Of a DNA stretch of 38,403 bases, positions 1 through 38,403 are shown piece after piece (position 1 is the first letter of the stretch; each line of letters opens with the position of its first letter). The translations under genes were made by a program, and so were the position numbers. This DNA is from a virus. Under the pieces are notes generated by a model. That model did no database searches. It had not been told where the DNA came from and saw only the letters and a program-made list of their open reading frames with translations. The stretch lies in the UHGV virus genome UHGV-0824332. One strand, given 5' to 3'.

Positions 1-18013: not shown

Positions 18014-18618
18014 CAGGACAACCTCGCAATGGTAAACTCGTCAACCGGTGGCAGTGGTTCCTGTGATTCATTCTGGCTATGCGAGCCAGCACTAAGAATC
18101 ACGCGATTGTACATATTGAGGGCAAACGTACCGAGGTCTGCATTCCCAGTCAGCGCCATGTTAATAGCTGCCGCAAGACGCCAGGCCAACGCCTCCATAA
18201 AAATGGCATCAAACATGTTCACATCTGAAACGCGAGAGACATACTTGAGCCATGCCTGCGGCTGGTCTGTGTAGATCAACTTTCCTGTTCCGTTGGTGTC
18301 TGCACCAACTTCGTACTGAACGCGCATTGCTGCTGTTGGATTGCGTACACCAGGAAGCATAATTTCAGTAATGCGCAGACAATCGGACGGGTACTGATAC
18401 GCATATTCCCAGTCAGGCGGTGGATTGCTCGTATCTGCAAGCGCCACGCGTTTGGTAGCAAAGTTCCAGTCAAAATCAGAAAGCACAGCATCACGGCAGG
18501 CCTCAAAGTGCAGCGAACATTCCCCCGCTTCCTTGCTGGCTTCCGTCAGGCTGTTAATGCTGCGGCTATTGCCAATATTGGACAGCGCACGATTGCAGAT
18601 CTCTACTACAGAGGCCAT
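18013..18618 (-). CDS. Tail tubular protein A-like (adaptor)
   Basis: 201 aa, immediately upstream of tubular B-like gene. Confidence 0.55.
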   Translation of the reverse strand: MASVVEICNRALSNIGNSRSINSLTEASKEAGECSLHFEACRDAVLSDFDWNFATKRVALADTSNPPPDWEYAYQYPSDCLRITEIMLPGVRNPTAAMRVQYEVGADTNGTGKLIYTDQPQAWLKYVSRVSDVNMFDAIFMEALAWRLAAAINMALTGNADLGTFALNMYNRVILSAGSHSQNESQEPLPPVDEFTIARLS

Positions 18619-18947
18619 TACTCACCCCCATTGCCGTACAGGGTTTCAGCCGCTGATTTTTCTACATCCCCGGAAACAGGAGCGATCGCCATATCAGTGA
18701 TCTGCAGATCGGCGCTGCGATTAACACCATCGTCAGTTTCTCTGGCAGACAGGCCTCGAATAACAGCTTTTGCAGTTATCATCACTTCTGTTCCGACGCC
18801 CTGAGGTTGCGCCTTCAGCTTATTCAATGTGTCGTTATTAAGAGTGATGCACAGCCCCCACGGGTATTCATCGCGAGTTCTGGTTTCTCCGCTCTCATCC
18901 TGGTAGCTGTCAGTGCCGGTTTTGAGGTTTACGAGTTCCATATACAC
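18618..18947 (-). CDS. Hypothetical small virion-module protein
   Basis: ORF in late operon; probable ATG at 18941. Confidence 0.45.
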   Translation of the reverse strand: MYMELVNLKTGTDSYQDESGETRTRDEYPWGLCITLNNDTLNKLKAQPQGVGTEVMITAKAVIRGLSARETDDGVNRSADLQITDMAIAPVSGDVEKSAAETLYGNGGE

Positions 18948-18991
18948 TCCTGCAATAAAGGGGCCGAAGCCCCTTGTCGGATTCGCGAGGC

Positions 18992-19327
18992 TTACACGCC
19001 TAGTTCTTTACGCTTATCTGCGATCTTCTCGCGGAGCGTTTCGGCTTTAGCGTTATGGTGTGGCTTCTCGTTAAAGAGCAATTCGTACTCTTCACGGAGC
19101 TTATCCAGTTCACCATCATCTGACACATCGTTGATGATTTTGGTGCTGGTTGCTGCCATTGACACCTTTCCTGCAACTTTTGCTTTTGCCTGTCTGGCTG
19201 CATCGTTAACAGGTTCCAGTGCGCTACCAGGCTCACCTTCGTATTCGATTTCTGCCCCCTCCGGCCACAGAGTGTTATGGATATGAGAGAGGCGCAGAAC
19301 GCGGTATCTTGGTTTCTCACCTGACAT
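18992..19327 (-). CDS. Hypothetical small virion-module protein
   Basis: ATG at 19327 preceded by AAGGTG. Confidence 0.5.
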   Translation of the reverse strand: MSGEKPRYRVLRLSHIHNTLWPEGAEIEYEGEPGSALEPVNDAARQAKAKVAGKVSMAATSTKIINDVSDDGELDKLREEYELLFNEKPHHNAKAETLREKIADKRKELGV

Positions 19328-19337
19328 CGATATCACC

Positions 19338-19775
19338 TTAACCAGTTACTTTTGAGCGGATCGGATACGGCGTATTGGCATCAACATCAAGACTGATACC
19401 AGCAGTGAATTCGCCAGCCGTTAGTGGGCCAGTTGCGACGGAGTAGTTAACACGCAGATATCGCTGAACACCGGCAGGCACCTTTGCAGAAACAACTCGT
19501 TTACCTGCTGTCAGGGCGGTCTTTGCCAGTGCACCACTATCATAAATAGTGGTCCATGAGCTGTTATCCTCACTCGTCTGCAACTGGATGTTTACAGTTG
19601 CATCACCGCTTGCTGCGGCGGCTGTGTTAACCAGCGCCCAAAACTCAAGCGGGTAACCCACGCCGATATCACGACGTTTTCCGTCAATTGGACCGAGATC
19701 GATTACGTCAGTAGAAGCCGCGGTATCAGTTACCGCCTGTGCTTCGGAGAACATCAACAGTTTGTCGGTGATCAT
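19338..19775 (-). CDS. Putative head decoration/cement-like protein
   Basis: 145 aa beta-rich protein immediately downstream of major capsid gene. Confidence 0.45.
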   Translation of the reverse strand: MITDKLLMFSEAQAVTDTAASTDVIDLGPIDGKRRDIGVGYPLEFWALVNTAAAASGDATVNIQLQTSEDNSSWTTIYDSGALAKTALTAGKRVVSAKVPAGVQRYLRVNYSVATGPLTAGEFTAGISLDVDANTPYPIRSKVTG

Positions 19776-19826
19776 CTTCTTTCTCCATTAGTGGGTCTGT
19801 TACGACCCACAGGTTAATAACAGGCG

Positions 19827-20819
19827 TTACACCACGCGGGCTTCTGTTTCCAGAATCGCATCAGTTTCACGGATTGGTACACCACGGAATGAAGTCCACC
19901 ACTCGCCTTCTGTCTCTTTTACGCTGATCGCCAGAGATGTTTTCTCCAGAGATTGCAGATCAAGAGCCTGGCCTACAGTGCGGTTCATGTAGAACACCGG
20001 GCGACCCATGCCACGATTTGGAATGCGATGCAGTGCTTTAACCATCAACTTCGCAATATTTGCGGCAGAGGAAGGTTCTGAAAGATTGCTGACATCGATG
20101 TTTGCAATGCGAACAACATAACGCCAGTCACGTAGAGCAAGTCCGTTATCCCATTTGTAATGGGTGCGATAGCCTTCGTACTTGCCGCCATTAGCATCTT
20201 CCAGTGTCACCTGGCCTTTATCTTCCATTTGGATGCCAGCCTTCTGCCCTTTCGGGAAGATGCCATGCACGGTGTTTTCGCCCCACACCACTAACCAGAT
20301 TGAGGTGTTATCTGTACCCGTGCCACCAGCATCAATGATGTTCTGAGCATTACCCGCAGACAGGCTGGAATAGCGGGAGGACAGTCCCATAAACTGCTGA
20401 GGGTTAACGCTGGAATCACCATAAAACAGCGTCTGCGCCATCTGCTGATTCATCGCTTCAATAAATGCTCGGTCTTCAGACAGGCGGAATTCGGCGGTAT
20501 TGCCGTTCAGATCAGCCAGTGACTTATCGACTTCAGCATAGGTTTCCAGCATGCCAACGTAATCGGTGACCTGCACTGTGGTTGATTTGCTTGGCTGTAC
20601 GCCATAGTTCAGCAAACGCCAGGTAGCTGAAGGTAAACCAGAACGAATGGTGGTTCGGTGTCCGGTAGGAAGGTTCCCTTCGACAAAAGGCATATCCTGA
20701 AGGATCGGGTTAGTTTGACCGAGAAGCTCGATAATCTTATCGACTTTCCCGTTTGGATCGACGCGCTTACCCCAGTCAGCCAGCGTTAGCGCAGTTAAGC
20801 CTTTAACAGCCATTGTCAT
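19827..20819 (-). CDS. Major capsid protein
   Basis: 330 aa, downstream of scaffold in conserved order portal-scaffold-capsid. Confidence 0.8.
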   Translation of the reverse strand: MTMAVKGLTALTLADWGKRVDPNGKVDKIIELLGQTNPILQDMPFVEGNLPTGHRTTIRSGLPSATWRLLNYGVQPSKSTTVQVTDYVGMLETYAEVDKSLADLNGNTAEFRLSEDRAFIEAMNQQMAQTLFYGDSSVNPQQFMGLSSRYSSLSAGNAQNIIDAGGTGTDNTSIWLVVWGENTVHGIFPKGQKAGIQMEDKGQVTLEDANGGKYEGYRTHYKWDNGLALRDWRYVVRIANIDVSNLSEPSSAANIAKLMVKALHRIPNRGMGRPVFYMNRTVGQALDLQSLEKTSLAISVKETEGEWWTSFRGVPIRETDAILETEARVV

Positions 20820-20827
20820 TTCCTCTC

Positions 20828-21529
20828 TTATTTGCCATAGAGCACTTCGGCCGCACTACGCTGGCCTTCATTACCACCGGTGACCATGCCATCTTCAGAC
20901 ATCGCCTTTCCGATTTTCACGAACGTTTTGACCAGATCAGGGTGATTACCCAGTCCGGTGGTGTTCAGATATTCTTTGAGTTCAGGTGTCCCGAACTGGT
21001 CAAGCGCACGCTGTGCGGCGCTAAGGTTAGAAATCAACTTGTCGCCACCGATTTCTTTGTCAGCTTTTACATCCGCAGCCCACTGCTCGGTTGTTTTCTG
21101 CCAGGCTTCTGCCTGGCGCTGCTGAACACCTGCCAGAATCTTCGGATAAGCATCAACCAGCTTTTGCGCTTGCTCGTTGGTCAGGTTAAGTTCTCGCGCC
21201 ACCGGCTCGAATTCCTTCAACGCTTCTGTATCCAGCTCTACGCCTTCGGCAGCCTGAAACTCGTACTTCTCAGGCGCCCCCTCTGGTTTATCGCCGTCCT
21301 TTTTTTCATCCTGCTTATCGTTTTCAGGCTTTTTGTCATCAGCAGGTTTATCGCCATCAGCAACAGGTTGTGGCTTATCACCTTCCAGTTGTGATGGATC
21401 ACCAACTGGAGCAGGGTTATCACCTGCAGGCGCTGACGGTTCTGACGCAGCCGGAGCTGCTCCGCCATCAACTGGTTGCTCATTGCAAAGACGGCGATAC
21501 AGCAAACGCTCAAATAAATTCATGATCAC
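20828..21529 (-). CDS. Scaffolding protein
   Basis: 233 aa, acidic Pro/Ala/Asp-rich N-terminal half and helical C-terminus. Confidence 0.7.
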   Translation of the reverse strand: MIMNLFERLLYRRLCNEQPVDGGAAPAASEPSAPAGDNPAPVGDPSQLEGDKPQPVADGDKPADDKKPENDKQDEKKDGDKPEGAPEKYEFQAAEGVELDTEALKEFEPVARELNLTNEQAQKLVDAYPKILAGVQQRQAEAWQKTTEQWAADVKADKEIGGDKLISNLSAAQRALDQFGTPELKEYLNTTGLGNHPDLVKTFVKIGKAMSEDGMVTGGNEGQRSAAEVLYGK

Positions 21530-21822
21530 TCCTGTTCACTGGCCTCTTTGGCCATCTTCAAATACTGTTCAGGGCAATGCGCCATAACGCGCTGAAACAG
21601 TTCCAGCGCCAGATTGCGTTGCCCCTCATTAAATGCCATTGCCATAGCATCCATCGGAGAGATAGCGGAAAACACCCGGCCTTTCTCCAGCACCGACCAG
21701 ACAACGCGACGCCCCTGTTCACTGCTCATGACAAAGCGAATGTCATCAATTTCACGCTGTGCCATGTCACGTTGCTTACGGGCGTTTTCTTCTTTCAGTT
21801 GATCGTCTTCGTAATCTGTCAT
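21526..21822 (-). CDS. Hypothetical protein between portal and scaffold
   Basis: 98 aa, start/stop overlaps with neighbours. Confidence 0.5.
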   Translation of the reverse strand: MTDYEDDQLKEENARKQRDMAQREIDDIRFVMSSEQGRRVVWSVLEKGRVFSAISPMDAMAMAFNEGQRNLALELFQRVMAHCPEQYLKMAKEASEQE

Positions 21823-23498
21823 TGTGATTGCCCACCCTGACCACTAAATGCATTCGCCATAGCTGACAAAACACTCGGATCCGAAGTTTTAGCTTCGCTT
21901 AGCGTCTTGGCACCCTGTGCCGCCGCCATCCCCATCGCCATCATTTGTTGCTGCTGTTGTTGCTGTGCCCGTTGCTGGCGAGCCTGCTCAACCTGTTCCT
22001 GCGGAACAATGACGGTTGGAGACACTCCGGACATATCAGCGAATGCATCGATCGCCTGATCAACGTTGAGTTTGTCGAGAGCTTCTGGTTTCGCTTGCGC
22101 AAGTTGACCAATGAAGTTGACCGTGGATGCCAGACTGGACAGGCCGATAGACTTCTGCGCCTGAGCCATGACGGAAATGTATTCGACCTTCAGGGGCATA
22201 CCTTCCATCGCGTCAGGTGGTGGCGGCAGCATGTTTTTACGCACCATCATCGAGAAAGCGCGGTCAATGAGAGGATTAAGACATTCGTCGTTCAGACGCT
22301 CCAGAACCGGCCCCAACATCAGAAGTTTTTCTTCTTTCATTTCGATCACCGCTTCAACAGGCATCGAGCGGGTATTGATGTTCTGCAACATCATGAACAG
22401 ATCGACAAAGTAGGCGCTGTTAATGATTTGACGAGTGTCCTGAATGTCTGCCACCAAATCTGCTGTACTGGGGTTAACCAGATAAGCAGGCCTGAAACTA
22501 TCCTGACCAGTAATCTGATCGATATACGTGATGTCGCCAGGAAGAAGGGAGGCACGCTGATTCTTGAGGGAAGTCGGAGCAATCATCGGCGGATTGGTGG
22601 CTTTATCAATCAACTGCGACTTGCGCTTCTGGAGAAGCTGCAATGCCTTAACAGGTCCAAGCGCCAGCATACCCGGGCATGATGATCCATAAACATCTTC
22701 GCCGTTAACTTCCCAGCGCGGAGCCATAATTGGAAACTCATCGAATCCGGACTCACGCAACAACTTGTCGTTATCGCCACCAACCTCGTAATAAACCGAT
22801 TTGAATGGCTTGTTCTTGCTATCCAGCTTCGATGTATCGCGGTCAATGTTCGGGTAAACCGAATGCATCACTTCAATCCACTTCTCGTAGGTGCCGCTTT
22901 CCCACATGCTTTTTACGGATTCGCTGACGTTATTTAGCCCGAACTCCTGAACAAGCTGACGAACAGTCATAGAGAACTTGCGAAAACAGGTGTCCACACT
23001 GCCACGAGGTGAGTTAGCTAGGTAGTAACTGCCTATCGGGAATGGCATTGTGCGAATGATGTCCTCATCATCCTCCAGTACCGCCATTGCACCGGTGCTG
23101 TATGTGCCGAGGCTTCCATATAACTGCGGCAGCGACTGATAGAGATTCGACTTATTGAACATATCGTTCATGCGGTTCTGCACGGCCTCAAGCCACAACT
23201 TAACAGGGCCATAATCCATCATTTCAGGATCTGGCGTAGCCAGGCGAAACCACGGACGCGCGGGGCTTGTGATGCCTGACATCATGCCGCTGGCGAGAGT
23301 GCGCGCCGCCATAGTCCCGGTCGAATCAATAATGCGTGTATTGCGTCGATCGTTACGGTTGACCTCAGAAGTCAGAAAGCGGGAACCACGCGGGTTGATG
23401 TAATCACTCAACTCGCGCCAGTGCGGCTCGAACGACTGACGCTCGCTTTCAAGTTGTGCGAACTGTTTGTTCAATCGCTCTTTAGTTGTTTCCGCCAT
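21819..23498 (-). CDS. Portal (head-to-tail connector) protein
   Basis: 559 aa with Gln-rich C-terminal tail; follows terminase module. Confidence 0.85.
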   Translation of the reverse strand: MAETTKERLNKQFAQLESERQSFEPHWRELSDYINPRGSRFLTSEVNRNDRRNTRIIDSTGTMAARTLASGMMSGITSPARPWFRLATPDPEMMDYGPVKLWLEAVQNRMNDMFNKSNLYQSLPQLYGSLGTYSTGAMAVLEDDEDIIRTMPFPIGSYYLANSPRGSVDTCFRKFSMTVRQLVQEFGLNNVSESVKSMWESGTYEKWIEVMHSVYPNIDRDTSKLDSKNKPFKSVYYEVGGDNDKLLRESGFDEFPIMAPRWEVNGEDVYGSSCPGMLALGPVKALQLLQKRKSQLIDKATNPPMIAPTSLKNQRASLLPGDITYIDQITGQDSFRPAYLVNPSTADLVADIQDTRQIINSAYFVDLFMMLQNINTRSMPVEAVIEMKEEKLLMLGPVLERLNDECLNPLIDRAFSMMVRKNMLPPPPDAMEGMPLKVEYISVMAQAQKSIGLSSLASTVNFIGQLAQAKPEALDKLNVDQAIDAFADMSGVSPTVIVPQEQVEQARQQRAQQQQQQQMMAMGMAAAQGAKTLSEAKTSDPSVLSAMANAFSGQGGQSQ

Positions 23499-23512
23499 TT
23501 CAATGACTCCGG

Positions 23513-23719
23513 TTACTGACCAAGTAGCGTTTTACCGCTGGTATTAGCGGTTGATGTGTCGCCCTGAGAACCGGTAAGCAGCGTAGAACTACGACCAGCA
23601 GCAGCGCGACGGCGACGTGTTTCTTCGTCGCGGGCATCAACAACGGCGGCATCCTGCTCCTGTGGTGCTGCCTGAACTTCTGGTGTTGCAGGCACTGATG
23701 GTGAGCTACCCATGCACAT
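23513..23719 (-). CDS. Hypothetical small protein upstream of portal
   Basis: 68 aa; ATG preceded by GGAG. Confidence 0.4.
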   Translation of the reverse strand: MCMGSSPSVPATPEVQAAPQEQDAAVVDARDEETRRRRAAAGRSSTLLTGSQGDTSTANTSGKTLLGQ

Positions 23720-23809
23720 ATCAATGACTCCGTACGCAATTAAATTATTACCAATTTAACCACATATGATTTATTTATCGTAGATAATTGACATTTAACG
23801 CACGAGTTA

Positions 23810-23824
23810 TTACCTTTCAGGTAG
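23810..23824. promoter_or_regulatory. Operator-like site C, TTACC-TTTCA-GGTAG, with -35-like TTGACA at 23788..23793
   Basis: Family palindrome (one half-site mismatch) in divergent intergenic region between late genes and tRNA moron. Confidence 0.4.
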
Positions 23825-23952
23825 GCAAAGAGTTCATTCCGGTTATTAACCTGACTGGCTTGTCGTTAAATTGAACAGGTGGAGTGAGCTTTTATTTTGA
23901 GCAGTACGGCGTATGGCACATGCGCCGATAGCGGTCTGGATACGTTTAAGGG

Positions 23953-24078
23953 GTACCCTCCCTTGCTCGGGCAAACGAACCAGGTAGCCGGAATGTGCAA
24001 GTCGAGCGGTTTTATTCCGCGCACGGGGATTCACCATCCCGGCGATTCGGTGTGACGCCTCGGAAGAGACGAGGGTAC
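23953..24078 (+). ncRNA. Candidate structured RNA or tRNA leader upstream of tRNA-Arg
   Basis: 8-bp closing helix GTACCCTC/GAGGGTAC enclosing about 110 nt with nested stems CGGAAT/ATTCCG and GGGAT/ATCCC; no convincing ORF. Confidence 0.25.
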
Positions 24079-24146
24079 AACGATGAGAGCATTTATGGAG
24101 CCGCGACAAAGTGTGGCGCCTTAACAGGCTAAGTGCTCTCAGCGTT

Positions 24147-24223
24147 GTGGCATTAGCTCAGTTGGACAGAGCAACCGCCTTCTAAGCGGTTGGTTGCAGG
24201 TTCGAATCCTGCATGCCACGCCA
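24147..24223 (+). tRNA. tRNA-Arg, anticodon UCU
   Basis: Acceptor stem GTGGCAT/ATGCCAC, D-arm GCTC..GAGC, anticodon loop CTTCTAA, T-arm GCAGG-TTCGAAT-CCTGC, encoded CCA. Confidence 0.85.
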
Positions 24224-24266
24224 GAATCACGCCTAAGGACCGTGATGCCAGAAGTTCCAGGTGCTT

Positions 24267-24309
24267 GGCGGTGACAGTTTCCCTTGAAGGACTATCACCG
24301 CCCTTTTTA
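24267..24309 (+). terminator. Rho-independent terminator after tRNA
   Basis: 8-bp stem GGCGGTGA/TCACCGCC then CTTTTT. Confidence 0.55.
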
Positions 24310-24386
24310 CAGCAGGACGCCATTGCGATGACTTCATGCTGTAAACCCGTACAGCCACGGAAGGCATAACTCATTGCTTCCAGTTC

Positions 24387-24410
24387 GCCCGGTTCGACGG
24401 GCATTTTTTT
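24387..24410 (+). terminator. Hairpin plus U-tract immediately upstream of the 24422 gene
   Basis: GCCCG-GTTCGA-CGGGC then ATTTTTTT, followed by RBS AAGGTGAG and ATG. Confidence 0.55.
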
Positions 24411-24421
24411 AAGGTGAGATT

Positions 24422-24778
24422 ATGAACGACCAGCAAATCGAAAAAGAAATCGTTGAGAAAGGCAAAACCGCTCCGCGAGTTACGCCTCAATATATCGAAA
24501 GCATCATTCTTGAAGAGCATTTCTTTACTGCTTATGACGGCATTCGTGCTGCCAATATGGGCGTTGGCGATACGTGGACAGCGCATAAATCTACAGACCT
24601 CCTTACTTTCTGCGTACTGGTGCTGAAGAATGGCTTCACCGTCACCGGAGAGAGCGCATGTGCAAGCCCGGAAAACTTTGATGCAGAAATTGGTCGGAAG
24701 ATTGCCAGGCAGAATGCTGTAAACAAAATCTGGATGCTTGAAGGTTACTTGCTGAAGCAGAAGTTAAGCGAGCAATAA
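24422..24778 (+). CDS. Conserved small phage protein (possibly N4 Gp49 / Sf6 gp66 family), function unknown
   Basis: 118 aa, strong RBS; family assignment from memory only. Confidence 0.5.
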   Translation: MNDQQIEKEIVEKGKTAPRVTPQYIESIILEEHFFTAYDGIRAANMGVGDTWTAHKSTDLLTFCVLVLKNGFTVTGESACASPENFDAEIGRKIARQNAVNKIWMLEGYLLKQKLSEQ

Positions 24779-24782
24779 CACC

Positions 24783-24794
24783 GTGACATGTCAC
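24783..24794. other. Perfect 12-bp palindrome GTGACATGTCAC (copy 1)
   Basis: Identical palindrome recurs at 27048..27059; both lie just beyond stop codons flanking the terminase module. Confidence 0.45.
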
Positions 24795-24798
24795 AAAC

Positions 24799-24825
24799 AG
24801 CCAGCCTATGAGCTGGCTTTGTTTT
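24799..24825 (+). terminator. Hairpin plus T-run between gp49-like gene and terminase large subunit stop
   Basis: AGCCAGC-CTATG-GCTGGCT then TTGTTTT. Confidence 0.45.
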
Positions 24826-24868
24826 ATCCTCACCAGAGGATATCAACGACATTATCCCCACCAGCGGA

Positions 24869-26344
24869 TTAAGCATAGGGATCGTAATCTGTAATGGCCT
24901 TGCCTTGCTGGTTCTGCTGACCTGGAATTCGCAGACGCTTCGACACAGGGAAAGCAAACGTCAGCAATAGCGCATCGCCTTTACCCGGCGAACGCCCAAG
25001 CCGCTCCTTGATATCTTCCTTCGGTTCGATAACGATTTTACCGTCCACTCGAACTTTGTACTCTGCCGCCGACAGGTCGTCCGCTGTTTCCTGGTCATCA
25101 AGCATCCCGCCCAGCCTCAGCCATGTCTTGCATGAGTTGAACATCTCCCCACGCTTGTTGAGCATCTGCGGGTCAGTAGACGCGCCACCGAACGGAACAA
25201 GTTGCCATGTGCGCCCCCAACCGTCACCGATTGACTTCAGACCGGTACCGTAACCAAAGTCGATGAACACTGCGTCAGCCTGATACAGGTCTTCAAAATC
25301 AGCGATACGCTTCGCCATAATCAGATCGTCGGTAGTCTTGTTGCCAGTCCACAGCACCTTACTGTGTAGCCCCTGCCGCAGGTATATCACCGCGTCATCA
25401 ACGCCTGAATATGCCGGGTCAACACCGATTATCACCGGAGCATGTGCAACCTGCGCAGCGGTTACCACCCGTTTCATTGCCTCGTCAGTAAGACCGGTAG
25501 GGATAAACTGCAATTCAGATGCATCAGGGAATATGCCGCGCACACGGATTTTAACGAAGTCGCTGTCTTCCCCGTAGTCATCAACCCATTTCTGCAACTG
25601 CTGTTTGTTAGTGCCTTCCACCGTCCGGCTGTCAATCTGCGCACACTTCCAGCGGTGTTTGTACTTGCGGAAACATTCACGGAAACGCCCGGTGTTACGC
25701 GTCGGGTTCCCGAACGCCACCCAGATGATTTCGGTGTCTTCGTCCGTCAGCGCACCCTCTGCTACCTCCCACACCAGATCGGCAATGTTCGACGCTTCAT
25801 CGAATACCACGATGATGCGTTTGCGCTCGTTGTGTAGTCCGGCGAATGCCTCAGTGTTGTGCTCAGACCAGGGTATTGCGTCAGCCCGCCATCGCTTGTC
25901 GTGCCCTGGGTCATTGCTGTACATCGCGGTAGCGGTACAGGTAAACCAGTCTTTCGTGATAGCAAGGTTCGACCACTTGATAATTTCCGGCCAGGTCTTC
26001 GTTCGTAGCTGGTTGTCGGTGTTGGCGGTCACCACGACCTTACAATCCTCGCAAGTGGACATGCCCCAGTTGATCAGCATTGAGATGAATGCGGATTTAC
26101 CAATACCGTGACCCGAAGCACGTGCCAGCATAAGCGGCTGATAGCGCGTCTCTGGATTCTGCAGGTGATCACGTATCTCTCGGAACGCATCAGCCTGCCA
26201 CTGACGTGGGCCGGTAGCATGTGCCAGTTCAGTCCCCTCTTCCCCCCACGGGAACGCATAGAGGGCATAGCCAAGCGGATCGTGAGTGAACCCTGCAATA
26301 TCCTCGATCAACTGCTCTTCAGGAGATAACGCTGTATCTGTCAC
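24869..26344 (-). CDS. Terminase large subunit
   Basis: 491 aa with ATPase-like and nuclease-like regions; stop overlaps small-subunit gene. Confidence 0.9.
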   Translation of the reverse strand: MTDTALSPEEQLIEDIAGFTHDPLGYALYAFPWGEEGTELAHATGPRQWQADAFREIRDHLQNPETRYQPLMLARASGHGIGKSAFISMLINWGMSTCEDCKVVVTANTDNQLRTKTWPEIIKWSNLAITKDWFTCTATAMYSNDPGHDKRWRADAIPWSEHNTEAFAGLHNERKRIIVVFDEASNIADLVWEVAEGALTDEDTEIIWVAFGNPTRNTGRFRECFRKYKHRWKCAQIDSRTVEGTNKQQLQKWVDDYGEDSDFVKIRVRGIFPDASELQFIPTGLTDEAMKRVVTAAQVAHAPVIIGVDPAYSGVDDAVIYLRQGLHSKVLWTGNKTTDDLIMAKRIADFEDLYQADAVFIDFGYGTGLKSIGDGWGRTWQLVPFGGASTDPQMLNKRGEMFNSCKTWLRLGGMLDDQETADDLSAAEYKVRVDGKIVIEPKEDIKERLGRSPGKGDALLLTFAFPVSKRLRIPGQQNQQGKAITDYDPYA

Positions 26345-26937
26345 TGATTACCATCCTGACGTTCTTTGAGTCGCTTCCTGGCTGCTGCTATGCGATCAGC
26401 AATTGTCACATTCACATTAACATCCAGACGTTCTTTGAACGCGTTGACATCAACATGCTTACCAATCAGCTCAAGGTTCTTCACCTTGTCAGGCCATTTA
26501 ATTTTTTTGAGGATTGTCTCTATCGAATCCTCGTTCATGTTCATGATGGTCGATGACAGATCAAAGCCACTAAGCGTAGTGCGCCAGATTTTCGGCCACT
26601 CACGGATTGGTTTAAGGCTCCCATCGTCGTTGAGGATGTCGATCACGTCCATCTGGTCGATCTCCACCAGGCGCATGAGAACGTAATCAGCACTGACGCG
26701 CATTCGTTTGTTGCGCTCCTCCATCAACTCGGCAATCCGTTTTTGAATGCGTTCATCGCGCATCATGACACTGGCTTTAACTGCCGCTGTATTTGGGGAG
26801 AATCCTGCGTTAATCGCTGCCTGAGTCTGGTTTTCAGGCGTTTTGATGTATGACTGGCAATAAGCCTCCTGCATTGCTGTTAGTGGCTTAAATTGCGTTG
26901 ATTTGCGTTTATAGGTTTTAGGTTCAGCAGGCATCAT
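26341..26937 (-). CDS. Terminase small subunit
   Basis: Probable ATG at 26937 (MMPAEPKTYKRK...) preceded by GGTGG; helix-turn-helix-like N-terminus; directly upstream of large subunit. Confidence 0.7.
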   Translation of the reverse strand: MMPAEPKTYKRKSTQFKPLTAMQEAYCQSYIKTPENQTQAAINAGFSPNTAAVKASVMMRDERIQKRIAELMEERNKRMRVSADYVLMRLVEIDQMDVIDILNDDGSLKPIREWPKIWRTTLSGFDLSSTIMNMNEDSIETILKKIKWPDKVKNLELIGKHVDVNAFKERLDVNVNVTIADRIAAARKRLKERQDGNQ

Positions 26938-26954
26938 AACCACCGTGGTAATAG

Positions 26955-26969
26955 TTACCGTTGTGGTAA
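26955..26969. promoter_or_regulatory. Operator site M, TTACC-GTTGT-GGTAA, with overlapping extra half-sites, 18 bp upstream of terminase start
   Basis: Perfect family palindrome; adjacent GGTAATAGTTACC and GGTAATAGTACC half-site arrangements. Confidence 0.45.
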
Positions 26970-26979
26970 TAGTACCATG

Positions 26980-27006
26980 CAAAATAAAGCCGCCATAGTT
27001 GGCGGC
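26980..27006 (-). terminator. Rho-independent terminator just upstream of the packaging/late genes
   Basis: GCCGCC-ATAGTT-GGCGGC followed on the minus strand by TTTATTTTG. Confidence 0.55.
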
Positions 27007-27047
27007 AGTATTCAAAACCCATCAAATTCATCATGCATAATCTACTC

Positions 27048-27059
27048 GTGACATGTCAC
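27048..27059. other. Perfect 12-bp palindrome GTGACATGTCAC (copy 2)
   Basis: Overlaps the stop codon of the 27056..27397 gene. Confidence 0.45.
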
Positions 27060-27397
27060 ACTATTAATTTCGTTTCATGCCAGCCTTTAGTCACCCAGCA
27101 TTGCGAGTCACCATTACACGGGCATGAATTAACTGGAACTCTCTCGCCGCACTTACCGCAACGTTTTCTGCTGATCGATTTTATACGCCCGCGCACCCGG
27201 GCATCATCCTGGCGGATCAGCAGCGCGATGTACTCGGCCATTTCATAGGGATCTCGACCAGGGCGCCGGGCGGCGCAGTTCCGCTCCAGCATTTCAATTT
27301 CCTGAGCATCAAGCACAATCTCCAGCTTACGTACACCGGATTCAGCTTGTCTGGCTCTCTGAGCGGCTTTGCGCTCTGCTGCTGATTTAGCCATCAA
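27056..27397 (-). CDS. Putative DNA-binding protein with C-terminal zinc ribbon (possible late-gene regulator)
   Basis: 113 aa; basic N-terminus, C-terminal CGKCGERVPVNSCPCNGDSQC; last gene before the terminator and terminase. Confidence 0.45.
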   Translation of the reverse strand: MMAKSAAERKAAQRARQAESGVRKLEIVLDAQEIEMLERNCAARRPGRDPYEMAEYIALLIRQDDARVRGRIKSISRKRCGKCGERVPVNSCPCNGDSQCWVTKGWHETKLIV

Positions 27398-27668
27398 TAT
27401 TCACCTTTATCGCGTACACCTTTACCGGTTTATCGCCGAAGTGCGGATGTGTGATTGTCTTGATTTCATACCCTTCATACGGGACGTCAATTCTTCGACT
27501 GAAGTCGTCGCGCTTCGGATATCCCTTTGTGATAATCAGGCGGTCATACTTACGGTTAACGAGGCGCTTTTTCCAGTAGTCATTACACAGGCGATACTCT
27601 TCCGTTTTCTCTCCTCGAATCATGGCATCGAAGTATTCACCTTTAACGGCAAGTTGCAGGTTAGCCAC
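27387..27668 (-). CDS. ASCH (PUA-like) domain protein
   Basis: 93 aa with GEKTEEYR motif matching the ASCH GxKxxExR signature. Confidence 0.5.
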   Translation of the reverse strand: MANLQLAVKGEYFDAMIRGEKTEEYRLCNDYWKKRLVNRKYDRLIITKGYPKRDDFSRRIDVPYEGYEIKTITHPHFGDKPVKVYAIKVNIDG

Positions 27669-28920
27669 GGTTAACCTCCTGCGGCGGTTCTGGTAGCGGC
27701 ATCCAGTGGGTTACATGTGCCCCGTAATGATTCCAGAACGACGCAACTGGCGCACTGTCTCCATCAGGGACAACCCAGTAATCGTGATGAACTTTATTAT
27801 TAAGCCCATCAAACACCAGATACTCTTTACAACTTCCGGGAATGTTCTCAGGCATTCGCTCACTACAGCTTATCCAACCATCCGGAGTTGCCGGAACTTG
27901 TGGAATGGCTGTCTGCTCTCGAACGTCATTAGGCGCTATAGGTTCTGCTGCCAACTGACTGGCATATTTGTTAATGGTAACGATAAGCTCTTGCTCAGCC
28001 TCATCCAGACAATCACCGATACCTCGCCTGTCACCGTCAAAATCATCGAAATCGGCACGAATCCTGGCAACCTTCAGGATTGCGGACAACACCTCACTAG
28101 GAATTGCCGGATAGTTGGTTGACGTTTCCGCGATTTCCCGAAAATTATTGGTTGACGAATTCTTGTTTTCCCGAAAGTTTCCGGACTGAAGCATGGCGGC
28201 GCGGATTGCAGCGATGACTTCAGAAACTTTGTATGCCATTACCGTTTGGTAATCATCGTGAAAATCTGTTCGATGAAGCATGCTGCTACGTTCCGGGAGC
28301 GATATTTCCCGAGCATCCAGTTCCTTAACGCGTTCCTCCAGTTCGTAGACCCTGCATTGTTCTCTATCATCAATCAGATATAACCCAAGACATTCGCTTT
28401 CTACCCAACCGCCAAAATCATGATCGTAACGCTCACATGAAAACTCACCGTCACCGTCCTTTGTTGGAATGGTGTAACTATCTAATGGGCCACCATATGT
28501 CGGCACATTCCCCAATGTTGGATGCTCAATCCACATGAAAAATGCACGTCCGGTTATTGGGCAAATATCTGGCCGCCATTGGTTACGAACAGCCTTGGTT
28601 TCGGATAATTCTTCAGCGTGTTGTTTTACTTCCTCAAGCTCAACTCTCAGCTTCCCTACCGTTAGCGCAATATCCTCGTTCTCCTGATCGCGGCTTTTGA
28701 TGTATTGCAGGTTTCTTTCCCGTTCATCCAGCAGTGCCAGCACGGTTTCTGGTCCGGTCAGAAATTTGAAGGCGTTGAGCGCATCAATATCCACACCGTA
28801 ATCTTTAAGTTCCTGTTCACTTAACAAGTCATCATCAGCTGGCAACATTAACAGGCGTTCCATTGCTGGAATTGCACGTTCCGCCACCTCACGCAGTGCC
28901 TGGTAATTAATTTCGCTCAC
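27661..28920 (-). CDS. DUF551-containing phage protein
   Basis: 419 aa; C-terminal SERMPENIPG...HWMPLPEPP matches the DUF551 pattern common in lambdoid prophages. Confidence 0.65.
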   Translation of the reverse strand: MSEINYQALREVAERAIPAMERLLMLPADDDLLSEQELKDYGVDIDALNAFKFLTGPETVLALLDERERNLQYIKSRDQENEDIALTVGKLRVELEEVKQHAEELSETKAVRNQWRPDICPITGRAFFMWIEHPTLGNVPTYGGPLDSYTIPTKDGDGEFSCERYDHDFGGWVESECLGLYLIDDREQCRVYELEERVKELDAREISLPERSSMLHRTDFHDDYQTVMAYKVSEVIAAIRAAMLQSGNFRENKNSSTNNFREIAETSTNYPAIPSEVLSAILKVARIRADFDDFDGDRRGIGDCLDEAEQELIVTINKYASQLAAEPIAPNDVREQTAIPQVPATPDGWISCSERMPENIPGSCKEYLVFDGLNNKVHHDYWVVPDGDSAPVASFWNHYGAHVTHWMPLPEPPQEVNRG

Positions 28921-29435
28921 TGGTTGCCTCCTTTGCGAAGTTGGGCAGCAAAGTCAACTAACCACTCAGTCATTTCAACCTTCCCTACCAGGTCTGAACC
29001 AGGGTACATACAGCAATCACTCTGCGCCGCTTTGAAATCCTTATACTCATATTCTTGGGCCACCAGATTTTTTGCAGCTTCTATAGCAGCATCCACCCCC
29101 TGCGCCCGTACTTCAGCCAGAAAAGCATCGGTGGCTGGCATATTTCCTGTTGCCTTCATGGCCTCCAAAATAACCAGAACGCCATCTCGCCCAACCTCCT
29201 CAGCGATAACCTCGGTGTTGTCGCCAACAACATCGCAGAATGCCTGAACTGCCTTACGAGCCAGTTCATTCTCCGCCGCCAGCGCATTAGCACGCACCAG
29301 TTGCACTTCCAGTTGCGTTGCCAAATCGCTGATCAGCTTTGCCACACTACGCATATCAACGGCACCACATTCTGCTTTCAGTTCCGAAGCCATCTCATGC
29401 CCGGCGGCAACTAACCCTTTGATATTACTTTCCAT
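28917..29435 (-). CDS. Ead/Ea22-like early protein
   Basis: 172 aa acidic helical protein typical of lambdoid early-region Ea22-type genes. Confidence 0.55.
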   Translation of the reverse strand: MESNIKGLVAAGHEMASELKAECGAVDMRSVAKLISDLATQLEVQLVRANALAAENELARKAVQAFCDVVGDNTEVIAEEVGRDGVLVILEAMKATGNMPATDAFLAEVRAQGVDAAIEAAKNLVAQEYEYKDFKAAQSDCCMYPGSDLVGKVEMTEWLVDFAAQLRKGGNQ

Positions 29436-29496
29436 CTTTACCCTCGCTTATCCACATAACTTATTGATTACATTGATAACTAAAAAGATCGTCGAT

Positions 29497-30105
29497 TCAT
29501 GCCGATCTATTTTTCATCAGTGATTCATAAAACTTTTGCCACTTATGCCGACCGAAATTAGCCTTCGAGTTACAGCTCGAACAAAGGCAAATAAGGTTCT
29601 CCTGACGACAGTCTTGCTTGTCGTAATTGATGTGATGAGTTGTTAGCCTTTTGTCTGTTCCATCACAACCTGGGTTCTGACAAGTAAAACCATCTCGCTC
29701 AATAACCCTCTTGCTCGTTTCTCGGAAATCCCACGGATACGGCAATCTCGATAATCCACCAGACCAGTTTGGATTTCCTTCCCCCTTCATCAGAGAAGAA
29801 CGCATTATGTTGGAACACTGTTTCGAGCAGCATTTATGACGCTTCTCATGACTCAAGAAAACGGAGAACGAAGATCCGCATACGCAGCATATTTTTAATA
29901 CTCGCTTTAGTTCCCGATTTACCGTCTTGCCTCGCTGTGAAATTCCTACACACTGAAGTGAGCAGAACCTTGAAGATGAGTTGGCTCGCTTAACCTGATA
30001 TTGCCTGCCACATACGGAGCAAACCTTTTCGATTTTCCCACCCTTCCAATTCGGGTTTTTATCACCGGATACAATCAATCCCGCAGCATTGGGCTTCTCG
30101 CTCAT
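29497..30105 (-). CDS. HNH endonuclease
   Basis: Repeated NPNW(K/S)GG motifs with Cys pairs, C-terminal HHINYDKQD...NLICLCSSCNSKAN HNH core. Confidence 0.8.
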   Translation of the reverse strand: MSEKPNAAGLIVSGDKNPNWKGGKIEKVCSVCGRQYQVKRANSSSRFCSLQCVGISQRGKTVNRELKRVLKICCVCGSSFSVFLSHEKRHKCCSKQCSNIMRSSLMKGEGNPNWSGGLSRLPYPWDFRETSKRVIERDGFTCQNPGCDGTDKRLTTHHINYDKQDCRQENLICLCSSCNSKANFGRHKWQKFYESLMKNRSA

Positions 30106-30455
30106 AGTTCCTCAACCTCCCATCCACCACCGAGCTTTTTAGGTTTTGGATAAGCAACCTGAAAGACAAACGGATAGCTGTCTGCCGCAACCTTCATCTT
30201 GACTCTCGCATCGTCAGTAAAGACTGACTTACTTCCCTTAACGTCCACCATCACCAACTGCCCGTCAGCCAACATCACGGCAAAATCTACAGTCAGGAAG
30301 CAGTTGTCAGCTAACCGCAGCTTGATACCCTCGAATCGATACCAGGCGATTTCCCCTGCACGTTTACGCAGCTCAAGGTGCTGGCAATACGCAGATTCTG
30401 TTTTGTTCATCTGGCCTGTTTTGAGTCGACCAAGAGCCTGTATCTGTTTTCTCAT
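30102..30455 (-). CDS. DUF1064 family protein
   Basis: 117 aa; composition and length typical of DUF1064. Confidence 0.6.
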   Translation of the reverse strand: MRKQIQALGRLKTGQMNKTESAYCQHLELRKRAGEIAWYRFEGIKLRLADNCFLTVDFAVMLADGQLVMVDVKGSKSVFTDDARVKMKVAADSYPFVFQVAYPKPKKLGGGWEVEEL

Positions 30456-30458
30456 GAT

Positions 30459-30473
30459 TTACCCCTCAGGTAA
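30459..30473. promoter_or_regulatory. Operator site D, TTACC-CCTCA-GGTAA, 4 bp upstream of the DUF1064 start codon
   Basis: Perfect family palindrome overlapping the RBS region. Confidence 0.5.
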
Positions 30474-30520
30474 TTAAAAACCACATAAGACACGAAATCA
30501 ATAGAGTTTAGAATATTTTA

Positions 30521-30535
30521 TTACCCGACAGGTAA
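30521..30535. promoter_or_regulatory. Operator site E, TTACC-CGACA-GGTAA
   Basis: Perfect family palindrome, 62 bp from site D, between P-like stop and DUF1064 start. Confidence 0.5.
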
Positions 30536-30572
30536 TTATCAAGACGTAAAAAAATGCGCTATCGCGCTGGTA

Positions 30573-31373
30573 TTACTTGATAAATCCTGCCGCCTTTCCC
30601 CGCCTGTATTCCTCCATCAGCCACTGCGCCGGTGTTATTCCCCCCAGGGTAGCGGCGTTAGGCATACACCCGAAACTTCGCCCTGGTGGATGGTAAACGT
30701 CTCTCCCTGTGTCCGGAGGCGTACTCATGGGTTCTGGCTTTGCCTGTATGCTGATCACCGGATCGGGTATCTGCTGTCCGGAAGCCACCTTTTTCGCCCA
30801 ATCATCAAGCAGCCTGCGCGCATGTTTCTCAACCTCAATCTCGCTAAGCTGGCGCTGATACATTGCACGGCGGGTATCACATACGACCCAGTACATAACC
30901 GGATGCCGCCACGGGAATCTTTCGGGACCACCAGGATATAAACTTTTTTCCTTGCTGTACCGGTGAAACTCCGCCATCACATCGTCAATGGTGACGCCAA
31001 GAACCATCTTGCTGTCTTTACACCACTTGATAAATTGCCCTGGCGACGGCCAGAACGGAGATTCACTGGCGCGGGCGTGGCGCATACCAGCAGAAACCTG
31101 TTCACGGGTTCGGATCCCCCCTTCGGCAAACGCAGCAATCCACTGCTGTTTTGCAGCAACTTCCTGCTCTGGCGTCTTCAGGTTGGTTACCACTGCCGCC
31201 GGAAACAGTTGTTTCAGCTGTTTGAAAAGGGCATCAACAAGCCTCTCTGCTGACATGTTCACCACATTGTCATTGTTGACGTACTGATGCTCATAACCTG
31301 ACATGCGAGAAAGGGCTTCTCCGTCATGGTTTTGTATCGCGGTAAAAACGTTGTTCACAAGAAATCCTCCCAC
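30573..31373 (-). CDS. Replication protein P-like (DnaB helicase loader)
   Basis: Matches lambda P (REQVSAGMRHARASESPFWPSPGQFIKWC versus lambda EQVNAGMRVARRQNRPFLPSPGQFVAWC); start uncertain (GTG at 31373 or ATG at 31304). Confidence 0.8.
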   Translation of the reverse strand: MGGFLVNNVFTAIQNHDGEALSRMSGYEHQYVNNDNVVNMSAERLVDALFKQLKQLFPAAVVTNLKTPEQEVAAKQQWIAAFAEGGIRTREQVSAGMRHARASESPFWPSPGQFIKWCKDSKMVLGVTIDDVMAEFHRYSKEKSLYPGGPERFPWRHPVMYWVVCDTRRAMYQRQLSEIEVEKHARRLLDDWAKKVASGQQIPDPVISIQAKPEPMSTPPDTGRDVYHPPGRSFGCMPNAATLGGITPAQWLMEEYRRGKAAGFIK

Positions 31374-32170
31374 GCTTCAGGGCTGTTCCAGTGCGGAACG
31401 TTGTTATCAGGTAATGTTGATTGCTTCTGTCTGCTAATCTGCAGCCGCCTTGCCAGCTTCTGCTCCCACTGTGCCTGATGGTATGCCTTACCCTCAGCCA
31501 TCCAGTAAATTCTGAACTCTGCAAGTTCCTGTGCCGTTGGCAGACTGTCCAGGTAGATCCCCTGCAATGAGCTTTTCCGAAGAAAGTCATCTGATGGCTG
31601 CCATTGTTCATGCATGACAAATTTGCCTAATTGCCCTGGCCCACCAGGAGGAACAAAGTTATTCATCACGGCGTTGTTTGCGCCGGGGTCATGATGCACA
31701 GAATCCCCGTTTTTTGTCCTGCTCTCCCTCTCTTGGTTAAATGACTGGTTATATGACTGGTTCTGGATCCCGTTTTTGGGATCATTCAACATCCCGTTTT
31801 TGGGATCATTCAACATCCCGTTTTTGGGTATATTCCCGTTTTCGGTAACATTACCGTTTTCGGGTTCATTGCCCCCCTCCCGGTTGCCTTTAATATTCCC
31901 GTTTTTGGTTATATTAAGAGAGAAAACCCGCACTCTTTTTGTCGCTCCCTTTCTCTCTCCGGTATCTGAAATAAGCCCCATTTTCATGAGCGATATAAGC
32001 CCGGCCTGCACGGTTTTTTTATTCAGGCAAGTGTCTTTAACGAGGCGTTCTATGCTGGGGTAGCAGAGGTTATATTCATCGGCTCTGTCAGCCATCGAGA
32101 GCAGTATGAGCTTTAATGATGAGCTACCTGGATCTGTCTCCCAGGCCCAATCTGTTGCATGTCTGCTCAT
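31355..32170 (-). CDS. Replication initiator O-like (N-terminal winged HTH, iteron-encoded central repeats, O-type C-terminal domain)
   Basis: 271 aa; central Asn/Gly/Pro repeats encoded by DNA iterons; overlaps P-like gene. Confidence 0.8.
   Translation of the reverse strand: MSRHATDWAWETDPGSSSLKLILLSMADRADEYNLCYPSIERLVKDTCLNKKTVQAGLISLMKMGLISDTGERKGATKRVRVFSLNITKNGNIKGNREGGNEPENGNVTENGNIPKNGMLNDPKNGMLNDPKNGIQNQSYNQSFNQERESRTKNGDSVHHDPGANNAVMNNFVPPGGPGQLGKFVMHEQWQPSDDFLRKSSLQGIYLDSLPTAQELAEFRIYWMAEGKAYHQAQWEQKLARRLQISRQKQSTLPDNNVPHWNSPEAWEDFL
31767..31913. repeat. Replication origin iterons inside the O-like gene (6 copies of ATCCCGTTTTTGGGAT-like repeat)
   Basis: Direct repeats at about 31767, 31791, 31815, 31833, 31851 and 31897 with 24- and 18-bp spacing. 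Confidence 0.75.
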
Positions 32171-32185
32171 GATTAATCTCCGCTA

Positions 32186-32422
32186 TCAGCTTGAGTGTTG
32201 TGGGGAGGAATTAATCATGATCTGCTTAATCTCTGCCCTGATGCGACGGTTTGATTCCATGGTGCACTCAACACAGTGTCCGTTGTAAACCCAGCGTTCA
32301 CTGTCATGTCCATGCTTACATGGTTTTCCGGTGTAGTAGCGTTTAAGTCCGCGCTTTGCGGCATCAATACGTGTAATGATTTCCATGGTAAGCCCTGTTA
32401 TTAGTATTGGGATTACGGTCAT
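32186..32422 (-). CDS. Small Cys/His-rich protein in the cII-equivalent position
   Basis: ORF between Cro-like and O; motif YTGKPCKHGHDSERWVYNGHCVEC; start uncertain. Confidence 0.4.
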   Translation of the reverse strand: MTVIPILITGLTMEIITRIDAAKRGLKRYYTGKPCKHGHDSERWVYNGHCVECTMESNRRIRAEIKQIMINSSPQHSS

Positions 32423-32466
32423 TTTGTGCTGACACAAAAAAAAGATCAACCAGATTTGGTTTTTTA

Positions 32467-32481
32467 TTACCTTTGAGGTAC
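32467..32481. promoter_or_regulatory. Operator-like site F, TTACC-TTTGA-GGTAC
   Basis: Family palindrome with one half-site mismatch. Confidence 0.4.
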
Positions 32482-32495
32482 GAATAGATATGAAA

Positions 32496-32515
32496 AGACC
32501 GCCGGGTGGCGGTCT
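32496..32515 (-). terminator. tR1-like hairpin downstream of Cro-like gene
   Basis: Perfect stem AGACCGCC/GGCGGTCT with GGGT loop, followed on the minus strand by TTTCATAT. Confidence 0.45.
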
Positions 32516-32536
32516 ACAGAGGGTTGTGGCTGGATA

Positions 32537-32767
32537 TCATGAGTAGAAGAAGTATGCCAGTTCTGCTTTTGAGCGCAGCCATTGTCTTGTTTTACAGGCT
32601 TTAAAAAGCCCATTCATCAATACCTTACCTGGCATTTTGCGCTTACCTGTTAAGTGAGTCTGGATATAGTGACTCGTCGTTCCGGCTTCCTGTGCGAAGG
32701 CTTCACGCTCATCCGGAGTAAGTGCAAGCCAGTGCTTTTTGAAATCGAAATGTCCGTTATCGCTCAT
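32537..32767 (-). CDS. Cro-like HTH regulator
   Basis: 76 aa, divergent from the repressor gene across the operator cluster, same orientation as O/P. Confidence 0.6.
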   Translation of the reverse strand: MSDNGHFDFKKHWLALTPDEREAFAQEAGTTSHYIQTHLTGKRKMPGKVLMNGLFKACKTRQWLRSKAELAYFFYS

Positions 32768-32803
32768 AGCTATTGCCTGATATTTATTTCAGATAATAAA
32801 TAT

Positions 32804-32866
32804 TCACCCATAAGGTAACAAAAATCAAGAATAGTTACCTATGAGGTGCATTTACCTGTTGGGTAA
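32804..32866. promoter_or_regulatory. Immunity operator region (OR-like) with three sites G, H, I and divergent promoters
   Basis: TCACC-CATAA-GGTAA (32804-32818), TTACC-TATGA-GGTGC (32835-32849), TTACC-TGTTG-GGTAA (32852-32866) between Cro-like and repressor starts. Confidence 0.6.
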
Positions 32867-32921
32867 TATTGCTTTAAATTGAATCATCTACTGATTCATA
32901 TATGAGGCGATTTTCCAGAAA

Positions 32922-33506
32922 ATGAAAAGTATCCAGGACGTCCGCAGGCAAAATCTCAACGACTTGATCGACCGTGAATTCAATGGTGTTCAGACGCGGA
33001 TGGCAGAAAAACTTGGAACTCAGGCAAATCTGGTAAACCGCTGGGCTCTTGGCAAGAAGGTTATCGGCGACCAGGTTGCGCGAAAAATTGAAGCTGCCGC
33101 CAATAAACCCCGTAACTGGCTTGATATTGATCGTTCGCTTTCTCAGGAGGGTTTTCAGCCTGTCGGCCCGAGCGATATAGGTCAGCTGGCGGCTCACAAC
33201 CTGGAACGCTGGATGAGCGAAAGCCGCGACCTTTCAACACAGGGAAAACTTCACCGCGCATCCGGCGTCGCCCAGGTGACAATCAGCCGTCTGTTAAACA
33301 ATGAGGTCAGCGTTTCCATTTCCACCCTGGAGAATGTTGCATCCGCATTCGGGCGTCACGGATATGAATTACTGATTCACCCGCACGACCCCGCGACTAT
33401 CAACTATGACCGCTCGCGCTACGCATTGTTACCTGAAACAGAGAAGGCAAAGATCGAAAGTTACATTGAATTTGTCATCAACCAGAACGAAAAAAGCAAA
33501 CAATAA
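32922..33506 (+). CDS. CI-like repressor with two HTH (XRE-type) domains and no S24 peptidase domain
   Basis: 194 aa; HTH-like segments around residues 20-60 and 110-150; C-terminus lacks the Ser/Lys peptidase motif region. Confidence 0.7.
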   Translation: MKSIQDVRRQNLNDLIDREFNGVQTRMAEKLGTQANLVNRWALGKKVIGDQVARKIEAAANKPRNWLDIDRSLSQEGFQPVGPSDIGQLAAHNLERWMSESRDLSTQGKLHRASGVAQVTISRLLNNEVSVSISTLENVASAFGRHGYELLIHPHDPATINYDRSRYALLPETEKAKIESYIEFVINQNEKSKQ

Positions 33507-33526
33507 AACTATAGTTTTCAGCAAGT

Positions 33527-33552
33527 AAGCCGCCTTCTGGCGGCTTTTTTAT
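33527..33552 (+). terminator. Rho-independent terminator after repressor gene
   Basis: AAGCCGCC-TTCT-GGCGGCTT followed by TTTTTT. Confidence 0.7.
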
Positions 33553-33563
33553 TGCCAGACAGA

Positions 33564-33640
33564 TTACCTTATGGGTAATTTTTTTAACTCATATCTATTG
33601 ACATCAAACCAGATACGCATAATTATTACCTCAACGGTAA
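33564..33640 (+). promoter_or_regulatory. PL-like early-left promoter with operators J and K
   Basis: TTACC-TTATG-GGTAA (33564-33578), -35 TTGACA (33598-33603), TTACC-TCAAC-GGTAA (33626-33640) over the -10/+1 region. Confidence 0.55.
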
Positions 33641-33659
33641 CAGACCGAGGTGACAAGTT

Positions 33660-33812
33660 ATGCAGTGGAAAATCATCAACGGTTGGTACTGCGTTACTGC
33701 ATGCGGATTCATGAGCTGGAAGTTCCGCACCTTACAGGAAGGCATTAAGTGGGCTTTCGTCAGCAAAGAAGCTCGCGATGTAGCCAACGATAACGAGATA
33801 TGGGAGGGCTGA
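33660..33812 (+). CDS. Hypothetical small protein, first gene of early-left operon
   Basis: 50-aa ORF with GAGG RBS; below the size cut-off of the supplied ORF track. Confidence 0.35.
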   Translation: MQWKIINGWYCVTACGFMSWKFRTLQEGIKWAFVSKEARDVANDNEIWEG

Positions 33813-33814
33813 TA

Positions 33815-34114
33815 ATGAACGTTAATCAGCAGAAAAATCTTCAAAAAATCATGCTGGCATTCGACAAGGACTACCGCCTGTCAGAACAGCTATATGACCG
33901 ACAAGTTGAACTGATCGAGAGCATCCGGCTTCATCAACTAGCCTCCACTTTCGACGCTGTAACAGGTAAAGGCGTTCGCCAGGAAGTACTGGAGGCCGCT
34001 AAAGACAGTCCAGAGTTCGAAGAACTGATGGATTCCTACCGGCGCGAGGCAATGGCAATTATCGCCCGCTGGGATCTGGCTGATCAGCTTGATGGGCAGA
34101 GGGACGCGGCATGA
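33815..34114 (+). CDS. Hypothetical early protein
   Basis: ATG at 33815 preceded by GGGAGGG; 99 aa. Confidence 0.5.
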   Translation: MNVNQQKNLQKIMLAFDKDYRLSEQLYDRQVELIESIRLHQLASTFDAVTGKGVRQEVLEAAKDSPEFEELMDSYRREAMAIIARWDLADQLDGQRDAA

Positions 34115-35010
34115 TGCGGAACGCTGGAATCATGGATAGAACAAAATACATCGGAGGAAGCGATGTTGCAGGGATTCTTGGAATTAGCCCATGGCGCACC
34201 CCGCTTGAGGTTTATCTGGATAAGGTCCAGCCACGTGTCAAACCAGTAGACCCAAGCAAACAGAAAGTTTTCACGCGTGGCCAGCGTATGGAGCCATACG
34301 TAATAGACCTGCTTTCTGAGGAAACAGGGATGGAAATCGTTCATCGCGGAAACCGCTATATCCACCGTGATTACGATTTTATTGCAGCTGAGATCGATGC
34401 AGAAGCAGCGTCAGGCGAGAACATTGAGATCAAAACAGTTAGTCCGTTCAAAGCCAAAGAATGGGGAGAAATCCAGACAGATGCAATTCCTGTGCATTAC
34501 ACGGCCCAGGCCATGCACGGGTTGATGGTTACAAACAAACAGGTATGCGTTTTCGGTGTGCTTATCGGTGGCGACGACTTCCGAATCTATCGGGTTGAGC
34601 GTGATGAAGAAACTATCCAAGCGATCTTAGAAAAAGAAATCGCTTTCTGGGACCGAGTGAAAAATCTTAACCCGCCGGAAGCTACCAGCGTAAGCGATGT
34701 ATCGCTGATGTTTGAGAAAGATGCCGGGACAAGTATCGAGGCTGACGGAAAGGCACTCGCACTATTCAACGCTCTACGAGACATGAAGTCACGCAGAAAA
34801 TCACTGGAAGAAGAAATAGCTATATCAGAAGAGAAGCTGAAGATGTACATGCAAGAGCACTCAGTCCTGACCCTGGACGGAAAGCCGCTCTGCACATGGA
34901 AATCTCAGATCAGCAACAGATTCGACCAGAAGCTATTCCAGTCAGTACACCCTGAGTTATTCGAAAAATTCAAAACAACAACGACACAACGCGTCTTCAG
35001 AATGAAGTAA
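34111..35010 (+). CDS. YqaJ-type viral recombinase exonuclease
   Basis: N-terminal YIGGSDVAGILGISPWRTPLEVYLDK is the YqaJ signature; paired with RecT. Confidence 0.85.
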   Translation: MMRNAGIMDRTKYIGGSDVAGILGISPWRTPLEVYLDKVQPRVKPVDPSKQKVFTRGQRMEPYVIDLLSEETGMEIVHRGNRYIHRDYDFIAAEIDAEAASGENIEIKTVSPFKAKEWGEIQTDAIPVHYTAQAMHGLMVTNKQVCVFGVLIGGDDFRIYRVERDEETIQAILEKEIAFWDRVKNLNPPEATSVSDVSLMFEKDAGTSIEADGKALALFNALRDMKSRRKSLEEEIAISEEKLKMYMQEHSVLTLDGKPLCTWKSQISNRFDQKLFQSVHPELFEKFKTTTTQRVFRMK

Positions 35011-35019
35011 GGAGAAAAA

Positions 35020-36042
35020 ATGTCTATCAATGCACTTAAGGCAGCGGCTACCGGTAACCAAGTTGCACATCATAATGAGAAACCAACAACTCTGGCCGGA
35101 CTTCTGGCAGATCCCAAAATTAAAGCTCAGATGGCTTTGGCACTTCCAAAGCACATGACAGCAGACCGTCTGGCGCGCATAGCAACCACAGAGATCCGAA
35201 AGGTTCCAAAACTTGCATCATGCGACCAAGCCAGCTTCCTGGGGGCAATTATGCAATGTGCCCAATTGGGTCTTGAACCAGGCGGAGCTCTTGGACACGC
35301 TTACCTGATACCGTTCGACAAACGCCAGAAAGTAAATGGAAGATGGGAAACCGTATCTACAGAAGCACAGCTGATTATCGGCTATCGCGGAATGATTGAC
35401 CTTGCCCGCCGCTCTGGGCAGATCCTGAGTATCTCGGCTCGTACCGTACATACAAACGACAAATTCAGCTACTCATACGGCCTGGAAGAAACGCTCGAGC
35501 ATTTACCTTGCGAAACAGGTGACCGCGGAGAATTAACGCACGTTTACGCCGTTGCACGACTGAAAGATGGCGGAGTCCAATTTGAAGTTATGAGCCGGGC
35601 AGACGTTGAGAAAGTTCGTGCACTGAGCAAAGCCGGTAGCAGTGGCCCATGGGTTGATCACTTCGATGAGATGGCTAAAAAAACAGTAATTCGCCGACTG
35701 TTCAAATATCTTCCTGTTTCTATTGAAATGCAGAAGGCTGTTGTTATGGATGAGCGCGCTGAAGCTGGACTTAGCCAAGATAACGCAGCTGTTATCACTG
35801 GTGAATATTCCGTAGTTGACGATGAGCGTCAACACCTATCGCCAATTTCAGATTCAGAACGAGAAGAAGCTCGAGAATATATCATCGCGATACTTAATAG
35901 CCTGGATCCATCTGCTGAAGATGCAAAAACGATGTTCAAGCGCGCTGAAAATGAAATTAACACTATGGCTGAAAAGCTCGGTGATGAATATCACCAAAAA
36001 TTCATGATGACGCTTAACGATATGCGTCCAGAATTCGAGTAA
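35020..36042 (+). CDS. RecT-family single-strand annealing protein
   Basis: 340 aa with RecT-like core (LIIGYRGMIDLARRSGQ) directly downstream of the exonuclease. Confidence 0.85.
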   Translation: MSINALKAAATGNQVAHHNEKPTTLAGLLADPKIKAQMALALPKHMTADRLARIATTEIRKVPKLASCDQASFLGAIMQCAQLGLEPGGALGHAYLIPFDKRQKVNGRWETVSTEAQLIIGYRGMIDLARRSGQILSISARTVHTNDKFSYSYGLEETLEHLPCETGDRGELTHVYAVARLKDGGVQFEVMSRADVEKVRALSKAGSSGPWVDHFDEMAKKTVIRRLFKYLPVSIEMQKAVVMDERAEAGLSQDNAAVITGEYSVVDDERQHLSPISDSEREEAREYIIAILNSLDPSAEDAKTMFKRAENEINTMAEKLGDEYHQKFMMTLNDMRPEFE

Positions 36043-36091
36043 CCACCACCGCGGCGCCACGCGCGCCGCACTGCAACCAAGAGAGGTATTT

Positions 36092-36340
36092 ATGAAAGGT
36101 GCATTAGGTAAGAAGGAACTCCTGGCGGTGGTGCCACTGTCATGGAGCACTATCGACCGTATGGAGCGCGCAGGTGAATTTCCTAAACGCTGGTATATCA
36201 CTGACAAACGCTGCGCATGGAACCGTGACGAAGTTGAGCGTTGGCTTGATGAACGTCAGGCAGCAAGCCCGGCAGAGTTCCAGGGTAAAAAGCCTCCTGT
36301 TCAGCAACGTGTATATCGTCCTGTGAGCAACGCTGCATGA
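36092..36340 (+). CDS. AlpA-family HTH regulator / excisionase-like protein
   Basis: 82 aa, N-terminal AlpA-type HTH, near the integrase. Confidence 0.6.
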   Translation: MKGALGKKELLAVVPLSWSTIDRMERAGEFPKRWYITDKRCAWNRDEVERWLDERQAASPAEFQGKKPPVQQRVYRPVSNAA

Positions 36341-36449
36341 GTGTGCTGCTAAGGCACTGGAGCAAATGGTCAGGATGGTACTTATTCCTGGCCTCTGTTT
36401 CAGCATGGCTTTATCTGCTGGCATTAATTTTCAGAGAGGGTTGGATTAA

Positions 36450-36749
36450 GTGAGAAAGTTAAGCCGACTTGAAAAATATCACATGAACAAGGTTTCAATG
36501 CGCCGTCCTTCAAAGGTTGTTGCCGTTACTCCTGCGGCGATAGAGATCGAAAAACTCGCGATTGAAAGAGAGAAAAAAGGGCAGTTCCGCATTGCCGCTC
36601 ACCTTTGGCTTCAGTGTATGGATGTTGCTTCTGGTGATGTTGAACGTGCAAGGATCGCGGTTCGCAGGGACCAATGTATCACAAAAGGTAACGGCCTTCG
36701 CCGTGGCGACTATAGCGGCATAGGATGTTGTGGGGTGGTTTATGACTAA
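36450..36749 (+). CDS. Small regulator-like protein (possibly ANR family)
   Basis: 99 aa; GTG start preceded by GAGAGGG; family call from memory. Confidence 0.4.
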   Translation: MRKLSRLEKYHMNKVSMRRPSKVVAVTPAAIEIEKLAIEREKKGQFRIAAHLWLQCMDVASGDVERARIAVRRDQCITKGNGLRRGDYSGIGCCGVVYD

Positions 36750-37392
36750 GAAATACACACTAATCTATGCAGATCCACCCTGGGTATACCGGGACAAAGC
36801 CGCAGATGGTAATCGCGGTGCCGGTTTTAAATATCCGGTTATGAGTGTGCTGGATATCTGCCGCCTTCCTGTGTGGGATTTAGCCGATGAAAACTGTCTG
36901 TTGGCCATGTGGTGGGTGCCAACACAACCACTCGAAGCACTAAAAGTTGTTGAAGCCTGGGGATTCCGTCTTATGACCATGAAGGGCTTCACGTGGATAA
37001 AATGTGGTAGTCGACAACCAGATAAACTGGTTATGGGTATGGGACACATGACTCGCGCCAATAGTGAAGATTGCCTGTTTGCGGTAAAGGGAAAACTACC
37101 TCCGCGCATTAATGCAGGGATCGTTCAGTCATTTACTGCACCGCGGCTTGAGCACTCAAGAAAACCAGATGTCGTTCGTGAAAAACTTGTGCAATTGTTA
37201 GGCGATGTTTCTCGCATTGAACTATTCGCCCGCCAGTCGTCTCATGGCTTCGATGTTTGGGGTAATCAGTGCGAAGACCCGGCAGTGCAACTACACCCTG
37301 GATACGCGTTGGATATTGCCAGATTAACAAATGCATTCAGCAATGCTCCGCTGTCACCAACAGACAACCAGGGGCGGGAGCGTGCTGCATGA
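36742..37392 (+). CDS. MT-A70 family N6-adenine DNA methyltransferase (orphan)
   Basis: IYADPPWVY motif (DPPW) near N-terminus; no adjacent restriction enzyme. Confidence 0.8.
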   Translation: MTKKYTLIYADPPWVYRDKAADGNRGAGFKYPVMSVLDICRLPVWDLADENCLLAMWWVPTQPLEALKVVEAWGFRLMTMKGFTWIKCGSRQPDKLVMGMGHMTRANSEDCLFAVKGKLPPRINAGIVQSFTAPRLEHSRKPDVVREKLVQLLGDVSRIELFARQSSHGFDVWGNQCEDPAVQLHPGYALDIARLTNAFSNAPLSPTDNQGRERAA

Positions 37393-37583
37393 ACAGGGCA
37401 TCACCAGCAGATTTAAGAAAATGCCTTGAAACTGCAAACATGCTTGCACACAGCGGGCTCAGGTTTGTTCCAATTCCCGCTGTCACTGATGCTGAATTTG
37501 CAACACTGTCAGCAATATTCGAAAACAAAATTGAATCACTGGCAGCAGAAGCAGAGATGGAAGAAAATCAGCAGAACTATTAA
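37389..37583 (+). CDS. Hypothetical small acidic protein
   Basis: 64 aa, ATG overlaps methyltransferase stop. Confidence 0.4.
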   Translation: MNRASPADLRKCLETANMLAHSGLRFVPIPAVTDAEFATLSAIFENKIESLAAEAEMEENQQNY

Positions 37584-37586
37584 ACG

Positions 37587-38276
37587 TTATTCCCCCGCCA
37601 TCCACTTCTCAAACTTCGACGGGGAGAACGGAATCAGATCCGTATGCTCCCCGTTAATCCAGGAATCAATCATATCGGCCCACTGCTGCAACATGTAGGC
37701 GCGCTGTCTGGCGTATTCCGCTTTGTTATATACGGCGCGCACACCTTTCTGCTCATGTGCCAGAGCCTTTTCAATCCAGTCTGAAGGATAACCAGCCTCA
37801 TGCAACAACGTACTGGCTGTACGGCGCATATCGTGTACGGTGAAGCCCTGAATATGCTCACCATCTTCATTTATTATTTTCACCGTTCTGTCGATCAGAG
37901 AGTTCAGCGCGGCATTAGATAATGGCTTCCGGAAATTGTAACGACCAGGAACCAGATATTCACTTCCACCAGCGCACATCTGCAACCCAACCAATATATC
38001 CTGTGCCTGTTTAGGCAGGTAAATAACGTGCGCCCGGCTTCCCTTCATGCGGTCTGAAGGAATTGTCCATGTCCATTTTTTAAAATCTATTTCATCCCAC
38101 GTTGCATTGGTGAATTCGCCTTTACGAACCATAGTGATAAGCACCAGCTTTAAAGCCATTTTCATAGTGCCCATAGCACCAATGGCATCCAGCGTGCGGA
38201 AGAACAGGCCAATTTCTTCTGGTGTCAGTGTTCGCTCTCGTGGTTTAAATATGGCGATAGACGAAGGTTTAATGTC
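37587..38276 (-). pseudogene. Tyrosine integrase, C-terminal catalytic fragment (about residues 185-413 of a CP4-57 IntA-like integrase), 5'-truncated at the inverted-repeat junction
   Basis: Frame open to 38276; motifs ATWDEIDF, IPSDRMKGSRAHVIYLP, HDMRRTASTLL, ALAHEQKGVRAVYNKAEY; junction at 38276/38277 removes the N-terminal 180 or so codons. Confidence 0.75.
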
Positions 38277-38403
38277 AGCCGCAGGACAAACTGTACAAGG
38301 TCTCCGATCGTGACGGGCTGTATGTAGCTGTGCTTACGTCAGGCACGGTCTCGTTTCGCTATGACTACCGTATCAACGGTCGCCGCGAAACACTGGTAAT
38401 CGG
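38277..38403. repeat. Right copy of the 127-bp terminal inverted repeat; plus strand encodes integrase residues about 12-53 with no start codon
   Basis: Reverse complement identical to 1..127; plus-strand frame DKLYKVSDRDGLYVAVLTSGTVSFRYDYRINGRRETLVIG. Confidence 0.85.

What the first reader, a model, noticed from the sequence alone, without database searches (positions are those of the whole stretch)
23740..24830. tRNA-Arg(UCU) moron with structured upstream region inserted between terminase and portal genes
A complete, divergent tRNA-Arg(UCU) gene with encoded CCA sits on the opposite strand inside the packaging/head operon, bracketed by terminators and followed by a conserved small phage gene. 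A phage copy reading AGA/AGG could supplement rare host tRNA or bypass host anticodon-nuclease defences. The 200 bp upstream contain nested helices without an ORF and may be a processed leader or separate small RNA. An operator-like site and a TTGACA -35 lie further upstream.
Basis: partly seen in the sequence, partly recalled or inferred. Interest (0 to 1): 0.6.

Follow-up and report, generated by a model that had tools for sequence, protein, structure and literature searches.

The report
Unannotated phage RNA beside tRNA-Arg
Next to a genuine phage tRNA-Arg gene lies a strongly conserved, pseudoknotted RNA of about 245 bases that is carried by a third of complete E. coli genomes and by phages as different as P1, Shiga-toxin phages and epsilon15-like phages, yet matches no Rfam family and is unannotated in the records checked.

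Summary
A tRNA-Arg(UCU) with encoded CCA lies at 24147-24223 (+), between terminase and portal genes of an epsilon15/phiV10-like phage. Two terminators and a Gp49-family gene follow it.

The main result is the "structured upstream region". Window 23906-24148 is one copy of a conserved structured RNA: five covarying helices plus two loop-to-downstream pseudoknots. In a 21-sequence alignment, 97% of pair cells are paired, against 28-45% in slid controls. It has no Rfam match.

The same RNA occurs in 1840 of 5426 complete E. coli genomes. It sits in three unrelated settings: the epsilon15-like unit, the first transcribed bases after PL in SfV/CPS-53-like lambdoid and Stx2c phages, and between trnI and ban in P1.

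Only 28 of 152 loci carry the tRNA-Arg. Many others hold a tRNA-like module in the same slot, so the RNA is the constant part and the tRNA is exchangeable cargo.

The promoter carries one copy of a multi-copy operator (TTACC-N5-GGTAA). I infer that the unit is repressed in lysogens and expressed early, so it is not a classic moron.

Viable relatives lack the RNA core, so it is an accessory. Its function is unknown. I favour a stable trans-acting early RNA over a cis antiterminator.

The parts
23788..23824 (+). Predicted promoter (-35 TTGACA 23788-23793, 17-nt spacer, -10 TACCTT 23811-23816) overlapped by operator TTACCTTTCAGGTAG (23810-23824)
   Evidence: The -35, spacer length, -10 and palindrome are conserved across Uetakevirus-type loci while the spacer sequence varies. 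TTACC-N5-GGTAA has 10 perfect copies in the window; 38 matches at up to 2 mismatches against 11.5 expected, 0 of 100 shuffles. Promoter activity and repressor binding are inferred, not shown.
23826..23900 (+). Optional upstream hairpin (M0), a degenerate copy of the Pf-type hairpin
   Evidence: It aligns with GCGCGC...GGAGTGCGCTTTCAGGTGTG in L006, L043, L141 and L134. It corresponds to the 'RNaseIII' feature of the epsilon15 record. It is absent in L067, L146 and L149, where the RNA starts about 15-25 nt after the operator. The hairpin is predicted in the single-sequence fold.
23906..24074 (+). Core of the conserved RNA (M1). Pa 23907-23911/23923-23927. PK1 23916-23921/23993-23998. Pb 23931-23939/23980-23988 with a variable hairpin inside. 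Variable hairpin Pc about 24004-24023. Pd 24026-24029/24037-24040. PK2 24032-24035/24049-24052. Pe 24058-24062/24070-24074
   Evidence: Covariation counts are and the alignments. The covariance model scores 201 bits in the window. The 19-mer GGTAGCCGGAATGTGCAAG (23983-24001) is exact in 34 of 38 elements found through an independent anchor. G-U pairs place the RNA on the + strand. No Rfam match.
24077..24148 (+). Long closing hairpin Pf (24077-24093/24132-24148) with a variable insert; its last two bases are tRNA nt 1-2
   Evidence: 16 pairs, 5 with changes on both sides, 96.7% of cells paired. It is also recovered by the single-sequence fold.
24147..24223 (+). tRNA-Arg (anticodon UCU) with encoded CCA
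   Evidence: ARAGORN. Rfam tRNA 73.2 bits. Annotated tRNA-Arg in near-identical RefSeq prophages. 84.5% identical to the chromosomal tRNA-Arg found in all 5426 E. coli genomes.
24226..24246 (+). Conserved hairpin M4 (AUCACG-CCUAAGGAC-CGUGAU) directly after the tRNA
   Evidence: The same hairpin follows the tRNA-like module, or Pf directly, in loci without a tRNA.
24267..24308 (+). Intrinsic terminator T1 (GGCGGUGA...UCACCGCC + UUUUU)
   Evidence: -18.8 kcal/mol hairpin plus U-run. The homologous UUGGCGG...CCGCCCUUUUUAC occurs in lambdoid and Uetakevirus loci. Weak DicF resemblance only (14.7 bits).
24387..24410 (+). Intrinsic terminator T2, 12 nt before the gp49 start codon
   Evidence: Terminator scan. 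The same T2-SD-ATG junction precedes different cargo genes in L043 and L072.
24422..24778 (+). Cargo gene, Gp49 family (PF13876), function unknown
   Evidence: Pfam 118.7 bits. PHROG 322, unknown function. Cargo is variable or absent in related loci.
24799..24826 (+). Terminator T3 closing the unit before the convergent terL
   Evidence: Terminator scan. Annotated as a terminator in the phiV10 record.

Best explanation
Window 23788-24826 is a non-coding-first transcription unit controlled by the phage repressor.

Its constant component is a previously unannotated structured RNA, here called M1+Pf (23906-24148). It has five helices, two H-type pseudoknots and long invariant single-stranded stretches. 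This RNA is a horizontally exchanged module found at or near the 5' end of early, repressor-controlled transcripts in several unrelated temperate phage groups.

Directly 3' of it is a slot that holds nothing, a degenerate tRNA-like module, or, as in this window, a functional tRNA-Arg(UCU).

Proposed course of events, all inferred. On infection or induction the repressor leaves the operator. RNA polymerase transcribes M0, M1, Pf, the tRNA, M4 and T1. RNase P cuts at the tRNA 5' end. This matures the tRNA and gives the structured RNA a defined 3' end (...CAGCGUU). Most transcripts stop at T1 or T2 and a minority read through into gp49.

The tRNA supplies AGA decoding (and possibly AGG) for the AGA/AGG-rich tail and early genes.

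The structured RNA most likely acts in trans as a stable folded RNA that binds a conserved partner, either a host or phage macromolecule or a small ligand, very early in lytic growth. It is an accessory function, not an essential one.

Shown here: existence, structure, strand, distribution, modularity, operator family, dispensability. Inferred: transcription, processing, trans action, target.
For: Structure and strand:
- 97% of pair cells are paired against 28-45% in slid controls. 16 pairs carry compensatory changes. 0 of 500 shuffles reach the observed values. Many G-U pairs work only on the + strand.

Family:
- The CM gives 201 bits in the window and matches at 118-234 bits in 151 of 153 fetched loci; the remnant in epsilon15 scores 35 bits.
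- It is present in 1840 of 5426 complete E. coli genomes, with no annotated feature under the match in the 40 records listed.
- No Rfam hit.

Independence from the tRNA:
- 28 of 152 loci have tRNA-Arg at an identical junction. 18 of 152 have tRNA-Ile2 upstream. The rest have neither.
- A tRNA-like module with a covarying T-like arm (GCCGG/CCGGC, GCUGG/CCAGC, GUCGG/CCGAC) and the same M4 hairpin occupy the slot elsewhere.

Stand-alone unit:
- In L067 and L103 nothing but terminators lies between the RNA and the convergent terL.

Early, repressor-controlled expression:
- Operator family in the window and a conserved promoter/operator.
- In mEp460 the RNA starts about 40 nt after a PL flanked by OL operators identical in type to OR.
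- In P1 it lies in the C1-controlled ban operon.

Accessory status:
- epsilon15 carries a deletion from Pb into T1.
- Lys8385Vzw and SfV lack M1 but keep the tRNA-like module, T1 and the downstream genes.

tRNA role:
- AGA+AGG are 22.6% of Arg codons.
Against: - No transcript, processing or stability data exist for this RNA in anything I could search.
- Its position right after early promoters and upstream of strong terminators is also what a cis-acting antiterminator would show.
- In P1 it is embedded in an mRNA with no terminator before ban, which is unlike a discrete RNA gene.
- PK1 has no compensatory change. Both strands are invariant and only one U-G variant is known.
- No target or ligand can be named.
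Confidence: 0.5

Rival explanations
1. Cis-acting processive antiterminator, functionally like HK022 put or Bacillus EAR. The nascent RNA folds, binds the transcribing RNA polymerase and lets it read through T1/T2 and later terminators. Cargo genes (gp49 here, the whole early-left operon in lambdoids, ban in P1) would then be expressed only from this promoter.
For: - In lambdoids the RNA occupies the nutL/putL position: cI, terminator, OL/PL, RNA, strong terminator (-21 kcal/mol), first gene.
- No N-like protein was seen among the first early-left genes.
- The gp49 start codon is 12 nt after the T2 U-run, so it must be transcribed through two terminators.
- Tandem strong terminators follow the RNA in most representatives.
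- The mid-operon position in P1 resembles EAR.
Against: - Lys8385Vzw and SfV keep T1 intact and the same downstream genes with no M1.
- epsilon15 keeps T2-SD-gp49 without M1.
- L067 and L103 have no gene to antiterminate into, only the convergent terL.
- No second copy was found for a right operon within about 1.5-5 kb on the cro side of the fetched lambdoid loci.
- No convincing similarity to putL or putR.
- The RNA is three times the size of put.
Confidence: 0.2
2. Ligand-, tRNA- or protein-sensing leader (riboswitch or attenuator). M1 would be a sensor domain, and the Pf 3' strand would switch partners to set termination at T1/T2.
For: - Long invariant unpaired stretches and two pseudoknots are typical of aptamers.
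- In loci without a tRNA, GUUGU can pair either with ACAAC (the base of Pf) or with a downstream CACCACAAC that closes the tRNA-like module (pair I14, 61, 67).
- Terminators follow.
Against: - In the window the alternative partner is replaced by a real tRNA, so no such switch exists here.
- The distance from M1 to T1 varies from about 70 to over 300 nt, and the intervening module is exchangeable or absent.
- P1 has the core without Pf or a terminator.
- No match to any Rfam riboswitch.
Confidence: 0.1
3. Only a pre-tRNA leader or 5'-end stabiliser with no function of its own, as the first reader suggested with 'processed leader'.
For: It abuts the tRNA (overlap of 2-4 nt) in the window and lies 14-15 nt after trnI in P1-like phages. 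It sits at the 5' end of early transcripts.
Against: 106 of 152 loci have no adjacent tRNA. The near-invariant 19-mer, two pseudoknots and compensatory changes are far more than a leader or a protective 5' hairpin needs.
Confidence: 0.07
4. Not an RNA: a degraded protein-coding gene or a DNA-level site (origin, recombination or binding-site cluster).
For: Some records annotate ORFs across it on the opposite strand (mEp460_037). ORFs of 45-87 aa overlap it in the window.
Against: Indels in variable hairpins are not multiples of three. Compensatory pair changes and strand-specific G-U pairs are present. The ORFs are not conserved between contexts.
Confidence: 0.02

Closest known systems
HK022 put RNAs (putL/putR), RNA-only processive antiterminators of lambdoid phages
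   Same: In lambdoid carriers the element lies in the same place as putL: just downstream of PL, before terminators, in phages where no N gene was seen (PMC9378689).
   Different: put is about 70 nt with two stem-loops and a short triplex. This RNA has a core of about 170 nt with two pseudoknots plus a 70-nt hairpin. No sequence or structure similarity was found. Relatives without it keep the terminator and the downstream genes.
ROOL and GOLLD large ornate RNAs of phages and prophages
   Same: Phage-borne, highly structured RNAs of unknown function that often sit next to tRNA genes (PMC12286853, PMC5737381). This RNA abuts tRNAs in 46 of 152 loci.
   Different: No match to their Rfam models. 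It is much smaller (245 nt against about 580-800). It is found in Enterobacteriaceae. Oligomerisation is untested.
tRNA-like 3'-end processing signals (MALAT1-mascRNA type) and tRNA punctuation
   Same: A tRNA or tRNA-like fold directly 3' of a structured RNA would let RNase P define the upstream RNA's 3' end. The junction is identical in all 28 tRNA-bearing loci.
   Different: This rests on my own knowledge of RNase P and is not tested. Some loci (L007 type) have no tRNA-like module at all.
Phage-encoded rare-codon tRNAs (P1 tRNA-Asn/Thr/Ile; argN/argO of Stx phages)
   Same: An AGA-reading tRNA in a phage whose tail and early genes are rich in AGA/AGG. It is annotated as tRNA-Arg in related records.
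   Different: Here the tRNA is embedded as exchangeable cargo in a larger non-coding RNA unit and is under an operator.
EAR (eps-associated RNA) of Bacillus
   Same: A structured, pseudoknotted RNA inside an operon. The P1 position, upstream of ban, is comparable.
   Different: No Rfam match, a different host phylum, and no evidence of antitermination.

Membership tests
tRNA (Rfam RF00005), isoacceptor Arg-UCU | Cloverleaf scoring above the family threshold | tested here: met
   73.2 bits against gathering 29. ARAGORN call.
tRNA (Rfam RF00005), isoacceptor Arg-UCU | Anticodon UCU, A20 in the D-loop, 3' CCA | tested here: met
   Anticodon tct at position 35. The sequence shows AGTTGGACAG in the D-loop and ...CCACGCCA at the 3' end. 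That A20 and C35 are Arg identity elements is from my own knowledge.
tRNA (Rfam RF00005), isoacceptor Arg-UCU | Expressed, processed and aminoacylated | not testable with these tools
   No expression data available.
put-type antiterminator RNA (HK022) | About 70 nt, two stem-loops, homologous to putL/putR | tested here: not met
   HK022 putL and putR regions were read. Their description is in PMC9378689. No similarity beyond a short GGCG..UC..GG.UGA string.
put-type antiterminator RNA (HK022) | Located just downstream of an early promoter and upstream of terminators | tested here: met
   mEp460. Window promoter and T1/T2.
put-type antiterminator RNA (HK022) | Required for terminator read-through | tested here: inconclusive
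   Natural variants without M1 keep T1 and the downstream genes, which argues against a requirement.
ROOL / GOLLD | Match to the family covariance model | tested here: not met
   No hit at E up to 10.
ROOL / GOLLD | Phage or prophage location next to tRNA genes | tested here: met
   46 of 152 loci have a directly adjacent tRNA. All contexts examined are phage.
Riboswitch / transcription attenuator | Mutually exclusive pairing that links the sensor to a terminator | tested here: inconclusive
   GUUGU has two possible partners in tRNA-less loci, but not in the window, and no link to the T1 stem was found.
Moron (autonomously expressed prophage gene) | Own promoter and terminator | tested here: met
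   Conserved promoter. T1-T3.
Moron (autonomously expressed prophage gene) | Expressed from the repressed prophage | tested here: inconclusive
   A member of the multi-copy operator family overlaps -10/+1, which argues for repression in lysogens. Binding and expression were not measured.
DicF sRNA (RF00039) | Score above gathering threshold | tested here: not met
   14.7 bits against 48 at 24256-24303. No DicF hit in 18 related loci.

The most novel reading that the evidence does not exclude
M1 is the first example of an RNA-only early effector that phages trade like a gene cassette. It would be a compact double-pseudoknot RNA made within seconds of infection, as the first bases of the PL transcript. 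It would neutralise or hijack a conserved host component without translation. Candidate targets are a defence nuclease, an immune signalling nucleotide, a tRNA-modifying or tRNA-cleaving enzyme, or RNA polymerase. The neighbouring tRNA or tRNA-like slot would serve as its processing handle.
Probability: 0.2. Interest if true: 0.9.

Novelty: new variant of a known kind. Interest (0 to 1): 0.74.

Why it matters
E. coli and phage P1 are among the best-studied systems in biology. Even so, a 245-nt RNA with two pseudoknots and a near-invariant 19-mer sits unannotated in about a third of complete E. coli genomes, in P1 just upstream of ban, and at the very start of the early-left transcript of Stx2c-converting and SfV-like phages.

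It is a ready-made candidate for a new functional RNA class, and its natural controls already exist. Some phages have it and some lack it. The adjacent slot holds a true tRNA, a tRNA-like module, or nothing.

Whichever reading is right (trans-acting early RNA, RNA antiterminator or sensor), it bears on how temperate phages of pathogenic E. coli start lytic growth.

It also corrects annotation. ORFs called across it (mEp460_037) and across the tRNA (PhiV10p04) are probably spurious. The 'tRNA moron' is cargo in a larger RNA gene under repressor control.

Tried and rejected
- **Rfam.** A gathering scan of the window gave only C4, isrK and the tRNA. Permissive scans of 23600-24500 and of the mEp460 copy found nothing relevant. 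A gathering scan of 18 related loci also found nothing near the element.
- **DicF.** The resemblance at terminator T1 is 14.7 bits against a gathering score of 48, so I rejected membership.
- **put homology.** I read the HK022 putL and putR regions. Only a short ambiguous string is shared.
- **boxA/boxC idea.** The Pf 3' strand in some loci reads UGCUCUUU..GUUGUGG, like rrn boxA/boxC. Only UGCKCU is conserved, it is base-paired, and the rest covaries with its partner. Rejected.
- **Other known folds.** tmRNA is excluded by ARAGORN, which found none. Y-RNA, HDV-like ribozymes, RNase P RNA and group I introns gave no Rfam hit. The topology is two separate H-type pseudoknots, not a nested double pseudoknot.
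- **Thermodynamics alone.** z-scores are -2.3 on the + strand and -2.7 on the - strand. This is uninformative; the evidence is comparative.
- **Literature.** Full-text searches for the sequence motifs and for descriptions of such an RNA gave no description. The P1 genome paper is not held. A 2023 catalogue of 10,006 candidate viral RNAs may list it anonymously, but its supplements are not held.
- **Covariation for PK1.** A metagenome scan with an independent anchor found both strands invariant. PK1 is therefore consistent but not proven by compensatory change.
Full report
**1. What is at the coordinates**

ARAGORN finds one tRNA in the window: tRNA-Arg, anticodon tct, at 24147-24223 on the + strand. 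The Rfam tRNA model scores it at 73.2 bits against a threshold of 29. The sequence ends ...ATGCCAC-G-CCA, so CCA is encoded.

The neighbours on the - strand are:
- TerS at 26341-27015 (PF03592);
- TerL at 24869-26344;
- a 68-aa gp3-like ORF at 23513-23719;
- portal at 21819-23498 (PF12236).

The + strand ORF at 24422-24778 is a Gp49-family protein (PF13876, 118.7 bits; PHROG 322, unknown function).

The region is 91-98% identical to phiV10, TL-2011b, the O157 typing phages and many E. coli prophages. These are Uetakevirus (epsilon15-like) phages, and several of the records annotate the tRNA-Arg.

The tRNA is 84.5% identical over nt 7-77 to the chromosomal tRNA-Arg found in all 5426 complete E. 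coli genomes. About 510 records carry the phage-type copy.

AGA+AGG make up 22.6% of Arg codons in the window's ORFs (AGA 7.9 and AGG 5.4 per 1000 codons). They are concentrated in tail and early genes and are nearly absent from the head and packaging genes.

**2. The upstream region is a conserved structured RNA**

Rfam has nothing for 23600-24500 apart from the tRNA, even at E up to 10.

A sensitive blastn of 23780-24150 against phage records gave an unexpected result. Window 23906-24150 matches, at 72-83% identity, unannotated DNA in unrelated temperate phages:
- lambdoid phages (mEp460, cdtI, Stx2c-converting phages);
- P1, P7, D6 and SJ46;
- Klebsiella and Enterobacter phages;
- a phage recorded on Stenotrophomonas.

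An exact scan for the most conserved 19-mer (GGTAGCCGGAATGTGCAAG, window 23983-24001) returned the capped maximum of 120 IMG/VR contigs. It also returned 24 species-representative genomes, nearly all Enterobacteriaceae.

The sequences fall into 48 clusters at 90% identity. MAFFT alignments show blocks of near-invariant sequence separated by hairpins that vary in length.

I wrote down a structure from the alignment. Element position 1 corresponds to window 23904.

| Helix | Element positions | Note |
|---|---|---|
| Pa | 4-8 / 20-24 | |
| PK1 | 13-18 / 90-95 | loop of Pa pairs downstream |
| Pb | 28-36 / 77-85 | encloses a variable hairpin |
| Pc | about 101-120 | variable hairpin |
| Pd | 123-126 / 134-137 | |
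| PK2 | 129-132 / 146-149 | loop of Pd pairs downstream |
| Pe | 155-159 / 167-171 | loop GAAGAGA |
| Pf | 174-190 / 229-245 | long hairpin with a variable insert |

Counts on 21 diverse sequences:
- 97.0% of 987 pair cells form standard pairs, against 28-45% when the 3' partners are slid by 1-3 columns.
- 16 pairs carry changes on both sides.
- 0 of 500 shuffles reach any observed measure.
- PK2 has one compensatory pair (C-G to A-U in three sequences from two contexts).
- PK1 is invariant on both strands. It shows only a single U-G variant and one sequence with a mismatch, so it is plausible but not proven.
- Abundant G-U pairs, including an invariant U-G in Pb, would be A-C mismatches on the other strand. 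The RNA is therefore read from the + strand.

A covariance model built from this alignment scores 201 bits at 23904-24150. It finds no second copy in the window. It scores 118-234 bits in 151 of the 153 loci then held. The other two are an epsilon15 remnant at 35 bits and a chance 19-mer match in an Oscillospiraceae contig with no hit.

Fetching by the 19-mer biases its apparent invariance, so I repeated the search with a different anchor (TGGCACATG-N6-7-AGCGGTC) on metagenome contigs. By nhmmer, 38 of 120 hits were true elements and the rest were chance. The 19-mer was exact in 34 of the 38, and the PK1 3' strand was unchanged in all 38.

blastn against complete E. coli genomes finds the element in 1840 of 5426 genomes, with 1920 places on chromosomes and 554 on plasmids. 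The 40 records listed show no annotated feature under the match.

Single-sequence folding is uninformative, with z-scores of -2.3 and -2.7 on the two strands.

**3. Context: always early and repressor-controlled**

(a) *Uetakevirus type, as in the window.* The upstream region is conserved as TTGACA, then a 17-nt spacer of variable sequence, then TACCTT. A palindrome TTACC-N5-GGTAA overlies -10/+1.

In the window that palindrome has 10 perfect copies, plus the one-mismatch copy at 23810-23824. The perfect copies cluster at regulatory regions, including just upstream of the isrK/C4 immunity RNAs. There are 38 matches at up to 2 mismatches against 11.5 expected, and 0 of 100 shuffles reach that number. 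I read this as the operator of the phage's main repressor. The unit should therefore be off in lysogens and on early in lytic growth. This is an inference.

The RNA starts 15-100 nt after the operator, depending on whether an extra hairpin (M0, window about 23826-23900) is present. M0 is the feature labelled 'RNaseIII' in the epsilon15 record.

(b) *Lambdoid SfV/CPS-53-like phages.* In mEp460 the order is:
- the S24-HTH CI repressor gene;
- its terminator;
- two OL operators (TTGCATATCTCGCAA and TTGCATAATGCGCAA) of the same type as OR;
- a PL-like promoter;
- about 40 nt later, the RNA;
- about 180 nt after the RNA, a -21 kcal/mol terminator;
- the first early-left genes: an unknown 120-aa protein, DUF2303 and an HD-domain protein.

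A sister group of these loci carries a different unknown protein and a ParB-HTH protein instead.

(c) *P1-like phages.* The core (Pa-Pe only) lies 14-15 nt after trnI and about 90 nt before ban, in the C1-controlled ban operon.

(d) *The phage recorded on Stenotrophomonas and its relatives.* The RNA lies downstream of a small HTH repressor.

**4. The tRNA sits in a slot**

Of 152 loci, 28 have tRNA-Arg(TCT) at exactly the same junction, with the element's last bases overlapping tRNA nt 1-2. Another 18 have tRNA-Ile2(CAT) just upstream. The remaining 106 have no adjacent tRNA.

Where there is no tRNA, the slot usually holds a tRNA-like module. Its parts are:
- an acceptor-like closing helix (GUGGUG...CACCAC);
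- a D-arm-like hairpin (GCGCAGGCUGAUGCGC);
- a variable middle;
- a T-arm-like hairpin that covaries (GCCGG/CCGGC, GCUGG/CCAGC, GUCGG/CCGAC). In L139 this arm has a canonical GGUUCGACUCC T-loop.

ARAGORN and Rfam do not call these modules tRNAs. Some loci (L007 type) have nothing in the slot.

The same hairpin follows in all types: AUCACGCCUUAGGACCGUGAU, at 24226-24246 in the window. After it comes a homologous terminator, UUGGCGG...CCGCCCUUUUUAC (T1, window 24267-24308).

So the window's tRNA-Arg is cargo in a modular RNA unit. By analogy with ordinary tRNA maturation, RNase P cleavage would also define the 3' end of the structured RNA. This is an inference.

**5. Terminators and cargo**

Strong intrinsic terminators lie 150-300 nt downstream of the RNA in most representatives, often in tandem.

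In the window, T2 (24387-24410) ends 12 nt before the gp49 ATG, so gp49 must be transcribed through T1 and T2. The same T2-SD-ATG junction precedes different cargo genes in other loci. In L067 and L103 there is no cargo at all, only terminators and then the convergent terL.

**6. Natural knock-outs**

- epsilon15 has a deletion that joins Pa/Pb to the 3' half of T1. It keeps T2 and the gp49-like gene.
- Phage Lys8385Vzw has a PL whose transcript starts directly at the tRNA-like module. It has no M1 and no Pf, yet T1 and all downstream genes are intact.
- SfV has a protein gene (orf33) in place of M1. It keeps a Pf-like hairpin, the tRNA-like module and T1 (the CM finds nothing).

The core is therefore a dispensable, horizontally exchanged module. 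Expression of the downstream genes does not depend on it in these relatives.

**7. Interpretation**

The position is exactly what a put-like antiterminator would have: the first transcribed RNA of early operons, before terminators, with no N gene seen. However, the natural knock-outs and the cargo-less units argue against that role, and the RNA bears no resemblance to put.

A riboswitch-like switch is conceivable in tRNA-less loci, where GUUGU has two alternative partners. The window lacks the alternative partner, and the spacing to T1 is not conserved.

A mere tRNA leader is excluded by the distribution. Coding or DNA-site readings are excluded by the covariation.

I therefore favour an autonomous, folded, probably stable RNA that is made immediately on derepression and acts on a conserved partner. 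It would be accessory to the phage and would travel between phages as a module. The mechanism and the target are unknown and remain inferred.

The tRNA most plausibly supplies AGA decoding for the AGA/AGG-rich tail and early genes.

**8. Comparison and novelty**

The tRNA itself is known and annotated in relatives.

I found the RNA in neither Rfam 15 nor the searchable literature. A 2023 bulk catalogue of candidate viral RNAs might contain it anonymously; I could not check.

It resembles put in position and ROOL/GOLLD in being a phage-borne, tRNA-associated structured RNA of unknown function. It is a member of neither. I rate it a new variant of a known kind (phage structured non-coding RNA). 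There is a real chance that its function is of a new kind.

Noticed in passing
window 5666-5742 and 5761-5848 (+): isrK (74.7 bits) and C4 antisense RNA (78.6 bits) lie in tandem. This is a P1-type immI module in a Uetakevirus. Perfect TTACC-N5-GGTAA operators lie just upstream at 5234 and 5615.
   Followed up: partly
window 5234, 5615, 6662, 26955, 30459, 30521, 32852, 33564, 33626 (perfect); 201, 2135, 23810, 26937, 32467, 32804 (one mismatch): A multi-copy palindromic operator family, TTACC-N5-GGTAA, is scattered over the genome in the manner of P1 C1 operators. Two copies lie inside the 5' end of terS.
   Followed up: partly
window 24256-24303 (+); L003 269-370: Terminator T1 after the tRNA gives a weak DicF-like match (14.7 bits, below threshold). 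The P1 record annotates a 'dicF-like region' at the start of the ban operon, which also holds the RNA core.
   Followed up: partly
L001 3454-3705 (PhiV10p04); L004 2443-2811 (mEp460_037): Public records annotate hypothetical proteins on the opposite strand across the tRNA and across the structured RNA. These are probably spurious ORFs.
   Followed up: no
window about 23826-23900; L004 2932-3020; L064, L074, L141, L132, L152 downstream partial hits; L026 two full copies: Pf-type hairpins (ACAAC..GAGAGCA...UGCUCUC..GUUGUGG) recur before the core, as Pf itself, and after T1 in lambdoids. Some loci carry a second Pe-Pf module, and one carries two complete elements. The meaning of the repeated GUUGUGG boundary is unexplained.
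   Followed up: partly
window 24387-24424; L043, L072: The cargo start codon lies 12 nt after the T2 U-run. Different cargo genes share the same terminator-SD-ATG junction, so cargo expression requires terminator read-through.
   Followed up: partly
window ORFs 18013-27015 compared with 2814-18013 and 27056-32170: AGA/AGG codons are almost absent from the head and packaging genes but frequent in the tail and early genes.
   Followed up: no
L150 (MAG labelled Bacillota, 1753-bp contig); L007 (phage recorded on Stenotrophomonas): Full-scoring copies of the element occur in records assigned to non-enterobacterial hosts. This may reflect mis-binning, host mislabelling or a wider host range.
   Followed up: no

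What the first reader, a model, noticed from the sequence alone, without database searches (positions are those of the whole stretch)
23953..24078. Candidate structured non-coding RNA
An 8-bp helix (GTACCCTC at about 23953-23960 pairing with GAGGGTAC at about 24071-24078) closes roughly 110 nt containing at least two further perfect stems (CGGAAT/ATTCCG and GGGAT/ATCCC). Only a weak, Arg-rich antisense ORF overlaps it. Flanking inverted repeats recall retron msr/msd architecture, but no reverse transcriptase is nearby.
Basis: seen in the sequence. Interest (0 to 1): 0.45.

Follow-up and report, generated by a model that had tools for sequence, protein, structure and literature searches.

The report
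Conserved phage leader RNA, undescribed family
The flagged hairpins lie inside a longer, highly conserved, pseudoknotted non-coding RNA that many temperate enterobacterial phages (phiV10-like, P1-like, many lambda-like prophages) place at the start of an early transcript, ahead of terminators; it is in no RNA-family library I could search and most likely lets RNA polymerase read through those terminators.

Summary
Its 8-bp "closing helix" is no better than chance and is not conserved, and its boundaries are wrong.

The real feature is a + strand RNA of about 240 nt. The core is 23905-24082 and a 3' hairpin module runs to 24146, ending exactly at a tRNA-Arg(UCU) gene. A covariance model finds one copy in each of more than 100 distinct phage or prophage loci. 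Four helices covary: 93% of cells are paired against 29-47% for slid controls, and 15 of 24 pairs carry double changes. A loop-to-junction pseudoknot has one compensatory pair, and a 19-nt block is invariant. No reading frame is conserved. Rfam 15 has nothing, and the RNA is not detectably related to HK022 put RNA.

It occurs in three settings:
- between portal and terminase in phiV10-like phages;
- after tRNA-Ile and before ban in P1-like phages;
- 25-45 nt downstream of the repressor-controlled pL in lambdoid prophages that lack an N gene. This is the slot that nutL or putL occupies elsewhere.

A conserved strong terminator usually follows. My best reading, about 0.4, is a cis-acting, put-like antitermination leader. 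The main rival is a processed, stable non-coding RNA acting in trans. That the RNA family is real is near certain; its function is inferred.

The parts
23788..23816 (+). Candidate sigma-70 promoter of the unit: TTGACA (23788-23793), a 17-nt spacer, TACCTT (23811-23816).
   Evidence: Read. The consensus scan missed it because the -10 matches only 3 of 6. The same TTGAC[AC]-N17-TACCYT arrangement recurs upstream of the element in many Uetakevirus loci, and 74 of 135 unique upstream regions hold a TTGAC[AC]-N16-18-TAnnnT match. Inferred, not mapped.
23826..23899 (+). Upstream hairpin module X1, degenerate in this window. The 5' strand is about 23826-23840 and the 3' strand GGAGTGAGCTTTT is 23881-23893. 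It holds the conserved GTCGTTAAAT insert and has a weak GU-rich tail.
   Evidence: By comparison with Tyrion L013 2353-2432 (AAAGCGCGCUUC...GUCGUUAAAUC...GGAGCGCGCUUUCAGGUGUG) and other Uetakevirus loci. The 3'-strand motif clusters within -100..0 and +100..+1000 of the core.
23905..24082 (+). Core of the conserved RNA family (match to covariance model R1). It contains the whole first-stage finding.
   Evidence: cmsearch gives 127 bits, E about 1e-36. Covariation is shown.
23907..23927 (+). P1 hairpin: CGGCGUAU (23907-23914) pairs with AUGCGCCG (23920-23927); the loop GGCAC is invariant.
   Evidence: 8 bp, 97% of cells paired. G-C to A-U double changes occur in 32 of 80 sequences at one pair, and there are many G-U pairs.
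23936..23983 (+). P2: a long hairpin of variable length. The outer helix is CUGG (23936-23939) with CCAG (23980-23983). The tip carries a CUCCCUUG (UCCUU-type) motif.
   Evidence: The outer pairs covary: C-G in 46 sequences and U-A in 33; CCAC/GUGG in L122 and L042.
23983..24001 (+). Invariant block GGTAGCCGGAATGTGCAAG.
   Evidence: Invariant in all 14 homologues found by BLAST and in the seed alignment. An exact match is present in at least 120 IMG/VR contigs.
24002..24025 (+). P3 region: a variable hairpin, here GCGG (24006-24009) with CCGC (24017-24020).
   Evidence: Sequence and length differ between clades. It was not modelled.
24026..24040 (+). P4 hairpin: GGGA (24026-24029) pairs with UCCC (24037-24040); the loop is UUCACCA.
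   Evidence: 98% of cells paired, and 3 of 4 pairs show double changes (GGGA/UCCC, ACGC/GCGU, UUGA/UCAA, GCGA/UCGC).
24032..24052 (+). Pseudoknot: P4 loop CACC (24032-24035) pairs with GGUG (24049-24052) in the conserved junction GGCGAUUCGGUGUGAC.
   Evidence: Found by a mutual-information scan. 99.4% of cells are paired against 21-66% when slid. C-G changes to A-U in 11 distinct sequences, probably one or two evolutionary events.
24058..24074 (+). P5 hairpin: CCUCG (24058-24062) pairs with CGAGG (24070-24074); the loop is GAAGAGA.
   Evidence: 97% of cells paired, and 4 of 5 pairs show double changes (CCUGG/CCAGG, GCCGG/CCGGC, CCCGG/CCGGG).
24085..24150 (+). 3' module X2: the stem is GAGAGCAUU (24085-24093) with AAGUGCUCUC (24131-24140), enclosing two small variable hairpins. 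The conserved GU-rich tail AGCGUUGUGG follows, and its last four bases are the first four of the tRNA.
   Evidence: The stem covaries between clades (GGAAAAGGCG/CGCCGUUUCC in L071, AAGCGCACUCC/GGAGUGCGCUU in L052) while the tail GUUGUGG is kept.
24147..24223 (+). tRNA-Arg (anticodon UCU), co-oriented with the leader RNA and directly abutting it.
   Evidence: Rfam gives 73 bits and ARAGORN agrees.
24267..24308 (+). Terminator T1: GGCGGUGACAG...CUAUCACCGCC followed by C and U5, with a UCCCUUGAAGG loop.
   Evidence: -18.8 kcal/mol. The homologous hairpin (GGCGGU...ACCGCC-U run, with a covarying middle stem and a UCCUU loop) follows the element in lambdoid and Uetakevirus loci. It has a weak, sub-threshold DicF resemblance.
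24387..24410 (+). Terminator T2: GCCCGGTTCGACGGGC followed by AT7.
   Evidence: A second terminator about 100 nt after T1 recurs in Uetakevirus loci.
24422..24778 (+). 118-aa ORF (phrog_322; N4 Gp49 / Sf6 gene 66-like, function unknown). It is the only protein gene of the + strand unit.
24799..24826 (+). Terminator-like hairpin T3 that ends the + strand unit before it meets the 3' end of the terminase gene.

Best explanation
The finding is a fragment of a roughly 240-nt non-coding leader RNA on the + strand: core 23905-24082 plus a 3' hairpin module to 24146. It is probably transcribed from the promoter at 23788-23816, together with the abutting tRNA-Arg(UCU).

The RNA has five helices (P1-P5), a pseudoknot between the P4 loop and the following junction, and a 19-nt invariant block. 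It belongs to a family that is absent from Rfam 15 and from the literature I could search. The family is carried in single copy by phiV10/epsilon15-like podophages, P1-like phage-plasmids and many lambdoid prophages of Enterobacterales.

Most likely mechanism, inferred and not shown: the nascent RNA folds behind RNA polymerase and acts in cis, alone or with host Nus factors. It makes that polymerase resistant to the terminators that follow (T1 and T2 here; the conserved T1 in lambdoid pL leaders). The downstream genes are then expressed only from transcripts that start at the proper early promoter. That makes it a functional analogue of HK022 put RNA with an unrelated, larger fold.

Shown: the family, its structure, its non-coding nature, its strand, and its position relative to promoters, operators, terminators and tRNAs. 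Inferred: transcription start, binding to polymerase, and antitermination.
For: The family is real and structured.
- R1 scores 105-170 bits in every homologous locus.
- On 80 distinct sequences 93% of cells are paired against 29-47% for slid controls, 15 of 24 pairs have double changes, and 0 of 500 shuffles reach the observed values.
- The pseudoknot has a C-G to A-U exchange.
- Abundant G-U pairs fix the + strand.
- No frame is open in most members, and lengths fall in all three classes mod 3.

Position.
- Of 154 unique loci, 74 lie downstream of and co-oriented with CI-like repressors of many immunity types (27-100% identity).
- In mEp460 two OL operators (TTGC-N7-GCAA, the same type as at OR) and a promoter lie about 40 nt upstream of P1.
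- L052 shares the HK022 OL/PL region almost base for base and diverges at the transcript start, where HK022 has putL and L052 has this element.
- put lies just downstream of PL and acts without protein factors (PMC9378689).

Terminators.
- A conserved strong hairpin plus U-run (T1, -17 to -25 kcal/mol) lies between the element and the first gene in lambdoid and Uetakevirus loci.
- 71% of loci have at least one terminator within 1 kb in sense, against 38% in antisense.
- In lambdoids no protein gene lies between pL and T1, so early-left expression needs read-through.

No phage partner protein.
- The first downstream ORFs are not N-like and differ between contexts.
- mEp460 has no annotated N.
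- put and this element were never found in the same locus.

Consistent with action at a distance: cargo of variable length (a tRNA or nothing) sits between the element and T1.

Host range is narrow, Enterobacterales only, as for put.
Against: - No experiment or transcript data were available, so function rests on position alone.
- There is no detectable homology to put: R1 finds nothing in four put loci at E up to 10, and a putL BLAST does not touch this family.
- In the Uetakevirus setting, processive read-through would also defeat T3 and run antisense into the terminase gene.
- P1-type loci have no predicted terminator between the element and ban, and there the element is not promoter-proximal: it starts 14 nt after tRNA-Ile.
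- T1 travels with the element as one conserved cassette. That fits 'RNA gene plus its own terminator' at least as well.
- Only one copy per phage was found, and none in the pR operon, unlike HK022 with putL and putR.
- The boxA-like look of the X2 3' strand is not universal.
Confidence: 0.42

Rival explanations
1. It is a stable, processed non-coding RNA that acts in trans on a host or phage target. The leader is cut out of the primary transcript by tRNA-processing enzymes: RNase P at the 5' end of tRNA-Arg here, and 3' processing of tRNA-Ile in P1. Alternatively it ends at its own terminator T1. It then works as a free RNA, for example through the two pyrimidine loops of UCCUU type (anti-Shine-Dalgarno-like) in P2 and T1, or by binding a host protein.
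For: - The RNA directly abuts a tRNA in two of the three contexts: tRNA-Arg begins inside the conserved GUUGUGG tail, and P1 tRNA-Ile ends 14 nt before the element. Other loci have up to five tRNAs upstream or a tRNA about 475 nt downstream.
- In Uetakevirus it forms a self-contained unit of promoter, RNA and terminator on the strand opposite the structural genes.
- T1 is conserved as part of the cassette, with a covarying stem, a conserved UCCUU loop and a U-tail. This is the usual 3' module of Hfq-type small RNAs, and it weakly resembles DicF.
- The extreme conservation of single-stranded blocks fits recognition of a conserved host partner.
Against: - In 74 of 154 unique loci it sits between the repressor-controlled pL and the early-left genes with no intervening promoter evident. 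An efficient terminator there would silence the operon.
- P1-type copies have no T1.
- No target complementarity was identified.
- The tRNA-like closure downstream of X2 is limited to one clade.
Confidence: 0.3
2. It is a conditional attenuator, riboswitch-like or T-box-like. The core would be a sensor domain for a metabolite, a tRNA or a host factor, and its state would decide whether T1 terminates.
For: - The architecture is aptamer-like: variable peripheral helices (P2, P3) around invariant junctions, plus a pseudoknot.
- A conserved terminator lies downstream.
- The invariant P4 loop UUCACCA ends in ACCA like a tRNA 3' end, and it pairs with GGUG. This recalls T-box to tRNA acceptor pairing, a resemblance from memory only.
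- It is associated with tRNA genes.
Against: - The distance from core to T1 varies from about 170 to more than 450 nt, sometimes with a whole tRNA in between. No alternative pairing between core and T1 was found, unlike normal expression platforms.
- P1-type members lack T1.
- No Rfam riboswitch or T-box match was found even at E up to 10.
Confidence: 0.12
3. It is a nut-type site for a protein antiterminator. The boxA-like 3' strand of the X hairpins plus a hairpin would recruit NusB/NusE and a phage N-like protein.
For: - The X2 3' strand and tail (AGUGCUCUUUCCGUUGUGG in several members) resemble rrn boxA (UGCUCUUU...) followed by a GU-rich boxC-like tract. The boxA and boxC consensus sequences are from my own knowledge.
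- mEp390 and mEp460 come from the mEp coliphage collection, which its authors describe as Nus-dependent (PMC11893012).
Against: - No N-like gene was found downstream or anywhere annotated in mEp460.
- The three host phage types share no obvious protein.
- The boxA-like sequence is replaced by an unrelated sequence with compensating changes in L071 and L052, so the stem is what is conserved, not boxA.
- No X module was seen in the pR operon.
Confidence: 0.08
4. It is a retron-like msr/msd RNA, a protein-coding gene, or chance hairpins or a DNA-level site.
For: Flanking 8-bp inverted repeat. An 87-aa antisense ORF.
Against: - No reverse transcriptase was found in any context.
- The inverted repeat is not conserved and occurs in 22% of shuffles.
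- No frame is open in most members.
- Compensatory changes and G-U pairs show selection on RNA pairing on the + strand.
Confidence: 0.02

Closest known systems
HK022 put RNA (putL/putR), the cis-acting polymerase-utilization antiterminator RNAs of HK022, HK75, O276, HK639, phiEt88 and some P22-like phages
   Same: - It occupies the same genomic slot: immediately downstream of the repressor-controlled PL, before terminators and the early-left genes. In L052 it literally replaces putL behind an HK022-type OL/PL.
- No dedicated phage protein is evident.
- Both are restricted to Enterobacterales phages.
- There is a short local resemblance of P1 (ACGGCG...CAUGCGUCG..AGCG) to put stem I.
   Different: - No detectable homology by covariance model or BLAST.
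- It is about 170-240 nt with five helices and a pseudoknot, against about 70 nt with two stems (PMC9378689).
- There is one copy per phage rather than L and R copies.
- It also occurs outside lambdoid phages (P1, Uetakevirus) and next to tRNA genes.
- Antitermination activity is untested.
Lambda-type nut sites and rrn antitermination leaders (boxA, boxB, boxC)
   Same: It sits in the leader of an early or untranslated transcript. A hairpin is followed by a boxA-like and GU-rich tract in some members. mEp390 and mEp460 belong to a collection described as Nus-dependent (PMC11893012).
   Different: There is no N gene. The boxA-like sequence is not conserved across the family. The large invariant core has no counterpart in nut or rrn leaders.
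Large phage-associated structured RNAs that sit next to tRNA genes (GOLLD, ROOL)
   Same: It is a prophage-borne, highly structured non-coding RNA of unknown biochemical function, often adjacent to tRNAs. The GOLLD and ROOL properties are from my own knowledge.
   Different: It is much smaller. Rfam models of those families do not match. The host range is Enterobacterales. It has a fixed position behind pL in lambdoid phages.
DicF (Qin prophage small RNA from the dicB early operon)
   Same: The T1 hairpin region downstream of the element (24256-24303) aligns weakly with the DicF model. Like DicF, it lies in a prophage early-operon leader.
   Different: The score is 14.7 bits against a gathering score of 48. 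The resemblance concerns T1 only, not the finding itself.

Membership tests
HK022-type put RNA | Sequence and structure homology to putL/putR (two-stem RNA of about 70 nt) | tested here: not met
   R1 finds no hit at E up to 10 in HK022, UPF_BP1, S9-5 or HK639 put loci. A putL BLAST finds 21 phage records, none carrying this element. The fold has five helices plus a pseudoknot.
HK022-type put RNA | Located just downstream of an early promoter (PL/PR), upstream of terminators | tested here: met
   mEp460 has OL operators and a promoter about 40 nt upstream. In L052 the element starts at about +24 of an HK022-type PL. T1 lies downstream. This is not met in P1-type loci.
HK022-type put RNA | Acts in cis on RNA polymerase (beta' zinc-binding domain) to suppress pausing and termination without protein factors | not testable with these tools
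   Needs reporter or in vitro transcription assays and rpoC mutants.
Lambda-type nut site | boxA plus boxB recognised by a phage N protein encoded in the same operon | tested here: not met
   No N-like ORF was found. The boxA-like tract is not conserved.
Retron msr/msd | Adjacent reverse transcriptase gene and conserved flanking inverted repeats | tested here: not met
   The neighbours are portal, tRNA, a Gp49-like ORF and terminase. The inverted repeat is not conserved and is at chance level.
Any Rfam 15 family | Match to a curated covariance model | tested here: not met
   At gathering threshold over the whole window, only C4, isrK and tRNA match. At E up to 10 on 23700-24450, nothing overlaps 23905-24146.
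tRNA / tmRNA | Cloverleaf or tmRNA architecture detectable by ARAGORN or Rfam | tested here: not met
   Only the adjacent tRNA-Arg is found, and nothing in the element itself, here or in 17 homologous loci.
Riboswitch / T-box leader | Sensor domain whose 3' part overlaps an alternative terminator/antiterminator pairing | tested here: inconclusive
   The architecture is aptamer-like. However, the spacing to T1 is variable and long, and no alternative pairing was found.
Protein-coding gene | A reading frame conserved across homologues | tested here: not met
   The best frame is open in 29 of 80 sequences, and lengths fall in all classes mod 3.

The most novel reading that the evidence does not exclude
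This would be a second, structurally unrelated class of protein-independent antiterminator RNA. It would load onto E. coli-type RNA polymerase as it is made and carry it through terminators. It would be used by phage P1, phiV10-like phages, Stx2c-converting phages and other N-less lambdoid prophages, and it would double as a protected landing pad for phage tRNA genes.
Probability: 0.33. Interest if true: 0.85.

Novelty: new variant of a known kind. Interest (0 to 1): 0.7.

Why it matters
If the inferred function holds, put RNA would no longer be the only RNA known to reprogram bacterial RNA polymerase by itself. A larger, pseudoknotted solution to the same problem would exist in textbook phages. 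P1 carries it upstream of ban. Stx2c and cdt converting phages carry it at pL, where it would gate early-left gene expression.

It would give transcription researchers a new natural ligand of the elongation complex. It would explain how N-less lambdoid phages express their pL operon past a strong terminator. It would also suggest why phage tRNA genes cluster at this spot.

Even if the function is different, this is an unannotated, strongly conserved structured RNA. It is present in roughly one in five complete E. coli genomes (1077 of 5426 matched the query region) and in hundreds of P1-like plasmids. It deserves a family entry and an experiment.

Tried and rejected
- **Rfam.** The whole window at gathering thresholds and the region at E up to 10 gave nothing on the element.
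- **Single-sequence folding.** z = -0.86 on the + strand and -2.3 on the - strand. This is uninformative, and the - strand is excluded by the G-U pairs.
- **Homology to put.** The eye-catching match of P1 to put stem I did not survive a covariance-model search or BLAST.
- **Second copy near pR, by analogy with putR.** None was found in the 22.5-kb right part of mEp460 or in any locus. The only double hit (L032) is a decayed remnant next to an inserted gene.
- **N-like partner protein.** None was found.
- **boxA reading of the X hairpins.** This was weakened by L071 and L052, where the stem sequence is replaced with compensation.
- **tRNA-like domain after X2.** A 7-bp closure GUGGUGA/UCACCAC exists in the mEp460 clade only. 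T-arm-like GGTTCGAATCC pieces occur in some X2 inserts, but ARAGORN calls no tRNA.
- **Partner for the P2-loop UCCUU motif.** P5, the invariant CAAG and the P5 loop were tried; none covaries with it (reading).
- **C1 operator (Op72) next to the P1 copy.** None within 3 mismatches.
- **Literature.** Keyword searches and searches for the literal sequence found no description. King et al. 2011 (PMC3187212) is not held.
- **Hit in a Stellaceae MAG.** It is a chance pattern match, 14.8 bits.

Full report
**What the window is.** The 701 bases around the finding are 97-98% identical to phiV10, TL-2011b and other epsilon15-like (Uetakevirus) E. coli phages. The finding lies in a short + strand insert between two - strand structural genes: portal (21819-23498) and large terminase (24869-26344) (annotations of relatives). 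The insert also holds a tRNA-Arg(UCU) at 24147-24223, two terminators and a 118-aa ORF of unknown function.

**Checking the observation.** The 8-bp helix GTACCCTC/GAGGGTAC is not remarkable: an 8-bp inverted repeat at that spacing turns up in 22% of shuffles and in 56 of 255 tiles of the window. The fold energy of the + strand is ordinary, z = -0.86. Rfam has no family there even at E up to 10. On the single sequence alone the finding would be weak.

**Conservation far beyond this phage type.** BLAST showed that window 23906-24150 is conserved at 70-83% identity in quite different phages.
- P1, P7, D6, SJ46 and hundreds of P1-like plasmids carry it.
- Lambdoid phages mEp460, cdtI, 2H10, Stx2c- and some Stx2a-converting phages and mEp390 carry it.
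- Klebsiella and Enterobacter phages and a phage deposited as a Stenotrophomonas phage carry it.
- Annotators placed no consistent gene on it. Depending on the record it is 'none', or a hypothetical ORF on one strand or the other.

An alignment of 15 copies shows long invariant blocks separated by helices of variable sequence. The exact 19-mer GGTAGCCGGAATGTGCAAG occurs in at least 120 IMG/VR contigs. A two-block pattern occurs in species representatives of 24 Enterobacterales, plus one MAG binned as Bacillota that is probably contaminated; a Stellaceae hit is spurious. About one in five complete E. coli genomes matched the query region.

**Structure.** I built a covariance model (R1) from 20 diverse compact members with hand-assigned helices. 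It finds exactly one strong hit (105-170 bits) in each locus. In the window the hit is 23905-24082 at 127 bits.

On the resulting alignment of 80 distinct sequences, 93% of cells are standard pairs, against 29-47% when the 3' partners are slid. Fifteen of 24 pairs carry changes on both sides, and no shuffle reaches the observed scores. That alignment is fitted to the model. The independent MAFFT seed alignment gives the same picture: 91% against 31-54%.

The helices in window coordinates are:
- P1, 23907-23914 with 23920-23927, invariant loop GGCAC.
- P2, outer pairs 23936-23939 with 23980-23983, tip of variable length.
- P3, variable.
- P4, 24026-24029 with 24037-24040, loop UUCACCA.
- P5, 24058-24062 with 24070-24074, loop GAAGAGA.

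A mutual-information scan revealed one more interaction. The P4 loop CACC (24032-24035) pairs with GGUG (24049-24052). C-G is exchanged for A-U in 11 sequences (99% of cells paired), although that is probably only one or two evolutionary events.

Frequent G-U pairs would be C-A mismatches on the other strand, so the RNA is on the + strand. No reading frame is open in most members, and lengths fall in all classes mod 3, so it is not a gene for a protein.

The closing helix joins a clade-specific P2 tip to the 3' strand of P5. CGGAAT/ATTCCG joins the invariant block to the variable P3.

**Flanking modules.** Downstream of the core comes a hairpin, X2, at 24085-24140. Its stem sequence differs between clades with compensation, and it is followed by a conserved GU-rich tail (A)GCGUUGUGG. 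In the window the last four bases of that tail are the first four of tRNA-Arg. A similar hairpin with tail precedes the core in Uetakeviruses (degenerate here, 23826-23899). Another follows the terminator in some lambdoids. The motif is almost confined to the neighbourhood of the core.

In some members the X 3' strand looks like rrn boxA followed by a boxC-like tract, but this is not universal. A conserved terminator T1 (GGCGGU...ACCGCC plus a U run, with a covarying middle stem and a UCCUU loop) follows in lambdoid and Uetakevirus loci. In the window T1 is at 24267-24308, T2 at 24387-24410, and a third terminator lies after the ORF.

**Where the element sits.** Of 154 unique loci, 74 are lambdoid, 53 are Uetakevirus-like and 18 are P1-like.

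In the lambdoid loci the element is always downstream of, and co-oriented with, a CI-like repressor gene. These repressors are of many immunity types (27-100% identity).
- In mEp460 a cI terminator, two OL operators of the same TTGC-N7-GCAA type as at OR, and a promoter lie about 40 nt upstream of P1. A -21 kcal/mol terminator lies between the element and the first early-left ORF.
- L052 has OL/PL nearly identical to HK022 and diverges exactly at the transcript start. HK022 continues with putL; L052 continues with this element.
- The first downstream ORFs are not N-like and differ between lineages. mEp460 has a Q but no annotated N.
- mEp390 and mEp460 belong to the mEp coliphage collection, which its authors describe as Nus-dependent (PMC11893012).

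In P1 the element starts 14 nt after tRNA-Ile and ends about 100 nt before ban, with no terminator predicted. Other loci carry up to five tRNAs just upstream, or a tRNA about 475 nt downstream.

A promoter of the type TTGACA-N17-TACCYT is conserved upstream in Uetakeviruses. In the window it is at 23788-23816.

**Most likely mechanism.** In lambdoid phages the slot just behind pL and ahead of the first terminator is where antitermination signals live: nutL in N phages, and putL in HK022-like phages (PMC9378689). Here that slot is filled, across many immunity types, by one invariant structured RNA. No protein gene lies between pL and a strong terminator, so early-left expression requires read-through, and the only conserved candidate for the signal is this RNA.

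The same cassette works in podophages and in P1 without any shared phage protein that I could see. This points to host machinery only: RNA polymerase, possibly with Nus factors. The variable distance and cargo between core and terminator fit an action that persists along the template. I therefore rank a cis-acting, put-like antitermination leader first, at about 0.4.

This is inference from position. It is not homology: R1 finds nothing in four put loci and putL finds nothing here.

Several points count against it:
- P1 copies have no terminator and are not promoter-proximal.
- In Uetakeviruses full processivity would send antisense transcripts into the terminase gene.
- T1 travels with the element like the terminator of an RNA gene.

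**Rivals.**
- A stable RNA excised by tRNA-processing enzymes and acting in trans, about 0.3. This would explain the tight abutment to tRNAs, the self-contained unit of promoter, RNA and terminator in Uetakeviruses, the conserved T1 with a small-RNA-like 3' end, and the two UCCUU loops. It sits awkwardly with the pL position.
- A ligand- or tRNA-sensing attenuator, about 0.12. This fits the aptamer-like architecture but not the long, variable spacing to T1.
- A nut-type site for a protein, about 0.08. It lacks the protein.
- Retron, coding and chance readings are excluded as far as sequence can show.

**Novelty.** I found no Rfam family, no annotation in GenBank or RefSeq records, and no paper in the held library, including searches for the literal sequence. 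Subscription literature is not covered, and King et al. 2011 could not be read.

I class it as a new variant of a known kind. It is a phage early-leader RNA that occupies the place and probably does the job of put, with an unrelated and larger fold and a wider set of host phages. That the family is a real, structured, non-coding RNA I hold at about 0.95. The function remains to be tested.

Noticed in passing
window 5666-5848 (+): Rfam finds isrK (5666-5742, 74.7 bits) and a C4 antisense RNA (5761-5848, 78.6 bits) side by side. This is a P1/P7/P22 ImmI-type antirepressor control region in this phiV10-like prophage.
   Followed up: no
window 24256-24308; L001 about 3384-3430; L013 about 3016-3061: The terminator T1 downstream of the element is itself conserved across lambdoid and Uetakevirus loci: the base GGCGGU/ACCGCC, a covarying middle stem, and a loop with UCCUU, the same pyrimidine motif as the P2 loop. 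Its region gives a weak sub-threshold DicF match, 14.7 bits against 48. What the UCCUU loops pair with or bind is unexplained.
   Followed up: partly
L032 3992-4154 and 4799-4959 (- strand): This is the only locus with two copies. The downstream one has mutations in the otherwise invariant blocks and is separated from the intact one by an inserted antisense ORF. It looks like a remnant of module exchange.
   Followed up: partly
L009 (BUCT554) about 2680-2760; L010 (SPN1S) and L006 (Stx2a_1447) downstream of the core: The variable insert inside X2 contains T-arm-like pieces (GGGTTCGAATCCC, CTGGTTCAATTCCAG), as if fragments of tRNA genes were captured there. ARAGORN calls no tRNA.
   Followed up: partly
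L001 (mEp460) 3237-3372: Where the window has tRNA-Arg, the mEp460 clade has a 7-bp closure GUGGUGA...UCACCAC. A D-arm-like hairpin sits right after the 5' strand and another hairpin right before the 3' strand, followed by AACA. It may be a degenerate tRNA-like domain. It is seen in one clade only.
   Followed up: partly
L004 (P1) 1728-1775: A 14-codon ORF (MPIISDIQHAWVEC) lies between the element and ban. Its stop overlaps the ban start (TAATG), which suggests translational coupling.
   Followed up: no
window 35127-35265 (-): A weak R1 hit, 9.2 bits, E = 0.25. It is most likely noise.
   Followed up: no
L159 (MAG binned as Bacillota, 1.7-kb contig) and L141 (Stellaceae MAG): L159 carries a full-scoring copy (157 bits) on a tiny contig, probably an enterobacterial phage contig mis-binned into the MAG. 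The L141 hit is a chance pattern match at 14.8 bits.
   Followed up: partly
L007 (phage vB_SmeS_BUCT708, deposited as a Stenotrophomonas phage): Its copy of the element and its flanks are near-identical to Klebsiella and Enterobacter prophage versions (L047, L102, L104, L125). Every other member is from Enterobacterales, so the recorded host may deserve a check.
   Followed up: no

What the first reader, a model, noticed from the sequence alone, without database searches (positions are those of the whole stretch)
24783..27059. Identical 12-bp perfect palindromes GTGACATGTCAC bracketing the terminase module
The two copies (24783-24794 and 27048-27059) each lie at or just beyond a stop codon, one on each side of the small and large terminase genes and the tRNA moron. 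Only about nine 12-bp perfect palindromes are expected in 38 kb, so an identical pair is unlikely by chance. They may be binding sites for a late regulator, the nearby HNH endonuclease, or packaging factors.
Basis: seen in the sequence. Interest (0 to 1): 0.45.

Follow-up and report, generated by a model that had tools for sequence, protein, structure and literature searches.

The report
Operator sites of a phage regulator
The two identical 12-base palindromes are real, strongly conserved copies of a motif (GTGAC-NN-GTCAC) that travels with one small phage DNA-binding protein encoded right next to one of them, so they are most likely that protein's binding sites, marking the ends of gene blocks around the DNA-packaging genes.

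Summary
GTGACATGTCAC occurs exactly twice (24783-24794, 27048-27059); no shuffle reproduced it.

The window is an epsilon15/phiV10-like temperate podophage. The same 12-mer sits at the homologous places in relatives from Escherichia, Salmonella, Enterobacter and Klebsiella, while its flanks diverge.

The real unit is GTGAC-N2-GTCAC. Every phage or prophage lineage examined that encodes a homologue of the 112-aa protein at 27059-27394 carries it, apart from two individual loci. These include N15, ZF40, P2-like, Mu-like, Vibrio, Aeromonas (a consistent half-site variant) and a 64% G+C lineage. Counts were 1-4 copies against 0.04 expected, and no other spacing is enriched. P2, Mu and lambda lack both protein and motif.

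In many lineages the motif's TGA is that gene's own stop codon, as it is here. The protein models as a ribbon-helix-helix DNA binder with a C-terminal four-cysteine zinc module.

Best reading: the palindromes are its operators, lying between a stop codon and an intrinsic terminator at both ends of the terminase operon. What binding achieves (read-through control, roadblock or bridging) is inferred only.

The HNH endonuclease, the terminase and host MatP are poor candidates. I found no published description.

The parts
27048..27059 (.). Site 2 ('a'). A GTGAC-AT-GTCAC dyad whose TGA (27058-27056, minus strand) is the stop codon of the 112-aa gene. It is followed on the minus strand, 41 nt later, by an intrinsic terminator and then terS.
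   Evidence: The same arrangement is seen in epsilon15, phiV10 (one mismatch), TL-2011b, Tyrion and Kp4865-1; in 77 of 80 IMG/VR relatives; and in 11 of 21 species-level genomes.
24783..24794 (.). Site 1 ('b'). An identical dyad, 4 nt after the stop of the plus-strand gp50-like gene and 4 nt before the stem of a terminator, in the gap where that gene converges on terL.
   Evidence: It is conserved at the same place in epsilon15, phiV10, Kp4865-1 and in 54 of 80 IMG/VR relatives. It is mutated in 7 prophages, and absent in 11 others that lack a detectable gp50 homologue, most of them carrying other cargo at this position.
27056..27394 (-). Gene for the 112-aa candidate binding protein (epsilon15 gp49 / phiV10 gp55 / N15 gp46 family, PHROG 536). 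It has an N-terminal basic helix, a ribbon-helix-helix core and a C-terminal CxxC-x8-C-x7-C zinc module. It is the last gene of the early-side operon.
26979..27006 (-). Intrinsic terminator (GCCGCCAACTATGGCGGC followed by TTTATTTT) between site 2 and terS.
24799..24828 (+). Intrinsic terminator (AGCCAGCCTATGAGCTGGCT followed by TTGTTTTAT), directly after site 1. It is flanked by A- and T-rich runs, so it could act in both directions between the gp50-like gene and terL.
24422..24778 (+). gp50-like accessory gene (Pfam PF13876, N4 Gp49 / Sf6 gene 66 family), whose 3' end carries site 1.
24869..26344 (-). Large terminase subunit gene, inside the bracketed interval.
26341..27015 (-). Small terminase subunit ORF (Pfam Terminase_2), inside the bracketed interval. 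The start is probably the ATG near 26937, by comparison with epsilon15; the listed ORF starts at a TTG at 27015.

Best explanation
The two palindromes are copies of a 12-bp dyad operator, GTGAC-N2-GTCAC. The operator is most likely recognised by a dimer of the 112-aa ribbon-helix-helix plus zinc-module protein encoded at 27059-27394, with each half-site read by one subunit and the central two base pairs not read.

One copy is welded to the 3' end of the protein's own gene, where its TGA is the stop codon. That is at the boundary between the early-side operon and the terminase operon. The other copy sits at the far end of the terminase operon, at the 3' end of the converging gp50-like gene. Each lies between a stop codon and an intrinsic terminator.

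The most likely role (inferred, not shown) is that of a boundary element. The bound protein would set how much transcription passes the adjacent terminators: early transcription running into terS/terL at site 2, and gp50 transcription running antisense into terL, or late transcription leaving terL, at site 1. I cannot tell whether it strengthens the stop (roadblock or insulator) or relieves it (anti-termination).

Shown: the motif, its conservation, its exclusive spacing, its linkage to this protein family, the fold of the protein, and an 8- to 15-fold enrichment next to terminators. Inferred: that the protein binds the motif, and every downstream consequence.
For: 1. The 12-mer is exactly conserved at homologous positions in Uetakeviruses of Escherichia, Salmonella, Enterobacter and Klebsiella. 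Meanwhile the flanks, the terminator stems and even the neighbouring genes differ.

2. Spacing is specific. In homologue-bearing sequence only the 2-bp spacer is enriched:
- 13 copies in 206 kb of reference genomes against 0.2 expected;
- 134 in 1.37 Mb of IMG/VR loci against 1.3;
- 34 in 408 kb from 21 species against 0.39.
Other spacers (0, 1, 3-6) are at or near background: none in the reference and species sets, at most 4 elsewhere.

3. Exact or near-exact copies also occur in N15, ZF40, two Yersinia P2-like phages, a Mu-like prophage, Vibrio phages and a 64% G+C metagenomic lineage. An Aeromonas phage carries a consistent half-site variant, GTGACCGGACAC, three times. Their homologues are 28-69% identical to the window's protein.

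4. P2, Mu and lambda have neither the protein nor an exact motif.

5. The motif's TGA is the homologue's own stop codon in Uetakeviruses, N15, Yersinia YenM_31.17 and the high-GC lineage, and in 11 of 21 species-level genomes. The last sense codon varies (GTG, ATG, TTG) but keeps the G that the motif needs. In one lineage a further copy overlaps the gene's GTG start, and in the Aeromonas phage a copy lies 13 nt before its ATG.

6. The protein models confidently (pLDDT 90), and its best structural matches are all ribbon-helix-helix DNA binders. R8, R13, R43 and four cysteines are invariant across 12 lineages.

7. The central dinucleotide varies freely (AT, TG, GC, AC, CG, GG, CC, GA) while the half-sites never covary. 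That is the pattern of a dimer site on duplex DNA, not of an RNA hairpin.

8. Of 167 window ORFs, only this one has homologues in all nine non-Uetakevirus motif-bearing genomes tested.

9. Of 76 distinct sites, 33% have a terminator-like hairpin within 45 nt, against 4% of random positions. Within 12 nt the figures are 18% against 1.2%.
Against: - No binding experiment exists, and I found no paper on the motif or the protein.
- The comparison genomes were chosen because they encode the protein. The association is therefore shown only in the direction protein to motif, plus three negative controls. A collection-wide scan for the motif was not possible, because the pattern tools need 14 specified bases.
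- Two homologue-bearing loci showed no exact motif: L093 and L155.
- Site positions are heterogeneous across lineages: before terminators, 9-23 nt before start codons, inside genes, and as a tandem pair near a P2-type cos region. No single mechanism is evident.
- A site on the promoter-proximal side of a terminator is not the obvious place for a roadblock that helps termination.
- Site 1 is dispensable in many prophages.
- The late operons appear to have their own operator-bearing promoters (ATTACC-N5-GGTAAT), so late expression may not need read-through at site 2.
Confidence: 0.6

Rival explanations
1. A host protein binds the palindromes. The obvious candidate is MatP, whose matS site (GTGAC-RNY-GTCAC) has the same half-sites. 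The phage would borrow a host nucleoid or regulatory factor.
Against: - The spacing is always 2 bp and essentially never 3. There is no 13-mer in the window even allowing one mismatch. In homologue-bearing sequence there were 0 to 1 copies with a 3-bp spacer per group, against 1 to 134 with a 2-bp spacer.
- The motif tracks a phage gene and overlaps its stop codon.
- It is also present in a 62-64% G+C lineage, whose composition is unlike enteric or Vibrio genomes.
- P2, Mu and lambda share the E. coli host but lack the motif.
Confidence: 0.07
2. The palindromes are packaging signals: pac or cos accessory sites read by the terminase or a packaging cofactor. That would explain why they flank terS and terL.
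For: - They bracket the terminase genes here and in 7 of 21 species-level relatives.
- In Vibrio phages a copy lies 11-19 nt before the terS start codon, in the HNH-terS gap. From general knowledge of HK97-like phages, that gap is where cos usually lies.
- In a high-GC lineage a copy closes terL.
- In P2-like prophages a tandem pair lies between a GC-rich cos-like stretch and the portal gene.
Against: - The same motif serves phages with unrelated small terminases: Terminase_2, PHROG 57, Terminase_4 and P2 gpM types.
- It lies far from any packaging gene in N15, ZF40, the Aeromonas phage and Providencia prophages.
- Site 1 is lost or mutated in many prophages, though whether these are still viable was not checked.
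- A third copy in epsilon15 and phiV10 is about 17 kb away, at the end of the structural operon.
Confidence: 0.1
3. The element works as RNA. A small GUGA/UCAC hairpin would lie directly 5' of a terminator stem or of a Shine-Dalgarno sequence. Bound by the protein, or occupied by a ribosome stalled at the weak UGA-C stop, it would control termination or translation of the next gene.
For: - Many copies lie 0-4 nt before a terminator stem or 9-23 nt before a start codon.
- 37% of sites provide an in-frame UGA for an ORF of at least 60 codons. From general knowledge, UGA followed by C is a weak stop context.
- The asymmetric Aeromonas variant has the same orientation in all three intergenic copies.
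Against: - The stem would be only 4 bp.
- The would-be loop (the central dinucleotide) is the variable part, and the stems are invariant without any compensatory change. That is the reverse of what an RNA hairpin operator shows.
- The protein's fold is that of duplex-DNA binders.
- Tandem pairs 23 and 33 bp apart look like cooperative DNA operators.
- In compact phage genomes any non-coding site must fall next to a stop, a start or a terminator.
Confidence: 0.1
4. No dedicated binding function. The 12-mer would be a short linker kept by descent, or used as microhomology where modules are exchanged between phages. The two copies in this window would simply be inherited junction scars.
For: Mosaic junctions fall exactly at the edge of the motif. 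There are four unrelated sequences downstream of site 'a' and four different genes upstream of site 'c' in related phages. Site 'b' comes and goes with its cargo gene.
Against: - Descent cannot explain the same half-sites and spacing in phage groups that share only this one gene of those tested, at 28-40% protein identity.
- It cannot explain the preserved G in a variable last codon.
- It cannot explain zero counts at every other spacing.
- A conserved operator would itself create the observed junction pattern.
Confidence: 0.08

Closest known systems
Ribbon-helix-helix repressors and their dyad operators (Arc and Mnt of P22, MetJ, CopG, antitoxins such as MazE, ParD and TacA)
   Different: There is an added conserved N-terminal basic helix and a C-terminal four-cysteine zinc module with no structural match. 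No Pfam or NCBIfam model reaches threshold. The sites lie at 3' ends of genes and next to terminators rather than over a recognisable promoter. There is no toxin partner.
MatP / matS of E. coli (Ter macrodomain organiser)
   Same: The half-sites GTGAC/GTCAC are identical. MatP also contains a ribbon-helix-helix domain and appears among the structural matches. Several dispersed copies per replicon is also a shared trait.
   Different: matS is a 13-mer with a 3-bp centre, whereas this motif always has 2 bp. Profile comparison finds no sequence relationship (probability 0.6%). MatP's four-helix bundle and coiled coil are absent. The sites are on phage genomes at gene ends.
Lambda-type Q antiterminators with their DNA binding element at the late promoter
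   Same: Gene position is similar: last gene before a terminator that precedes late genes. The DNA site is immediately next to the gene, and a zinc-binding motif is present.
   Different: There is no similarity to any Q family. N15 and the L088 phage carry a genuine Q as well as this protein. No conserved promoter or pause element follows the site in different lineages. Many copies are not near terminators.
DksA/TraR-type zinc-finger proteins that bind RNA polymerase
   Same: A profile of the family gives weak sequence hits (E about 0.03) to TraR and YbiI over the long helix plus CxxC region.

Membership tests
Ribbon-helix-helix (Arc/MetJ/CopG) DNA-binding regulators | Beta-alpha-alpha fold that pairs into a dimer with a two-stranded ribbon | tested here: met
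Ribbon-helix-helix (Arc/MetJ/CopG) DNA-binding regulators | Recognisable by curated sequence models of the family | tested here: inconclusive
   Pfam RHH_5 and RHH_1 are hit by only 2 and 1 of 56 members, at E 0.013-0.07. NCBIfam gives only weak hits to the YbfE model, E 0.0025-0.07 and far below the cut-off.
Ribbon-helix-helix (Arc/MetJ/CopG) DNA-binding regulators | Sequence-specific binding to a symmetric or repeated duplex DNA operator | not testable with these tools
   Only indirect support: a dyad motif with invariant half-sites that co-occurs with the gene.
MatP/matS | 13-bp site GTGAC-RNY-GTCAC | tested here: not met
   No 13-mer in the window even with one mismatch. The motif is always 12 bp.
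MatP/matS | Protein homologous to MatP (four-helix bundle, RHH, coiled coil) | tested here: not met
Q-type late antiterminators | Membership of a Q protein family | tested here: not met
   No Pfam hit. A separate Phage_antiter_Q gene coexists with the homologue in L088 and in N15.
Q-type late antiterminators | Binding element embedded in a late promoter that is followed by a terminator | tested here: inconclusive
   There is a weak promoter-like match using GTGACA as the -35 element and a terminator 41 nt downstream. The -10-like element is not conserved among lineages.
Terminase recognition sites (pac/cos) | Specific to one terminase type and located at the packaging start | tested here: not met
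   The same motif occurs with four unrelated small-terminase types and far from packaging genes in N15, ZF40 and the Aeromonas phage. Virion ends were not testable.
Target of the neighbouring HNH endonuclease | Co-occurrence of enzyme and site | tested here: not met
   tblastn with the window's HNH protein (29497-30105) finds nothing in 14 motif-bearing genomes.
DksA/TraR zinc-finger proteins | C4 zinc finger of the zf-dskA_traR type after a long helix | tested here: not met
   Only E~0.03 profile hits. No Pfam hit. No structural match for the isolated domain.

The most novel reading that the evidence does not exclude
The protein could be a phage counterpart of MatP. Dimers bound at GTGAC-N2-GTCAC would pair with one another through the zinc module, tying the ends of transcription units together. 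This would isolate the terminase operon and the structural operon as separate loops. By bringing the same short sites of co-resident phages together, it might also focus module exchange at exactly these points. That would explain why mosaic junctions coincide with the motif, and why tandem pairs and 2-4 dispersed copies per genome are the rule.
Probability: 0.1. Interest if true: 0.8.

Novelty: new variant of a known kind. Interest (0 to 1): 0.55.

Why it matters
Databases label this protein 'hypothetical' or, without evidence, 'transcriptional regulator'. The curated epsilon15 and N15 records annotate many binding sites but none at these positions.

If the pairing holds, it gives this small family a defined 12-bp recognition site. 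The family runs to 159 clusters at 50% identity and is spread over podo-, sipho- and myovirus-type temperate phages of Enterobacterales, Vibrio, Aeromonas and at least one high-GC lineage of unidentified host.

It would also mark the ends of transcription units in epsilon15/phiV10-like phages. phiV10 derivatives are engineered as E. coli O157 reporter phages, so insertions or deletions near the terminase genes should respect these sites. The arrangement in which a regulator's operator supplies its own stop codon is unusual and easy to test.

Tried and rejected
1. Genome ends. The phiV10 record starts inside the palindrome, which at first suggested a cos or pac end. The record is simply opened after the stop codon of gp55, so this says nothing about virion ends.

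3. MatP homology. Profile comparison was negative.

4. Promoter reading. Treating GTGACA as a -35 element gives a weak match here, but the -10-like element is not conserved in other lineages.

5. Epsilon15 'repressor' sites. These proved to be a different motif, ATTACC-N5-GGTAAT.

6. Literature. Searches for the 12-mers, for phiV10 with cos, and for ribbon-helix-helix/zinc-ribbon phage regulators found nothing relevant. The epsilon15 genome paper is not held.

7. Distant relatives in the species-level genome collection. The single-protein query reached only Enterobacterales and one Advenella MAG.

8. P0210 in viral contigs gave no confirmed locus.

9. Host of the high-GC lineage. A tblastn search with its terminase could not identify the host.

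Full report
**Observation**

GTGACATGTCAC occurs at 24783-24794 and 27048-27059 and nowhere else in the window. None of 100 dinucleotide-preserving shuffles contained even one copy. The window has 8 perfect 12-bp palindromes, close to the 9.6 seen on average in shuffles. Only 1% of 300 shuffles contained any palindrome twice.

Three details need correcting.
- Site 2 overlaps the TGA stop (27058-27056, minus strand) of a 112-aa gene (27059-27394), not of a terminase gene.
- Site 1 lies 4 nt after the stop of a plus-strand gene of the Sf6-gp66/N4-gp49 family (24422-24778) that converges on terL.
- The tRNA-Arg gene (24147-24223) is outside the bracket.

**Context**

The window is an epsilon15/phiV10-like temperate podophage (Uetakevirus). 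It is 95-97% identical to E. coli O157 typing phages and phiV10, and about 82% identical to Salmonella phage epsilon15 over this region. Late genes run on the minus strand.

Reading along the minus strand, the order is:
1. the 112-aa gene;
2. site 2;
3. 41 nt of spacer;
4. an intrinsic terminator (stem 27006-26989, then TTTATTTT);
5. two copies of a different motif (ATTACC-N5-GGTAAT type, 26970-26936);
6. terS and terL;
7. a terminator hairpin (24818-24799);
8. site 1;
9. the stop of the converging gp50-like gene.

Seen from the gene that ends there, both sites have the same layout: stop codon, palindrome, terminator.

**Conservation in close relatives**

Epsilon15 has the identical 12-mer at three places:
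- over the stop of gp49, before the terminator that precedes terS;
- between terL and gp50;
- over the stop of gp18, directly before the bidirectional terminator that ends the structural operon.

phiV10, TL-2011b, Enterobacter phage Tyrion and Klebsiella phage Kp4865-1 have it at the corresponding places. In these comparisons the flanks, the terminator stems and even the neighbouring genes differ, while the 12-mer does not. The window lacks the third copy.

Among 80 IMG/VR relatives, site 2 is exact in 77 and site 1 in 54. Where site 1 is missing, either it carries one substitution (7 prophages) or no gp50 homologue is detectable, in most cases because other cargo occupies that position (11 prophages). 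Sequences downstream of site 2 fall into four unrelated classes that diverge right at the edge of the motif.

The phiV10 GenBank record happens to be opened inside the palindrome. That is only because it was cut after the gp55 stop codon.

**The motif is GTGAC-N2-GTCAC and it follows one protein**

The 112-aa protein (PHROG 536, no Pfam family) has 159 cluster representatives at 50% identity. I looked at lineages carrying increasingly distant homologues.

| Lineage | Identity to window protein | What was found |
|---|---|---|
| Pectobacterium phage ZF40 | 69% | GTGACATGTCAC three times, one copy 2 nt after the homologue's stop |
| N15 | 35% | GTGACTGGTCAC three times, one over the stop of gene 46 and directly before the ribosome-binding site of gene 47 |
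| Yersinia P2-like YenM_31.17 | 43% | GTGACGCGTCAC over the stop of its homologue |
| A second P2-like group | 40% | Tandem pair GTGACATGGCAC plus GTGACATGTCAC, 33 bp apart, between a GC-rich cos-like stretch and the portal gene; a motif copy in 35 of 37 loci, the full pair in most |
| Vibrio phages | about 32% | Three or four copies, one 11-19 nt before the terS start codon |
| Mu-like prophage | 35% | One copy 23 nt before the gemA start codon, plus a second inside the transposase gene |
| Metagenomic lineage, 62-64% G+C | 28-30% | Copies at the homologue's stop, at the terL stop just before a terminator, and (one mismatch) over the homologue's GTG start |
| Aeromonas phage | about 30-34% | Consistent variant GTGACCGGACAC three times, each 13-15 nt before a start codon, including the homologue's own |

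Counting every spacer from 0 to 6 bp shows enrichment only at 2 bp, in every group. In 21 species-level genomes of Enterobacterales, plus one Advenella MAG, there are 34 exact copies against 0.39 expected, and none at any other spacing. Twenty of the 21 loci have at least one copy. In 11 of them the motif's TGA is the homologue's stop codon. The last sense codon changes (GTG, ATG, TTG) but always keeps the G that the motif needs.

P2, Mu and lambda have no homologue and no exact motif. Only two homologue-bearing loci showed no exact motif: L093 and L155.

**The protein**

Twelve lineage representatives share invariant R8 and R13 in the basic helix, R43 and Y50 in the core, and four cysteines spaced CxxC-x8-C-x7-C.

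A weak sequence resemblance of the C-terminal half to TraR/YbiI (E about 0.03) did not survive testing. There is no Pfam hit, and the domain modelled alone has no structural match. Profile comparison with MatP found nothing.

**What this supports**

The motif is most simply the duplex-DNA operator of this protein. The supporting points are:
- the invariant half-sites with a freely varying centre;
- the fixed spacing;
- the tandem pairs at 23 and 33 bp;
- the fold of the protein;
- the physical welding of a copy to the gene's own end.

An RNA hairpin would show the opposite pattern: a conserved loop and covarying stems.

The other candidates do badly.
- The window's HNH endonuclease has no homologue in any of 14 motif-bearing genomes.
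- The small terminase is shared only among Uetakeviruses, while the motif serves phages with four unrelated terminase types and often lies far from packaging genes.
- MatP needs a 3-bp centre, which is never used here.
- The motif persists in a lineage of 62-64% G+C, whose composition is unlike enteric genomes.

Among 167 window ORFs, only the 112-aa gene is shared by all nine non-Uetakevirus genomes examined. Those genomes were chosen through that protein. The association is therefore demonstrated from protein to motif, plus three negative controls, but not yet from motif to protein.

**What binding does is not settled**

Across 76 distinct sites, 33% have a terminator-like hairpin within 45 nt (4% for random positions). 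Within 12 nt the figures are 18% against 1.2%. In 37% of sites the TGA closes an ORF of at least 60 codons. The control positions were random rather than intergenic, and some sites are homologous to one another, so these ratios overstate the independent evidence.

In the window and its relatives, all sites lie on the gene side of a terminator, at the ends of the early-side operon, the terminase/gp50 junction and the structural operon. I therefore favour a boundary role, in which the protein sets how much transcription passes these terminators.

I cannot say in which direction it acts. The geometry is not the obvious one for a roadblock, and the late operons seem to have their own operator-bearing promoters. 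Elsewhere the sites sit just before start codons (N15 gene 47, gemA, terS), which may only reflect that compact phage genomes offer no other non-coding space.

A packaging role keeps some plausibility, because copies recur next to terS, terL or cos in five lineages. It fails in several others. A bridging, MatP-like role is possible and untested.

**Comparison with what is known, and novelty**

The nearest known kind is a ribbon-helix-helix regulator with a dyad operator. The differences are the extra basic helix, the unmatched zinc module, the placement of sites at 3' ends of genes, and the use of the operator's TGA as the regulator's stop codon.

The site resembles matS in its half-sites but not in its spacing. 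The protein is not detectably related to MatP beyond the shared fold. It is not a Q protein: N15 and a related phage carry a genuine Q as well.

No paper in the searchable library contains any of the 12-mers. The richly annotated epsilon15 and N15 records have no feature at these positions. I rate this a new variant of a known kind, of moderate interest. The claim that matters, that this protein binds this site, is cheap to test.

Noticed in passing
window 26936-26952, 26954-26970, 23809-23825, 5233-5249, 30458-30536, 32466-32482, 32851-32867, 33563-33641 and others: A second, unrelated dyad, ATTACC-N5-GGTAAT, occurs 14 times (up to 2 mismatches) against 1.2 expected. It sits at the 5' ends of operons: two copies directly before terS, one before the structural operon, one before the tailspike gene, and a cluster around the repressor gene. 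The epsilon15 record annotates the same motif as repressor sites. Together with GTGACATGTCAC at 3' ends, it looks like start and stop punctuation of the transcription units.
   Followed up: partly
window 5288-5303: A perfect LexA-box-like sequence, CTGTATATTTATACAG, lies in the divergent gap between ORF 5311-5583 (+) and the tailspike gene (2814-5129, -). In Klebsiella phage Kp4865-1 (L007, about 12740-12760) another LexA-like box overlaps a good promoter that starts right after site 'a'.
   Followed up: no
window 24147-24223 (+) and 24153-24404 (-): The tRNA-Arg(TCT) gene overlaps, on the opposite strand, an 83-aa ORF that has a strong PHROG 4647 match and is annotated in phiV10 (p04). It is unclear whether both are expressed. 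phiV10's annotation has no tRNA here.
   Followed up: no
window 21759-21770: A one-mismatch copy, GTGCCATGTCAC (reverse complement GTGACATGGCAC), lies inside the gp5-like ORF 21526-21822. It is also present in phiV10 and TL-2011b but not in epsilon15. It is the same variant as the weaker member of the tandem pair in P2-like prophages.
   Followed up: partly
L088 3804, 9481, 12236: An N15-like phage with a 43%-identical homologue also carries a different 14-bp palindrome, GGGACCATGGTCCC, three times in intergenic gaps: once before a ribosome-binding site, once as a possible small terminator, and once next to a hairpin. The binder is unknown.
   Followed up: partly
L095 10847-10891; L138 11675-11719; L092 14423-14467: In Yersinia-type P2-like prophages the homologue occupies the place of P2 orf91, just after gene A. 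A tandem pair of sites lies about 200 bp beyond a GC-rich cos-like stretch, before the portal gene or a moron gene. Variable cargo (an SMC-like ATPase, DUF87 ATPases) is inserted between the gene and the sites.
   Followed up: partly
L005 32282; L004 19493; L006 20377; L144 12475 and 12498; L132 28550: The 'third' site recurs next to antirepressor or Bro-N genes. It lies after ant in TL-2011b, beside Bro-N or anti-repressor genes in phiV10 and Tyrion, as a tandem pair after a Bro-N gene in L144, and upstream of the N15 antirepressor operon.
   Followed up: no
L135 19491: Vibrio phage K233 has a single 13-mer, GTGACACCGTCAC, that fits the matS consensus, in addition to its three 12-mers. It may be chance.
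   Followed up: no
It therefore looks like a recent insertion in this phage's early region.
   Followed up: partly

What the first reader, a model, noticed from the sequence alone, without database searches (positions are those of the whole stretch)
26940..27397. Late-operon control region: zinc-ribbon protein, terminator, then operator-type half-site array before terminase
A 113-aa basic protein with a C-terminal CxxC...CPC zinc ribbon is the last gene before a hairpin/U-tract terminator (about 26980-27006). An array of TTACC/GGTAA half-sites then sits 18 bp upstream of the small terminase start. No Q-like antiterminator was recognised, so late expression may depend on this small protein or on relief of repressor binding at site M.
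Basis: inference. Interest (0 to 1): 0.45.

Follow-up and report, generated by a model that had tools for sequence, protein, structure and literature searches.

The report
Repressor-gated start of phage late operon
This is the boundary between the early and the packaging/late genes of an epsilon15/phiV10-like temperate phage, made of a terminator, a probable promoter and two binding sites for the prophage repressor; it is ordinary and already annotated in phage epsilon15, but the small gene upstream carries an unexplained conserved DNA palindrome.

Summary
All features are on the minus strand.

**What is there**
- A 112-aa gene at 27394-27056. The true start is the ATG, not the TTG.
- An intrinsic terminator at 27006-26981.
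- An array before the small terminase gene (conserved ATG at 26934).

**The array** is better read as two copies of TTACC-N5-GGTAA: one perfect (26969-26955) and one with a single mismatch (26951-26937, over the ribosome-binding site and start codon). The window holds 9 perfect copies against 0.03 expected. They cluster around the repressor/cro genes, so this is the prophage repressor's operator. The epsilon15 GenBank record already marks the equivalent site and terminator.

**Added here**
- A conserved extended -10 element, TGnTAnnAT (26977-26969), abuts the first operator. Late genes probably start at a promoter repressed directly by the repressor.
- The repressor is an SPC32H Rep homologue. 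A LexA-boxed antirepressor is present.

**The small protein** has a ribbon-helix-helix fold plus a zinc ribbon (phrog_536; epsilon15 gp49, N15 gp46). It is probably not the late regulator, because relatives coexist with Q-type regulators.

**Unexplained:** its gene is followed by a 12-bp palindrome, GTGAC-NN-GTCAC, in at least five phage types.

**Verdict:** a known kind of element, low to moderate interest.

The parts
27056..27394 (-). Gene for a 112-aa basic protein with a ribbon-helix-helix (RHH) domain and a C-terminal zinc ribbon. It belongs to phrog_536 'transcriptional regulator', the family of epsilon15 gp49 and N15 gp46. It is the last gene of the nin-like operon.
27048..27059 (.). 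PAL1: perfect 12-bp palindrome GTGACATGTCAC overlapping the stop codon of the RHH gene. It is the candidate binding site of that protein.
   Evidence: GTGAC-NN-GTCAC lies within -40..+120 nt of the stop in 49 of 77 homologue loci. It also follows the gene in N15, Kpn74, ZF40, a P2-like Yersinia phage and L088/L089. Its offset from the stop varies (-4, +1, +2, +4, +23), so coding constraint does not explain it.
27015..27047 (-). Non-conserved spacer holding the 3' remnant (ATGATGAATTTGATGGGTTTTGA) of a 70-aa moron gene that is intact in about 29 of 80 close relatives. The scan's promoter-like hit GTGACA-18-CATGAT lies on this scar.
   Evidence: Tyrion and epsilon15 carry an unrelated 23-nt spacer here.
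26981..27006 (-). Intrinsic terminator: 7-bp GC-rich stem, loop ACTA, then TTTATTTT. It ends the upstream operon.
   Evidence: RNA fold. Consensus structure across 7 relatives, with wobble changes and one compensatory pair. The equivalent stem-loop is annotated as a rho-independent terminator in epsilon15 at 39646-39672.
26969..26977 (-). Candidate extended -10 promoter element TGgTACTAT for the late (terminase) operon. No -35 hexamer is present. The start of transcription is predicted near 26962.
   Evidence: Read directly from the sequence. In 22 distinct variants plus more distant relatives, TG, TA and AT never change, while the base after TG and positions 3-4 of the hexamer vary: TACTAT, TATTAT, TACCAT, TACAAT, TAGTAT, TATGAT. 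The same 11-mer GTACTATTACC forms the -10/operator junction of a promoter with a proper -35 at about 6650-6676. Inference only; no transcript data.
26955..26969 (.). Operator O1: a perfect TTACC-N5-GGTAA palindrome abutting the -10 element and covering the predicted transcription start.
   Evidence: Arms are invariant and the spacer varies across relatives. The equivalent epsilon15 site at 12-27 is annotated 'protein_bind: repressor'.
26937..26951 (.). Operator O2: a one-mismatch copy (TTACCACGGTGGTTA on the minus strand), 18 bp centre-to-centre from O1. It overlaps the Shine-Dalgarno GGTGG (26944-26940) and the first ATG.
   Evidence: The right arm reads GGTAA in epsilon15-type relatives.
26341..26934 (-). 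Small terminase subunit gene (197 aa, Terminase_2). The 224-aa form annotated from the TTG at 27015 in phiV10 and PAS61 is over-extended.
   Evidence: Pfam Terminase_2 E=1e-29 and phrog_51. Substitutions in the upstream 'TITT' stretch are mostly non-synonymous, and the first ATG is lost in relatives. Annotations.
24783..24794 (.). PAL2: a second perfect GTGACATGTCAC. It lies between the bidirectional terminator after the large terminase gene and the stop codon of the opposite-strand gp49/Sf6-gene-66-like moron (24422..24778, plus strand).
   Evidence: The same arrangement is seen in L091-L098, epsilon15 (2142) and Tyrion (2702).
30459..30535 (-). Context: a repressor-operated promoter that probably drives the operon ending in the RHH gene. 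The order is operator, TTGATT-17-TTTAAT, operator, then the ATG of the DUF1064 gene. The operators are 62 bp apart, as at the leftward early promoter (33564/33626).
   Evidence: read directly; no transcript data. The epsilon15 record marks a repressor site at the equivalent place, 35906-35922.
32804..32866 (.). Context: three operator copies (32852 perfect, 32835 with 2 mismatches, 32804 with 1 mismatch) between the cro-like gene (ATG 32767, minus strand) and the repressor gene (32922..33506, plus strand). This placement is what identifies the motif as the immunity operator.
   Evidence: The repressor matches PDB 5D50, labelled 'Repressor' there, at E=3.5e-42. The epsilon15 record names 5D50 as the Salmonella phage SPC32H repressor.

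Best explanation
The window is an epsilon15/phiV10-like (Uetakevirus) temperate phage, and 26937-27006 is the junction between its nin-like early operon and its packaging/late operon.

**Proposed mechanism**
1. Transcripts of the upstream operon probably start at a repressor-controlled promoter near 30480. They end at an intrinsic terminator at 27006-26981.
2. Immediately downstream lies a weak sigma-70 promoter of the extended -10 type (TGgTACTAT, 26977-26969) with no -35 hexamer.
3. Two copies of the prophage repressor's operator, TTACC-N5-GGTAA, lie over it. O1 covers the -10 edge and the start site. O2 covers the terminase ribosome-binding site and start codon.
4. In a lysogen, the repressor (a homologue of the tetrameric SPC32H Rep) occupies these sites. 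That blocks both initiation here and any read-through from upstream genes expressed in the prophage.
5. On induction, a LexA-controlled antirepressor takes the repressor off all operators at once, and terminase/late transcription begins.

**Shown by computation:** the motif, its enrichment and placement, its conservation pattern, the terminator, and the repressor and antirepressor homologies.

**Inferred, not shown:** that the repressor binds here, that TGnTAnnAT fires, and the timing.

**The 112-aa RHH/zinc-ribbon protein** is a separate DNA-binding accessory protein. It most likely recognises the palindrome GTGAC-NN-GTCAC that follows its gene. It is probably not the late-gene switch.
For: **Operator motif**
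- 9 perfect TTACC-N5-GGTAA copies against 0.03 expected.
- Three copies lie between the cro-like and repressor genes, two lie after the repressor gene around a TTGACA-16-TAATTA promoter, and two lie before the small terminase gene.
- The epsilon15 record annotates repressor sites at the equivalent positions, including 12-27 before the small terminase gene, and a terminator at 39646-39672.
- Epsilon15 and Tyrion carry 11 and 9 perfect copies at matching positions.
- Arms are invariant and spacers variable in 22 sequence variants.

**Repressor and antirepressor**
- The repressor matches PDB 5D50 at E=3.5e-42.
- SPC32H Rep binds palindromic sites as a tetramer and is disassembled by Ant (PMC9638917, citing Kim et al. 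2016).
- An Ant homologue and a LexA box TACTGTATAAATATACAGT lie at 5287-5305.

**Promoter and terminator**
- TG, TA and AT are invariant, and the other positions are free.
- The same -10/operator junction is used at about 6662, where a good -35 is present.
- Terminator.

**Other**
- No Q-like or N-like gene was found.
Against: - There are no transcript or binding data for this phage.
- The -10 hexamer TACTAT matches only 4 of 6 consensus positions, and there is no -35.
- The pattern TGNTANNAT is common by chance, so only its conservation supports it.
- That conservation could partly reflect a degenerate third operator arm (GGTAC) or RNA structure.
- The promoter scan found nothing here.
- If the promoter is not real, the operators would act only as a roadblock.
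- How late timing is achieved with a single repressor is not explained.
- The epsilon15 sites are themselves predictions.
Confidence: 0.55

Rival explanations
1. The operators act only as a roadblock or insulator, and there is no promoter here. Late genes would be transcribed by read-through of the terminator from the upstream operon. Repressor bound at O1/O2 would stop leaked transcripts, for example from moron genes inserted upstream, from entering the terminase genes in a lysogen.
For: - The standard scan finds no -35/-10 promoter between the terminator and the small terminase gene.
- Morons with their own LexA-type promoters are inserted just upstream in relatives.
- 'Terminator then operator' recurs elsewhere, at 32467 after the cro terminator.
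Against: - The terminator is strong and conserved, and no antitermination factor or RNA was found.
- TG and TA..AT stay invariant while neighbouring bases vary, which a roadblock role does not explain.
Confidence: 0.2
2. The 112-aa RHH/zinc-ribbon protein is the late-gene regulator of this phage group, filling the role of Q or RinA. It would bind the palindrome at its own stop codon and allow RNA polymerase to pass the terminator or to start at the late promoter.
For: - It is the last gene before the late genes in all Uetakevirus relatives.
- It lies directly upstream of the lysis cassette, across a 300-500 nt gap, in L088, L089 and Vibrio phage K308; in L088 and L089 that gap holds terminators and promoter-like hexamers.
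- It is predicted to bind DNA.
- A palindrome followed by a terminator recurs with different terminator sequences.
- No other late regulator was found in the window.
Against: - ZF40 has the family gene together with a separate Q-like gene three genes downstream.
- N15 has it (gp46) together with a putative antiterminator in immB (PMC4488713).
- A P2-like phage has it after gpA.
- The palindrome-to-late-start distance varies from about 74 to about 290 bp (my counts).
- Extra palindromes sit at the 3' ends of genes rather than before operons.
- No consistent -10 element lies next to the palindrome (my reading of the sequences).
- No similarity to the Q, Ogr or RinA families.
Confidence: 0.13
3. 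The repeat array is the recognition site of the small terminase (a pac site), by analogy with SPP1 pacL or lambda cosB, which lie just upstream of the small terminase gene.
For: - The array and hairpin travel with the small terminase gene as one module.
- These phages package by the headful route: Tyrion is circularly permuted with terminal redundancy (PMC5754475), and phiV10's large terminase is annotated as similar to P1 PacB.
- Aeromonas phage 2_D05, whose small terminase is 60% identical, also has TTACC...GGTAA before the gene.
Against: - The same 15-bp motif occurs at 9 or more places in the genome, including the immunity region. A pac site should be unique.
- More distant small terminase homologues lack any array.
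- Deposited record starts are arbitrary and do not mark physical DNA ends (PMC5754475).
Confidence: 0.05
4. The array acts at the RNA level. The leader folds into a long hairpin that hides the terminase ribosome-binding site and start codon and so limits small terminase translation. This does not exclude the operator reading.
For: The predicted fold pairs GGUAA/UUACC and ACCAC/GUGGU across the Shine-Dalgarno sequence and AUG. The 136-nt region has a z-score of -3.8 against shuffles. The pairing is largely kept in Tyrion through wobble pairs.
Against: - Any pair of adjacent DNA palindromes will fold as RNA.
- One pair is broken in epsilon15.
- If transcription starts near 26962, the 5' half of the hairpin is not in the transcript.
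Confidence: 0.07

Closest known systems
Predicted repressor-binding sites and terminator in Salmonella phage epsilon15 (GenBank NC_004775.2)
   Same: Same genus, same gene order (gp49 homologue, terminator, operator, small terminase) and same 15-bp motif TTACC-N5-GGTAA. The record marks 'protein_bind: repressor' at 12-27 and a rho-independent terminator at 39646-39672.
   Different: The window has a 3' scar of a moron between gene and terminator. Its second operator arm reads GGTTA rather than GGTAA. The epsilon15 features listed include no promoter at this junction and no palindrome after gp49.
Rep/Ant switch of Salmonella phage SPC32H (PDB 5D50; Kim et al. 2016, as summarised in PMC9638917)
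   Same: The window's repressor matches the 5D50 chain at E=3.5e-42. An Ant-family antirepressor and a LexA box are present. Rep binds palindromic sites as a tetramer, which suits paired operators.
   Different: Nothing I could read shows Rep binding to a site in front of the terminase genes.
Lambda late control (Q gene, PR', tR', late genes)
   Same: A small gene at the end of the early region is followed by a terminator immediately before the late genes.
   Different: There is no Q-like protein, no conserved promoter upstream of the terminator, and no Q-binding element or pause signal. Here the control element downstream of the terminator is the immunity operator, so late genes would answer directly to the repressor.
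MatP/matS of E. coli (matS = GTGACRNYGTCAC, PMC6907758)
   Different: The centre is 2 bp rather than 3 bp, so the site is 12 bp against 13 bp. Profile comparison with MatP is not significant. No MatP Pfam domain matches. The phage protein has a zinc ribbon where MatP has a coiled coil.
RinA/LtrC/ArpU late activators of Gram-positive phages (from my own knowledge)
   Same: A small regulator gene placed directly upstream of the small terminase gene.
   Different: No sequence or fold relation was found. The family here also occurs far from terminase genes and alongside Q-type regulators.

Membership tests
Immunity operator of epsilon15-like phages (Rep/CI-type) | A 15-bp palindrome of the same form as the sites flanking the repressor and cro genes | tested here: met
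   26955-26969 is a perfect TTACC-N5-GGTAA and 26937-26951 has 1 mismatch. Sites of identical form lie at 32804/32835/32852 and 33564/33626.
Immunity operator of epsilon15-like phages (Rep/CI-type) | Motif present far more often than chance and in intergenic control positions | tested here: met
   9 perfect copies against 0.03 expected. As far as the flanks were read, they lie between genes, next to promoter-like hexamers or after terminators.
Immunity operator of epsilon15-like phages (Rep/CI-type) | Arms conserved and spacer free across relatives | tested here: met
   22 variants: the TTACC and GGTAA arms of O1 never change, and the spacers vary (ACAAC, AAAAC, ATAAC, ACGAC, ACAAT).
Immunity operator of epsilon15-like phages (Rep/CI-type) | Physical binding by the repressor | not testable with these tools
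   Only the repressor's homology to PDB 5D50 and the predicted annotation in epsilon15 are available.
Intrinsic (rho-independent) terminator | GC-rich hairpin followed by a U-tract, kept in relatives | tested here: met
   7-bp stem with 6 GC pairs plus TTTATTTT. Consensus fold -12.9 kcal/mol, pairs kept through wobble changes and one change on both sides.
Extended -10 sigma-70 promoter | TGn immediately upstream of a TAnnnT hexamer | tested here: met
   TGgTACTAT at 26977-26969. TG, T1, A2, A5 and T6 are invariant in all relatives.
Extended -10 sigma-70 promoter | A transcript starting 6-8 nt downstream | not testable with these tools
   No RNA data are available.
Ribbon-helix-helix DNA-binding proteins | The strand-helix-helix fold | tested here: met
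Ribbon-helix-helix DNA-binding proteins | Sequence match to an RHH family model | tested here: inconclusive
   Only faint hits in a few members: RHH_5 0.013, RepB-RCR_reg 0.028, RHH_1 0.071, and the NCBIfam LexA-regulated protein model at 0.074.
Q-type antiterminators | Similarity to a Q family (lambda, 21 or 82 type) | tested here: not met
   No Pfam, NCBIfam or PDB sequence match to Q. The fold is RHH.
Q-type antiterminators | Being the only late regulator of its phage | tested here: not met
   It coexists with a Q-like gene in ZF40 and with a putative antiterminator in N15 (PMC4488713).
MatP/matS | 13-bp site GTGACRNYGTCAC | tested here: not met
   The site here is 12 bp, GTGAC-NN-GTCAC. 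No 13-bp version occurs in the window, even allowing 1 mismatch.
MatP/matS | MatP domains (PF06303, PF17414) | tested here: not met
   No Pfam hit in any of 56 members. hhalign probability 0.4%.
TraR/DksA C4 zinc-finger proteins | Sequence match to the zinc-finger family | tested here: inconclusive
   The family profile matches TraR (6n57_M) at E=0.039 and YbiI at E=0.044 over the helix plus zinc ribbon. There is no Pfam match, and the N-terminal half is RHH.
pac / terminase recognition site | A unique site at the start of the packaging series | tested here: not met
   The motif is repeated 9 or more times across the genome. Physical DNA ends could not be tested.

The most novel reading that the evidence does not exclude
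The phrog_536 RHH/zinc-ribbon protein and the palindrome GTGAC-NN-GTCAC form a portable protein-plus-site module. It is shared by podophages (epsilon15 type), N15-like linear-plasmid phages, the myophage ZF40, P2-like phages and others. Further copies of the site mark the 3' ends of transcription units, next to bidirectional terminators and moron junctions. The protein could be an insulator or termination-control factor. Because the site is one base pair short of the host matS site, it could instead interact with or mimic the MatP system that organises the chromosome terminus. I found no paper containing this sequence.
Probability: 0.3. Interest if true: 0.6.

Novelty: already known. Interest (0 to 1): 0.3.

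Why it matters
As submitted, the finding matters little. It rediscovers, in one more epsilon15/phiV10-like phage, a terminator and repressor site that the epsilon15 GenBank record already marks.

Two points go further.

**Direct repressor control of late genes.** The conserved TGnTAnnAT element suggests these phages place their packaging/late operon under direct control of the prophage repressor, with no Q-type relay. If a 5' end mapping confirms it, that is a simpler circuit than lambda's. It would also explain why no late regulator has been found in this genus.

**The palindrome after the RHH gene.** It is conserved across very different phages and has no published explanation. It is a cheap target for a gel-shift experiment, and it may define a new regulatory or DNA-organising module.

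**Annotation.** The 224-aa small terminase annotation in phiV10-type records appears over-extended.

Tried and rejected
1. **Promoter between gene and terminator.** The scan's GTGACA-18-CATGAT hit lies on a deletion scar of a 70-aa moron and is absent in Tyrion and epsilon15. Rejected.

2. **GGTAA-N3-TTACC as the repeat unit.** It gives only 3 hits in the window at up to 1 mismatch, close to chance. Replaced by TTACC-N5-GGTAA.

3. **Long small terminase from the TTG at 27015.** Rejected, because substitutions in that stretch are mostly non-synonymous.

4. **The palindrome as a fixed-position activator site or part of a promoter.** By my reading of the roughly 37 distinct sequences following it, only about 9 have a TANNNT within 12 nt. 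Its distance to the late start also varies. Rejected.

5. **Co-variation between the RHH protein and presence of the palindrome.** Absence follows clades (Providencia/Proteus, some Xenorhabdus), but those phages carry the palindrome 1-1.8 kb upstream or have different downstream modules. Inconclusive.

6. **Homology to MatP.** hhalign was not significant. The homologue search returned only near-identical MatP sequences, so no profile could be built.

7. **Distant small terminase homologues.** phiES15, 2_D05, 611R5, IME1369_01 and phi297 were checked for an upstream array. Only 2_D05 has anything similar.

8. **Physical DNA ends from record starts.** phiV10, Tyrion and epsilon15 records open at arbitrary points, and Tyrion is circularly permuted (PMC5754475).

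9. **Primary papers.** The epsilon15 genome paper and the SPC32H Rep paper could not be fetched.

10. **Exact 14-mer scan of IMG/VR for the palindrome.** Retrieved stretches were partial. Only 19 of 80 showed the family gene adjacent. Many of the rest are second or third copies in contigs already known to carry the gene, and some are probably chance matches.
Full report
**Identity of the window.** Megablast of 26300-28000 hits phiV10, TL-2011b, PAS61, ZX5, Tyrion and epsilon15-type phages of the genus Uetakevirus. The genes of interest run on the minus strand. In the direction of transcription the order is:
- a lambda-P-like replication gene
- DUF1064
- an HNH gene
- an Ea22/DUF551 gene
- phrog_625
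- a 112-aa gene
- small terminase (Terminase_2)
- large terminase

The same order is annotated in TL-2011b, PAS61, Tyrion and epsilon15.

**Checking the observation.** The ORF is listed from a TTG at 27397 (113 aa). Homologues are almost all 112 aa and begin MAKS or MPKS, so the start is the ATG at 27394. The protein is basic, with pI 9.5. The CxxC pair (C79, C82) is invariant and C99 nearly so in 56 homologues down to about 28% identity. The terminator scan finds GCCGCCAACTATGGCGGC at 27006-26989 followed by TTTATTTTG. Across seven relatives the stem is kept through wobble changes and one change on both sides.

**What the array is.** GGTAA-N3-TTACC is barely above chance in the window. TTACC-N5-GGTAA occurs 9 times perfectly against 0.03 expected, and 38 times against 11.5 at up to two mismatches. 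The copies are placed as follows:
- three between the cro-like gene and the repressor gene (32852, 32835, 32804)
- two after the repressor gene, bracketing a TTGACA-16-TAATTA promoter for the leftward operon (33564, 33626)
- two bracketing a TTGATT-17-TTTAAT promoter in front of the DUF1064 gene (30521, 30459; also 62 bp apart)
- several around the antirepressor and tail-spike region (5234, 5615, 6662)
- a one-mismatch copy upstream of the gp3/portal genes (23810)
- two before the small terminase gene (26955 perfect, 26937 with one mismatch)

The motif is therefore the immunity operator.

The repressor (32922..33506) matches PDB 5D50 at E=3.5e-42; the epsilon15 record names that entry as the phage SPC32H repressor. 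According to PMC9638917, SPC32H Rep binds palindromic sites as a tetramer and is taken apart by the antirepressor Ant. The window encodes an Ant homologue, and a LexA box lies at 5287-5305.

The epsilon15 GenBank record already carries 'protein_bind: repressor' features at the equivalent positions. These include 12-27 just before the small terminase gene and a rho-independent terminator at 39646-39672 after gp49. Epsilon15 and Tyrion hold 11 and 9 perfect copies. Their repressors are 43% and 78% identical to the window's, and the N-terminal DNA-binding part appears the best conserved (alignment). The core of the finding is therefore already annotated in the type phage.

**A probable promoter.** The standard scan finds no -35/-10 pair between terminator and start codon. 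Read directly, however, the sequence after the U-tract is GCA TGg TACTAT TACC.... That is a TGn extended -10 motif plus a TAnnnT hexamer, and the hexamer's last T is the first base of operator O1.

I compared 22 distinct variants from about 110 loci, plus more distant relatives (Rahnella, Buttiauxella, Superficieibacter). In all of them TG, T1, A2, A5 and T6 never change. The base after TG is G, T or A, and hexamer positions 3-4 read CT, TT, CC, CA, GT or TG. This pattern fits a -10 element. It does not fit a coding region, where changes would be mostly synonymous, and it fits a third operator arm poorly. The same 11-mer GTACTATTACC forms the -10/operator junction at about 6662, where a TTGCAG -35 sits 17 bp upstream.

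I therefore propose a weak late promoter with no -35, repressed directly. O1 would lie over its start site, and O2 over the Shine-Dalgarno sequence and the first ATG. This is inference, because no transcript data exist. If the promoter does not fire, the operators would still act as a roadblock behind the terminator; that is the first rival.

**The segment between gene and terminator.** In 29 of 80 close relatives a 70-aa gene sits between the palindrome and the hairpin. The window keeps only its last 23 bases (ATGATGAATTTGATGGGTTTTGA). Tyrion and epsilon15 have an unrelated short spacer. No conserved signal lies here, and the scan's promoter hit at 27059-27030 is a by-product of the deletion.

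**The small terminase start.** The phiV10 and PAS61 records annotate the small terminase from the TTG at 27015, which makes the hairpin and operators coding. Variation there is mostly non-synonymous, and the first ATG is ATT or ACA in relatives. The conserved start is 26934.

**Is it the late regulator?**

Evidence for:
- It is always the last gene before the small terminase gene in this genus.
- In three unrelated groups (L088, L089, Vibrio phage K308) it sits just upstream of the lysis cassette, across a 300-500 nt gap. In L088 and L089 that gap holds terminators and promoter-like hexamers, which is the position Q occupies in lambda.

Evidence against:
- In ZF40 a 69%-identical homologue is followed by ninB, an HNH gene and a separate Q-like gene.
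- N15 has gp46 of this family together with a putative antiterminator in immB (PMC4488713).
- A P2-like Yersinia phage carries it after gpA.

I rate this reading at about 0.13.

**The palindrome.** A perfect GTGACATGTCAC overlaps the stop codon at 27059-27048.
- Among 77 loci with homologues of 50-83% identity from Enterobacterales, plus two at about 35%, GTGAC-NN-GTCAC lies within -40..+120 nt of the stop in 49.
- From a per-position frequency of about 4 in 10^6 over 160 nt, I estimate roughly 0.05 such loci by chance.
- The offset from the stop varies and the two central bases are free.
- It also follows the gene in N15, Kpn74, ZF40 and the P2-like phage.
- The window has a second perfect copy at 24783-24794. 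It lies between the bidirectional terminator after the large terminase gene and the stop codon of an opposite-strand gp49/Sf6-gene-66-like moron.
- Epsilon15 has three copies and Tyrion two within its record, plus one split across the record ends. All lie at the 3' ends of genes, and those examined in detail (window and epsilon15) sit beside terminators.
- The half-sites equal those of matS (GTGACRNYGTCAC, PMC6907758), but the centre is one base shorter.
- Comparison with MatP is not significant.
- No paper in the library contains the sequence.

The RHH protein is the best candidate to bind the palindrome, on adjacency alone. What the pair does is unresolved. This is the only part of the locus that looks new.

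**Other rivals.** A terminase recognition site is unlikely, because the motif is repeated throughout the genome and distant small terminase homologues lack it. An RNA hairpin that hides the ribosome-binding site is predicted. It follows automatically from two adjacent palindromes, and half of it would be missing if transcription starts at the proposed site.

**Verdict.** The features are real and far from chance. They form the repressor-gated start of the late operon behind a terminator, as already annotated by prediction in epsilon15. The small protein is a DNA-binding accessory factor and not a demonstrated late switch. Interest is low to moderate. The conserved extended -10 element and the gene-plus-palindrome module are the two items worth an experiment.

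Noticed in passing
window 24783-24794 (and 27048-27059): Two perfect copies of GTGACATGTCAC flank the terminase genes. The second lies between a bidirectional terminator and the stop codon of an opposite-strand gp49/Sf6-gene-66-like moron. The half-sites equal those of matS, but the centre is 1 bp shorter.
   Followed up: partly
L185, L233, L204, L214, L219 (IMG/VR stretches): In some viral contigs the same palindrome sits inside dense arrays of GTCACG/GTGAC half-sites that look like iterons or a centromere-like site. This suggests a wider family of proteins reading this half-site.
   Followed up: no
window 27015-27037: A 3' remnant of a 70-aa moron gene (MPKIRYDLEDMRD...YDEFDGL) that is intact in about 29 of 80 close relatives. 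The window is a deletion variant.
   Followed up: yes
window 26935-27015; phiV10 DQ126339.2 41-715; PAS61 OQ921333.1 12387-13061: Public records annotate the small terminase from a TTG, giving 224 aa and reading through the terminator and operators. The conserved start is the second ATG at 26934, giving 197 aa.
   Followed up: yes
window 30459-30535: A terminator is followed by operator, TTGATT-17-TTTAAT, operator, and then the ATG of the DUF1064 gene. The two operators are 62 bp apart, exactly as at the leftward promoter (33564/33626). The nin-like operon therefore seems to have its own repressor-controlled promoter.
   Followed up: partly
window 5234-5305 and 5311-6589: A LexA box TACTGTATAAATATACAGT (5287-5305) lies in front of a small antirepressor-like ORF and an Ant homologue (5852-6589). 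A repressor operator (5234) lies between TTGCAA and TATCTA on the opposite strand, facing the tail-spike gene. This resembles the SPC32H-type Rep/Ant induction circuit.
   Followed up: partly
window 36450-36749 (+): A PerC-family transcriptional activator homologue (Pfam PerC, E=2.5e-7; phrog_868) in the leftward early operon.
   Followed up: no
L091, L092, L100, L118, L125, L131, L148, L150: In many prophages the space just after the palindrome is occupied by morons with their own LexA-box promoters (TACTGT-N8-ACAGTA). In Xenorhabdus (L130, L140, L146) it is occupied by a HigB-like toxin cassette. The site is a hotspot for cargo insertion.
   Followed up: no
OR757455.1 (Salmonella phage VB_ST_E15), junction of record end and start: The terminator sequence GGCCGCCGACTATGGCGGCTTTGTTTTG appears twice across the circular junction. 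This is probably an assembly overlap and not a real duplication.
   Followed up: no
window 7491-7506: The terminator GGCCGCTAAAGCGGCC lies at a convergent junction. In relatives it is followed directly by a third copy of the palindrome and variable cargo; in the window that palindrome is absent.
   Followed up: partly
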